In this document: one piece after another, positions 1 to 64,000 of the stretch
Layout of the letters: the number at the start of each line of letters is the position of its first letter
How positions within the stretch are numbered: the stretch's first letter is position 1
DNA from: Trypanosoma brucei
Lineage: Eukaryota
Direction: 5' to 3'
Assembly: GCA_000002445.1 (NCBI GenBank)
Contig: CP000071.1
Location: 1,888,001 to 1,952,000, forward strand
DNA: 64,000 bases
Translations under genes and position numbers: made by a program
Notes under the pieces: generated by a model
Seen by the model: only the letters and a program-made list of their open reading frames with translations
The model's database searches: none
What the model was told of the DNA's origin: nothing

Positions 1-7327: not shown

Positions 7328-10300
7328 TAAACGAATAACAAAAATCAAAACAAAAGGATTGCTAATTGACATCTTTTGGAGAGTCTGGGGTGGGGGCTTC
7401 TCGTCCCATCTGCTGTATTCCGTTTAACTGCGGAGCTACGACAAAAAATTATAGATGATAGGGATGGATTGAAAAAGGAAAATCCAAAACACCCACCAGT
7501 AACAGTACAGTCGAGGCGCTTGCGGTGGTGGCAATAATGGCTGTGGCATTGTGGGGAAACCGTTGCAAACGCCTGAGGAGAGCTTCAAATTAAACATCGA
7601 CCACGCCAATCCAATATCACTTCCTGTCCTGACGATTTTTGTTCATTCCCCCTGTTTCTAGTTACACCTTCAAACGGATACACACAACAAACTTACATTT
7701 ACTTGATCACATCAGGAAGGACATATATTGCTCCTCCCCCCTTTTTTACAATCTAGTGACTCCTTCGCTTTTATTCCCTGTACGAGACGTTGCAGATTCT
7801 TTATGCGTAAAATCGTTCTTCTCTTCGTATGTGAAAACAAGTTTATTTCATTCATCCATCGTTATTCTCATTAGTCGATTGAGGTCCCTGCAGGTTATCC
7901 TTGTTATCATTTTGTTATTGTTTACATCTACTGCGACATCATGATTGCTTGAAGAAGTCACTCGCATTGGTGAGCTACGGTGGCATTATATTCAGGAAGG
8001 ATATATTATTCGGAGTGGTTACTAAGGAAAGCCTCTGCAGTTTTTAACTTCTAAGCCTTAGATGAAAATAGACACGTTATGAAAACATATGTGTATTTCT
8101 GCATGGCTTCGTGCGTACATCACAGTACCAAAATGTATTTTTCCTTTTATTGATTCTCCCCCCAGCCGGTAGTTCCCCTCCAGAAAGCATCCGATGCCAC
8201 ATTGACAAACGTGCTATATTATCCCCAAACACGAAGACACGTAAGTAGCATTATCTCGGACTGGTGGGATACTGTTCGGGCTGCGAAACTAATTCTCGTG
8301 ATCTGTTTCCTATCGAAATGAGAATAATACTCACGCAACGGCAATCACAAGCAATCCGCTTCACAGTTTCTGTGGAACGAAATGAATTTTCCCCCTTCCT
8401 ATTTCTTTATATGCTACGCTAATGTAATGTTTGAATGAGCGGCCCATACTCACAGTACCCATCACACTAATTCCCCATACACTCACTAAGCAATTCACAT
8501 AATTATACACTATCGCCCACTGGTTGACACCAAACCGCTGAACCGTATTGAGATGTGTTGACGCGGTGGCCTAAGCATACGGAAGCACTCCCCTTTTTCT
8601 ACAGATCCTCAAGGTCAATCCTTGCAGAAACTGCTCGATCTTGGTGTTATCGGAATTTTAGAGAGATAAATTGTGATTACTCTATGGTAACATATCCGTT
8701 GTGCTTAATTTTTTTTCGGAATGTTTTCTACCCTCACTAATTCTTCCTGGCCGGTTTTCCACCACTGGAGAATCAATGTATTATATTTCTTTATTTTTCT
8801 TTTTGTAGGTGTACGTGGGCCAACTATGCTTGACCACAGGGAAAATGGCATGGCTAAGGAAAAGGACTAAAAACCTGTGCTTACATCTTGGGTCTGCTTT
8901 CTATTATTCAGATTCTTTGGAACACTGTGAACGGGAATGTGTTTTATAGTTATTTTGCTTTGTTTTTTTTATATTTAAACTTTTTTGTAATGGGCTGAAT
9001 ATTTTTTTGTGCTGTCGAGGATTGTTATTTGCTGGTGGTAGTGGCTCATTTTATTTTATTTTGGCGTGTGTAGAATGAGAATGTTAGGGTTGCAGGTGTG
9101 TCGCTGCGACGCCCGAAATAATTTTGTGGAAAATTGCTTTACCACTCGAGGTGTCATAATTGAAGAAATGATTCTCTTTTTCTACACTTAAAAACTTCCC
9201 GCTTTTGTTTTTTGTCGTTGTTTATTTATTTGTTTATTTAATTTGTCCCACCCCTTCTGGAGCCGATGAGGTAATTTCTGCATCTGTTTTTTTTTTTTGC
9301 AGATCGCACATCATTATTCCAATGAGTCAAATGTACTTTCCGTCCCGCATTCTCCATTTTCTATGCTTCCCATGTATTCAAAACTATGCCATCATTTATT
9401 TCAGACAGCACGTGTGTCTTTAACCTTAACAGTAGTCATTTGATGGTCATGTTTTTTAGCATATCTGTGAGTATTTAATGCACATTTCCTCTCACTTTTC
9501 CAATGCATTTTTAATTGCAGCTAAACATACGTGACAACATGTGGTAATGTTAAAGGGATAAAGAGGGAAAACAATTAAAAGAAAAGAAAAGAAAGAAACG
9601 AGGGAAAGAGGAAGTAAGAAAAATAAGCATGTGAAACAGAAGGGTGAAAAAATAAAATAAAAATAAATAAATGACAATAAGAAGCACCATAAAGGGGGCG
9701 CAAGCAAGAGAAGGGAAATGGATCCGCGAAAGGTTTTCACGCGTACCCAGTGAGAGTAAAACAAGAAAAATAACAACGGTACAAAAAATAATAAAAAGAA
9801 GAAGGCATACGCACCTCAACGGGGGAAAAAAGAATGGAAGGAAGAAAGGGAAAACTCCATCAACCCCTCGTTTCGTTTTCACGTATTCTTCTTCAAAGCG
9901 TATAAACAAATAAATTAGAAGTTATATATATATAAATATATATTATTTATTAATAGAAATTCAGAAAATCACACTTCATCTGTTCGACTTCTTTTAATTA
10001 AACGCACCGTACGAATGGCAGCCCGGCGGGTCATTTCATTTCCTCTTCAGAACCAACTTTGGTGTGTGGGATGACGGTTCCGGCAACAGTAACAAAAAAA
10101 AAAACAAAATTTTTTTAGCGGCGAATACAACGAAGCCGCACCACCATCATACGTTTCTTTTTCTTTTTTCCCCTCTCATATGGACACGCGCACACATGTG
10201 CATTTTTTAAATTTTTCTTTCGTTTTAAGGGACGGGGTCTCACATCACACGGTGGCTTCCGAATGTAAATGAGAGAAAACGAGAAAAATTGCAGAGGGGA

Positions 10301-10758
10301 GTTTAAATAAAACAATGAAGGAATTTGTGCTTTTGCTTTCGACCCTTCTTTCCGCCTTTGGAACTATCAGTCAGTTGCTTTTATATACAGCTGCATGTCA
10401 TCACAACAGTCGCCATACTGAAGCATAAGCGGAGAACCAATAATACGAGAAATAAATAAATAAATACAAATCAATAAATATATTTATATTTATATATCAA
10501 TGAAGGAAAAGAAAAAAAAAAGAGCAAAAATTTAGAAAATCAAAAAATAGAAACAAAAAGGGAAAGGGAAAGGGTCGGTAAGAGTAATACAAATAGACGA
10601 AATAACAACTAGAATTTGAAACTCCCAAACGTATACACTAACATACTAGAATAATAATAATAATAATGATAATAATAAACGCATATTATATATGAACTAA
10701 AGTGAAGAGAAGGGGAGGGAAGCACACGTGCGTGTGCGTATACAAAATGCAGAACATT
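7328..10758. other. convergent strand-switch region: plus-strand block ends and minus-strand block begins. AT-rich, low complexity, no supported ORFs
   Basis: Genes to the left are all on the plus strand and genes to the right are all on the minus strand. It contains alternating 250 to 400 nt homopurine and homopyrimidine blocks (for example about 9540..9900 purine-rich on the plus strand) and microsatellites. Confidence 0.6.
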
Positions 10759-11433
10759 TTAGCTGGAAATGATGGCAGTAATGGCGCCTACAAATGAGAA
10801 ACTGGATGAGGCCACAAGAAACATCCATCCATATCCCAATTGCCAACCATCTTCTTCTAAGCAACTGAGGCACGGTTGTGAGTCACACCATTCATTTTTG
10901 TACCAATCCAAAAGGAGACCAAACACCACACCACTGCAGCACGCCGCCAACAGAAAATACGTCACGAGCGGTACCCTCAGGAAACTATGCGTACCGAAGA
11001 AGAAAATACACATGAAAAAGTTCATAAAGTTAAGCGAAGCAGCCACAATACTCAGGCCCTCCACTACCTGAATGTGGAAACGGCCATAGTTGCATGTAAA
11101 GTAATCCTCATAGAGAATGATGTCATCCGTATCGCCCGCTTCGTTTTCATGTGGCTGATCCTTCTTTCTTTTACCAACGCTATCATCAGCCTTAGTGGCA
11201 CGACTCGTGCCGTTTTTATTAATGCTGTTACTAATATTTATGTTTTTCTCTTCACCTCCATCAGCGCTTTCGCTTATATCTTCCATATCATACTTCCATA
11301 ATGTAATGATGCCGGGCCTCTCGCCTTGTGCTTCGAATATTGGTGTTAAAAACGTCAACCCCGTCAAGGCGAGGGAAAAGATGGAAAATATGAGAGCAAG
11401 AAGGCGACACTTACGCACCACAAAACTTCCCAT
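10759..11433 (-). CDS. hypothetical small multi-pass membrane protein (225 aa from the first ATG), isolated inside the strand-switch region
   Basis: A 711-nt ORF in otherwise stop-rich AT-rich DNA. Hydrophobic N-terminus, two or three further predicted TM segments, a Cys-rich C-terminus (WCDSQPCLSCLEEDGW). First ATG is at 11433; the track start at 11469 is GTG. Confidence 0.35.
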   Translation of the reverse strand: MGSFVVRKCRLLALIFSIFSLALTGLTFLTPIFEAQGERPGIITLWKYDMEDISESADGGEEKNINISNSINKNGTSRATKADDSVGKRKKDQPHENEAGDTDDIILYEDYFTCNYGRFHIQVVEGLSIVAASLNFMNFFMCIFFFGTHSFLRVPLVTYFLLAACCSGVVFGLLLDWYKNEWCDSQPCLSCLEEDGWQLGYGWMFLVASSSFSFVGAITAIISS

Positions 11434-11517
11434 TCCTAAACTGTTAAATAATGCGAGGCCGCCCTTCACTCTACTTCCGCTCTGGTCACCACCAATGGTA
11501 GCAATAATTTTTTTTTT

Positions 11518-11520
<3 letters not shown>

Positions 11521-11559
<39 letters not shown>
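11521..11559. repeat. (AT)n dinucleotide microsatellite, about 19 units
   Basis: Direct read. Confidence 0.9.
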
Positions 11560-11562
<3 letters not shown>

Positions 11563-14207
11563 ATAATAGTAATAGTAACAATGATAATGCTTTTGTTGTT
11601 GCTGTTGTTCAGCAGGTCTCTATTCACTCGGCGAAAGTCTTCGTACACACACGCACACACTCAGCTTTTTCCTATTTTTGTATATGTGAAGAAACGAATA
11701 GATAAAGTCACGAACTCAAATTAAATTAAATTAAATTAAACTAATATATATATATATATATATATAGAAATATATTAATATCTAAATATTTTTTTTTATG
11801 CGCGTATGTATTTTATTTACACTTCCCCGTTTACCCACTGTGCTGGAGTGAAATGAGAATTGTTGTTGTTCTTTTCTTTTTTCTTTTTTTGTCTTTCCCT
11901 TTTGTCCTTCGGCAGGTGGCGGACTTCCCCCGTCCCCTCCTTCAATTTGTGGCTAAATGTTAAAAAACTAACAGTAACAACAACAACAGGAAAGAAGAAA
12001 AAAAAAAGAGAGAGAAAACGAAGCAAAATAATTAAAAAAATAATAATAATTAAAGGAAAAAAACGAAACAAATATGCACAAATATAAACATTAATATATA
12101 ATAAAAACCGTGTGAACAAAAAAATTTTTAAAAATGTGACTTGCAGGTGATAAAATCGGTTTAAACTTCACATACCCCCGTCTTTTATTTTATTTTTTTT
12201 ACTTTCGTCTTTTTTCCGTCTTTGTTTCTCCCTGTTTTTCTTTCTTTTCTTTTTTTTTCGTTTCGTTTGTTAACCGTCTTGCGCATCTAAAATGCACACA
12301 TGTGCCAAAAGTATCAAGCCGTTTAAATATAAATATAAACATATTTATATTTACTTTTTTAAACAAAGAAAAAAAAAGAAAAAAAAACGTAAAAGAACAA
12401 CAACGACCAAAAAAAAAAAATAATACAAAAATACAGAAAGAAAAAAAAACATTGAAGTAATCCTCCCTTTTTTTTTCCCCCCCTCGGATACACGGGCATA
12501 TGGACACACACACACAAAAAATAATAATAATAAATAAATAAATAATAGAGCAGCACCAAATGAAAGAAAAAAACAAAAAAAAAGGGTAATGAAGAAGTAA
12601 AACAGTAAACTTGTAAATGGGGGAGGACAAATAAATGAAACACTGAAAACTAAACGCCTGCATGAACTTTCTCATTTCTTTTTTTTTATTTTATTTTTCT
12701 TTTCTTTTCGCTTTGTTTCTTGGGGTGCTTTTCCTTTCCTCCTTTTCATACCTCTCTTCTCTTCTTTTTATTTTTCTTTTTTTTTTTTGGTTGCTTGATG
12801 TTATACATTTAGTTATTTTATTTCGGTTGTCGGATCCTTTTTTTTTTTTTCTTCCTCCTCCCCTCAAAAAAAAAAAAAAATCGGTGTTGGGCACCATGTG
12901 CTGGCGATGGATCGGGTGTGCGTAAAACATGAATCAGAAAGTTAAATAAAGCCCAAATTCTCGTGGACTTGGTCCAAAAAATTTTTTTTTTTAAAGTTTG
13001 CCATTTCAAATGTTTTGTTCCTTCCTTATTTCCTTCACATGAAATAACTCCGGTGGTGGGCTATTCTCTTTCACTCCCCTTCATTTAAATTAAATTAAGT
13101 TTTCTTCACCCACAGCCAATCATACGCCAAGCCACTACTGCCGTTAATACCCTCGAACATAGAGACCTAAGGGACGAGAAATGAATATTACCAAACAAAC
13201 AAACACATATGTATGAATGTATGTTGTGAACATCAAATAGACACTGAAATAAATATTAAAACAAAAACAAAAACAAAAACAAAAACAAGAAGAGAAGAGA
13301 AGAGAGAAGAAAAAAAAGGTTTCGAGGAGCACGAAGCAAAGCCAATGGAGTATCGGTAAAATACATAATTCTGTTTTCTTCTTTATTTCGTTTCGTCTTC
13401 CTCTTCCCCCTCCCCCCCCCTCCCATTTCGCTTTCGCCCCGCCTAAATCCTTTTCTTTTTCTTCTTTCTACTCCCTCACTGGATCCTTTATTATTGTATT
13501 TCATTCGACCCCAATGATATGCATGAATTCCATTGAGTAGGACCCGTCCCGTGGCATAACTTCATCCCTTGCCACTCGTGTGCCCTCCACACCTTAATAA
13601 TAACAACAACAACATCAACTTGTTTCAGTCACTTCATTACTTTTTGGAACATTACACTTGAATATTAGTAAACATCCCCTTTTCTCTTTTCTCTTTTCCC
13701 TTTCCCTACTACCGTTTTTGTTGCTTGTTTGTAATTTGGTTGGCTTCAAACCTCACTAGTGGAAACATGAGGTATTTTCAACACATGCTTCACGAGCTTC
13801 CCTCACACTTGACTTGAAGTCACCCCGTTGGCATCCGCATTGTTACCCCCCACACACGAACATGAACCAGTCGTTGTCCTTTCAGCCCACCACAATGTAA
13901 CTACGGGGCGCAAATTTGAAAGGAGGAGAAACAAAACAAAACAAAACAAAACACGTCGTGTCATACCACTGGTGCGTAACTTTCTTTCCTCCTCCATCAT
14001 ACGTTTATACCTTGCCTAGATTCTTCTAACATTCGCTACTCTCTACTGGTTCATCTGTATCCTCCTTATTGGCTCGGCCACAGTATGTCTGCCCTGACAT
14101 GAAATGTAACTATGAAATATTCGTACGCTTCTTCCTTATTAACGCACATCCGCACATCTCTCACTAAATGCCGCCGTCAACAAAAAGAAAAATAAAAAAT
14201 AACTTTC

Positions 14208-16037
14208 CTAGTAGACGCGCTTCGCTGGCGGAATGCTATCTAATTCACTTGTCAACATCTCACTGTGCACACGGCGGTAAGCCAGTTTCGCTTTACCCTC
14301 CTTATCATTAATGTACGCAAGCGTGTGCTTCATCCAGTTGTGGTCATCCCGCTCCGGGTAGTCGTCACGCGCATGGGCCCCACGGGACTCCCGCCGCGCT
14401 GCCGCACTAGCGATTGTCATGAGTGCGTTGTAAAGTAAATTCCGTAACTCAAGTGCCTCAATGAGGTTGCTGTTCCATACTGGAGACTTGTCGTGGACGA
14501 AAACATGTGAGTAATCCCTGTAGCATTCCTCGATGATTGCTTGGCCCTTAAGCATGCTCTCCTCCGTCCGGAACACGGCAGCGTAGAGAGCCATTGTTTC
14601 CTTCATGCGCTCACGAATGCGGGCAACGGGGATATCACCCTTATTATGAAGGATTTTGTCAAGATCAGCAATGGAACTCTCACCTGCATCTGATCGCAAC
14701 TCGGGTTGCGCCCGTCCCTCTTTCGTTAGGTTAAAAATGACGGTGTTGGCGCACGACTTACCAAACACCACAATGTCCAGCAGCGAGTTGGCGCCCAGCC
14801 GATTAGCGCCATGAACGCTCGCGCAAGCGCACTCCCCTGCCGCAAGGAGACCCGGTACAATCGCATCGTCATCACCATTGCGTGGGTTTACGACCTCACC
14901 CGTCCAAAGCGTGGGGACGCCACCCATGGAGTAGTGAACGGTGGGCACAATGGGAATGGATTCTTTCGTTACATCCACACCAGCAAATATGTGAGCGCTC
15001 TCAGAGATACCCGGAAGCTTTTGGCGAAGCTGCTCTGGTGGGAGGTGATGTAACTGAAGAAGAACATGATCCTTCTTTGGCCCACAACCACGACCGGCGA
15101 GCAGTTCGAGAGTGATGGCACGCGACACCACATCGCGAGATGCCAGATCCTTCGCTTTCGGAGCATACCGCTCCATGAAACGCTCCCCCTCGCTGTTAAT
15201 AAGGTAACCTCCCTCACCTCGTGACCCCTCAGTAATTAAAACTCCTGGTCCATAAATACCCGTCGGATGGAACTGCACAAACTCCATATCCTCTGCGGCC
15301 AAACCGGCACGAGCCACCATCGCTGTTCCATCACCCGTGCATGACTTAGCACTGGTGGTTGTGAACCAGCACCGACCATACCCACCCGTTGCAAGGATGG
15401 TATACTTTGAGCGGAAACGGTGGATAGTACCATCGTCTATGCTCATCGCAACAATGCCACGACAACAGCCGTCCTCCACCATCAAGTCCAGACAATAATA
15501 TTCGTTAAAGAAATTCACTCCGTACTGGAAGGACTGGCCATACAGTGTGTGCAACATCGCATGCCCCGTGCGATCGGATGCCGCACATGTCCGCCTTGCC
15601 TGCTTCCCACCATAGTGAATAGACTGTCCACCGAATGCTCGCTGGTAGATGAAGCCATCCTTTGTACGGAGAAATGGAAGACCCATGCTCTCCAATTCCG
15701 ACACCACGCAAGGTGCTTCCTGACACATGTACTGAATTGCATCCTGGTCACCTAACCAATCACTTCCCTTCACTGTATCATACACATGCCAACGCCAGTC
15801 ATCCTCCTCGCAATTTCCGAGAGCAGCGTTGATACCTCCCTGAGCCGCAATTGTGTGGGAACGGGAGGGATATAACTTGGAGACGCATGCCACATTATAA
15901 CCCGAGGCGGCAACACCCATTGCGGCACGAAGCCCAGAGCCCCCTGCACCGACTACCACGCAGTCAAACGTATGATCGATCACGGGGTACGCCTTGCTGA
16001 GGTGTGAGGCGAGACGGTTAAAAGAACGCCGTAGCAT
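14208..16037 (-). CDS. SDH1: succinate dehydrogenase (complex II) flavoprotein subunit
   Basis: ATG at 16037. FAD-binding GxGxxG ([13 protein letters not shown]), covalent-FAD His region ([13 protein letters not shown]), and the conserved SDHA/FRD blocks [24 protein letters not shown]. 609 aa is typical for the family. Confidence 0.95.
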
Positions 16038-17877
16038 CGTATCCTAAGTGATGCTCTTTCTTTTTCTTTTCTTTCCTGTGGTATGTAATCCCTTTTATTA
16101 CTTCACTCCTCCCCACCTATCCTTAAAACGGGCAAAACACGATAAATGTGGCCCTTGGAATGCTCCCTGACTTTATCTTACTACCACTTCCGCTCCTCAC
16201 TAAGTGTTCTGATGTGTCTGCTTTCCTTCGCTAAGTATATTTAATTATTTAAATTGAAATTCAGTTGAGAGAGTGACTGAGCAAAATACGTAGTCTTTCC
16301 CAGCAGTTGTTAGAGAACAGTAAAAAGTTTAACTGATACAAACCACTGCGATAGTAAAAGCAGACGGCATGGCAGTGTGAACACAACGTGAAAGAAATGG
16401 TAGAGAATTAGGGAAGGAAGGCCACGGATAGAGGCGGTGGAAAGGGGGGGGGAACAAATAGTGGGGCTCGGAAAAAGTTTTGCCTTCAGGAGCGCCAGAA
16501 CATATGATGTCACCCAACAACAAACAACAACAACAACAACAAAAGCAATACAGGAAGGCGGGAAGAGAAACGAAATCCATTCAACTGCGTGAAGAGACTT
16601 AAAATGGTCCGTTTATATTTCTCGCTTCCCTCACCGCTTTGTATTTTTGCTCCCCATACCTGTTTTTTTTTTTAAACTATCTCTTCCGCAGCCTGTGCAG
16701 CGAAGAAAAGAAGAAACGATTGCTTCCTGATTGCGATCTCCTATACCAGTAAACACTACTGATGAAAAAGTGGAAGGGAAAAGGAAGAGAATACGTCTTT
16801 TATTTATTTATTTATTTACTTACGAAAGGTTCCGACAGCTGAAATTGTAAAGAAAAACAAAATGCGCAAATACTGCCATCCTTTCTTCTCTGTGGGACGA
16901 TGTGGAGCGGGACATAAAAGGGTTTGACAACACACACACACAAAAAAAAAAAAGGGCAAACACAAGTAAACAACCCGTAGATTGCCTCAAAAAAAAAAAA
17001 ATCCGCACGTCAAACATTAACAAATAGCAGTCAAAGATTATGTTCCGCGTGCACATACAAAACAATTACTACAACGGAAGCTCCATCGCAAGTATAAGCG
17101 CCGACCTTCAAACATGCGGCGGAAACGCATCCACGTATAGACAAAGACGTGATTTTCTTCCGTCACCTCAGAGTTTATCAGATGGCTTAAAAGGGGAGCG
17201 GCGAAGCGGGGCGGAGGGATGGAAGGAGAAGGAGGGATAAAGTGTGTGCTTAAAGAAATAGTTGGGAAATAAAATACATTCCGCACACGCAACGATGCTC
17301 AGCTCAAGTAGACAAGTCATATGAATGAGCGAAAGTAATGTGACGTAATCATTTTTCAAAACACCCAACAATGTCAGTAGTTGTATATATATATATATAT
17401 ATATTAAAGGTGGGGATCTGTCTCCTACGCATGGGTACCGTCAAGGACATGTTTGCACCCATTGGTTTAGCAACTGAGGTGCCGCTAAGGGAGACAAATG
17501 TATAAAACTTAACGCAACCAGCGCGAAGGGAGAGGCGGGAGAAAAGTGGGGAAGAGGGAAGGTACCTGTACGCAATCGTAAAGTCACGGCTGCATCGTTA
17601 AGATGCATGTGGTAACTCCGCCTCACGCCGGAAAAAGCAAAAAAAAACAAGAGGGATGAAAAGGGAAACACAGCCATTGTGTCGATAGCAGCTCCATAAC
17701 GCAAAAACTACAAATACTACACCCACTCCCGCAATACATTGCGCCGGTGCCTCAAGTTGGATTATTACAAAATGTTTAGCTCACTCCTACACAAAAAATC
17801 GCTTTCCCCTTCCCATCCCCCACACATTCTCTCTCTCTCCCAATGCAAACACACAAACATGTACACCTCTCCAAAAC

Positions 17878-18792
17878 TTATGACACACAAGAGCCCCGGG
17901 TTGATAGTTTTTCCTCCCCACAACACAAATGCTCCAAATCACGAAAAGCCACATTTGTCATTCGGTTCACATATTCTCTCAGCAGTAAACTCCGAGCTGC
18001 AAAGGCGAAGGGTTCACTAACAAATTTGGCTTCCTTCATTCTCACAATAGGCAACAAAGCCGCATACACCACGCAATCATACGACGTCGGACGGTCACCA
18101 AAGAGAAATGGTTTGTCTCCGATAAGGGTTTCCACAGCTTCCAAGTCCATCAAATAACTGGAATCATATCGCTCACGCAAGACGTTCAGTTGCGCCAACT
18201 TGGAAGTGCCCAATACATGTCTTCTAAACCAAAGTAAAAAGCAGGCAATTGACGCTGCGGAAAACTTCCAGCAGCGTAGAGCACACGGCGCTGTGTAAAG
18301 CACAGCTTGATGCGCAAGCGTATGATGCAGGGCGAAGCGTGCCTCATACAACAACATGTTGCGAAGAGCCGTCCCGACAGCATGCTGCATACTTTCAAGC
18401 CCATCATCCATTTTCAACTTGAAAGTGTCCATAAGATATTGAATAATTACAGTACAACCCGCCACGCACTTGCCTTCGTGTATAATATATGGCAAAGTGC
18501 GTGTGGGTGAAGGAAAAACATCATACGTGGCTTGAACTTTGTAGGGAACATTCGCTAGTCGTAGAAATGTCTCAACAGCGACGCACGGCAACGAAATACT
18601 GGGGCCCAAGTGCCAACGAGGGTAAATAAATAAACGAATGATATTATCGCCCGTCTGCAACACTTCCTTTACATTCCCAGTATGGTTCCAGCGCTTGTGA
18701 GTGGGTCGCATCAAACACACATAAACCGAAGCGACTACGGCCACTCCCACAGCAATAACACATGTGACATCAACACCAGCGCTAACATCCAT
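17878..18792 (-). CDS. metaxin/FAXC-like GST-fold protein with N-terminal TM anchor (paralog A)
   Basis: First ATG at 18792 (track start 18807 is GTG). The N-terminal hydrophobic segment is followed by a thioredoxin-like block (FIYPRWHLGPSISLPCVAVETFLRLANVPYKV) that resembles the GST_N metaxin/FAXC region 'CLKLETYLRM'. The C-terminal part is GST_C-like. Confidence 0.55.
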   Translation of the reverse strand: MDVSAGVDVTCVIAVGVAVVASVYVCLMRPTHKRWNHTGNVKEVLQTGDNIIRLFIYPRWHLGPSISLPCVAVETFLRLANVPYKVQATYDVFPSPTRTLPYIIHEGKCVAGCTVIIQYLMDTFKLKMDDGLESMQHAVGTALRNMLLYEARFALHHTLAHQAVLYTAPCALRCWKFSAASIACFLLWFRRHVLGTSKLAQLNVLRERYDSSYLMDLEAVETLIGDKPFLFGDRPTSYDCVVYAALLPIVRMKEAKFVSEPFAFAARSLLLREYVNRMTNVAFRDLEHLCCGEEKLSTRGSCVS

Positions 18793-20676
18793 AGAAAATT
18801 TGCCCACCCTCGTTTAGTCGGGCCACTACTACTAAATATGGCAAATAAATAAACATTTTTTTTTTTTAAAAAGAAAGGCAGATGACTAACAGTTCGGATG
18901 GCATCAACAAACAGTAAACTAAAGAACAACCAAACTATTACACAAACAAATGTACATTTATATATAAGGGAGGGATAAAACGTCGTCGCGCAAACGAATC
19001 GCTAGAAACTGTTGAAATGAAACGAAAGTAAATGGGGAACGGAATGTACGAACATATATGTATGTATATATATATATATAATTTTTTTTTACATTTATTT
19101 AATCGTGTTCGAATGATGGGGAAGCTCAGTTAAGGGGAGTTCAAACTAATGCGCTGTTAGGTGGGCAGAAAAGCGTGTGCGGCCCATGCGTCGCAAAAAC
19201 AAAACAGCGGTATGCGTGTCTACGTGTGGGAAAAGGAGGTAGACGGAGGAAAATGAAAAGAAATAAAATAAAACCAAAATACGAAAGTCAAAAAGAAAAA
19301 AGAAAGTCAAATTCTGGAACTGGAATATATATATATATATATATGAACACGCGTGCGAGCACACGTAACTTATGCAGTGCATTGTTAATTTTACTATATT
19401 GCCATTTCACCTCACTCTTTTTTTTTTCCTTTCTTTCTGTTCCTCTTTTCTCTCACGCTTTCACGATGACAAAACTCCTTTTGGTTTTACCGTCCCTCCT
19501 CCCTTCCCCTTATGCAAACCCAATTCATCTTTTGCCAACATTTGAGCCGGTCAGTTCATTTGCTGCACCGCGACGTTTGGTAAGTTCAACAAATGTATAT
19601 ATATATATATATATATATTGAAGGGGAAACACAACTCTAAAGGAGAACAAAACACACGAAGGGAAAAGAATAACAAAGTTGAAGAGAAAAAAAAGAGAAA
19701 ACAAAAAAAAAAATAGCACGACACCGCACGAAATCAAATCGTCAGAAACGTTCAAAAATAAACAAGAAGAAACTTTCTTTGAAAATACCTCCTGGTACAC
19801 ACGAGTGGACGTAGGCAGAAAAATAAGAGGACGGTAGAATCACTAAGAGCATGCAGGTAACGAAACAGCAAAAAAAAAAAGGCAAAAGCAAATGAACAAA
19901 TAAAAAAAAAAAAGAAATGTTATACATCTCCTTCCTCCCCTCTCTGCACTTGCCAAACTGAGCACCATTCACCACTCGCTCAATTTTTCTTCTTTTTTCC
20001 CCCCTTCTTGTGTTTATACTCCTTTTTATTTTTATTTTTATTTTTTGGTAGTTGCAAACGGTGCATATGACCGATACGTTGGGTCACAGCACAAAAACCG
20101 CAGGGGAGAGATTTATTTAAAAAAAAAAACAGCACCTCAATAATCATAAATGAAAGTGTGTGTCATGTCTTTTTCTCTTTGTATTTCCCCCTTTTGAGTG
20201 TTTTTTTTATTTATTTTAAATCCTCCCAAATTCCCATCCCCAACAACGCGATAAACGAAATATATGACCCTTTTCAATCACTCACCGACCCCCGTTAAAT
20301 ATGGTAAGAATAAGAATAAGAAACAGAACACAAAAAAAAACAGAAAAAGAAAGAAGTAACGCTCCACCACGCGCACAGAGTTCCTCGGTTGTTTTCCTTT
20401 CCTTTTTTTTTAAAAAAATCCTCTTACACTATCAGCGATCACTGCTACAGTGACTTCAGCATTGCGTGTAGAGACAGAAAGCAAACCACACACCATACCA
20501 CATTCCTCTCTCTTCCTTCCATATAAATTACACACATACACAAAAAAAAAGAAAAAAAAAACAACGAACACAAATATAAACTATCGTCAAAGGAGTTCAG
20601 AAAATGTAAATACGGTTCAAGGATAGATCCAAACGCCGTGTAACCAACCTTCAAAAGTTGCCACACTCGAATCCCA

Positions 20677-20709
<33 letters not shown>

Positions 20710-20787
20710 CATATGCCATGATAATTTATACGTTTGCGTGTACATGTGCACACCCTCACATAATCACACAAAATGAATGTCAAAACC

Positions 20788-21735
20788 TCAAGAACAGCCT
20801 TGTCTACACGTGTGTGGGGTAAACCTATGCGATTGATTGCATCCGCTGATGGACTTCATATCTGGAAAAGCTGCACTCGTCATGCGGGCTACGTAACTGG
20901 CAAACGGTTCACTTACAGCTAAAGCCGGGATGAGTTCCTCATGTCCTTCCATTAATGTCTTCGCCACATGCAACCACGCATACACCACAGCGTCATAACT
21001 TGTAGGAGTGTCTCCAAGTAAAAACGCACTCTTCTGCAGAAGCACATCCAAACACTTCACCTCTTGAAGAAATTGGCGTGTGTACTCCAGCGGCGGCAGT
21101 CGGTAATCTCCAGTGGTCTCAAGAACCTCCACAAGCGTGCGCCGCATGCCTTCCACTTTTTTGTGGGTGGACTCCTCATCCCGTGTGAATTCCTCCTCTA
21201 ACACACCTTCCAATAACTCGGGGTGATCAATCAACACTACTCGCTGTAAACCATAGTTGAGTGATGTTTCAACCATCCTTGTAACGACGCGACCAACAGC
21301 ATGGGATTCAGCGGATAGTTGATTATCCAAATCTACATCAAACTCGTTCATCAAGTAATGAATGATAACTTCACTATCACCCACTGCTACACCATCGTAC
21401 AAGATGAATGGCAACTTCCCGTTAGGAGATACAGTGGGGTCGTCGATGAAGTGCACAATGTATGAAATCTTCGCCAGTCGAAGAAAGGTTTCCACCTTAA
21501 AGCAATGCAAGAAACAATTAGGGCCGTGTGGCCAGCGGGGATGAATGAACAAATGTACAATGCCGTGCTCAAGACTATTAAGCATCACTTGCGTCATCAC
21601 ACGCTTCCTAAGTGCCTGAAGGAGTTTTGTGCAACGATACATGGCATAACCACACGCAGCAGCTGCAAATGCCGCACAACACAAAGGGTGCTCCCTATAC
21701 ATGCCTTGTAGCGCTCTGCTAGAACCTTCATTCAT
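20788..21735 (-). CDS. metaxin/FAXC-like GST-fold protein (paralog B of 17878..18792)
   Basis: First ATG at 21735 (track start is GTG). Clearly paralogous to A: FIHPRWPHGPNCFLHCFKVETFLRLAKISYIV versus FIYPRWHLGPSISLPCVAVETFLRLANVPYKV, and the shared C-terminal motif LGDxPTSYDxVVYA. Confidence 0.55.
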   Translation of the reverse strand: MNEGSSRALQGMYREHPLCCAAFAAAACGYAMYRCTKLLQALRKRVMTQVMLNSLEHGIVHLFIHPRWPHGPNCFLHCFKVETFLRLAKISYIVHFIDDPTVSPNGKLPFILYDGVAVGDSEVIIHYLMNEFDVDLDNQLSAESHAVGRVVTRMVETSLNYGLQRVVLIDHPELLEGVLEEEFTRDEESTHKKVEGMRRTLVEVLETTGDYRLPPLEYTRQFLQEVKCLDVLLQKSAFLLGDTPTSYDAVVYAWLHVAKTLMEGHEELIPALAVSEPFASYVARMTSAAFPDMKSISGCNQSHRFTPHTCRQGCS

Positions 21736-22362
21736 ATCTTTTTTTTTTGTTGTTGTTAAACGTGTGTTTGACAGATTCGTGGATTTTGAACACACTCTAA
21801 CTGTTTTTCCTGTTGTCTTCTTTTTTTTTTTCCTTCCTCTCTTTTTTCTTCTGCTGCTCCCGCTCTCTTGTATGTACCTGCAACGGAAATACGACTAAAC
21901 TAGTGAAGTATGGGGTCGACAGCAACGAAAAACAAAAGAAAGATCCAGCCGATGTATCTTTCTTTATTTCTTCCTTTTTATCTCCTTCTGACCTTCCGAT
22001 CGCCCACCTGACACCCTTCACACGTTACAGAAAAAAACAATGAGACGTAAAAAATGAAAAATAGCTCGTGAAGAAGGGAGTAAATAAATACACACGTAAA
22101 TATATGAATATCCCTAACTGGAACCAGTAAGGGTTGGATAAGTTCCTGCTTAATACACGTTGGAAGGGTTTGCAGTTACTCTGGTGCAAATCTAAAAATA
22201 CGAAACGCAAATAAAAAACATAATAAATCACGACTCGCAACCATCAGGGGCACAAACAATAATGAGGCAACCTGAAATGTAAAAAATATATACATATACC
22301 AAGAATGAAGAAAATAAAGAAAACAGGGTTATTAGGAGAGGGGGAAATACATAAATAAATAA

Positions 22363-22393
<31 letters not shown>

Positions 22394-22440
22394 CCCACGG
22401 GGTCTCATCATATTAGAAGCAAGACAAACACACACCTTTG

Positions 22441-23478
22441 CTACACCCCGTCGACCGCCTCAAAGAGAAGCGCCTCCTGTTCGGCCATGACCGACACAAG
22501 TTGGCGCCATTTCCTGAAGAGAATTACCTCCGCCTCATCAAGTAGCATTTTAGCGCGCTCTAAATTGGAACCGGTAAAATTAGTTGTGGCATTCGTTCGT
22601 ACTTCCGCGATGGTCCCATCACTTTTGCAATAATCGCCCACATCAACCGCCTCACCGCTGTTGTTTCCCCCTCTCATTTCCCTCCCATAAACGCCATGTG
22701 AGTCACTTCTCCGTTCCGCAGTCCCCACTGTTGACTTACAACCACCAAATAAAGGAGTGATATGGCCAGTAGTTGTGTCGTGCCGGTTGTCTAACCATTT
22801 AATTGCTTCGCCACTGTTCCCATGCATCGGTCCATTTGCATTACGGCGGGTGTTATCCGCGCACGGGGGAACTAACATCAAGTCAAACTTCACAGTAGCA
22901 GCCGTTCCTGACACTCCGGCTACAATTTGTGTCAAGGTCACACCACCAATGGGAGTACAAATGCGGAGGAACGCATCCCACAACTTCCCTTCCATATCAC
23001 ACAAAATACTCGCACCCCGCTCCGCATAGAATGCAGTTAATTCCGCTGCATTCCACCGTCCAATGAGTTCTAGCGCTGCCAAAAGCACTCCCTGATTGAG
23101 CATTAAACGCAGCAGTGCTCGCACACGCACATCTGCAGCGCTTTGCATGAAGGAAGACTTCACAACATACACGAGTTGTCCAGAGAACTTTAGACGATAC
23201 ATCGCCTTTCTCAGTGGACTTTTTGAACTTTCGTGTCGCGCAATCTTGCCGCACACGACCCTAAGAGTCTCGAGAACAGACCACAGATCAATTCCTTCGC
23301 ATAGGCCACGAGAAAGTACATTAATTAACTCCGTGATGAGCAGTTCCGCCACCTCCGCCATATATACGAGTTCGCCTTCGCGGCCACTAGAACGAGGAGC
23401 CGAAATATCACCATAATTTTTTACCGTGCGAGGGGAAAAAAGCAAAACGCTCTTCACCGCCGACTGCAGTGAATCCAT
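22441..23478 (-). CDS. hypothetical protein (345 aa from first ATG)
   Basis: ATG at 23478 (track start 23550 is TTG). Purine-rich on the plus strand, so a polypyrimidine tract on the coding strand just upstream (about 23600..23680). No domain recognised. Confidence 0.45.
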   Translation of the reverse strand: MDSLQSAVKSVLLFSPRTVKNYGDISAPRSSGREGELVYMAEVAELLITELINVLSRGLCEGIDLWSVLETLRVVCGKIARHESSKSPLRKAMYRLKFSGQLVYVVKSSFMQSAADVRVRALLRLMLNQGVLLAALELIGRWNAAELTAFYAERGASILCDMEGKLWDAFLRICTPIGGVTLTQIVAGVSGTAATVKFDLMLVPPCADNTRRNANGPMHGNSGEAIKWLDNRHDTTTGHITPLFGGCKSTVGTAERRSDSHGVYGREMRGGNNSGEAVDVGDYCKSDGTIAEVRTNATTNFTGSNLERAKMLLDEAEVILFRKWRQLVSVMAEQEALLFEAVDGV

Positions 23479-23910
23479 GACGTCGCGGCAACAGGGATGA
23501 ATACAATGCAGTGCACTACACTTATATTTCCTCGTAGTTGAAAGCTCCAAAGAAGGAACTTAAGGTATCAAGGCATAACTCGGCAGATAGGGTCGTCTCG
23601 TTGGACTAGCAGAACATGGAATGACGGGATAAGTTGGGAAGAAAAAAAAAAAGAAACGCACAAAGGATGGAAAAGCAGTGCTGACAATACCACTTCCTCC
23701 CCACTTAGTATCGCAAGAATGCCAAAGTGCACAAACATGTACACATGCACTTAGATAGAAATTACTGAGGATATTCCAAGGCAACTTCGGTATTTTACCT
23801 TCACAGAAGTAGGGTAGAGTGGAAGCCGCACGACAGCAAAATCAACGGCTTCCACGTCAGGTGCTGCCGTCGCATTAAAATCTACACCCACAACATCCTG
23901 ATAATTGCCT

Positions 23911-25026
23911 CTAGGCACCAACAAGCACATTTACAGCAACATCTACCTGTCCACCGGCCGCTGACAAAGCATGTCGAATGTCTTCAGCACTAAATCCCAT
24001 TCCCAATTCCATTATCTGAGCGACACGTTCATCCACTTCAACGTCACCAACGCGACCGCCGACGGGCCGATGGGTGGTCTGTTGATTACCTGTGGGATTT
24101 TGCCCCTCCCGCTGCGGCATGGGCCTCGCGTTGCGTCGGTGTCGAGCACCCCCTGATGACCACAACCCGAATGCTTCATCGTCATTCATATAACCTCCTT
24201 CAACCAAATTATCCACGGTGTAGCGGCCGTCTGTTGCCGCCCTTACATTTCCCGCCCGTTTGAGTGGCTTTAATTCCACTGTGGGACTCTGACCACCGAC
24301 TATGTTGAGAATTGGTTTCAGTAACCGCATGACAGGACGACACACACGCCGGCTGAACAAACCTAAGAACCATGCCAATGGCCCCTGCCGTCCCGAGGCG
24401 AGACCGAAAACAACTCCCAGAAGGGTAAGCACCAGGCGAGTGTAGAGGCCCGCATCCGCACGAATTACGCTCCCGCGAAGGCGTGACGTCCGCATCGGGA
24501 GTTCCGTTTCAGGGCACACAATTAGTTTCAACATCGACAATGTCAGCAGCGGCTTCGAAATTATTGCTAGAGGGAACGAAAAAGACTCCCACGCGTCGAG
24601 CGATGGCACCTCCATGATGAAACGCGTCACAAGTGAGGCTAGCGGCATGAGTGACCCGGCTGCGGATAGGACTTGAAGCTGTTCGAATGGCAACGACAAG
24701 GAAGATCCCCTAACAACACAGACGTTGATAATAAATGAACTTATCATTGCAGTTGTCACAACGAAGGCGAGAAAAGACGCTGATCCCCATCGTCGTTCCA
24801 GTTTACGCATCTGTATAATTATGAACAACGCACAACCAAGATCAAAAATGGAGATCCCCAATGTCCCCAGTGGAAATGTGAGTATTGGGAAGCGCTTGAT
24901 GGTGGCTGTCCAGCCCAGTACAGTGCGAGAAGATTGCGAAACCACGTGACCACGAATCGCAGCACTTGAGTAATACACGGAAATGCCTATCAGAAACCCC
25001 GTGATGGGGGCGTGTGCTAATGCCAT
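23911..25026 (-). CDS. rhomboid-like multi-pass membrane protein with C-terminal UBA domain (UBAC2/Dsc2-like)
   Basis: Six or seven hydrophobic segments. The C-terminal 40 aa (VAQIMELGMGFSAEDIRHALSAAGGQVDVAVNVLV) is a canonical UBA fold motif (MGF..xxAL.....G.V..A...L). ATG at 25026. Confidence 0.55.
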   Translation of the reverse strand: MALAHAPITGFLIGISVYYSSAAIRGHVVSQSSRTVLGWTATIKRFPILTFPLGTLGISIFDLGCALFIIIQMRKLERRWGSASFLAFVVTTAMISSFIINVCVVRGSSLSLPFEQLQVLSAAGSLMPLASLVTRFIMEVPSLDAWESFSFPLAIISKPLLTLSMLKLIVCPETELPMRTSRLRGSVIRADAGLYTRLVLTLLGVVFGLASGRQGPLAWFLGLFSRRVCRPVMRLLKPILNIVGGQSPTVELKPLKRAGNVRAATDGRYTVDNLVEGGYMNDDEAFGLWSSGGARHRRNARPMPQREGQNPTGNQQTTHRPVGGRVGDVEVDERVAQIMELGMGFSAEDIRHALSAAGGQVDVAVNVLVGA

Positions 25027-25765
25027 CACTCAATCTTTCTTTGCACCTATGCTTGTATGTGCGCGGGGTCAATAAAAATTTTAAAATATATATATATATA
25101 TATATATATACGTTTTAATATTTGTGGGCGTATTTCCCTTTTCTGTTGGTATTATTTCCCTCCACCCGTCGATTGCTCTCGTCGTACGAGGAAACCTGTG
25201 GGACAAAAATAAGAACAGATGTTAGAATAGGGGAAGTAGCGCATGTGTGTGTATGTGTATGTATGTATTTGGCGGGACAATGTTGGTTGCATTTAGAGGA
25301 ATAAGCAAAATAACAGAAAAAGTAAGACACAGTGAGAATTCAGATGCACAATGAAAGCGATATGCTTAAAAGCACTTGTAAAATAGATTCGACGAGGTTG
25401 CATCAGTAAGTAGTGGAAAATGAGGAAGATGGGCACCCGTGCTCGCGGTTTATGTGCATTTATATATATGTACATAATTGCATGCGAAAGCACAAAAAAA
25501 ACAAAAAGAGTTAAAAAGATATGAAAGGAATTATTAGAGGCTGTAAAGGAAGAAAAATAACTACGGAATATGTAAAACTTTCCCTTTTTCTCCGCTAAAT
25601 AACTTTCACTGCGCCTGCTAGGCGGTGACATTACACTAATGATTCCCTTCCTTCAAATAAAAAACCTCTCTGCACTTACTCTCCCTCTGTCCATTTCAAA
25701 CGGACGACCAAAAAAAAAAGAAAAGAAACTGAAAGAGGACAGATGGTGGCATTATAATCAAAAAA

Positions 25766-25800
<35 letters not shown>

Positions 25801-27538
25801 TATATATTACATATATGTTGAGGCTACACCAATTCAGTTAAAGTACTTCAGAAAGGAAACAACTAGTCACATCACAAAAGAAAAAAAAACACAAAGAGGG
25901 ATGCGCTCGTTGTGACGGTGTACCGCAGAGTCACGAAGAAAAACAAAGAGGGGGAAAAAGGGAAGGCAGTGGAAATAAGTAAGTAAGTGAAACAAAAATT
26001 AAAAAAAAACAAAAAAGAAAAGGAAAGAAAAGAAAAGAAAAGAAAAAAACAAAAAAGGCAAAAAAGAAAAGGAAGATGCACAGACGGAGCCGAAGAGGTG
26101 TTTCTCTTTAACACGTGTCTCCCTTGCCCCATAACCGTCCTAAAAGTAGGAAAACAAAAAGCAAAAAAAAAAAAACAGCAGCAGATTGGTTACAACAACA
26201 ATAACTACAGTAACAACTGTAGCTATCATAACAATAGCAGTAAGGAAAGTAAAAAAAATTAAAATTAAAATTAAAAAAGTAAGGTTAATAAGGTTTAAAA
26301 GATCAGTAACATTAATGCGAATGTTAATGATGATACAAAAAAAGAGGGGGGAAGAACAAGGAAGTGAGAAAAGAAAAGAAAAGAAAAGAAAAAAAGACAA
26401 AAGGGTAGCAGAGGCAATCGTTTATCTATTTTGAAGTATGTGCCTTATTTCCCCGTTCCGATGATATTCTCCGCTTCAACATTAATCAAAATATTTTAAA
26501 TATAAATACATCGGTTCTTCTAAATTATATATATGTATATTATTATTATTATTATAAATTTAGTTACTTGCTTATCCTCGTTTCACTTTCATTCTTTTAA
26601 CGGCATCAAAAAAAAAAAATTGAGCCTCCCGAGAGCCGCTAAACTCATCACTACATTTTAAACTACCATAATCAGAAGAAAAAAAAAGGAAACTAATGCA
26701 ACTCAACTACGCATACACTTCCATATATTTGTACCTATTTGTGTTTAGTTTTGTCTTTTCATAGTCTCGTTTGGTTCCGGAAAAGTACCAGATTAGGTGA
26801 AGTTAACGTTAAAGTTTCTTTGAGGGACACCAAATAATAGGAAAATGACAAAAACAAAACAAAGAACCGGAGATGAAGGGGGGGGCAAAAAAAAAAAAAA
26901 AACGCAACCTGAACCAAAAGAAAGAGGGGAAAACGGGAGGAATACGAAAGAGTGAAAGGCGCGTGCGTTCCAAGAGGAAAAAAAAAAGGGGCCACAATAT
27001 AAAATAAACGGAGACACGGTAATTCTAAGGAGCGTACGGTACAATTTCCGTTTAGAAAGTTCTTGAGAATTTACTCTTTTTCTTTTTAATTTTCATAATA
27101 ATACTTTGTAATATCGGGAACACATGCACATATATACACACATACATGCATGCGTATTGAATTGGTTCTCTTCCTTTAATCCAATAATTCTCCCCGCAGT
27201 CACACCAAAAATCATACGGGACTTCAAACATCATTTTCTTTTCTTTTCTCTTTCTTTTTTACTTTACTTTTTGTTTTGCTTTGTTTTGTTTTCTCCCCTT
27301 CTCTTTTTCTTCCTTTCACTCAATCTCCATATCCTAGAACCGTATCTCCCTTCTGTTTCACGATTACCACAAATTGGAAAATAAAGTACTTGTAAATGTT
27401 TCTCCTTTCTTTCTTTTCTCTCACTCTCTCACTCTTTTATTTTTTTTCCCCCCTTAGTCTGCTTCTTTCTTTTTTTCTCCTTTTTGTGTGTATGCGTAGA
27501 CATATATATATATATGTATATCATCCCCGAACATTTAT

Positions 27539-28252
27539 TTATGACAAATGCTTTCCAGGCGTATGCTGATGAATCAGTTGACCCATTTGTCTCCTCTGTT
27601 CCTCCATTACATGCTGATGAAACTCTTGTGATGTGCTGCAGGAGCCACGGCGTGCGGGTTCCCCCACGTAAAAGTTTGGAAGCGGTAACTTTCCAGTTGT
27701 CGTTGCCGTTGGTATTTCAGTTGTTCGTGGCACATCAGCCGGTGTTCCATCTTGCATAAATCCCCAATTCTCCCGAAATATCGACTGAGAGACTCCCTTC
27801 GGTGTCATGAATTGTGGGGAAGATGAGCTCCAAGATGCGCCACAAGGGAGGTGTTGAGGGTTACGTGTGATACCGCTGCAACTTGGGCCCGTTGCTCCGG
27901 GGAGATGAGCAAACCATGTCCCATCTGAGCTGGAAAGAACATAAAAGGGTTGGCGGTGACTTGTTGAACTGTTTCTGGAAGCGTTGGCAGCTCCTTTCGC
28001 TGTTGCCGTTGCCGTTGCCGGGCCACTACCGCTGCTGCTGATATCATGTGCACAATTGTGCCTACTATTGGATACGTCTTCGCATGGGTTCATTTGCAAC
28101 AATATATCCACTGTGGAGAGCCGTCTTGGGGAGGCACCTCCAGCTCCATTTGAATTCACGTGAATATTCCGAGACATTCTTATCAACCCCAGCAGTTTCT
28201 CAGGATATGTATAATAAAGGTGATTTGAACATTTAGAAGGGGTGTGAGACAA
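27539..28252 (-). CDS. questionable Ser/Thr/Gly-rich ORF (237 aa) inside a long spacer
   Basis: It is GC-richer than the surrounding AT-rich spacer and on the same strand as the block. The composition is low-complexity and no domain is recognised, so it could be a chance ORF. Confidence 0.2.
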   Translation of the reverse strand: MSHTPSKCSNHLYYTYPEKLLGLIRMSRNIHVNSNGAGGASPRRLSTVDILLQMNPCEDVSNSRHNCAHDISSSGSGPATATATAKGAANASRNSSTSHRQPFYVLSSSDGTWFAHLPGATGPSCSGITRNPQHLPCGASWSSSSPQFMTPKGVSQSIFRENWGFMQDGTPADVPRTTEIPTATTTGKLPLPNFYVGEPARRGSCSTSQEFHQHVMEEQRRQMGQLIHQHTPGKHLS

Positions 28253-29870
28253 AATAGAGAAAAAAAAAAAGAGGAAGAAGAAGAGAGATGGAAATTAAAT
28301 GTGGTAAAATATCGTGCAAAGTAAACAACAGTATATATCATAAGAATAAAAACCATAACAGTAATAACAAAAATAATGACAAACAAGCAGTTAAATCACA
28401 AACCAAATCAGCAGAGGAGATGAAAGAAGCGCCGGATGATGGTGGACGAATGGGCAACGTCAGACGCTTTTGCTTGACGCGATAACTTCTATATGCATCT
28501 GTTATGTTTATTCCGTGACCCTCCCCTTCCCCTCCTCTCTCTTTTTCCCCCCTCAATACGTCACCCCAACCAACAGCACCAACTAAGTTTTTAAATACGT
28601 ATATATATATATATACAACAAGGAGGAAATATTGTGAAAGAATGCCTTGGTACGGTGATATTACCTCAAACCACGTGGGGTGCTGCCACACCAAAAAATT
28701 ATTTCAGCCCCTCCCCCCCCCTCGGCCGCCCGGTCAGCCGCCTGTAAGTCAAAGCTTCTTCGAAGCAAACCGAAGGACCTCATGCAGCAGTAAAACAACA
28801 AAGAGACTAAATGAAAAGAGGGAGAGGAAAAAAGAAAAAAAACACAGTCCCCTTCTGCGCTGTGCAGCGGGAGCACTTCTGAAAGCATTACTGCATCTGC
28901 ACCGTCATTTATTCCTCAAACATCGGACCACGGGTCCCCACTTGGTGCTATGGAGAACTATCAAATTGACTACCCAGTTTAACACACAAATACAAACACA
29001 TGCATCTTCCCACTAATGGTTCAGTGAAAGTCTTCCGACCCAAACACACACACACACACACAACCACACACACAACTTAATGCACTTTTCATTCTTCCCA
29101 CATATATACGGAAGAACAACAAGTACGAATTGTGTGTGTGGTTGTGTCTTCTTCCTATTTTACCTTATATTCAGTTTTGTCATTTTCATCAACATCCCGT
29201 CCCCTGCACTTCTCCCCCCTTCTCCCCTTCTCCTCCTCTCCTTTTCTTTCTTTTTTCGTCATGAAAAAATCTACGTTTATCTTAACTATCACCTTTTGGT
29301 CATTATCTCTTCATCCTGACACAGTTAGCTGTTATTGTTTTCTTTTCTGCTTGATGAAAGAATTCCTTCATCATATCAGTGATTTGAGCAGAAGCTACTT
29401 CTTTTAAATTCCCTCCCCCCTTTTTTAATAATGATCATAATAATTAAAATAAAATAAAACCGTTCGCCCTGAAGAGGAGAAAAGAAAGGGAGAAGGGTCC
29501 AGAGAGGGGGAAAAAAAAAGAGAACGTTGGGGAGGGAAGGGGGAAACAAACATTGAGCACGATGTCAACCTGATCCACGAAACCGAAATGACGAAGGCGG
29601 TATAAGACGCGGCAGGGAATTTTTTATAAAAAAAAAAGAAATCAGACCGGGAATTTTATAACTAATACACCAAAAAACAAATAGAGGGTGGAACACACAA
29701 GAAGAAACGGATACGGTAGGGTCCGTATGTTAGACCCGACAAACCTAACCAGATGAAAGACCTGTATGCATGTATATGTATATATATATATATATGTTTA
29801 TGTAAATTTGTAAATGTGTACCACCTTCACCCATCTATTTTATTTATTCCGATTTCGTACATAAACTAAA

Positions 29871-31685
29871 TCAAAGGGACGAGGCCCTCCTGAACAGCTC
29901 CGCAGCAGTTTCCGGCTGTTCAGGCTCCTCGAAACTTCCCGTGTCCCTCACAATATGTTTCAGCAGGCCGTACGAGTACCAGTGGCAATATGACCACCAG
30001 TTAATTAAGTACGGGTCGTAGTAAAATGCAGAACGGGACCGCTCACTAAGACCCTCGTCAAGTGACATGGTATTCGTCGCGGCAAAAACCCATTCAGTAC
30101 ATGTAAAGGCAACAAACTGCCGGTTAAGGTCCTTTGCACGAAAAAGGGCTCGCTTCAGTTTCTTCACATTTTCCCGCTTGCTTTTGGACCCGATTGGCTC
30201 CGGAAGGTCGGCCAGGAATGCGAGGGCATGAGAAGGAACCTCGCGGCAGAGAAAAAATTTCATGGCGTAGAGAAGACGGGACTCCATAAATTGCACACTG
30301 ACGGGTCCGAGGGCTTTGGGATGGCGCTTTTTCGCACTCCAGTACTCTATCGATGCGTCAGACATCCTACGCCATGTAATATGGTTGTGTGAATGCGAAG
30401 TGGATGCCTGGTAAATAAATGGTACACTAGTTCCATACACATCCGAACCTGCCATGGCCACGACAGGACCACCGGTGTCACGCTGTTGCTGTTGTTGCTG
30501 TCCTTGGTCATTATCATTATTGATGTGGCCACCGCCGTTGTTACTGGCATGATTTTGTTGTTGTTGTTGCTGCTGAAAAATGGAAGCCGGATTGCCTTCG
30601 TAAACTCCTTTAAGGGCACCTTTGCCGGTGCCATTTAACTGTTTCGCTGCTGTCAAGGGGTTAAGCAGGCCTTGGGCGGTACTTGCAGCAGTGGATCTCT
30701 CCCTTGCGTGCTCATCAACATTCACAACTTTGGGTGTGTTGCCCTTGAAGTGTGTTTTTGCCTGGAAGAGGGCCTTTAAGATGACGTTAACGACAAAATC
30801 AACTGGCACAATATCTGCAATGGCCCCCTGGCGGCAAACGAGCTCCCGTACCAAACCCAACCCACAAGTTAAAATGAGACCACCAGCGGCCGTCAGGGCA
30901 TCAACCCATCCTGGAAATGGTTCTTTAAGGCTACATCCCACAATGGATGGCCGCACAATTACCAAAGGACAGTTTCCCTTATTTTCATTCAAAAGCTGCT
31001 CTCCTATGAATTTAGTGAAGGTATATGTGTTGGGAAATCCATACTTCTTGAGCAGATCACGGCCCACGGTGTCTATTTCCTTATCGTTGAGCGCTAAAAT
31101 GTGTTTGCACATCCCCTGGGGGTCGAACGGAGGCGAGTAGAGACATTCCTCGACGGGTCTCCCTTGTACGCTATAATTAACATAACACGTCGAAACATGA
31201 ACCATTGCCTCAAGATTTTTGCACTCTTTAGCCAAGGTGAGCACACGAAGAGAGCCCAGCGTATTGGTTTCCACCGCTATATTAAGTCTCTCATCAAAGT
31301 TGACGGTTGCCGCCATGTGTACAATAAAATGCGTGTGGTTGATGAGCGTCTGGCGATCCTTGTCACTGAGACCAATACGATTATCAACAATGTTTCCTTC
31401 AATGGCCACTACACGCGAACCCAATGCGTTGAAGGCAGCCTCCCCCATACTTTTCCGAAGTGGGTCAAAACACGGTGAGCTGAGCACCTCCAACTTTACT
31501 CGCTCCTGAGGGTTGAGATATCGCTTCAACCTTCTCGAATTCTTTCCTCGTGCGAGAACATAAATATAACCAACGTCCGGAAACTCTTTCATGATTTTGT
31601 AAATGAGTACTTTCCCCATGAACCCCGTTCCTCCAGTGAGAAAGAAGTTTTTGCGTGAAAACGCTTCATGGACGTCGAGTGGCAT
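29871..31685 (-). CDS. fatty acyl-CoA reductase (NAD_binding_4 plus C-terminal FAR 'sterile' domain), ether-lipid pathway type
   Basis: ATG at 31685 (MPLDVHEAF..). Rossmann motif FLTGGTGFMGKVLIYKIM, the YxxxK-type region (TNTYTFTKFIGE), and a C-terminal FAR domain. Carries an internal Q/N/G-rich insertion (QQQQQQNHASNNGGGHINNDNDQGQQQQQQ). Confidence 0.85.
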   Translation of the reverse strand: MPLDVHEAFSRKNFFLTGGTGFMGKVLIYKIMKEFPDVGYIYVLARGKNSRRLKRYLNPQERVKLEVLSSPCFDPLRKSMGEAAFNALGSRVVAIEGNIVDNRIGLSDKDRQTLINHTHFIVHMAATVNFDERLNIAVETNTLGSLRVLTLAKECKNLEAMVHVSTCYVNYSVQGRPVEECLYSPPFDPQGMCKHILALNDKEIDTVGRDLLKKYGFPNTYTFTKFIGEQLLNENKGNCPLVIVRPSIVGCSLKEPFPGWVDALTAAGGLILTCGLGLVRELVCRQGAIADIVPVDFVVNVILKALFQAKTHFKGNTPKVVNVDEHARERSTAASTAQGLLNPLTAAKQLNGTGKGALKGVYEGNPASIFQQQQQQQNHASNNGGGHINNDNDQGQQQQQQRDTGGPVVAMAGSDVYGTSVPFIYQASTSHSHNHITWRRMSDASIEYWSAKKRHPKALGPVSVQFMESRLLYAMKFFLCREVPSHALAFLADLPEPIGSKSKRENVKKLKRALFRAKDLNRQFVAFTCTEWVFAATNTMSLDEGLSERSRSAFYYDPYLINWWSYCHWYSYGLLKHIVRDTGSFEEPEQPETAAELFRRASSL

Positions 31686-34600
31686 TGTTCCTTTAGCCAA
31701 GGTACTTTCCAAAAGCCATGCAATTGCGGCACACGTGTAATTACACACACATATATATATATATATATGTGTGTGTGGATAAAAACGATTGAGGGAAAGA
31801 GATGAGGGAAATTCGATTATGTTGATAATGATTATGATGACAGTAACGAATATAAGAAGAGGTTTGCATCCACCGGAAACGGTAACACGAATATTTGGAA
31901 CATACCAAAAAAACCACCAAAGGGAAGGAAGCTAAAATATGTAGGAAGACAAGAAACAAACAAAAAAAATCGAATAAATAAAAACAAAAAATCAAAGAAT
32001 ATAAACAGAAGTCGCCCACATTCACAATTTCTTATCCGTTCCCTTTTTCTCTTTTTTTGTTGTTTATTTTATTAATCTTTATCCTTTCCTTGTTTCATTC
32101 GCCTCCTTGCGCGATTTCTTTTCCTTTTTCTGTATTTTTTCAATAATACTTGGAACCACAATAAAAAAGCCCAGAAAAAAAATAAAAAAGAAGGGCACAC
32201 ATGTTTAAGTTTTCACAGATGAATAAAACAAATCGATAAAATATATTAAAATGAAAATACGAAACAAAAGAGAGATGTATAAATAAAAATAGAGAAGGAA
32301 AAATGGAGAGTAAGTAAATTGGTACGTAAATAAATAAATATATATATATATATATAAAGGATGAGATGTCAATAAATAGAAGTGGATGGACGAATGAATG
32401 AACGTATGGTAAAACTAAAACAAATAAATCAAAGTAACAAACTCTATACGAAGGTGTGCCCGCCTAACATAAAAAAAAAAGTAAAAAGCAAAAATATAGA
32501 AAGTGAAACGACAAATAAATTTAATTAAAAACGGTGAAAAACAAGGAAAGAAAAAGATATATATATATATATATAACGAATCGCTCACGTTTCTTTACTT
32601 ACTTCTATTTATTTTACATTTTCTGCTCTACCTACCCCTTAAAAATTATTACTGGGCATCTTTCTCTTTATTTTTCTTCCTCTTGTTTCTTTTCTCCATA
32701 CAAAATAAAAATCGTAAAAATAAACCACATATACATATATACATATATATAGTAATTACACAAACCATAAATACGAATGCCCAAACAAATAAACAGATGT
32801 GTAAAATAAATAAATAAATAATGTCTCTTTGGCTTGCTTAATTTCGTTTTCTTTGGTTATTTGCATGGTTTTCCTCCTCTTTTTAATAATTCACGTCGGA
32901 CATCACATCATTAAAATAAAACAGGGAGGGGAATTTTATAAGGCAACGACTTGCAAACATATGAATAAGCCCATAAAAAAAGATTTTTTTTCACCTCTTA
33001 AACGGTTATATAACCGAACAATCAATCAACCAATTACTATATATAATAATAATAATAATAAAGGAATAAATAATGTATATTACATTTTAACACGGGGGTC
33101 TGTGAGTTTTACTACCCGCTAAATGCACATGAATTTGGGATGTTGGTTGTTTATTTTGTGATTTTTTTTGTCTTCTGTTTTTTTTTGTTGTTTTATTTTA
33201 AACTTGTCGACGGCACACAGTAGAGAAGTGAAATAAAATGGAATAAGCAAAAGGAAATAAAGGAATAAAATAAAAAACGAATGAAATAAATGAAGAAATA
33301 AAATGACTGAATAAAGACAATTTTTTTTTTTAAAGGAATAGAAGGGGAAAAAAAAACTGTGCCCACGCGAGGTACATATTTCCCCTCCTTTTCTTTGTAT
33401 CTTTTGCGTACCCCTCTACTTTAAATCATCATAATCGTAATCATCACACTCATAATAATTATTATTACTATTACCATTATTTTGTGCGGCATGGAAAAAA
33501 AAAAACGTTTCTTCCCATTTCCATAACCTCAAAGAAGAAAACTTCACCATCTTAAGTTCTCATTTCTTTCTTTCTTTCTTTCTCTTTCTCTTTCTCTTTA
33601 ATTCATGCATTTACATTTTCATATGCAAATGTAAATGTAAATGTAAATGCATACCTTTACTCGCTCCTCCATTCTTTCATACAACTAAATAAGCTCTCAC
33701 ATGAAAAAGGAAAAAAAAATGATAAATAAATAAATAAGTAGACAAATAAATTAAAAAAAGGAAGAGGAATAAGAGGGGGGGGAAAACAAAAAAAAAAGAA
33801 GGGAACCGGAGTGATTACTATGCTTCATATCTCTTACAAAAAGGGAAAAAAAAAGATGTCATCATCGCCATCATATTAATGTTGCATTGTAAGTTTGTCA
33901 GACATGCGCATTCATCCAGTCGCTCATTTGTTTATTTATTTATTTATTTATGTTCATGTCGTTTTCTTCTTATTTCTATTTACATTAAATTTGTACATTT
34001 TAATATGTTGGCATTATGCACACGTCAAGTCATGAGTGGAAAGAGCAACAAACATTTGAAGTCATTCCTCTAACTTCTTTTTTTTTCTCCCCTCTTTCTT
34101 TTCTTTTTTTTCTTTTAGCTTTAATTTCATTTAAATTATTTTCACATGCTTCTTAGCGATTTCACATCTGTTTTCACCTTGTTCTTTTTTTAAAAAAAAT
34201 AAAATAAAATAATTGGTTGAAAAATGGAATATGGCCCAATTAATTGAGTTTTAACTGAGAAAGGAAATTGTGTCGGCGCAAACTAAAGCCAAACAAATTA
34301 ATTAAAAGGAAAAGAAAAGAAACCAAATAAACACGATCGCTCATCCAATAATAATAATAATAATAAGTGAGAAAAATAAGCGCGAGAGTCACACAAACAA
34401 ACAAACAATCACATGCTGCCCAATCACAAAATTTACACCTTTTTTTTTTTACTTTACTTTTCTTTTCGTTCACTTTTAATTTTTATATTTCATTCCATCA
34501 TTTGTTCTTTTTTTTTTTTCTTCTTTCCGTTTTATTTTCATTACTTTTTTGTGTTGCCTCGGCAGTCAATGGCAAATATTTTTCTGTTAATGATTTTTTC

Positions 34601-35119
34601 TTTACTTGTAAGTATGGGAGTATGTGCATTCATATACTTATTCTTCTCATATATATATTTTTTAAAAATATTATCATCTCTCATATGCACTCACAAGATA
34701 AAAAATAATAAATAAATAAATAATACAAAATAAAATATTTTTCTACTTTTCGTTTCCCCCCTTCCTCTTTTCCTGTTGCCATCTTTTTATTGACACAAAA
34801 AACAAAAACAAAACAAAAGGGGAAAGGGGGAGGGGGAGGGAAGAACAAAAAAAAAGGAGGGGGAGGAGGAGGAGCAGAAGGAAAAAAAAAAAGGAAAAGA
34901 AAGAGAAAAAAAAAAAGGCGCCAGTAACGAAATGGTGCGGAAGAAAGGAAAGAAAACTAAAAAGAGAAAGGGGAAATACAAAGGAAAAGGAAAGGAAAAG
35001 GATTTTTATTTTCTAAAATAATGATAATAATGATAATAATAATAATGGTGGAGGAAAGCGCTGCATTGCAAATAAATGAAAGGAATCGTAAAGAAAAATA
35101 AATGGGACAAAAGGTAAAA

Positions 35120-35150
<31 letters not shown>

Positions 35151-35791
35151 GCAAAGAAATATTCATGAATATACATATAATATAAATACAACAAAATATT
35201 CGTCCCGAATGGCCCAGCCGTATTAAATAAAGTCGTTGTCATCATCATTGCTATTATTATCGTGATTACCGTGCATTATTCGTCAATATTTACTTTTCAT
35301 TTCTCTTTATTGTTATATTTAATGCTGGAAGATTTTATTTTATTTTATTCCTTCTTAATTTTCACACACGGCACATCCCACTCCCGTGATTATTTATTTT
35401 GTCAATCACATATTCCCCTCCCCTCCAGTAATACGCGTAAATGTTACGTTAATTATTTGGTGTAATGCCATGGAGGATGGGGGAAAGGAGAAAAAAGAAG
35501 TGAAACCAAATAACAAAAACAAAACAAAAACAAAAACACAGAGATAAGAAGAAGAGGAGCAAATATGTAAAACAAAGGAGAGGGAAAAAAGTGATTTTTA
35601 AACTAAAAGAAATAAAAGAAATAGATAAAGAAGGAGAACAGTGCTGCATTACACTGTTTTGGGGAAGAAAAAGTTTTAAGGAGAGCTTCATGCAGACACA
35701 CATGAAACACAAACAAAATAAAAAGGCAAAAAGAAAAAAAAAAGACAAATGTTTGAGTCGAATAAAATAAACAAAAAAAATCAAAAATGGT

Positions 35792-35851
35792 GATGATGAT
35801 GATGATGATGATAGTAGTAGTAGTAGTAGTAATAATAATAATAATAATAAT
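35792..35851. repeat. compound trinucleotide microsatellite (GAT)7(AGT)6(AAT)7
   Basis: Direct read: tgatgatgatgatgatgatgat agtagtagtagtagtagt aataataataataataataat. Confidence 0.9.
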
Positions 35852-37041
35852 GACAGTAAAAAAAAAAAAGAGGATGAAGGGAATGTAATGTAATGTAACG
35901 TTGTCAGTCCAGTTGCAAAAAATAATAATAATAATAATAAACACGGATGGCTCATGACTGGAAGAAAGAGTAGGAAAAGTGTAAAGTCAAATACAAACAC
36001 AAACACAAATAAATACAAAATAAGCGAGAAAGGGAGGGAGGGAAAGCATTTTACTTCTCGATAGAATAAAAGTAACAAAGTTTAAAAGTAAAAGTCAAAA
36101 AAAAAAAAAGCAAACCAAAGCAGCAACAAAAAAGGATGGAGGTACTAACAGGAAAAAAAAAAGAAATATACCAATAATAATAATAATAATCATAATCATA
36201 GTAATACCGGTGAATCCCACACCTCCTCAAAAGCATACAAACACAAAATTTCCACATCATTCCTCAAATTCCTCCTTTTTTTTTTTTACCGCCACGGTGT
36301 GCGGTTTCAGTTGTCCGTCATTCGTACAAATTAAAGGTTAAAGTAAAAAAAAACAAAAAAGTCATAACTGAATGAGCGAATGTGAGATGGCTACAATATA
36401 GAAAGCGGGAGGATGAGGAAGAGGGATACAACACACAAAAACAAACAAATAAATAAAGGCAAAGGCAAAAATAAATAAATAAATATATATATATATATAT
36501 ATATATGCACGTTTGTTTATTTATCAGCGTGGATGTATGGGAACTGATAGTGTGGAGGGAGAAATGTAAATAAAAATAATAATAATAATAATAATAACGA
36601 ATGGAGTGAATGTTTTTTCCCCTGTTTGAATACGCGGCAAGAGAGAAAAGGGAGGGGAAAGCACGGGAGCACTGCAGGAATATATTGTAGAAATATTATA
36701 AGCATTCACATTTACATATTTTAAATGCATTCGTGTGCGCTCGCTCCCTTATTCCCTCACACATTTTCTCTGTTTTGCGATAGTATACGACGTATATGAA
36801 AGACTAACTAGCCGAACTCCTCTCTCTTTTCCTCCCGGTAAATGATGCTTTTCCCTTCCTTTTTTTTTCTCTTCTGCTGTTGTTGCTGTTTTCGTCTTCA
36901 GGTCATCTTTCCTTTGATAAACTGCTTCATCAGATAGGTAAATGTACCATCATGCGTTTTTTTCTTTGAATTTTCGAACGCACCCGTAAGACTTTTCTCT
37001 CTTCAATATACATGCACAGATGCATATTCGAATGCGTAAAT

Positions 37042-37083
<42 letters not shown>

Positions 37084-37249
37084 CCATGTTTTCCCTGCGT
37101 GATAGCAACAACAACAGCTACCATAATTATAACAATAATAACAATAATATTATTATCGTTGCCACTGCCCTCTTCCTTGTCTTTTTCCTTACCCACTGCT
37201 AACTCATCTCAGTGCCACAACTTACTTCTTTTGCTTGTTTCGTCAATTC

Positions 37250-39250
37250 TCAACCTACACGCATGGTGGGAGTCGGTGTTACGTGTTGTAACCGCTCTGC
37301 AGTGATGGGCACTTGCATCGGAACTTGAGCACCCGGCATATAATACATGACGGTGGATTGCGGTTGGGGGGTTGGTGGGCACATCACCGCCGGCTGAAGT
37401 TGCCGGTTGGGACCCAAAATAACAACTTGCCCTCCAGCGGTTGGTCCAGCGGGAAGCGGAAAAAGCGGTGTTGCGTAAAGTCCCTGTTGAACTCCAAAGC
37501 TGGGGGTTGGTGCGGTGTACGGTTCTGAGCTGTAGAGGCCGGGCGGTGACATAACAAGTGAAGGAGCCCCGGCGCATGTACCAAAGGCCTGAGGGAGTTT
37601 GGAGGAGATGAAACCGCTTGTGTATGCCTGCTGCTGTTGCTGTTGTTGTTGCATAAACAGCTGCTGCTGAAGCGCTTGCTGCTGTTGCTGTTGTTGTAGG
37701 AATAGTTGTTGCTGAAGGTCATGTTGTTGCTGTTGTTGCTGAAATTGTAGTAGTGACTGCTGGTGAGGGTGTTGCTGGCTGACTGCTAAAGGAGGGGTTG
37801 GTGGTAGATGTGCGGTTTGGGGACTTGCATCGCCACTTACCGCTTTACTGCTGTTACTCGCCTGCTTACCAGAAGAACCACGACGAGCTAAACGCTCAAT
37901 GCGGTGGGCGGAATCTTCCGCTACTTTAGCGAGCAGCGGGATACCCTCACAATCAGGAAATGGCATCGTCGTATGAGTTTGCTGTGCCGCCCAAGCCGCA
38001 GCCTCTTTGGTGGTGTACGTAATGAATACGACGTTTCGCTTCTTGTTTGTTGAGCATTGGGCCGTATCGCCATGAATGGACACTTCCACTACCTGCCCGT
38101 ACTTGCTGAAGTGGGACACGAGGTCCTCTTTTTTGGCGCTGAGTGGAACGTTCCGTACGAATGTTTTGTTCGTTGGAGCCCCTGGTCGGTAAGCGGCGTT
38201 GGGTTTAGCCACTCTCACGGTGATGGTCTCACCACAGAAGATTGAACCGTTGAGCGCCTCAACCGCGCGCTGAGCGTCGCAGAGTCGAACAAACTTCACA
38301 AATGCGATCCCACGACTTCTCCCGGTGTGAATGTCCAGCATCACCTTGGCGGACTCGATGCTTCCAAATGGAGAAAAGAGTTCGTGTAGGCCGCTGTCCG
38401 TCACACTGTGCCGCAATCCCGATATGAAGAGGTTGCTGCGAATTGCATCTTCCGAGCAATCGGGGACTCGTTGATGGTTGTTATCTTTGGTCCCCTGAAC
38501 ATCCTGATGTTGAGGTTGCCCCCCATGGTGCTGTTTCTTGGGAGGACATGTTAGAGACTCGTCGACGCTACTGCTCATCAACTCGCCGTTCCCAAAGGTG
38601 GGATACGTCACACATCCAGACGACCACAGATAGTGACTCGACTGATCATCGTCTGCGCCTTCACTCTCGGCAGCGTCGTTGATATCCAGCGGTCCATCTT
38701 TCCATCGGAGGCATGCGAACACGTTTTGAGAGTCCGGGCCACTAAGCAGCTCCGATACCTGGCACTGATGCGCAAAGGGAGATGGAGGGTTCACCGATGG
38801 CACGCCCCCTACAGGCACCGCGAACTCCATTCGATGTCCCAAGCTTACATCGCTGCCGCATGGAGATAGGGTTGCCGTACCAGCTAGAGGAACGCAGCCT
38901 GCGGCAATGGCATGATTTGAGACTGTGGTGGCAGGTTTAGGAACACCGACCGCGGTGGGAATTGGGGTTTCCGGCGTGGTAAAGGGTGGTTTGGTGGCGG
39001 CATGGCTTCGAGTGCATTGGGTCGACGGGCTGTCCGTCTGGTTGGGAGCGTCCCAGCTGTCACGCATCATTAACAAATCGCTGGGGGTTAATATCGGTAG
39101 AGAGGGACTCCCACCAGCAGTGGAGGGACTCATGTAACGCTCACCAGATCGTGACGGATTCATAGAGGGGTACCAGCAGAAGTCTTCGATCCCTACCGCG
39201 TTGCTTTCCAGCGAGGGTAGATCTTTGCAGATGACTTGGTGGTCTGTCAT
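37250..39250 (-). CDS. RNA-binding protein with two RRM domains and a Gln-rich C-terminal region (DRBD-like)
   Basis: ATG at 39250 (MTDHQV..). RRM1: LFISGLRHSVTDSGLHELFSPFGSIESAKVM..RGIAFVKF (RNP2 and RNP1). RRM2: TFVRNVPLSAKKEDLVSHFSKYGQVVEVSI...NVVFITY. Followed by Q-rich tracts (QQQQQQHDLQQQLFLQQQQQQQ...). Confidence 0.8.
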   Translation of the reverse strand: MTDHQVICKDLPSLESNAVGIEDFCWYPSMNPSRSGERYMSPSTAGGSPSLPILTPSDLLMMRDSWDAPNQTDSPSTQCTRSHAATKPPFTTPETPIPTAVGVPKPATTVSNHAIAAGCVPLAGTATLSPCGSDVSLGHRMEFAVPVGGVPSVNPPSPFAHQCQVSELLSGPDSQNVFACLRWKDGPLDINDAAESEGADDDQSSHYLWSSGCVTYPTFGNGELMSSSVDESLTCPPKKQHHGGQPQHQDVQGTKDNNHQRVPDCSEDAIRSNLFISGLRHSVTDSGLHELFSPFGSIESAKVMLDIHTGRSRGIAFVKFVRLCDAQRAVEALNGSIFCGETITVRVAKPNAAYRPGAPTNKTFVRNVPLSAKKEDLVSHFSKYGQVVEVSIHGDTAQCSTNKKRNVVFITYTTKEAAAWAAQQTHTTMPFPDCEGIPLLAKVAEDSAHRIERLARRGSSGKQASNSSKAVSGDASPQTAHLPPTPPLAVSQQHPHQQSLLQFQQQQQQHDLQQQLFLQQQQQQQALQQQLFMQQQQQQQQAYTSGFISSKLPQAFGTCAGAPSLVMSPPGLYSSEPYTAPTPSFGVQQGLYATPLFPLPAGPTAGGQVVILGPNRQLQPAVMCPPTPQPQSTVMYYMPGAQVPMQVPITAERLQHVTPTPTMRVG

Positions 39251-40704
39251 TTCCCTTTTCTTTTCTTTACACACCCTTGTTTTCTAGGTGCAACCAAACA
39301 GCCAACGGGTCGTCAGGGTGGCAGTCGTGCCTCCGTTTGTAATATTTCGCTGAAGTCCTCTCTTCCTTCCTGCTACTTCGGGATGCGCGTGTAGTGGTGA
39401 AGATCGACACGTCAACTTCTTTTGGAACGAGCTCACCTCCTTTTCTTTATTCTTTCTTGTAACTTTCTTTACTTGTTTGCTCGCTGAAAGTGTTTTTTCA
39501 CCTGAACTTTTAATTACCTACGTATTGGGTTGCAGGTTTTGGTTGTGTAAAGGGGAATCAGTCGAAAATACAAAAAGAATGAAAAAAGAAAAAAAATTGA
39601 AATGTACTAGCTGCTAGCCGCATTAACCGATGACGGGGACAAGCGGAAGATGGTTAACACCTCCAGCTTGCAATAGGTTACGGAAACCCACAAGCACATC
39701 TAAACAGACTGTGTGTGCACACAAAGTATAAAAACAATTATGCGGCATGTGTACAACTAATACATGAAAGTTTTCTGGCAACGAAAGCGCCATCCGCAGA
39801 GGCACTGATACACTATTGACCATGGGCTCACTACACCCCGGCCACGGCATACATTAATACATACAAAGTGTGACGCAGTGGTAGGGACTGAAAAAGAGAA
39901 AATATGAAAAAAAAACAATAGCAGTGACAGTGACAGTACAGGCGGGTAAAAGCAGTATGAATAGGTAAAAAGGAGGAACCGAATGAATGAAAGAGAAGTG
40001 TGTGGTTGGCGTGATTGAACCGCTGTTGGGCGCCCCTTCGGTCCATTAGCCCCATCACCTCTACTTGCACCCTGTTCACCACCACAATACATAATATCAT
40101 CCGTGTTAGACATAAATATGCGCGATGTGCGTAAAGAATCGCGAAAATGTACGACACTGTTTACATCAAAATTACACTCATTCCTTCCTAAGGCACAAAC
40201 CAAGCACCACTACTCCCCTCTCCCTTTTCCGTCTTTCTCTGTCATGAATTTGTCTCCTCCTTGTTTCTTTTCTTTGTTGATTATGCTTCTTTCACATTCT
40301 TTTATTCTCTCTTCTCCCTGACCTGGCATTCACGTTTGGCTTGGCTCATGAAGACTATACATTGAGATGTGAATGAACGGTACACATACACGCATCCGTT
40401 GTCCTCCTTCCTCCTTTCACTCCGATATCGCAGTCGGTTGCCCTGTTCTGCCATGGATCAATTACCCTTCCTTCTTGTCACCCAAACCCTCACACTTCCC
40501 CCCAACACACACACACACCTGTCCACGTATTCATTCTTAACCCATTCTGCTAGCCGCAGCCCGCATACTGGTAGGCTTTACTTATTTAATTTGTTCCCTA
40601 TACACACCAATACCACTTCATTACGCGCGGTGACAACTGAAAGGGAAGAAGTGGGGGACAGCGCGCTGGCAGGAGGAGGGGTTTTTGTACAGACCAAGAT
40701 TTTC

Positions 40705-42528
40705 CTAAGGTGCGAAGGCTGCCGTATCAGTGGAGGCTTTAGAGATCTGCGATTTATCCAAAGTGATCTTGGGGACAGAGCCCGTGTCCAAAGAACCCTT
40801 ATTAGAATCCGCTGCGCCATCGGCATCTGGCATCGTCATCATGCGGATGGCCTTTACGGAGAGTCGCTTGTCAACCGACGCCTCTAGGTAGTACTCATTG
40901 AGGCAGTTTACCATCTCCTGCAGTGTGATGGTAGATTCTTCGATGGGAATACCGTACTGCAGGAAGCGGTCAGTGAGCAACCGCGGCTTCAACGTCTCAA
41001 GGTCAGTCGTGAACTCCGCCGAAAGGAACAAGGGGACAGGAATAGTTGTCTTTTCCATAGCAAGGTCACGCTGCGTTCGTGGAGATATGGCGAGAGTTGT
41101 TTGCCGTCGCTTCGGCAGCTCCGCCGCCCGATCGTTGAAGAACTTTGAAATGAGGCGCACCATTGCAGGAGGAAGGGCCCACCAGCGCGTTCGGTTCTCG
41201 TCACCATCGAGGACCGATTCCTCCATAGTTTCATTGGCATCAAAACTGGCATTGGAAGAATGACTGTCAAGGAAGGACAGTTTGGAAATACTGATGAGCC
41301 GCGACCCCGCGCGCATCATGGGTGGGACGTAATCCTCACCGTGCTCCTTAAGGAAGCGGAAACGTCGAGGGAGCGGCTGCGGCTGCGAAATGGTGCGGTA
41401 TGCCCGGCGAAGACATTGGTATGTAAGTTTTATTTCCTTTCGGGGCTCAGTGGTGCTCTCCTCCTCTTCGTTGCGGGCGTCAGCATCGATCTGGAGCTTT
41501 ACCGCCAGAGCAATAATCCCGCGAGCCTCAGCAGGTGTCAACTCAACGCTGCGGATACGCAGCCGGTGGAAATCGGCGGGCGGAACAATAGGGAGCTTAC
41601 CAGGGAGCGGGACTTTTTCGTTTTCTTCTTCGGGGTCTTCCAACTCGGCGAATTCTTCCTCATCCTCCTCATCGTCGTTCTGTTTCTTTCCTTCAGGCTC
41701 GCCCTCCGGTGAATCCATGGCATCGAGGAGGTGCTTCCAGTTAAGGATAATATTACGGTACTCAACATCCGTTTCAGCCATGCGGCGGGCAATCTCCACG
41801 TCCGTTTTGTAGTTGAAGTAGACAAGCTCAAGAAAGGTGTTGACAGAAATTGTACCGTTGGAGCGCTTCTTTGGCCGCTTCGCCGCTATTCTCTCAATCA
41901 ACTGCTCCTGAAGCACAGGGAATGGGGCATTAAGCACCAGACTGCGCATTGATACCCATCCGGAGGCATCACCGTCGAGATAATTGAAGAGATATTTCAT
42001 ACGGAAGTAGTCATCGGCGTAGTAGTTGGCCACTTCATTCTGGTTCTTATCGCAGAGGTCGTCGATAATGTTCATGACATTAGTACCAATGTGGGTGTCC
42101 TCCACACAAAACCGAACGACATTCTTGTTAGCGCGCAACATTCTAATGATGGGGCTCGCGCTGCATACCGTCACAAGTGGGTTGTTGCTCACGTCAATGC
42201 TTCGAATCGATTGATGGTCCTGCAGGATCTCGGCAAGTTCAGAGACAAATTCATCCGTGACGTGGCAGCCACTGAACGAGACACGGCGGAGCGAACGGCT
42301 GCAAAGTACAAGCGGCAATACGGCCAAGCAACCCTTCGCACCGAGAACACACTTGGAGCAGTCAATCACACGGTGCTTATCCCAGTCGCGTGGTGCATCA
42401 CTGAGTAGGAGCGAGACGTGCCTCTGACGGTTAATTCCCATCTCCTCGCAGATCTGTGCGTAGCTCGCGCGTGGGGACTTGCGGTCAAACCGTCCCAACA
42501 TCGCGTCTACCCTCTGCATCGTCGTCAT
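40705..42528 (-). CDS. leucine-rich-repeat (ribonuclease-inhibitor type) protein with acidic middle region
   Basis: ATG at 42528. N-terminal LRR-like segments (LAVLPLVLCSRSLRRVSFSGCHVTDEFVSELAEILQDHQSIRSIDVSNNPL...). Glu/Asp-rich stretch (DDEEDEEEFAELEDPEEENE). Confidence 0.55.
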   Translation of the reverse strand: MTTMQRVDAMLGRFDRKSPRASYAQICEEMGINRQRHVSLLLSDAPRDWDKHRVIDCSKCVLGAKGCLAVLPLVLCSRSLRRVSFSGCHVTDEFVSELAEILQDHQSIRSIDVSNNPLVTVCSASPIIRMLRANKNVVRFCVEDTHIGTNVMNIIDDLCDKNQNEVANYYADDYFRMKYLFNYLDGDASGWVSMRSLVLNAPFPVLQEQLIERIAAKRPKKRSNGTISVNTFLELVYFNYKTDVEIARRMAETDVEYRNIILNWKHLLDAMDSPEGEPEGKKQNDDEEDEEEFAELEDPEEENEKVPLPGKLPIVPPADFHRLRIRSVELTPAEARGIIALAVKLQIDADARNEEEESTTEPRKEIKLTYQCLRRAYRTISQPQPLPRRFRFLKEHGEDYVPPMMRAGSRLISISKLSFLDSHSSNASFDANETMEESVLDGDENRTRWWALPPAMVRLISKFFNDRAAELPKRRQTTLAISPRTQRDLAMEKTTIPVPLFLSAEFTTDLETLKPRLLTDRFLQYGIPIEESTITLQEMVNCLNEYYLEASVDKRLSVKAIRMMTMPDADGAADSNKGSLDTGSVPKITLDKSQISKASTDTAAFAP

Positions 42529-43281
42529 GGTTGCGGAAGATAATTACTTCTCCAAATAAAAATCCTTCCTTCTTTTGTCGCCTCTGCTCTTTGTTCGCTC
42601 TTTTTTCACGCACTTCTCAGGAAATGCTTTGCCGTATTATCTAGTTTATTTGTGTGATATGGCGGCTTTCCTTCTTATGAGTGCTTCTTTGATTCTTGTT
42701 AGTTTCACTCGTGTTCACTTGATTCGGTCTGTTCACCTTGGTGCAGTCGATGCTTTAGTAGTGCAGCGGGTTTCAATTTAAAAAACGTGACGGTGCATAC
42801 GTGAAATAAAAAAAACAAAGGTAACAAAGAGAAACAGAGTAGTAAGATAACAGGACGGAATCAAAGCAAAACACTCCATGGACGTCAAGGGTCAAAACGC
42901 CCGGTAACGCCTACGAACAATATAGCAGATGAAAATACTTGCCATAGAGGGAAGGTTGCGCTCGTGCCACCGCTTTGATGTTGTCTGTTGCATGGAGGAG
43001 CACACACTGAAAAACAGCAGCTCACGGTTAATCCATCGGCCCTTGTGCACGTGTTTGTGCGGGGAAAGCAAAACGAAGAAAACTGACCGCATGAGAGGAA
43101 GACAACGCTGAACCGTCCACAATCCTCATTGCGTTGGGTACACCTTACACGTTATCTTTGCTTAGACAACATCCGTCACGAGCGGTAAACCACGAAACTC
43201 TGCAAGCAGACCGACAAACCGCGGAGAAGCAATCTCTTCTCTTTTTCTTTTTCTCATCCTCACAGACGCAAAATGTCCCCA

Positions 43282-44814
43282 TCATTGTCCCATAAAGAGA
43301 GACATCATTGTGTCGACAGTTCCATCTACCCCGGCCTCACCACCGCATGCCAGCATCAGCCAACGCCTCATTGCCTCAGGTGCAACGGATACCGTCCCAA
43401 CATGCCCGGCAGACCCCGTAGGGAAGAAAACATACTCCAACAAATACTGCAAAAGTCGTGGACCCAAGAAACTGCAGTCCGCACCGCTACTGCGCTGCAA
43501 CCACATTTCCCAGTCCCCTCTCCACCCCGCAGTAATTCCATCCAGCGGCGCCACTTCCTCTTCCTCGTTACAGGCAACAGCGGAAGCAGTAGCACAGGAT
43601 CCGCCACGATCTCCACCATCACTCTCCGTATAATTACCAACCTCACCACCGCCACCCAACCCAGCTGTGCCGGGTGCAGTCAGTCGCAGTTCATTCTGCT
43701 CGTCTCGCAGAATCGCAGCGCCTACAGTGTACGCGATACAATAAAACAAAGATTCCATTGGTGGAAGCACGAGTAACTCCACGGGCACCCCATGAGTAAG
43801 CGATGCTGCAGAAGAAGATGGGAGAGACACCAGACTTGCTACGGTGGCAGCGGCATCGGAAACACCATCAAAAAGGGCGCTGTCTTCACCAGCGCTGAGT
43901 GCCTTCACAGCATGCGTGTACGCCGCGGCCTTAGCGGCAATCTCAATGCACACGCGAAGCCGTTTCTCCTCCACAGCTTTTTCCTTTGCCTCCTCCTCCT
44001 CCTCGTCTGTACATTTACTTGTGCCGTTGCCCACAGCTGCTGTTTGCTCATCTTCAGTGCGCTGAATTAGCTCGTCGACCGCAGTGGCGGCGGCCTGAAG
44101 CATCAATAACGCTATTTTACTTTCCTTGGCCACATCTTCACTGTTACTCCCGAAACCGTCCACGTCGCTGGCTTCCTCACCGCCACGGTGACCCTCCTCT
44201 AGGCTGTTGTCACCCTTTGCCTTTCGCTTCCCATTGCCGCTGCTGCCGCCGCAACTACCACCCGGCGCTGAAGGCATTTTTTTCACGCGGCAATAATCCA
44301 CAATACTGCAGATACACGGGACATATATCCACCCCGGGAGCTCGTTACCGTCACCGCCGGATCGCGGACCGCTCGGATGCAATAACCGTTCCATTGCCAT
44401 GTCATCCTGTGGCCCCGAACTCACAACATTTCGCCACGCCTCGATGTTAAGTGATGGTTGCTGCCATCGAGACAACGAATGCTCCACCTGCGCTGCCTCA
44501 TTGATGGTGGAAAGAACCGCATCCGTGTTGGACCGGCCGCACAAGTTGTTAACGTCACCGGTTGCCAACAGGGACGCGGCGTGTCGAAGCGTTTGGAGCA
44601 GTTTGTTGCGTCCCTGTTGAATGGCGCGACAACGACGCAGAATATCGGCTCGCGCAAGTTGAGTAAGCTCATCTGCACGTGTGAGCACTTGACGGGAGCG
44701 GATGCGTTCGCCAATGACGGCGACCCGCTGATAGAGTTCTGATTGCGTTTTGTTGGCGCGGTGCAGCACGGCATCTAACTCTTGGAGAATAAGCTCCGCC
44801 GGGGCGGCAGCCAT
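43282..44814 (-). CDS. hypothetical protein (510 aa from ATG 44814)
   Basis: The track ORF extends to 45195, but its first 127 codons are hydrophobic low-complexity translation of a polypyrimidine tract. The first ATG (MAAAPAELILQELDAV) is at 44814, directly downstream of that tract. Confidence 0.5.
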   Translation of the reverse strand: MAAAPAELILQELDAVLHRANKTQSELYQRVAVIGERIRSRQVLTRADELTQLARADILRRCRAIQQGRNKLLQTLRHAASLLATGDVNNLCGRSNTDAVLSTINEAAQVEHSLSRWQQPSLNIEAWRNVVSSGPQDDMAMERLLHPSGPRSGGDGNELPGWIYVPCICSIVDYCRVKKMPSAPGGSCGGSSGNGKRKAKGDNSLEEGHRGGEEASDVDGFGSNSEDVAKESKIALLMLQAAATAVDELIQRTEDEQTAAVGNGTSKCTDEEEEEAKEKAVEEKRLRVCIEIAAKAAAYTHAVKALSAGEDSALFDGVSDAAATVASLVSLPSSSAASLTHGVPVELLVLPPMESLFYCIAYTVGAAILRDEQNELRLTAPGTAGLGGGGEVGNYTESDGGDRGGSCATASAVACNEEEEVAPLDGITAGWRGDWEMWLQRSSGADCSFLGPRLLQYLLEYVFFPTGSAGHVGTVSVAPEAMRRWLMLACGGEAGVDGTVDTMMSLFMGQ

Positions 44815-45276
44815 TCCACGCGTAGAGCACACTAATTGCCTTACACAACCTACTAGTAAGGAAGGCAGGCCCAAGAGGCAAGATGAAGAGAGTACATAGA
44901 GAAAGAATGCAACAAGGGAGGGGGTGGAATAAAGAAAAAAAACTTTCAGGAGAGTCTTCAGCGTACCAACCCAACATTGAGTTAACGAGCGTTCACACAC
45001 AACGGAGTCTGGAGGAACGAGCGTCGCACAGAGTAAGGGTGACGCAATAGAAAAGAAGCTCATCATGTGCCAACGAACATAAACCAGGTCAATGGCCCCA
45101 GCATGTTGCAAGTGATACAGGTAGAGAGACCAACTAGCAGGTCGGTTGCTGATACCAATCGTACGTGCGGCGGTTGATAAACCCCCGTGCAACACAGGGG
45201 TTCAGTGTGGTGAAGTGATGGGTAAACGCAAATAACTGCGCTCCAGCACAAGGTACTGGGGTCTCCCATGTGTAAA

Positions 45277-45771
45277 TTAGTAATGATAGCCACTAGATGA
45301 TGATCCCATGCCTGTTTTGGTGTTCCCAAGCCGCTGCATATCACACACAGCCCGCAGCACCTCTTCCCTCGAAGTTTCCAATACCATTCCGCCCATCACC
45401 ATTTCCATCAGAAGTAACTGCACCTTGTCAGAATGAAATATGAGATCAAGCTCGCACACATTTTCAAAGGTACGATCAAGTACTTCCACGAAAACCTGAA
45501 TGAGGTCTAATATCGCCAACTGAGACTCGCTACTATCAACAACAAATACAAAACAGAGCGTAGCATAGTGTCGGTACACAACGCGAGTGTCGGGTGTTGG
45601 CCACTCGCGGAAGTTGTCGACAAAGTTGCACAAGTCGGCACCACGACGGGAAATCAGGGAATGAACACGCTGCACCAGCTCCTGCTGCACACTAAGTGGA
45701 ATCTCCTTCTCATACACATTCAGGAGCCGGATCTTCCCGACCATATTAATTATTATAACAGCCTTAATCAT
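45277..45771 (-). CDS. adaptor protein complex AP-3 sigma subunit
   Basis: ATG at 45771 (MIKAVIIINMVGKIRLLNVYEK). Strong match to the AP-3 sigma3 consensus I recall: ..YRHYATLxFVFxVDSSESxLxILDLIQVFVExLDxxFENVCELDLIFH...EMVMGGMVLET. About 164 aa is typical of sigma subunits. Confidence 0.9.
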   Translation of the reverse strand: MIKAVIIINMVGKIRLLNVYEKEIPLSVQQELVQRVHSLISRRGADLCNFVDNFREWPTPDTRVVYRHYATLCFVFVVDSSESQLAILDLIQVFVEVLDRTFENVCELDLIFHSDKVQLLLMEMVMGGMVLETSREEVLRAVCDMQRLGNTKTGMGSSSSGYHY

Positions 45772-46607
45772 TGTTGAAATATGTATTCCCCCTCCTTTTC
45801 CTCCTCCCTCGATGCAAGTTGATGGCGACACAACCTTGCACTGTCACTAATTTTGGGGATTTGAAGTGTCCCTTGCTACGGGGGCACAACAAACACAAGA
45901 CGATGTACACCTAAATTATTGTACGCCATGAATGAAACGACAAGAATTAAGCAAGCGCGCAAAAATGAAAGAAAAGTAGTAGACTCACCCAAAAGCGAAC
46001 GCATAAAACAACACGTACGCACATAAATTTGTTCATGTTTAGTTGTTGGTGGACACACGCAATGATGTGGAGAGAAGAAACACCATTCAGAGTGCTACAC
46101 ACACACACAACGCGCTGAAACACATGCACGCCCCGCACAGAGAAAACCAGGAAGGAACCGTATTTGGACTGGAAAAAAAAGGGAAAAAGAGGCAGTGTCT
46201 CACGTTGCGCGAGGTCACTCAGTGGCAAGGCAGTTGGCACAAATGTCCTCCACCTCGTAACTCTCACAGTAAAAAACAAACATAATAGACGCAAACAAAC
46301 ACATAAAAATTATGGCTGAGCGAGAGTAAGTAACAAGTTTCATAGAAAAATACAAGAACTCAACGAGTGTTAGTGAGTTTGTGGAGAAATCAAACATGAA
46401 TCCAGGTACTCGCCTGTATTCCTGGACGGCAACAACAAAAGCCCCAAGAGAAACCCATCCAATAAGACATCCACCAGAACCTGCGCCAGTGCAGCGGTGC
46501 GTAAGGGCAATCACGTAATGGTGTTTTATTTTATTAAAACATCTTCAGAATTCAGCGGTAACGAGTTATTACGTTCTTCTGCCTTGCACACCCACAATTC
46601 AAATGAA

Positions 46608-46629
46608 AACACACACACACACACACACA
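46608..46629. repeat. (AC)n microsatellite
   Basis: Direct read. Confidence 0.9.
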
Positions 46630-46720
46630 TCGTTGGGTTACAACCGCAACGATTCTGCACACCCGCCTGCTAAAAAAAGTGACTTCTGATCTTGGAAGGA
46701 TAAGGCTATGAACTGGCATC

Positions 46721-49700
46721 TCACTGCGAATCAACTGTGAAGACTTCTGGGGGAGTATCACGTCTCGGCTTTTGAAGAACCGGATCAGGTGAAGCCCATG
46801 GCACTACACCTGCCGGAGGCCCTAACGCGTTAAGCTTTAGGGATTCATCGCACATCTGCATTAAGTAGTCCACACTCATAATATCTACTTTGGGCTGCTG
46901 CTCTTCCGGGTGCGGTAGACACGCGTTCCCGCCCCGCGAGGCACACTCGAACGCGGTTGCTGATGGAGATTGTCTGTTTGATTGCCCTGGAAGTGGAAGC
47001 GGGGTTGCCATTTGCGTATAACTTGATAAAAGTTCTGGAGATTCGGCCAATGGGGTGCGGCGAATCGGCAACTCACACTCATTTAGCGTGTTACCCTCCA
47101 GCGTGGGGTTATTCAACAGCTGCTGGCTCGGCTGTGGCTCCGCATTTGTAGGTGCTGCTGCCATCATCTTGAACATCGTTTTCTTTGGTGCTGACGGCCT
47201 TCCCATCGGCACTGGAGGCGCTGATCCAGTGGGCAATGATCCCTCTCTGACGGGGTCTCCGCCTGGCGACCCCTGCTGGTATGGAGTCGTCACAGACGTC
47301 TTCTGCGGGGTGACATCTGAATCTGATGGCGTGACTGAACCCTGAAGCAGTGGGGGCTTGTTGCCTTTCCATGGGGTATGCTCTCCCGTATTTTCTTCAC
47401 TTTCGTCAACAGTTCGACCCGCACTCGGCGATCCACGTGAGAGGCGGTGCCGGTCCGCTATCACAGTAGTCGTCTGTAACAACATGTCCTCCTCCAACCC
47501 TGTCAACAAGCCGACATCTCCAATGTGCTCATTACGGAACTTCCTGTACAGTCGCAATATATCGACACCAAACTTTTTCACTTTGTTCTTACCAAAGCCT
47601 TCCAAATCGCTGAACTGGCTCACAGAACCCCACCCTTGCTCGGTGAGCGTGGCTGCCAACGTTTCCATAGTCTTCCTACTCATCACGTGGTACTTCCGAC
47701 CTCCATCAGAGTTCTCAGCCAGCTTTCGCAAAAGCGCTTCCAGCTCCAAAAGAAAGGAAGCCTTAATGTTCTCCAACTGTGCGTCAGCAAGTGTGAACGA
47801 TTTAGATCCCAACGCATTCGCACTTTTGCTTTTACTTGTACGCCTTTTCCCCTTGTCGCGAAGGGGGCCTGCGGCAGCGCCCGTCACTCGAGATGGGAGT
47901 GCCGGTGGCGACTCAGTCGATCGATCACTGGAGTTGTTATTGGCTCGACTGCGCTTCCTTCCCAGTTGTTGTATCACTTCCACACAAGAAGGCGACGCCT
48001 GTGATGAGGAAGAATTCGCTTCGGAAAGGCTTGAAGCATCGCCATCGGTGACGTCATCAATAACAACGGTGTTGTTACTAGACCTGCCAGTCAAAGAAGT
48101 GGAAGCTAAACCCTCACAGTCGCCCAGAATAAGCTCATTATCACGGACCCCTTTCCGCTTAGATGAAGTTCTAGCAACAGCATGTCTGCTGGATCGTAGT
48201 TGTGGTCTTCTGGCCTGGTCATCCGCTACATCATCATCATCCTCATCATCTTCAAACTGCTCCCCACTACCCCGTCTAGTTGAAGCGGACTTTCGGTTGC
48301 GCCCTGCGTCCTTTTTATTCGACTTACCCTTGCGTTCACCAACGGCCACCGCATCGGAAGCGATCGTCGACTCACGTTCCCTATTAGCTCGCACGCGTTT
48401 CTCACCCCGTACGACAAGTTGAATCTTCCGTTGTCCCGTCTTCATACTGTTCAAAATTTTGATGCCCTCTGAATCCCCTGGGTCAAGGTATGCGCATACT
48501 CCGAACTCTGTCAGCCGCTCGAATCGCGCCTTAAACACTCCTAGAGTAATACCCTCATTCAATACACGTCCCAGTAACACCTTGGAGTGACGTGAACCTT
48601 TCCGATACTCTGGCGGGGCACCCTTCTGTCGTAGGCGTCTCTCCACAATGTTCCCGACGTCCGACGTGCCGCGGTATACTGCAATTAGCTGTTTTTGAGT
48701 TAGAGAGCCAATGTATATGGTAATGTTGAAGAAGTCTATAAGAATACTCGTGACGTCGATCATCTCAGGTTCCCATCCCTCCTCTTTCCTGCTTGCGCAG
48801 TTATCACATATCTCCACATCCCCAGGTGCTGTTAGGCAAAAGTGATCGCTGACATGCTCACCAAAGTAACTCAACTGTTGCATTCTCCGGCAATGTACAT
48901 CATTCAAGGTGTAACCCACCATATGGCACAACGAAAGCATAGAAGTTTGAGAATCTTTTGAACCGCATATCATCTGTTCATGGCGTTGCCTGTCACCCGC
49001 TGCAAAGAGTAAGAAGCACTTTGATGAAAGTCCATCGCGGCCCGCCCGTCCACTCTCTTGATAGTACCCCTCAATGGACTTGGGCATAGCCGCATGGATG
49101 ACAAAACGCACATCGGGCTTGTTGATCCCCATACCAAACGCAACCGTCGCGCAGAGAACCTGCAGCTCGTCCCTTGTCCACTGCTCCTGCTTTTCATTCT
49201 TCTCAGATGCGTCAGCGTGGTAATAAGATGCGCGGATACCCTCTTTCCGTAGAACTGCTGCCATCTCTTCGCAGTCCTTCTTGGAAATACAATACACGAT
49301 GCCACAAGACCGTGGGGGGAAATTTTTCTTAATAATTTCTGCCACGGTAGATCCCGCCTTACTTGTAATTCTCTGCACGGAGTACTTAAGGTTATGTCGA
49401 TTAAATGAACCCTTGAACGAGACGGCATTGTGAAGGCCAAGTGTCTGTATGATGTCCCTCTGCACCGTGTCAGTTGCTGTGGCGGTGAGTGCGGAAATAG
49501 GGACTTGGGGAAAGTGGTGCTTCAGTGCCGCCAACTTACGGTAATCCGGACGGAAGTCGTGACCCCATTGCGAGACGCAGTGCGCCTCATCCACAACAAA
49601 TCGGTTCAATAGTCCACGGTTTTCGAGGCTTTTGAGTGACTGCACGAAATGGTCGCTGCGGCCGAAGTATTCTGGTGTTACATACACAAGTGTGCAAACA

Positions 49701-51367
49701 ATACGGCCCGAACTCCACTCATTAAAGAGGTCTCGCCTTGGTGCATCTAAGGTCTGACCAGTTAACGCCATAGCTGGAAGGTCATAGGCGCGGAGCGCGT
49801 AGACCTGATCCTGAATCAGAGAAACAAGGGGGGATATTACAATGGTGACTTTCGCCGGATTTGGTAACAGCGCCGGTAGTTGGTAGCAGAGAGACTTGCC
49901 TCCTCCGGTTGGCAAGAGCACGAACACGTCACGATTGGCCATACATGCATTCATAATCTCCAACTGAAGGAAACGGAAATTGTGGAGACCGAAAACATCA
50001 ACCATGGTTCGACGCAGCTCTTCCGACCACGGATAATGCTCCCCGGAAAACTCCCCCGTGGACGCTTTAGCGATGCTAACAGGGTCCTGGTTGGAACCGT
50101 GCAGCGATGCGTCCAGAAGCTCCCTCTCACATGATTCCCACGTGAAGCGATTTGGGTTATTGCCTCCTTTAAACTGAGCGGAGTAAACAGCTACCTTGCC
50201 TTCAACCACTTCTTCTGTGGCTGTGCGCAGTGCCCCTACACCAGAAAATACTTCACCACCCCGTCCCGCTGCAGCAAATGCATCGTGAGCACCATTTCCC
50301 TCACCGAATGCACCACCACTGGACTCCACTACTGATGGAAGCTGGTGGGGTGCGACACCACGCTCCCCGCTATGGGTGAAGGCCGCCCCAGCGTACCCCG
50401 GAGAGGGCGATACAAATACAGGAGCGGAGACCTGAGTAGGCACTGCCGCTGAATAAAAGCCATTAGAATCAAGCGGAACGCGTGTGCCATTCGCACCACT
50501 TGCAGAACTCAAAGTGCCAGAAACAGAACCGGGGGGTTTACTACTTGTGGCAACGACGTGAGGAAGAGAGACATTGGGGTTACGTCCTAGAAGCTCTCGC
50601 TGCCGTTGTCTTAGGTTGGCGAATAGCACCTCTAGTGCCGCCAATTTGCGGTCAGCCTCCTCCACGACCTCGCTAGTGTCACACTCCTCATTCTCCCGTA
50701 ATAGCATATCATCACGGTATCTCCTTTGACGGTGGATTTCCTCTATCACCTCCGACAAATTTGCCTTCAATTCCGATAGCGGTTGTGCTGAAGAGCCCAC
50801 AGAGGGTGCAGGAAACGAAGGTAAGGAAGAGGAAGCGACAGGCCTTCCCCCGTCAGAACCCTGCAGTGCCACATCAGTCTGCACTGTAAATCGTTCAGCA
50901 TTCCCTCCGCCACTGTTAAAAGATTGTTTCTGAGTATTTGCAGTCGCAACACACCTTTTCACATCATGCGGTACAGTCGGTCTTCCTGCCACTTCAACGC
51001 TTGTGGAGGCGGTGGCGAGAGCGGCAACCACACTTGTAGTTCTCGCCGCGGTAATAGTTGCACTACCAGCAGTAGCCGCGATGGCATTAGAATTGGTATT
51101 AACAGGATCTACTGTAGTGTTGGGATCCGGATAAACGCACACACTCTGCGTCATGTCGCAAGCATGATTCGTGGGAGCCGGAAAAGCACCGGGACCAGCG
51201 GCAAACAATTTCCGTGCCCCTTCCTCACGAGGCTGCGGGTTCGACTCACTACTGGATTGTACAGGCGGTAGACCACGAGGTAGTGGGTCGTTCTTCACTA
51301 GGGCCGCCGTGGCGCTGACTACAAGTGGGCGCCACTTATCCAAGACGCAACTTAAATCTTTGTCCAT
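46721..51367 (-). CDS. RecQ-family ATP-dependent DNA helicase (BLM/Sgs1-like) with long low-complexity N-terminal extension and HRDC-containing C-terminus
   Basis: ATG at 51367 (track start 51400 is TTG). Helicase motif I LLPTGGGKSLCYQLPAL, DEAH box VVDEAHCVSQWGHDFRPDY, motif III ALTATAT, RQC Zn-binding region (CDNCA..), and the HRDC-like region (LASTSLTGRS... / LTEQGWGSVSQFSDLEGFGKNKVKKFG). Confidence 0.9.
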   Translation of the reverse strand: MDKDLSCVLDKWRPLVVSATAALVKNDPLPRGLPPVQSSSESNPQPREEGARKLFAAGPGAFPAPTNHACDMTQSVCVYPDPNTTVDPVNTNSNAIAATAGSATITAARTTSVVAALATASTSVEVAGRPTVPHDVKRCVATANTQKQSFNSGGGNAERFTVQTDVALQGSDGGRPVASSSLPSFPAPSVGSSAQPLSELKANLSEVIEEIHRQRRYRDDMLLRENEECDTSEVVEEADRKLAALEVLFANLRQRQRELLGRNPNVSLPHVVATSSKPPGSVSGTLSSASGANGTRVPLDSNGFYSAAVPTQVSAPVFVSPSPGYAGAAFTHSGERGVAPHQLPSVVESSGGAFGEGNGAHDAFAAAGRGGEVFSGVGALRTATEEVVEGKVAVYSAQFKGGNNPNRFTWESCERELLDASLHGSNQDPVSIAKASTGEFSGEHYPWSEELRRTMVDVFGLHNFRFLQLEIMNACMANRDVFVLLPTGGGKSLCYQLPALLPNPAKVTIVISPLVSLIQDQVYALRAYDLPAMALTGQTLDAPRRDLFNEWSSGRIVCTLVYVTPEYFGRSDHFVQSLKSLENRGLLNRFVVDEAHCVSQWGHDFRPDYRKLAALKHHFPQVPISALTATATDTVQRDIIQTLGLHNAVSFKGSFNRHNLKYSVQRITSKAGSTVAEIIKKNFPPRSCGIVYCISKKDCEEMAAVLRKEGIRASYYHADASEKNEKQEQWTRDELQVLCATVAFGMGINKPDVRFVIHAAMPKSIEGYYQESGRAGRDGLSSKCFLLFAAGDRQRHEQMICGSKDSQTSMLSLCHMVGYTLNDVHCRRMQQLSYFGEHVSDHFCLTAPGDVEICDNCASRKEEGWEPEMIDVTSILIDFFNITIYIGSLTQKQLIAVYRGTSDVGNIVERRLRQKGAPPEYRKGSRHSKVLLGRVLNEGITLGVFKARFERLTEFGVCAYLDPGDSEGIKILNSMKTGQRKIQLVVRGEKRVRANRERESTIASDAVAVGERKGKSNKKDAGRNRKSASTRRGSGEQFEDDEDDDDVADDQARRPQLRSSRHAVARTSSKRKGVRDNELILGDCEGLASTSLTGRSSNNTVVIDDVTDGDASSLSEANSSSSQASPSCVEVIQQLGRKRSRANNNSSDRSTESPPALPSRVTGAAAGPLRDKGKRRTSKSKSANALGSKSFTLADAQLENIKASFLLELEALLRKLAENSDGGRKYHVMSRKTMETLAATLTEQGWGSVSQFSDLEGFGKNKVKKFGVDILRLYRKFRNEHIGDVGLLTGLEEDMLLQTTTVIADRHRLSRGSPSAGRTVDESEENTGEHTPWKGNKPPLLQGSVTPSDSDVTPQKTSVTTPYQQGSPGGDPVREGSLPTGSAPPVPMGRPSAPKKTMFKMMAAAPTNAEPQPSQQLLNNPTLEGNTLNECELPIRRTPLAESPELLSSYTQMATPLPLPGQSNRQSPSATAFECASRGGNACLPHPEEQQPKVDIMSVDYLMQMCDESLKLNALGPPAGVVPWASPDPVLQKPRRDTPPEVFTVDSQ

Positions 51368-53149
51368 AGGACAAAACACTAAAAAATAAGTAATACACAA
51401 ACTTTATACAACGACACAATACCAACCACAACCTCAAAATAAACTTGCGTATCGCTGAGAGGCGGAGTGATGTGAGCGCTGAGGCGCAAATATATAGAAA
51501 GAGGGTTAAAAAATCCCTTTCCCACAGGTTCACTGACTCCCCTCTCCAGCCAATGTACTCTTTTTTCTTTTCTGTACCCCTTCCCTAATTATGTCGTAAG
51601 GGTTGCCTACACACACACGGGTAAACAGACAGGTGATTACAAGATGGGTAAGGGTGAGAAACGAAGTTCAAATATAAACGCGTCGACGGCGGGGCACCTA
51701 ACACAAGGGCAGTATTGAAGATAATCAATGAATTCTGTGGACAGATGGAACGCAGGAAAAAAAATAAAACCAAGACATATGTAGACTGCTGCCACTGTAG
51801 GCAGGACTCTTCCTCTCCCTCTCTGTACACATTCTCTCCCATTACCCCCTACCGCTTTCCTTTTCACATACAGACACGCTTGTGAGGCGCAAAACACAAT
51901 TAGAAGAAAGGAACGGATTTACACATACACACGTAATGATCATCACCTCAGCTTAGCTGAACTCCCCGCACCCTCCAGTAAAGAATCCGAAAAATGCGTA
52001 TTTTTATCGTACCTCGAATATAACGATTGCGTTATGACCAGTAGCGATAACATCAACAACACGGAGGTCCCAGTCACCGGCAGCTCTTTTGGTAATAACA
52101 GGGAAAGAAAACACAACAAATAAATAAATAAAGTACGAACAAGAAGAATAGCATTTCCCTTTCTTCCAGCGGCTTATGGGCATCAGGAGAGGAAAGACAA
52201 TGGAAACTCCCCCAATGAAAGATGGCGGAAGCGTTGCACACACACAATCGTAAACGGGCATATACTCCTCCGTGTCTGAAACAGAAAGAACGACAAACAG
52301 ACAAGTAAAGCGATGTTATTAAGCCTACCACCGCGACAGCAAGCAGAATATATATATATATATATGAAATAGATAGACCGGTACGCCCACAGAGACAAAT
52401 AAAATTACGCCCACACACCTATTGACGGTAAAGCAACACTATAGTGATGTAATTAATGTTTACAAACCGACGTCTACGTACTAGGGAACAAATTTGATGA
52501 CAATAAAAGGTGTGTACCTCAATGGAAATGAAAAAAAAATAAGTAAAAGCACATATTTGCCGCGTAACGGAAACTGAATCATCTCGACCACATGCCTTCG
52601 CGCCTCTTTCTTTGCATTCGCATGAAACGAGAGAAAGGTTCACAAACATGTTGAATTAACTTTAGGGGAAAGAACGAAAAAATGTACAGACAAATAGGTG
52701 GTCGGTACACCCTCTCAGACATCCCTTCACACACGTGAACAGGTGCGAAGAGGCGTGACGACGACGGTAAACAAAAATAACACTGCACAGGGATCTAACT
52801 CAGGGGAAACGGAAGAATCATATTAGTGATCACAAAAAAAAATATCTTTCCCATTTTTTAGAGAAGCGAAGGCGCACAATGGTGAATGCCCGCCGAACGT
52901 AACCCACGGTGAGAATACCCTAAAGCGAATCCAGGAATACTCAAGGATATATAGACAGAGAAAGAGAAGCACAGAGACGTCTTTTTTTTTTTTTCACTCC
53001 TTGCAAACCCTTCAGTATCCGCTTCCCTCCTCAGATTTTCCTCCCCACAATCCTCTTGCACCTCCCATTGGGTGCAGGCATACAAATGCACAATGAAAAG
53101 AGGGATGAATTTTCCCAACCTTTTGTTCCGCTTCCTCACGTTTGGATCA

Positions 53150-54793
53150 TTAAGAAGCCTCCGGCGAGGTCTTGGCACTACCCCAAACACAAGAACCACG
53201 GAGCATGACATAAATCCCGACCGCAAACATCAGACTTCCAAGGAGAAACCCGACGGAAAGCATGAAGACACCCGGCGTTATATCTTCACAGTCCGGCATG
53301 GCAGTTAGCGCAATGTCGAGCATAAAATTACATTCCAGCAGCGGTCGACCTATTGAAAGTGCAACACTGACGTTACGCGACCGTGCAGCCACACGTACGA
53401 CTTCGATAGAGACGTTCTTTGCCCTGCCCTCCGTACAATTGGCCGCACACTCCACTACCGTGCAAGAATTTCCGGGAGTAGGGCATGAACCAACGAAGGC
53501 CTTCACCCGTGTGTCCTCCAGTACTGTTGCTGTGATGCCAAAGTTTGGACACTCATCGGATGAGGTGATATTCTTTCCACAAGTCAGAACCTTCACGGGA
53601 AAAGTACCACCCACATTCCTAGCTGCCGCATGACTTACAAACCCACTTGCTATGAAAGAAGCAGGGGCGTCAGGGGATATGTCGCTAGATCGCGTGTTCG
53701 GCTTACCGTTTCTGTCTTTGAGGTAACCAGAAGGCACATAACCATCATAAGATACACTTGATCCCGAAAAACGACTCATACTTGGGCCACGCATATCCAG
53801 ATTATCACAGTTATCAAGCAAATAATTGCAAGCCTCCCTACAAATGCCAATCTCCGCGTCTGTCACTTTCTTGTTAATAGCATCAGGGCGAAACTTGCTA
53901 TTGCATAATGGGATTCCGTACCACTGGATAATGCCAGGCTTTCGCTCACGGTGAAGTGCAATCTCGCCACACACAGATGAAGAAGCATAGCTCAACAGGA
54001 ACAAAACAGCACCGCCAACTGAAAAAACAAGCCCGAAAACGAAATATGCACAAGCGAAGCATTCGGGCACTATCAAAGGACCTCGGCGACAGCAAGCAAG
54101 AATAACCATCGGAGCCATCAACGCAATACATACGGAACCCACCGCATAAGAAACAACAGGTAACAACTTAATATAATCTCCCGCTCTACCTCTCAACATT
54201 TCAACAACACGAACGGCGTTTTCCGATATATCATAGAAAAAGCTCACATCAACACCATCAGCGTATGGCTCTCTATTTCCAGAGGTCCAGTTAGACGCAA
54301 AATCAATAACTTTTTCCGCAGTGCAGTTCACAACATTCAACGGATTCATCAATGTTACATCGAGAAAATAATTTGAGGTTGCCCACAACTGCTTCACCCC
54401 AAAGAACACAAATGCAGCAACACCAAAAGCCCATATTAAAGCAAACATAATCCACATCCAAAGGCAGCAACGTTGTTCCTTACCTCCGTCCTTAGAGGAA
54501 GGCTTGCAACGGGAGGAACACAGGCATGTAAGAAAGCAAGATATGGGGAAAGCAATTAACACAGCCACGAAAAGGAAAGCACAGAGAGCAGGCATTGCTA
54601 ACATACGCCACTGCGCTAAGATACGGTCGGTATCCATAATGCACGTAAGAGGGTCATTTCGAGCACTGGGCCCATCCCAGACATTGTCACAGTGAAGATT
54701 TGGAAACTTGGAGTTTCCGCATTGCGTAACTGTTAACAACAGCACCAATAACACTGCAGCATAGAAAGAGCTGCCAGTGGTAACGGAGGACAT
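53150..54793 (-). CDS. multi-pass membrane protein, tandem family copy 1 (most divergent, 547 aa)
   Basis: ATG at 54793. It shares the N-terminal 45 aa (MSSVTTGSSFYAAVLLVLLLTVTQCGNSKFPNLHCDNVWDGPSA) and TM2/TM3 (FPISCFLTCLCSSRCKPSSKDGGKEQRCCLWMWIMFALIWAFGVAAFVFFG) with copies 2 to 4. Confidence 0.8.
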   Translation of the reverse strand: MSSVTTGSSFYAAVLLVLLLTVTQCGNSKFPNLHCDNVWDGPSARNDPLTCIMDTDRILAQWRMLAMPALCAFLFVAVLIAFPISCFLTCLCSSRCKPSSKDGGKEQRCCLWMWIMFALIWAFGVAAFVFFGVKQLWATSNYFLDVTLMNPLNVVNCTAEKVIDFASNWTSGNREPYADGVDVSFFYDISENAVRVVEMLRGRAGDYIKLLPVVSYAVGSVCIALMAPMVILACCRRGPLIVPECFACAYFVFGLVFSVGGAVLFLLSYASSSVCGEIALHRERKPGIIQWYGIPLCNSKFRPDAINKKVTDAEIGICREACNYLLDNCDNLDMRGPSMSRFSGSSVSYDGYVPSGYLKDRNGKPNTRSSDISPDAPASFIASGFVSHAAARNVGGTFPVKVLTCGKNITSSDECPNFGITATVLEDTRVKAFVGSCPTPGNSCTVVECAANCTEGRAKNVSIEVVRVAARSRNVSVALSIGRPLLECNFMLDIALTAMPDCEDITPGVFMLSVGFLLGSLMFAVGIYVMLRGSCVWGSAKTSPEAS

Positions 54794-55350
54794 TGTTTCA
54801 CGTGCAAGTATATTACTTATACCTTTTTGTCTTCATTCCAACAACATAGGAGGAAAGCAAAAGTGATATAAAGTAAAGTGGGAATGTTGGAGACAACAAA
54901 TACAGGTATGTATGTATTCATAAACATGTGCATATATTCACAATAAAATACCGGTGTAGTAATTTAGCCAAGGCACAAGCAAATACTAGCAGTAACTCCT
55001 CGTTGATATAATCATCAGGAGACACATGCGTATAAAAAAACCACACGCAAATCATATGGAATTGCAAGTAGTGCCAATAAGGAGCGACAGCGGTAAGGCG
55101 CCTGAGCATAACCACATATTTCATTACACCCAAACTTCTAGAAGGGAAATTATCCTCCTACGAGCTGGGCGATGACTACATGCCGGCTTAACACCAACCC
55201 AAGTAGAAACCTCCACATACACACACACACACACAAAGAGGGAAAACAAACCTGCACTGAACATCGTGTTGACATGTGGTAACAGCGACACACTTAGGGT
55301 GCCGGATGGGAAAAACACATCCCCGGATATAGATATATTTAAAAAAGAGA
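54794..55350. repeat. conserved upstream intergenic block of the membrane-protein array (copy A)
   Basis: Near-identical to 57432..57990 and 60136..60700 over about 550 bp. Contains a (CA)n tract and a duplicated 71-codon pseudo-ORF. Confidence 0.85.
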
Positions 55351-55646
55351 AATGAGGACATCACTTTTCGACAAGTCACATAATCTAAGGGTTGACAGTC
55401 CGTATCTTCTTCTGAGAGGAGCTTTTTTTTCCTTTTATTCCATATTGACAGGGAAAGTAAAAACATATCGATGTATTTACATGAAATGTCTCACCTTACA
55501 CAGACAAAGTATGATGACGACACGGACAGAAACTACTAATAAAGCAATAAAAATCAAATATATAACATGTAAACTCGGGAAAGTACACACAACAAGGATC
55601 GGAGTATTCCAAGGCATCCCATATAAAATAAACACATTCACTACCC

Positions 55647-57431
55647 TCATTCTCGAACGTATTCCTTATTCTCCCTCAAATCCCCTTCATCTTTTAGTTT
55701 GTTGCAACCTTCTGGATCACTCCAAATACAGGAACCACGAAGTAGTATATAGATGGACAGCGCAAACATCATACCACCCAAGAAAAGGGCAGCCGAAAGC
55801 ATCATCGCACTACCAAAGAAATCTCCACAGTGGGGCAGAGCTGTCAGCAAAGTATCAAATATGAAGTTGCATTCCAGTAGCGGGCGACCAATGGAAAGTG
55901 CAATACTTACATTAGTTGCTAATCCCGCAACGGTGACAAGTGTACCCGCCATACCTTTAGCTTCATCTCCCCTACATTTCTCTGCGCATTCTTGCAGAGT
56001 GCACGCCCTGCCATCACCTGGGCAAATCAGATAACCCCCCTTAACCTTTGTGTCACTAATGACAGCGGCAGTAAAACCAAAACTCGAACATTCAGTGGCA
56101 TCCTGAAGACCTTTTCCACATTTGAGCGGTTTATTGTTAGGACCAAGCGGCAGGCCTAGAAACTGAGAAGTTGTAGCGGGTATTAAATTCCCGCTGCCAG
56201 GAAAACGGGACTGCAACGCGTCGGCCCCAGCTGCACCAAGAGTAACATTGGCTTTATTACTGACGTTGCTGGTAACTCCGGGTATGTTGGGTCCAAATTT
56301 AGCTTCCAACTCCTTTTCGTTTTCAAAGTCCTCTGGTTTCATGTCGGGTGGGAGAGCCTTTGGGTCCAATCCGGGTGGGAGATTCCTTCCAAGAAGGGCA
56401 GCCACTCCTCCCACACCAGTTATATCACCGAGTTGTGATGTGTCATTATCACAGTACTCGAGAATTTTTGTACATGCCTTCTGCGACACATCCTTCTGGG
56501 CATTGAAAATCATCTCGTTAAGATTCGCAAAATTAAACTTTTCTTGACACATGGGTAAAGCATACAGCTGAATCAATCCCGGGCTCCGATCGTAGTGCAA
56601 AGCAACTTCACCACAGATAGTGCCGATGACGTACGACAACAGAATCATGAGAAAACCAAGCGCCATAAACAGGATTGCAAATAGCCAATATACACACGAG
56701 AGCAACCGCGGTAACCACTTGCTACAGCAGCGGAAGTAAGCGAACACAAACATGGGAACCATCACTAAAATCGCAAAAGTTCCGATGCAGAAGGAAACAG
56801 TGGGGATCCAGCGCATATACTGCTTGTAAGCTGCCCTCCCCTCATCAATATAACCCCTAGCAAGACCAAGAACACTATCTATCGTTTCGCGACTAATTCC
56901 CTCCTGTAACGACTGATTTTTACCCCAGTCAAACGCTAATTTAAGAATCTTATCTGCAGTACAGTCTAGGAAATTTATTGGATTTTCCACCGTTTTCATT
57001 ATGAGGGTAGTGGCAGCTGTCTCAAGCTGCCGGGCTCCAAAGAACACAAATGCAGCAACACCAAAAGCCCATATTGAAGCAAACATAATCCACATCCAAA
57101 GGCAGCAACGTTGTTCCTTACCTCCGTCCTTAGAGGAAGACTTGCAGCGGGAGGAACACAGGCATGTAAAGAACCAAGATATGGGGAAAGCAACTAATGT
57201 TGCCACGAGTAATAGAGCAGCCAAGGCTGGAACAAAAATATCCTCCCAATGAGATAAGATACGTTTCTTGTCCTTAATGCACGTAAGAGGGTCATTTTGA
57301 GCACTGGGCCCATCCCAGACATTGTCACAGTGAAGATTTGGAAACTTGGAATTTCCGCATTGCGTAACTGTTAACAACAGCACCAATAACACTGCAGCAT
57401 AGGAAGAGCTGCCAGTGGTAACGGAGGACAT
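55647..57431 (-). CDS. multi-pass membrane protein, tandem family copy 2 (594 aa)
   Basis: Same conserved N-terminus, about six hydrophobic segments, and Cys-rich extracellular loops (LKCGKGLQDATECSSFGFTAAVISDTKVKG...ALSIGRPLLECNFIFDTLLTALPHCGD). Confidence 0.85.
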   Translation of the reverse strand: MSSVTTGSSSYAAVLLVLLLTVTQCGNSKFPNLHCDNVWDGPSAQNDPLTCIKDKKRILSHWEDIFVPALAALLLVATLVAFPISWFFTCLCSSRCKSSSKDGGKEQRCCLWMWIMFASIWAFGVAAFVFFGARQLETAATTLIMKTVENPINFLDCTADKILKLAFDWGKNQSLQEGISRETIDSVLGLARGYIDEGRAAYKQYMRWIPTVSFCIGTFAILVMVPMFVFAYFRCCSKWLPRLLSCVYWLFAILFMALGFLMILLSYVIGTICGEVALHYDRSPGLIQLYALPMCQEKFNFANLNEMIFNAQKDVSQKACTKILEYCDNDTSQLGDITGVGGVAALLGRNLPPGLDPKALPPDMKPEDFENEKELEAKFGPNIPGVTSNVSNKANVTLGAAGADALQSRFPGSGNLIPATTSQFLGLPLGPNNKPLKCGKGLQDATECSSFGFTAAVISDTKVKGGYLICPGDGRACTLQECAEKCRGDEAKGMAGTLVTVAGLATNVSIALSIGRPLLECNFIFDTLLTALPHCGDFFGSAMMLSAALFLGGMMFALSIYILLRGSCIWSDPEGCNKLKDEGDLRENKEYVRE

Positions 57432-57990
57432 TGTTTCACGTGCAAGTATATTACTTATACCTTTTTGTCTTCATTCCAACAACATAGGAGGAAAGCAAAA
57501 GTGATATAAAGTAAAGTGGGAATGTTGGAGACAACAAATACAGGTATGTATGTATGTATTCATAAACATGTGCATATATTCACAATAAAATACCGGTGTA
57601 GTAATTTAGCCAAGGCACAAGCAAATACTAGCAGTAACTCCTCGTTGATATAATCATCAGGAGACACATGCGTATAAAAAAACCACACGCAAATCATATG
57701 GAATTGCAAGTAGTGCCAATAAGGAGCGACAGCGGTAAGGCGCCTGAGCATAACCACATATTTCATTAAACCCAAACTTCTAGAAGGGAAATTATCCTCC
57801 TACGAGCTGGGCGATGACTACATGCCGGCTTAACACCAACCCAAGTAGAAACCTCCACATACACACACACACACACACAAAGATGGAAAACAAACCTGCA
57901 CTGAACATCGTGTTGACATGTGGTAACAGCGACACACTTACAATGCGGTATGGAATAAAGGTATTGCCGAATATTTTTTAAAAAAAGAGA
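57432..57990. repeat. conserved upstream intergenic block (copy B)
   Basis: See copy A. Confidence 0.85.
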
Positions 57991-58287
57991 AAGCAGTAAA
58001 CAGGGAGCAATTATTTTATACCGCAACGCAATCGAAAAGTAGAAGGTTAACTCTTTCTTCTAGTTGAATTTTAGTCCTTTTTTTCCCGACACACTAATAG
58101 GTCGAGAAAAAAATAATTACGTCCGTATTTACATGAAATGTCTCACCTCACAATCGTCCCGTGAATGCGACGCAAGCAAAAACTATTAATAAAGCAATAA
58201 AAATTAAATATATGACGTGTAAACTCGGGAAAGTATACACAACCCGAATAACAGTACTCCGGGGTGTCCCATATAAAACAAACACGT

Positions 58288-60135
58288 TTACTGTTCTTCT
58301 TTCTTCCCATACCCTTCACAGTCATTGGTCTCTTCATGATTATTATTATTTTTTTTTCCGCAATCCTCTTCATCCTCATCCTCATACTCCTCTTCTTCGT
58401 CTTCATCTTGACTTTTCAAATTAGTCCAAATACAGGAACCACGAAGTAGTATATAGATGGACAGCGCAAACATCATACCACCCAGGAAAAATCCAACAGC
58501 AAGCATCATCGTGCTGCCAAAAATGTCGGCACAGTTAGGCAAAGCTGTCAGTACGGTATCAAATATGAAGTTGCATTCCAGTAGCGGACGACCAATGGAA
58601 AGTGCAATACTTACATTAGTTGCTAATCCTGCAATAGTAACAAGTTTATTTGCCATTTCCTTAGCTTCATTCCTTCCACAGCTAGTCGCACATTCTTGCA
58701 GAGTGCATGCCCTGCCAACCTCTGGGCAGACGAAAAGCTTCCCTTTAACCTTTGTGTCACTGATGACAGCAGCAGTAAAACCAAAACTCGAACATTCAGT
58801 GGCATTCTTAAGATCCTTTCCACATTTCAGGTACTTCTCAGATGAATGAGGTAATGCACGGTAAAGCTCAGAGAGTTTAGCGTGTGCTAGGTCCCCATTG
58901 CCTTCACGAGGGTACCGCAACCCACCAGTCCCAGCTGCAACGAGAGGGAAATCACGCCGGGTGTTAGGATTACCAGCGACTCCGGGTATGTTGGGTCCAA
59001 ATTTAGCTTCCAATTCTCTTTCGTTTTCAAAGTCCTCTGGTTTCAAGTTAGCTGGTAGAGATTTTGGGTCCAATCCGGGTGGGAGATTCCTTCCAAGAAG
59101 GGCAGCCACTCCTCCCACACCAGTTATATCACCGAGTTCAGATGCATCTCCATCACAGTACTCGAGAATTTGTTCACATGCCTTCTGCGACACATCCTTC
59201 TGGGCATTGAAAACCATCTCGTTAAGATTGGCAAAATTAAACTTTTCTTGACACATGGGTAAAGCATACCATTGAATCAATCCCGGGCTCCGATCGTAGT
59301 GCAAAGCAATTTCACCACAGATGGATCCAACAGCGTACGACAACAGAATCATGAGAAAACCAAGCGCCATAAACAGGATTGCAAATAGCCAATAAACACA
59401 CGAGAGCAACCGCGGTAACCACTTGCTACAGCAGTGAAAGTAAGCGAACACAAACATGGGAACGATCAAGGAAACCGCAAAAGTTCCGATGCAGAAAGAA
59501 ACAGTGGGAACCCAATGTACGTATTGTTCATAGGTTGCCCTCCCCTCCCGAACATAACCCCTAGCAAGACCAACAACACTATCTATCGTTTCGCGACTAA
59601 TTCCATTCTGTAACGGCCGCTTTGCACTCCAGTCATACGCTAAATCAAGAATCTTATCTGCAGTACAGTCTAGGAAATTTATTGGATTTTCCACCGTTTT
59701 CATTATGAGGGTAGTGGCAGCTGTCTCAAGCTGCCGGGCTCCAAAGAACACAAATGCAGCAACACCAAAAGCCCATATTAAAGCAAACATAATCCACATC
59801 CAAAGGCAGCAACGTTGTTCCTTACCTCCGTCCTTAGAGGAAGGCTTGCAACGGGAGGAACACAGGCATGTAAGAAAGCAAGATATGGGGAAAGCAACTA
59901 ATGTTGCCACGATAATGAAAGCAGCAGCAACCGGAAATGCAATCTTCTGCCATTGGCCTTTCATGAGATCTGCATCTTTCAGACACTTCATAATTTCATT
60001 TTGAGCACTGGGCCCATCCCAGACATTGTCACAGTGAAGATTTGGAAACTTGGAGTTTCCGCATTGCGTAACTGTTAACAACAGCACCAATAACACTGCA
60101 GCATAGAAAGAGCTGCCAGTGGTAACGGAGGACAT
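58288..60135 (-). CDS. multi-pass membrane protein, tandem family copy 3 (615 aa, acidic DE-rich tail)
   Basis: As above. The C-terminal tail reads DEDEEEEYEDEDEEDCGKKNNNNHEETNDCEGYGKKEEQ. Confidence 0.85.
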   Translation of the reverse strand: MSSVTTGSSFYAAVLLVLLLTVTQCGNSKFPNLHCDNVWDGPSAQNEIMKCLKDADLMKGQWQKIAFPVAAAFIIVATLVAFPISCFLTCLCSSRCKPSSKDGGKEQRCCLWMWIMFALIWAFGVAAFVFFGARQLETAATTLIMKTVENPINFLDCTADKILDLAYDWSAKRPLQNGISRETIDSVVGLARGYVREGRATYEQYVHWVPTVSFCIGTFAVSLIVPMFVFAYFHCCSKWLPRLLSCVYWLFAILFMALGFLMILLSYAVGSICGEIALHYDRSPGLIQWYALPMCQEKFNFANLNEMVFNAQKDVSQKACEQILEYCDGDASELGDITGVGGVAALLGRNLPPGLDPKSLPANLKPEDFENERELEAKFGPNIPGVAGNPNTRRDFPLVAAGTGGLRYPREGNGDLAHAKLSELYRALPHSSEKYLKCGKDLKNATECSSFGFTAAVISDTKVKGKLFVCPEVGRACTLQECATSCGRNEAKEMANKLVTIAGLATNVSIALSIGRPLLECNFIFDTVLTALPNCADIFGSTMMLAVGFFLGGMMFALSIYILLRGSCIWTNLKSQDEDEEEEYEDEDEEDCGKKNNNNHEETNDCEGYGKKEEQ

Positions 60136-60700
60136 TGTTTCACGTGCAAGTATATTACTTATACCTTTTTGTCTTCATTCCAACAACATAGGAGGAAAGC
60201 AAAAGTGATATAAAGTAAAGTGGGAATGTTGGAGACAACAAATACAGGTATGTATGTATTCATAAACATGTGCATATATTCACAATAAAATACCGGTGTA
60301 GTAATTTAGCCAAGGCACAAGCAAATACTAGCAGTAACTCCTCGTTGATATAATCATCAGGAGACACATGCGTATAAAAAAACCACACGCAAATCATATG
60401 GAATTGCAAGTAGTGCCAATAAGGAGCGACAGCGGTAAGGCGCCTGAGCATAACCACATATTTCATTACACCCAAACTTCTAGAAGGGAAATTATCCTCC
60501 TACGAGCTGGGCGATGACTACATGCCGGCTTAACACCAACCCAAGTAGAAACCTCCACATACACACACACACACACAAAGAGGGAAAACAAACCTGCACT
60601 GAACATCGTGTTGACATGTGGTAACAGCGACACACTTAGGGTGCCAGATGGGAAAAACACATCCCCGGATATAGATATATTTCTTAAAAGAGAAAGCAGT
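60136..60700. repeat. conserved upstream intergenic block (copy C)
   Basis: See copy A. Confidence 0.85.
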
Positions 60701-60979
60701 AAACAAGGAATTTTTTTCCACAGCTAATTTAGGGAGAAAAAGTCAATGTTTTCTTCCGACCGAAACATATATTCCCTTTTTACCCATACTGACAGGGAAA
60801 GTAAACACATATCTCTGTATTTACATGAAATGTCTCACCTCACAATCGTCCCGTGAATGCGACGCAAGCAAAAACTATTAATAAAGCAATAAAAATTAAA
60901 TATGTAACGTGTAAACTCGGGAAAGTACACACAACCCGAATAACAGTACTCCGGGGTGTCCCCCATCCAGTACACGCAA

Positions 60980-62764
60980 TTATTTCCTTGCAGGGCTTTT
61001 GTCAGACTCCCTTTTGTTCTCAGAGTCCTTCTCTTCATCTTCATCCCATCTTTTCAGATCACTCCAAACACAAGATCCACGAAGTAGTATATAGATGGAC
61101 AGCGCAAACATCATACCACCCAAGAAAAATCCAAGACCAAGCATCATCGTTCCCCAATACAAACCGTCACAGTTAGGCAGAGCAGTCAGTACGGTATCAA
61201 ATATGAAGTTGCATTCCAACAGCGGGCGACCAATCGAAAGCCCAATGCTTACATTAACTGCGAGTTGAGCAGCACCCACAAGTGTTTTTGCAATGTTTTG
61301 TGCGTCCGGAACTTTACACTTATCTGCACAAACTTGCAGACTGCAGGGTCTGCCACCATCCGGACAAACCATATAACCCCCCTTAACTTTTGTTCCACTG
61401 ATGACCGCGGCGGTGAAACCAAAGGTTGAACATTCTTCTTTGCTTCCAACCCCCTGGCCACATGTCAGCATCTTATTGCTAGGGCCAAATGGCAGTTGGG
61501 GGAACTGAGTCGCCTTGGCACCAATTACATCCCTCATGTTCCCCGGTAGTGAACCATCAGGGGGAACGCTGCCTTCATAGCGGCGTGGAATCTTCTCCTT
61601 ATCATTAACTCCTGGGATATGTGACTCCAATAAGCTGTCCAAACCCTTTTCGTCTTCAAAGTCCTCTGGTTTCACTCCAGGTGGGAGAGCCTTTGGGTCC
61701 AATCCGGGTGGGAGATTCCTTCCAAGAAGAGCAGCCAGCCCTCCTGTGCCGGTTTGATCACCGAGTTGTGATGTGTCATTATCACAGTACTTGAGAATTT
61801 CTTCACATGCCTTCTGCGACACATCCTTCTGGGCATCTAAAATCATTTTGTTAAGATTCGCAAAATTAAACTTTTCTTCACACATGGGTAAAGCATACCA
61901 TTGAATCAATCCCGGGCTCCGATCGTAGTGCAAAGTTATTTCCCCGCAGACGAGACCGAAGGCATACGCCAACAATAGAATTACTAAACCAAGCGCCGTA
62001 AACAGGATTGCAAATAGCCAATATACACACGAGAGCAACCGCGGTAACCACTTGCTACAGCAGCGGAAGTAAGCAAACATAAACATGGGAACCATCACTA
62101 AGACCGCAAAAGCTCCGATGCAGAAAGAAACAGTGGGAACCCAATGTACGTACTGATCGTAATACCCTTTCGCCATGGTAATGTAACTCCTCGCCATGTC
62201 AACGGTGCTATCTATTGTTTCCCGGCCAATTCCCTCCCGCAGTGGCTCTCCTGTCCTCCAGTCATACGCTAAACCAAGAATCTTATCCGCGGTACACCTG
62301 AGGGAATTCAGCGGTCTGTTAACCCGGTGAGATAGCAAATCGTCCAACGTTATCTTAAGCTGCTGTGCTCCAAATAAAACGAAGACAGCAACACCAAAAG
62401 CCCATATAAAAGCAAACGCAATCCACATCCAAAGGCAGCAACGTTGTTTCCTACCTCTGTCCTTAGAGGAAGGCTTGCAACAAGAGGAACACAGGCATGT
62501 GGAGAAAAAGGTCAGTGGAAAAATGACCACGATTAAGGCGAGAAGTAAACCAGCCAAAACTGGTAACAAAATATCCTCCCAATGAGATAAGATACGTGTC
62601 TTGTCCTTAATGCACGTAAGAGGGTCATTTTGAGCACTGCGTGTAGTCCACAATTTCTGGCAGCCGAGATTTGGAAACTTGGAATTTCCGCATTGCGTAA
62701 CTGTTAACAGCAGCACCAATAACACTGCAGCATAGGAAGAGCTGCCAGTGGTAACGGAGGACAT
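60980..62764 (-). CDS. multi-pass membrane protein, tandem family copy 4 (594 aa)
   Basis: As above, with family-specific substitutions in the loops. Confidence 0.85.
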   Translation of the reverse strand: MSSVTTGSSSYAAVLLVLLLTVTQCGNSKFPNLGCQKLWTTRSAQNDPLTCIKDKTRILSHWEDILLPVLAGLLLALIVVIFPLTFFSTCLCSSCCKPSSKDRGRKQRCCLWMWIAFAFIWAFGVAVFVLFGAQQLKITLDDLLSHRVNRPLNSLRCTADKILGLAYDWRTGEPLREGIGRETIDSTVDMARSYITMAKGYYDQYVHWVPTVSFCIGAFAVLVMVPMFMFAYFRCCSKWLPRLLSCVYWLFAILFTALGLVILLLAYAFGLVCGEITLHYDRSPGLIQWYALPMCEEKFNFANLNKMILDAQKDVSQKACEEILKYCDNDTSQLGDQTGTGGLAALLGRNLPPGLDPKALPPGVKPEDFEDEKGLDSLLESHIPGVNDKEKIPRRYEGSVPPDGSLPGNMRDVIGAKATQFPQLPFGPSNKMLTCGQGVGSKEECSTFGFTAAVISGTKVKGGYMVCPDGGRPCSLQVCADKCKVPDAQNIAKTLVGAAQLAVNVSIGLSIGRPLLECNFIFDTVLTALPNCDGLYWGTMMLGLGFFLGGMMFALSIYILLRGSCVWSDLKRWDEDEEKDSENKRESDKSPARK

Positions 62765-62970
62765 TGTTTCACGTGCAAGTATATTACTTATACCTTTTTG
62801 TCTTCATTCCAACAACATAGGAGGAAAGCAAAAGTGATATAAAGTAAAGTGAGAATGTTGGAGACAACAAATACAGGTATGTATGTATTCATAAACATGT
62901 GCATATATTCAATAAAATACCGGTGTAGCAATTTAGCCAAGGCACAAGCAAATGCTAGCAGTAACTCCTC
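62765..62970. repeat. truncated copy of the conserved intergenic block (first ~200 bp only), marking the array boundary
   Basis: Identity to blocks A to C ends near 62970, where the 3' end of the ERCC4-nuclease gene begins. Confidence 0.7.
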
Positions 62971-63992
62971 GTCAATATAAATTTTGTTAGACACAAATAT
63001 ACTTCTTTTTGTGGCTTCGTCAGGCGATGTATATCTGGGTCAGCGTCGCAGGCATCTACTCCTTGGTATTTCAGCCGGCGCCACAGCCCCAACAGAGAAC
63101 CATACTTCGACGCGAGCTGAATTGCCAGAGGTGCAGAGCAACCCCTTATACACATAAGCATGCGGGGAAATGTAGTCCGAGCCTGGATATCCTTTCTTAT
63201 TTTGTTGATGTATTGTAGGCATTCAGTGCAGTTAGTTACCAACGTTTCTGGGCATTGTTCCATTTTAGTTTTGCACAGTATTGAGCCTACTGACTTCCCA
63301 AGGCTACGGAGAAAGGTGGCTGTTTCAGACAAATGACGTGTCCACACGACACGGAAACGTGGAAGAGACGCAAGCGAGGCACAAGCAGAAAGAACCCGCC
63401 GTCGCTCCTCAACCGTGATGGACTCCATTGTTCCCTCCACAACCCACACAACAGAACGGAAAGGGGACGATGACAGCAGTTGCCGCTGCTCGTAGTAACG
63501 TGAAGAGGTAATGCTGGCACAAAGATCCTTTACTGTTTTCCTTTCCACCACAAGGAATGAGATTTTTTGCGTCTGTCCGTACATTGCCCCTTCACGAAGA
63601 ACAGTGCAACCGGCAGCGTTGCGGCATTGATAATCCGGCACGTTCGCCGAGTTTGCTGAGCACCCAACATTAGGTGAATTGATTCCTATCATAAAGTCTC
63701 CGCACGGGAGGGTGCATGAAACACTAGGCGCGCCGGCGCGGGAACATACTTCGATTAGGTTTTCGTGTGCACCCTTGATGCGTTCGCGGTTATCAACGAG
63801 AAGGTGCCAAGAATAGTTGTTGGAGCAACCCTCTTCTTTAGGCGTCTCGTTTTCATCAGCATCTATATCAGTAGTATTTGTCGGCATGCTGGGTGTTGAA
63901 TGCACCAGCTTCCTTTCCCTCTGCTGGGAGGCAACAAACTCCTTTGGAGTTCCTAGAAGTCGGCCCTGTGGTTCTGACCCTCCTTCCGCCAA
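62955..63992 (-). CDS. ERCC4-domain structure-specific endonuclease (MUS81-like), C-terminal ~345 codons; gene continues past the window end
   Basis: ERCC4 nuclease motifs are LLVDNRER (V-D-x-R-E), LPCGDFMIG (GDF/Y) and VVERKTVKDLCASI (ERK..DL). The frame is still open at 64000. Confidence 0.55.
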   Translation of the reverse strand: MAEGGSEPQGRLLGTPKEFVASQQRERKLVHSTPSMPTNTTDIDADENETPKEEGCSNNYSWHLLVDNRERIKGAHENLIEVCSRAGAPSVSCTLPCGDFMIGINSPNVGCSANSANVPDYQCRNAAGCTVLREGAMYGQTQKISFLVVERKTVKDLCASITSSRYYEQRQLLSSSPFRSVVWVVEGTMESITVEERRRVLSACASLASLPRFRVVWTRHLSETATFLRSLGKSVGSILCKTKMEQCPETLVTNCTECLQYINKIRKDIQARTTFPRMLMCIRGCSAPLAIQLASKYGSLLGLWRRLKYQGVDACDADPDIHRLTKPQKEVYLCLTKFILTRSYC

Positions 63993-64000
63993 CGAAGTAG

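What the first reader, a model, noticed from the sequence alone, without database searches (positions are those of the whole stretch)
53150..62764. Four-copy tandem array of a ~600-aa multi-pass, Cys-rich membrane protein family with diverging loops
Four head-to-tail genes share a 2.6 to 2.7 kb unit. The N-terminal 45 aa (signal/anchor plus CGNSKFPNLHCDNVWDGPSA) and the transmembrane cores are almost invariant. The predicted extracellular loops and C-terminal tails differ strongly between copies (for example the acidic DE tail only in copy 3, and a deletion of roughly 50 aa in copy 1). I cannot assign the family to any named transporter or surface-protein class from memory. The pattern of conserved TMs with variable exposed loops and cysteines suggests a surface or organellar membrane family under diversifying selection.
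Basis: seen in the sequence. Interest (0 to 1): 0.6.

Follow-up and report, generated by a model that had tools for sequence, protein, structure and literature searches.

The report
Tweety/prominin-like membrane protein gene array
The four tandem genes are real (Trypanosoma brucei Tb927.8.6700-6730, catalogued since 2007 as "hypothetical") and turn out to be divergent kinetoplastid relatives of the animal Tweety/prominin five-pass membrane proteins, evolving under purifying selection and gene conversion rather than diversifying selection.

Summary
Four head-to-tail genes on the minus strand (547, 594, 615 and 594 aa; unit 2.63-2.70 kb) lie between RecQ (Tb927.8.6690) and a Mus81-like gene on T. 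brucei TREU927 chr8. The array is already catalogued as tandem array Tb75 / cell-surface phylome Fam72, "hypothetical protein".

New here is a family assignment. Each protein has a signal peptide and five TM helices (2+2+1).
- A 71-sequence family profile hits the solved TTYH2 structure at E 8.7e-8.
- Close relatives pass Pfam's own thresholds for Prominin (P0042) and Tweety (P0141, a prokinetoplastid protein).
- hhalign links the strict family profile to P0141 at 99% probability, E 2e-18.

Diversifying selection is not supported. dN/dS is 0.37-0.47 between paralogues and about 0.33 between T. b. brucei and T. b. gambiense orthologues. The "invariant" N-terminus has dS near 0 and continues a 98-100% identical upstream block, so it reflects gene conversion. 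One weak post-hoc hint remains: 13 non-synonymous and 0 synonymous changes at the tip of extracellular loop 1, between copies 2 and 3.

The proposed function, TTYH-like lipid handling or membrane shaping, is inferred and was not tested.

The parts
53150..54793 (-). Copy 1 CDS (547 aa; XP_847500/Q57TU3; inferred Tb927.8.6700). It is the divergent subtype and the last gene of the array in the direction of transcription.
   Evidence: ORF. Exact match to the database protein. 43-47% identical to copies 2-4, with dS >1 to them. It groups with T. congolense P0013.
55647..57431 (-). Copy 2 CDS (594 aa; XP_847501/Q57TU2; inferred Tb927.8.6710). This is the protein modelled with AF2. It is absent from the T. 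b. gambiense array.
   Evidence: AF2 model m230dc785abc3 has pLDDT 82.2. The Tbg locus L001 has only three copies.
58288..60135 (-). Copy 3 CDS (615 aa; XP_847502/Q57TU1; inferred Tb927.8.6720), with the longest acidic C-terminal tail.
60980..62764 (-). Copy 4 CDS (594 aa; XP_847503/Q57TU0; inferred Tb927.8.6730), the first gene of the array in the direction of transcription.
54794..55646 (-). Intergenic spacer upstream of copy 1 (it also holds the 3' flank of copy 2). Its ATG-proximal ~480 nt are homogenised among the copies.
   Evidence: 98-100% identity among the units of copies 1-3 from about -480 to +100 relative to the ATG. blastn gives 98.4% over 509 nt to 57432-57940 and 91.5% over 808 nt to 60136-60935.
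57432..58287 (-). Intergenic spacer upstream of copy 2, containing the homogenised block.
   Evidence: (family D3, 100%).
60136..60979 (-). Intergenic spacer upstream of copy 3, containing the homogenised block.
62765..62954 (-). Short spacer between the Mus81-like gene and copy 4. It shares only the ATG-proximal ~200 nt of the homogenised block.
   Evidence: blastn 96.8% over 218 nt.
51401..53149 (-). Copy-1-specific 3' flank (putative 3' UTR and spacer before RecQ), unrelated to the 3' flanks of copies 2-4.
   Evidence: About 50% (random-level) identity to the other units downstream of the stop codon. No family fragments found there.
57357..57431 (-). Copy 2, aa 1-25: predicted signal peptide.
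   Evidence: Hydrophobic segment at aa 4-22. The AF2 helix at aa 9-24 is separate from the bundle. Cleavage is inferred.
57033..57239 (-). Copy 2, aa 65-133: TM1, then the short Cys-rich cytoplasmic loop (CLCSSRCK...RCC), then TM2.
   Evidence: Hydropathy. Aligns in register with TM1-loop-TM2 of TTYH2/3, including the Cys cluster. This is also the region of the sub-threshold Prominin and Tweety Pfam hits.
56799..57032 (-). Copy 2, aa 134-211: extracellular loop 1. It is a helical hairpin that extends TM2 and TM3.
56898..56942 (-). Copy 2, aa 164-178: tip of extracellular loop 1, where non-synonymous-only differences between copies 2 and 3 cluster.
   Evidence: 13 non-synonymous and 0 synonymous differences over columns 100-195; binomial P 0.04, Fisher P 0.002 against the rest of the gene; window chosen post hoc.
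56625..56798 (-). Copy 2, aa 212-269: TM3, a short cytoplasmic loop, and TM4.
   Evidence: Aligned to TM3-TM4 of TTYH2.
55812..56624 (-). Copy 2, aa 270-540: large Cys-rich extracellular loop 2. It carries the family motifs CGE..L...R.PG..QWY..P.C and N-x-S..LS..RPLLECNF.
   Evidence: Nearly invariant Cys at positions 320, 327, 438, 448, 470, 477, 482 and 486 across 71 sequences. The distal part aligns to the pre-TM5 region of TTYH2 (NNSE...LDC).
56169..56420 (-). Copy 2, aa 338-421: variable, predicted-disordered insert within loop 2. Most of the length variation between copies lies here.
   Evidence: pLDDT <50 over aa 338-351 and 386-421. Alignment gaps fall here. dN/dS is 0.4-0.5 among copies 2-4. 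The region is absent from the hhalign match to P0141.
55650..55811 (-). Copy 2, aa 541-594: TM5 and the acidic cytoplasmic tail.
   Evidence: Aligns to TM5 and the acidic tail of TTYH2.

Best explanation
The four genes (T. brucei Tb927.8.6700-6730) encode divergent kinetoplastid members of the Tweety-homologue/prominin superfamily of pentaspan membrane glycoproteins. Each has a signal peptide, an extracellular N-terminus, five TM helices in a 2+2+1 pattern, and a palmitoylation-type Cys cluster after TM1. The ectodomain is a helical bundle built from extensions of the TM helices and probably braced by disulfides. The cytoplasmic tail is acidic.

Shown here: homology and fold. Inferred: by analogy with TTYH2 and Prom1/Ttyh1, the proteins sit in the plasma, flagellar-pocket or endosomal membrane and handle outer-leaflet lipids. 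That could mean facilitating exchange of lipids or sterols between the bilayer and soluble carriers, stabilising curved membrane, or both. They are unlikely to be channels or transporters. The membrane-distal loop tip and the disordered insert in loop 2 are the parts free to vary and may set partner specificity.

The array holds two old subtypes: copy 1, and copies 2-4. It evolves by purifying selection (omega about 0.3-0.45) combined with patchy gene conversion. Conversion keeps the 5' flank, the first ~45 codons and the loop1/TM2 segment nearly identical, and shuffles patches between copies and between subspecies.
For: Topology: six hydrophobic segments, read as a signal peptide plus five TM helices, with a conserved N-x-S sequon and conserved Cys in the loops.

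Sequence homology:
- The 71-sequence family profile hits TTYH2 7rtt_A at E 8.7e-8 in two collinear blocks (TM1-TM4, and pre-TM5+TM5). It also hits 7p54 (4e-6), 9g6x (6e-6) and TTYH1 (0.0024). The best unrelated hit is at 0.011.
- The strict 21-sequence profile still has TTYH2/3 as its six best PDB hits, E 0.003-0.06.
- 14 of 71 members hit Pfam Prominin and 3 of 71 hit Tweety.
- P0042 (E 1.7e-42 to the array profile) exceeds the Prominin gathering score, 36.1 vs 34.3 bits.
- P0141 from the prokinetoplastid Apiculatamorpha exceeds the Tweety gathering score, 42.4 vs 31.8 bits, over aa 45-341.
- hhalign links P0141 to the strict family profile at 99.0% probability, E 2.3e-18, over 288 columns.

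Function of relatives: TTYHs are not channels. They have a lipid-filled hydrophobic cavity, and TTYH2 accelerates lipid transfer from APOE lipoproteins (PMC12328215). [quoted passage not shown]

Evolution: dN/dS is 0.37-0.47 between paralogues. dS is about 0 in the N-terminus and in IC1/TM2, contiguous with 98-100% identical upstream DNA. Differences from T. b. gambiense are clustered and switch to another copy's sequence. pS in the array is 0.033-0.064 against 0.008 in the flanking RecQ, with pN/pS about 0.33. Copy 1 pairs with a T. congolense protein.
Against: - The T. brucei proteins themselves do not reach Pfam's thresholds. The best is Tweety at 17.4 bits against 31.8, E 0.0019, for copy 4; Prominin is at E 0.056. 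A single-sequence search of PDB finds nothing.
- With the strict profile the TTYH hits are only marginal, E about 0.003.
- Foldseek TM-scores are low (0.3-0.47) and its E-values modest.
- The fold rests on a predicted model, not a solved structure.
- Nothing here tests localisation, dimerisation, the lipid cavity or any activity.
- The function of TTYH and prominin is itself still debated.
Confidence: 0.85

Rival explanations
1. This is a parasite surface-antigen-like family whose exposed loops are under diversifying (immune-driven or host-ligand-driven) selection.
For: The loops and tail vary much more than the core. The family is included in the African-trypanosome cell-surface phylome as Fam72, with accelerated rates in the T. 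congolense copies (PMC3605285). Between copies 2 and 3, the EC1 tip tract has 13 non-synonymous and 0 synonymous differences (P 0.04; Fisher P 0.002 against the rest of the gene).
Against: dN/dS is 0.37-0.47 for every paralogue pair and below 1 in every domain. Orthologue pN/pS is 0.32-0.34 for copies 3 and 4. The most variable segment is predicted disordered, with omega about 0.4-0.5, which indicates relaxed constraint. The family is ancient: it occurs in Phytomonas and in a free-living prokinetoplastid, and there is a single-copy chr11 paralogue. The array lies in a core housekeeping polycistron, not a subtelomere. The EC1 signal is post hoc and rests on 13 substitutions.
Confidence: 0.1
2. 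The proteins are anion (maxi-Cl- or volume-regulated) channels, which is the original functional assignment of the Tweety family.
For: Homology to TTYH. Older literature describes TTYHs as chloride channels or VRAC-swell subunits (PMC6526117, listed; the PMC8273234 abstract describes them as gated chloride channels).
Against: [quoted passage not shown] Nothing in the kinetoplastid sequences suggests a polar pore. The best-conserved motifs are extracellular Cys and Pro/Gly motifs.
Confidence: 0.04
3. The similarity to TTYH/prominin is convergent or artefactual: a generic five-helix membrane protein with long helices that matches by composition. On this view the family is an unrelated kinetoplastid-specific invention.
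Confidence: 0.05

Closest known systems
Tweety homologues (TTYH1-3; Pfam PF04906; PDB 7p5j, 7rtt, 7p54, 9g71, 9qnr)
   Same: Five TM helices in a 2+2+1 arrangement, extracellular N-terminus and cytoplasmic acidic C-tail. A Cys cluster directly follows TM1. The TM1-TM4 segment is the same length (profile positions 61-289 align to TTYH2 45-273). The ectodomain is made of helical extensions of the TM helices. There is a glycosylation sequon plus a Cys motif just before TM5. TTYH gives the best sequence and structure matches.
   Different: Sequence identity is only 8-13%. The kinetoplastid proteins have a cleavable-type signal peptide and a ~40-aa Cys-containing N-terminal ectodomain. Loop 2 is about 270 aa (about 120 aa in TTYH), with eight nearly invariant Cys and a ~85-aa disordered variable insert. 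The T. brucei members are below the Pfam Tweety threshold. Dimerisation, the lipid cavity and APOE-type partner binding were not tested.
Prominins (Prom1/CD133, Prom2; Pfam PF05478)
   Same: Pentaspan topology with a signal peptide and a Cys-rich TM1/loop-1 junction. Loop 2 is large and glycosylated, of prominin-like size. 14 of 71 family members hit the Prominin model, and P0042 is above its gathering score. The chr11 T. brucei paralogue hits at E 6.8e-5.
   Different: Loop 1 is only about 80 aa, against more than 250 aa in prominins. Total length is about 550-615 aa, against about 800-865. The Pfam matches cover only the TM1-TM2 region (profile positions ~85-227 of 799). Whether there is an equivalent of the conserved Trp-795 of prominins (PMC11405016) was not examined.
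T. brucei tandem array Tb75 / cell-surface phylome Fam72 (Jackson 2007, 2010, 2013)
   Same: It is the same locus. Tb927.8.6700 is listed as a four-copy array of a hypothetical protein, moderately variable, with three copies in T. b. gambiense and homologues in all the trypanosomatid genomes compared. T. congolense has rate-accelerated tandem copies.
   Different: Those papers treat it as an uncharacterised hypothetical protein. They give no fold, family or function. The searchable literature contains no link between trypanosomes and tweety or prominin homologues.

Membership tests
Tweety homologue (TTYH) family / PF04906 | Five transmembrane helices in a 2+2+1 pattern, N-terminus outside and C-terminus inside | tested here: met
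   Hydropathy gives a signal peptide plus five TM segments in all four copies. The AF2 helices agree. Orientation is inferred from the signal peptide, the conserved loop Cys and the conserved N-x-S sequon in loop 2.
Tweety homologue (TTYH) family / PF04906 | Sequence match to the curated Pfam Tweety model at or above its gathering score | tested here: not met
   The best T. brucei array score is 17.4 bits against a cut-off of 31.8 (copy 4, E 0.0019). It is met by the family member P0141 (42.4 bits), which is linked to the family by hhalign at E 2.3e-18.
Tweety homologue (TTYH) family / PF04906 | Significant profile-level similarity to solved TTYH sequences, collinear over the whole protein | tested here: met
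   The broad profile gives E 8.7e-8 to TTYH2, in two collinear blocks covering TM1-TM4 and pre-TM5/TM5. The strict profile is only marginal, E 0.003-0.06, but TTYH proteins are still its top six hits.
Tweety homologue (TTYH) family / PF04906 | TTYH fold: TM bundle with an extended extracellular helical domain formed by the TM extensions | tested here: met
Tweety homologue (TTYH) family / PF04906 | Homodimer mediated by the extracellular domain | not testable with these tools
   No multimer prediction or experiment was available.
Tweety homologue (TTYH) family / PF04906 | Wide hydrophobic, lipid-filled cavity opening from the outer leaflet; acceleration of lipid transfer | not tested
Prominin family / PF05478 | Pentaspan topology with a signal peptide and a Cys-rich TM1/first cytoplasmic loop | tested here: met
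   (CLCSSRCK...RCC after TM1).
Prominin family / PF05478 | Two large (>250-300 aa) glycosylated extracellular loops | tested here: not met
   Loop 1 is about 78 aa; only loop 2 (about 270 aa) is large. Bell et al. required loops of more than 300 aa.
Prominin family / PF05478 | Sequence match to the Pfam Prominin model at or above its gathering score | tested here: not met
   Array copies score E 0.056-0.18, 10-12 bits against a cut-off of 34.3. The relative P0042 passes with 36.1 bits, but only over the TM1-TM2 region.
Tweety/prominin pentaspan superfamily (as proposed by Hori 2019 and Bell 2024) | Homology to both TTYH and prominin, with shared 2+2+1 topology | tested here: met
   Family members hit both models, for example P0033 with Tweety at 1.8e-5 and Prominin at 0.0028.

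The most novel reading that the evidence does not exclude
Kinetoplastids carry their own deep branch of the Tweety/prominin superfamily. In bloodstream T. brucei, which relies on endocytosed host LDL and HDL for lipids (my own background knowledge, not checked here), the tandem paralogues could act like TTYH2: in the flagellar pocket or endosomes they would dock host lipoprotein particles at the ectodomain tip and funnel lipids or sterols into the parasite membrane. Alternatively, like Prom1/Ttyh1, they could drive the membrane nanotubes and extracellular vesicles the parasite sheds. On this reading the variable loop-1 tip and loop-2 insert of the four copies would tune partner specificity. 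That would explain the non-synonymous-only cluster between copies 2 and 3.
Probability: 0.15. Interest if true: 0.8.

Novelty: new member of a known kind. Interest (0 to 1): 0.45.

Why it matters
Since 2007 the locus has been listed only as a "hypothetical protein" array, and later as part of the trypanosome cell-surface phylome. Placing it in the Tweety/prominin superfamily gives it testable functions for the first time: lipid transfer between carriers and membranes, and membrane curvature or vesicle formation. Both are relevant to a parasite that scavenges host lipoproteins and sheds vesicles.

It also extends the superfamily to kinetoplastids, including a free-living prokinetoplastid. The kinetoplastid form is a hybrid: loop 1 is TTYH-sized and loop 2 is prominin-sized. 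This bears on how TTYH and prominin are related.

On method, it shows that an "invariant N-terminus with variable loops" pattern in a trypanosome array can come from gene-conversion tracts rather than from selection on the protein.

Tried and rejected
- Single-sequence searches gave nothing usable. Pfam on the four proteins returned only sub-threshold hits and phmmer against PDB returned nothing.
- The word-indexed homologue search was tried three times and found only T. brucei-group proteins and no functional names.
- AF2 with the four-sequence alignment gave pLDDT 43 and was unusable. It was replaced by the 71-sequence alignment.
- The afdb50 Foldseek library was unavailable, so predicted prominin structures could not be compared.
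- Literature searches for trypanosome with tweety or prominin found no relevant paper. Bell et al. mention prominins in 'excavates' but name no kinetoplastid.
- I looked for a fifth copy or pseudogene fragments in the window and found none.
- I looked for RNA genes or tandem repeats inside the array and found none.
- I considered that the + strand ORF 55352-55864 (170 aa) might be a gene. It lies in the spacer and overlaps the 3' end of copy 2 on the opposite strand. I did not test it, and I treat it as a chance ORF.
- I considered positive selection across the whole gene and rejected it.
- I considered a micro-conversion from copy 4 as the source of the EC1-tip cluster between copies 2 and 3. 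This is unlikely, because a diverged donor (pS 0.44-0.60 in that region) would also have brought in synonymous differences, and there are none.

Full report
**1. The observation**

The window is Trypanosoma brucei brucei TREU927 chromosome 8. All four predicted proteins match database entries exactly: XP_847500 to XP_847503, UniProt Q57TU3, Q57TU2, Q57TU1 and Q57TU0, all named "hypothetical protein, conserved", on a contig of 2,481,190 bp.

The four ORFs lie on the minus strand:
- copy 1: 53150-54793, 547 aa
- copy 2: 55647-57431, 594 aa
- copy 3: 58288-60135, 615 aa
- copy 4: 60980-62764, 594 aa

Start-to-start spacing is 2638, 2704 and 2629 nt. The array sits between a RecQ helicase (46721-51400) and an ERCC4/Mus81-like gene (62955-63992). 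The RecQ ORF carries the YPWSEE motif that PMC3182221 quotes for Tb927.8.6690.

The array is therefore Tb927.8.6700-6730. The per-copy numbering is inferred from the consecutive accessions. The surrounding genes are ordinary core genes: SDH flavoprotein, GST/Tom37-like proteins, a fatty acyl-CoA reductase and an RRM protein. No extra copies or fragments occur in the window.

- Copy 4 differs from the others at 8 positions within aa 34-42 of the "invariant" N-terminus.
- TM1 is variable, and copy 1 is strongly diverged in TM3-TM5.
- Copies 2 and 4 also have acidic tails.

**2. What was already known**

The array is catalogued as tandem array Tb75 (Tb927.8.6700). It is marked as present in all six genome columns of that table and described as "moderately variable" (PMC1855330). 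It has four copies in T. b. brucei and three in T. b. gambiense (PMC2854126). It is family 72 of the African-trypanosome cell-surface phylome, in which the T. congolense tandem copies are rate-accelerated (PMC3605285).

None of these papers assigns a family or a function. No paper in the searchable library links trypanosomes with a tweety or prominin homologue.

**3. Anatomy**

Hydropathy shows six hydrophobic segments in every copy. Residue numbers below are for copy 2:
- signal peptide, aa ~1-25
- N-terminal ectodomain of about 40 aa, with two nearly invariant Cys
- TM1, aa ~65-88
- short cytoplasmic loop with a Cys cluster (CLCSSRCK...RCC)
- TM2, aa 113-133
- extracellular loop 1, about 78 aa
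- TM3, aa 212-232
- short cytoplasmic loop
- TM4, aa 247-269
- extracellular loop 2, about 270 aa and Cys-rich
- TM5, aa ~541-566
- acidic cytoplasmic tail

This 2+2+1 pentaspan layout is that of Tweety homologues and prominins.

**4. Family assignment**

Single-sequence searches gave only sub-threshold hits, but they pointed at Prominin and Tweety.

An exhaustive HMMER search with the four-copy profile found 139 representative clusters. There are two conserved cores (profile positions ~1-335 and ~430-575) and a variable middle.

Named members come from T. congolense, T. melophagium, T. theileri, T. grayi, Phytomonas and Apiculatamorpha spiralis. That Apiculatamorpha is a free-living prokinetoplastid is my own background knowledge, not a tool result. 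There is also an unlinked T. brucei paralogue on chromosome 11 (XP_828270, 570 aa).

The sequence evidence for the Tweety/prominin link is:
- A 71-sequence profile hits solved TTYH2 at E 8.7e-8 in two collinear blocks, TM1-TM4 and pre-TM5/TM5. Other TTYH2 entries score 4e-6 and 6e-6, and TTYH1 scores 0.0024. The best unrelated hit is at 0.011.
- A strict 21-sequence profile (every member at E<1e-37 to the array) still has TTYH2/3 as its six best PDB hits, but only at E 0.003-0.06.
- Scanned individually, 14 of 71 members hit Pfam Prominin and 3 hit Tweety.
- P0042 (E 1.7e-42 to the array) exceeds the Prominin gathering score.
- P0033 hits both models.
- The chr11 paralogue hits Prominin at 6.8e-5.
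- The Apiculatamorpha protein P0141 exceeds the Tweety gathering score over ~300 residues.
- hhalign ties P0141 to the strict profile at 99.0% probability, E 2.3e-18, over 288 columns including the extracellular Cys pattern.

The alignments also share non-TM features with TTYH2: the Cys cluster after TM1, an N-x-S...L.C motif before TM5, and an acidic tail.

**5. Fold**

AF2 with four sequences failed (pLDDT 43). With the 71-sequence alignment it gave pLDDT 82.2 and pTM 0.73. Only aa 1-8, 338-351 and 386-421 came out at low confidence.

Long helices extend TM2, TM3, TM4 and TM5 into the ectodomain, as in TTYH.

Foldseek against PDB returned TTYH1/2/3 as all ten top hits (probability 0.95-1.0). 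E-values were modest (0.005-0.12) and TM-scores low (0.3-0.47).

Three independent lines therefore converge on one family. I put homology to the Tweety/prominin superfamily at about 0.85-0.9.

The proteins are not bona fide members of either Pfam family by the curated thresholds. Their architecture is a hybrid: the TM1-TM4 block and loop 1 are TTYH-length, while loop 2 is prominin-sized and carries eight nearly invariant Cys and a disordered insert.

**6. How it most likely works (inferred)**

According to PMC12328215, TTYHs are homodimers whose anion-channel role has been refuted. They have a wide lipid-filled hydrophobic cavity that opens from the outer leaflet. TTYH2 binds APOE at the ectodomain and accelerates lipid transfer from lipoproteins in endosomes.

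According to PMC11405016, Prom1 and Ttyh1 both bend membranes and generate extracellular vesicles.

By homology, the T. brucei proteins most likely act on outer-leaflet lipids at the surface, flagellar pocket or endosomal membrane. They could facilitate lipid exchange, stabilise curvature, or both. The membrane-distal loop tip and the disordered insert would be the variable, partner-facing parts.

None of this was tested here. I give the mechanism about 0.35, conditional on homology.

**7. Selection against conversion**

Nei-Gojobori dN/dS is 0.37-0.47 for all six paralogue pairs, and no domain has dN>dS.

The "invariant" N-terminus (codons 1-45) and the IC1/TM2 segment have dS of about 0 among copies 1-3. 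The N-terminal tract continues a block running from about -480 to +100 relative to the ATG that is 98-100% identical. This is the signature of gene conversion, not of protein-level constraint.

The similarity map is mosaic. Copies 2 and 4 are 89% identical where copies 2 and 3 are 57% identical. Copy 1 is 83-95% identical to copies 2 and 3 over CDS nt ~225-425, against a background of about 50%.

Differences between T. b. brucei and T. b. gambiense orthologues are clustered. In the T. b. gambiense copy 1, aa 45-88 has switched to the copy-2 sequence. Copy 4 has a patch at aa 470-497.

With the T. b. gambiense DNA (L001, three copies, copy 2 absent):
- pN/pS is 0.32 for copy 3 and 0.34 for copy 4.
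- pN/pS is 0.82 for copy 1, driven by the conversion patch.
- pS in the array is 0.033-0.064, against 0.008 in the flanking RecQ. This fits sequence exchange between paralogues rather than positive selection.

A rough NJ tree that excludes the conversion-prone 5' part pairs copy 1 with T. congolense P0013. It pairs copies 2-4 with P0014, which I take to be T. congolense from its shared N-terminus (not looked up). The two subtypes would then predate the split of those species.

One hint of adaptive change remains. Between copies 2 and 3, alignment columns 100-195 have 13 non-synonymous and 0 synonymous differences, clustered at aa 164-178 at the tip of loop 1 (binomial P 0.04; Fisher P 0.002 against the rest of the gene). 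The window was chosen post hoc and the counts are small, so I report it only as a lead.

**8. Verdict**

The feature is real and was already catalogued as an anonymous array. Its evolutionary interpretation, diversifying selection, is not supported.

The new result is that the family is a divergent kinetoplastid branch of the Tweety/prominin pentaspan superfamily. That makes it a new member of a known kind, with testable lipid-handling or membrane-shaping hypotheses. Interest is moderate (0.45).

The most novel reading not excluded is a role in unloading host lipoproteins or in nanotube/EV biogenesis in bloodstream trypanosomes. I give it a probability of about 0.15, and an interest of about 0.8 if true.

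Noticed in passing
window 3988-4674: A cluster of five tRNA genes on both strands: Ile(AAT) +, Leu(TAA) -, Gln(CTG) -, Gln(CTG) +, Ile(AAT) +. The Ile and Gln genes are duplicated, and the whole set forms a partly palindromic arrangement. The cluster lies just before the point where ORF orientation changes from + (up to ~6.9 kb) to - (from ~10.7 kb). That suggests a divergent strand-switch region.
   Followed up: partly
window 8001-14000 and 32001-36000: Two markedly AT-rich stretches (GC 0.34-0.37 and 0.28-0.29, against about 0.5 in coding regions). The second contains a purine-rich imperfect tandem repeat at 34807-34899. The first coincides with the putative strand-switch region.
   Followed up: no
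window 17878-18807 and 20788-21795 (minus strand): A second tandem pair in the window: two diverged paralogues with GST_N_4/Tom37/GST_C_6 domains, which look metaxin- or SAM37-like.
   Followed up: no
not in the window: T. brucei chr11 (protein P0017 = XP_828270/Q4FKA7, 570 aa): An unlinked single-copy paralogue of the array family. It falls in a separate clade with P0028, P0030, P0018 and a T. melophagium protein (P0016), and hits Pfam Prominin at E 6.8e-5. It may represent a second, older lineage of the family in trypanosomes.
   Followed up: partly
L001 10001-16983 (T. b. gambiense DAL972, FN554971.1): The orthologous array has only three copies, the orthologues of copies 4, 3 and 1. Copy 2 is missing or collapsed in the assembly. 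The spacer upstream of copy 1 is only 87% identical between the subspecies, whereas the flanking Mus81 gene is 99.5% identical.
   Followed up: partly
protein P0012 (3193 aa, EukProt gene model 'gene4087-2935_t'): One gene model matches the array profile in nine separate stretches. It is most likely several tandem copies fused by a gene caller in another kinetoplastid, which would imply a larger array in that organism.
   Followed up: no
L001 5078-5590 and 6692-7204: Upstream of the Mus81-like gene in T. b. gambiense, beyond the end of this window, there is a tandem pair of TCTP genes, 170 aa each.
   Followed up: no
window 62955-63992: The ERCC4/Mus81-like ORF is listed as 345 aa from a TTG start because it runs to the window edge region. 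The T. b. gambiense gene is 614 aa, so the gene is truncated by the end of the window.
   Followed up: partly
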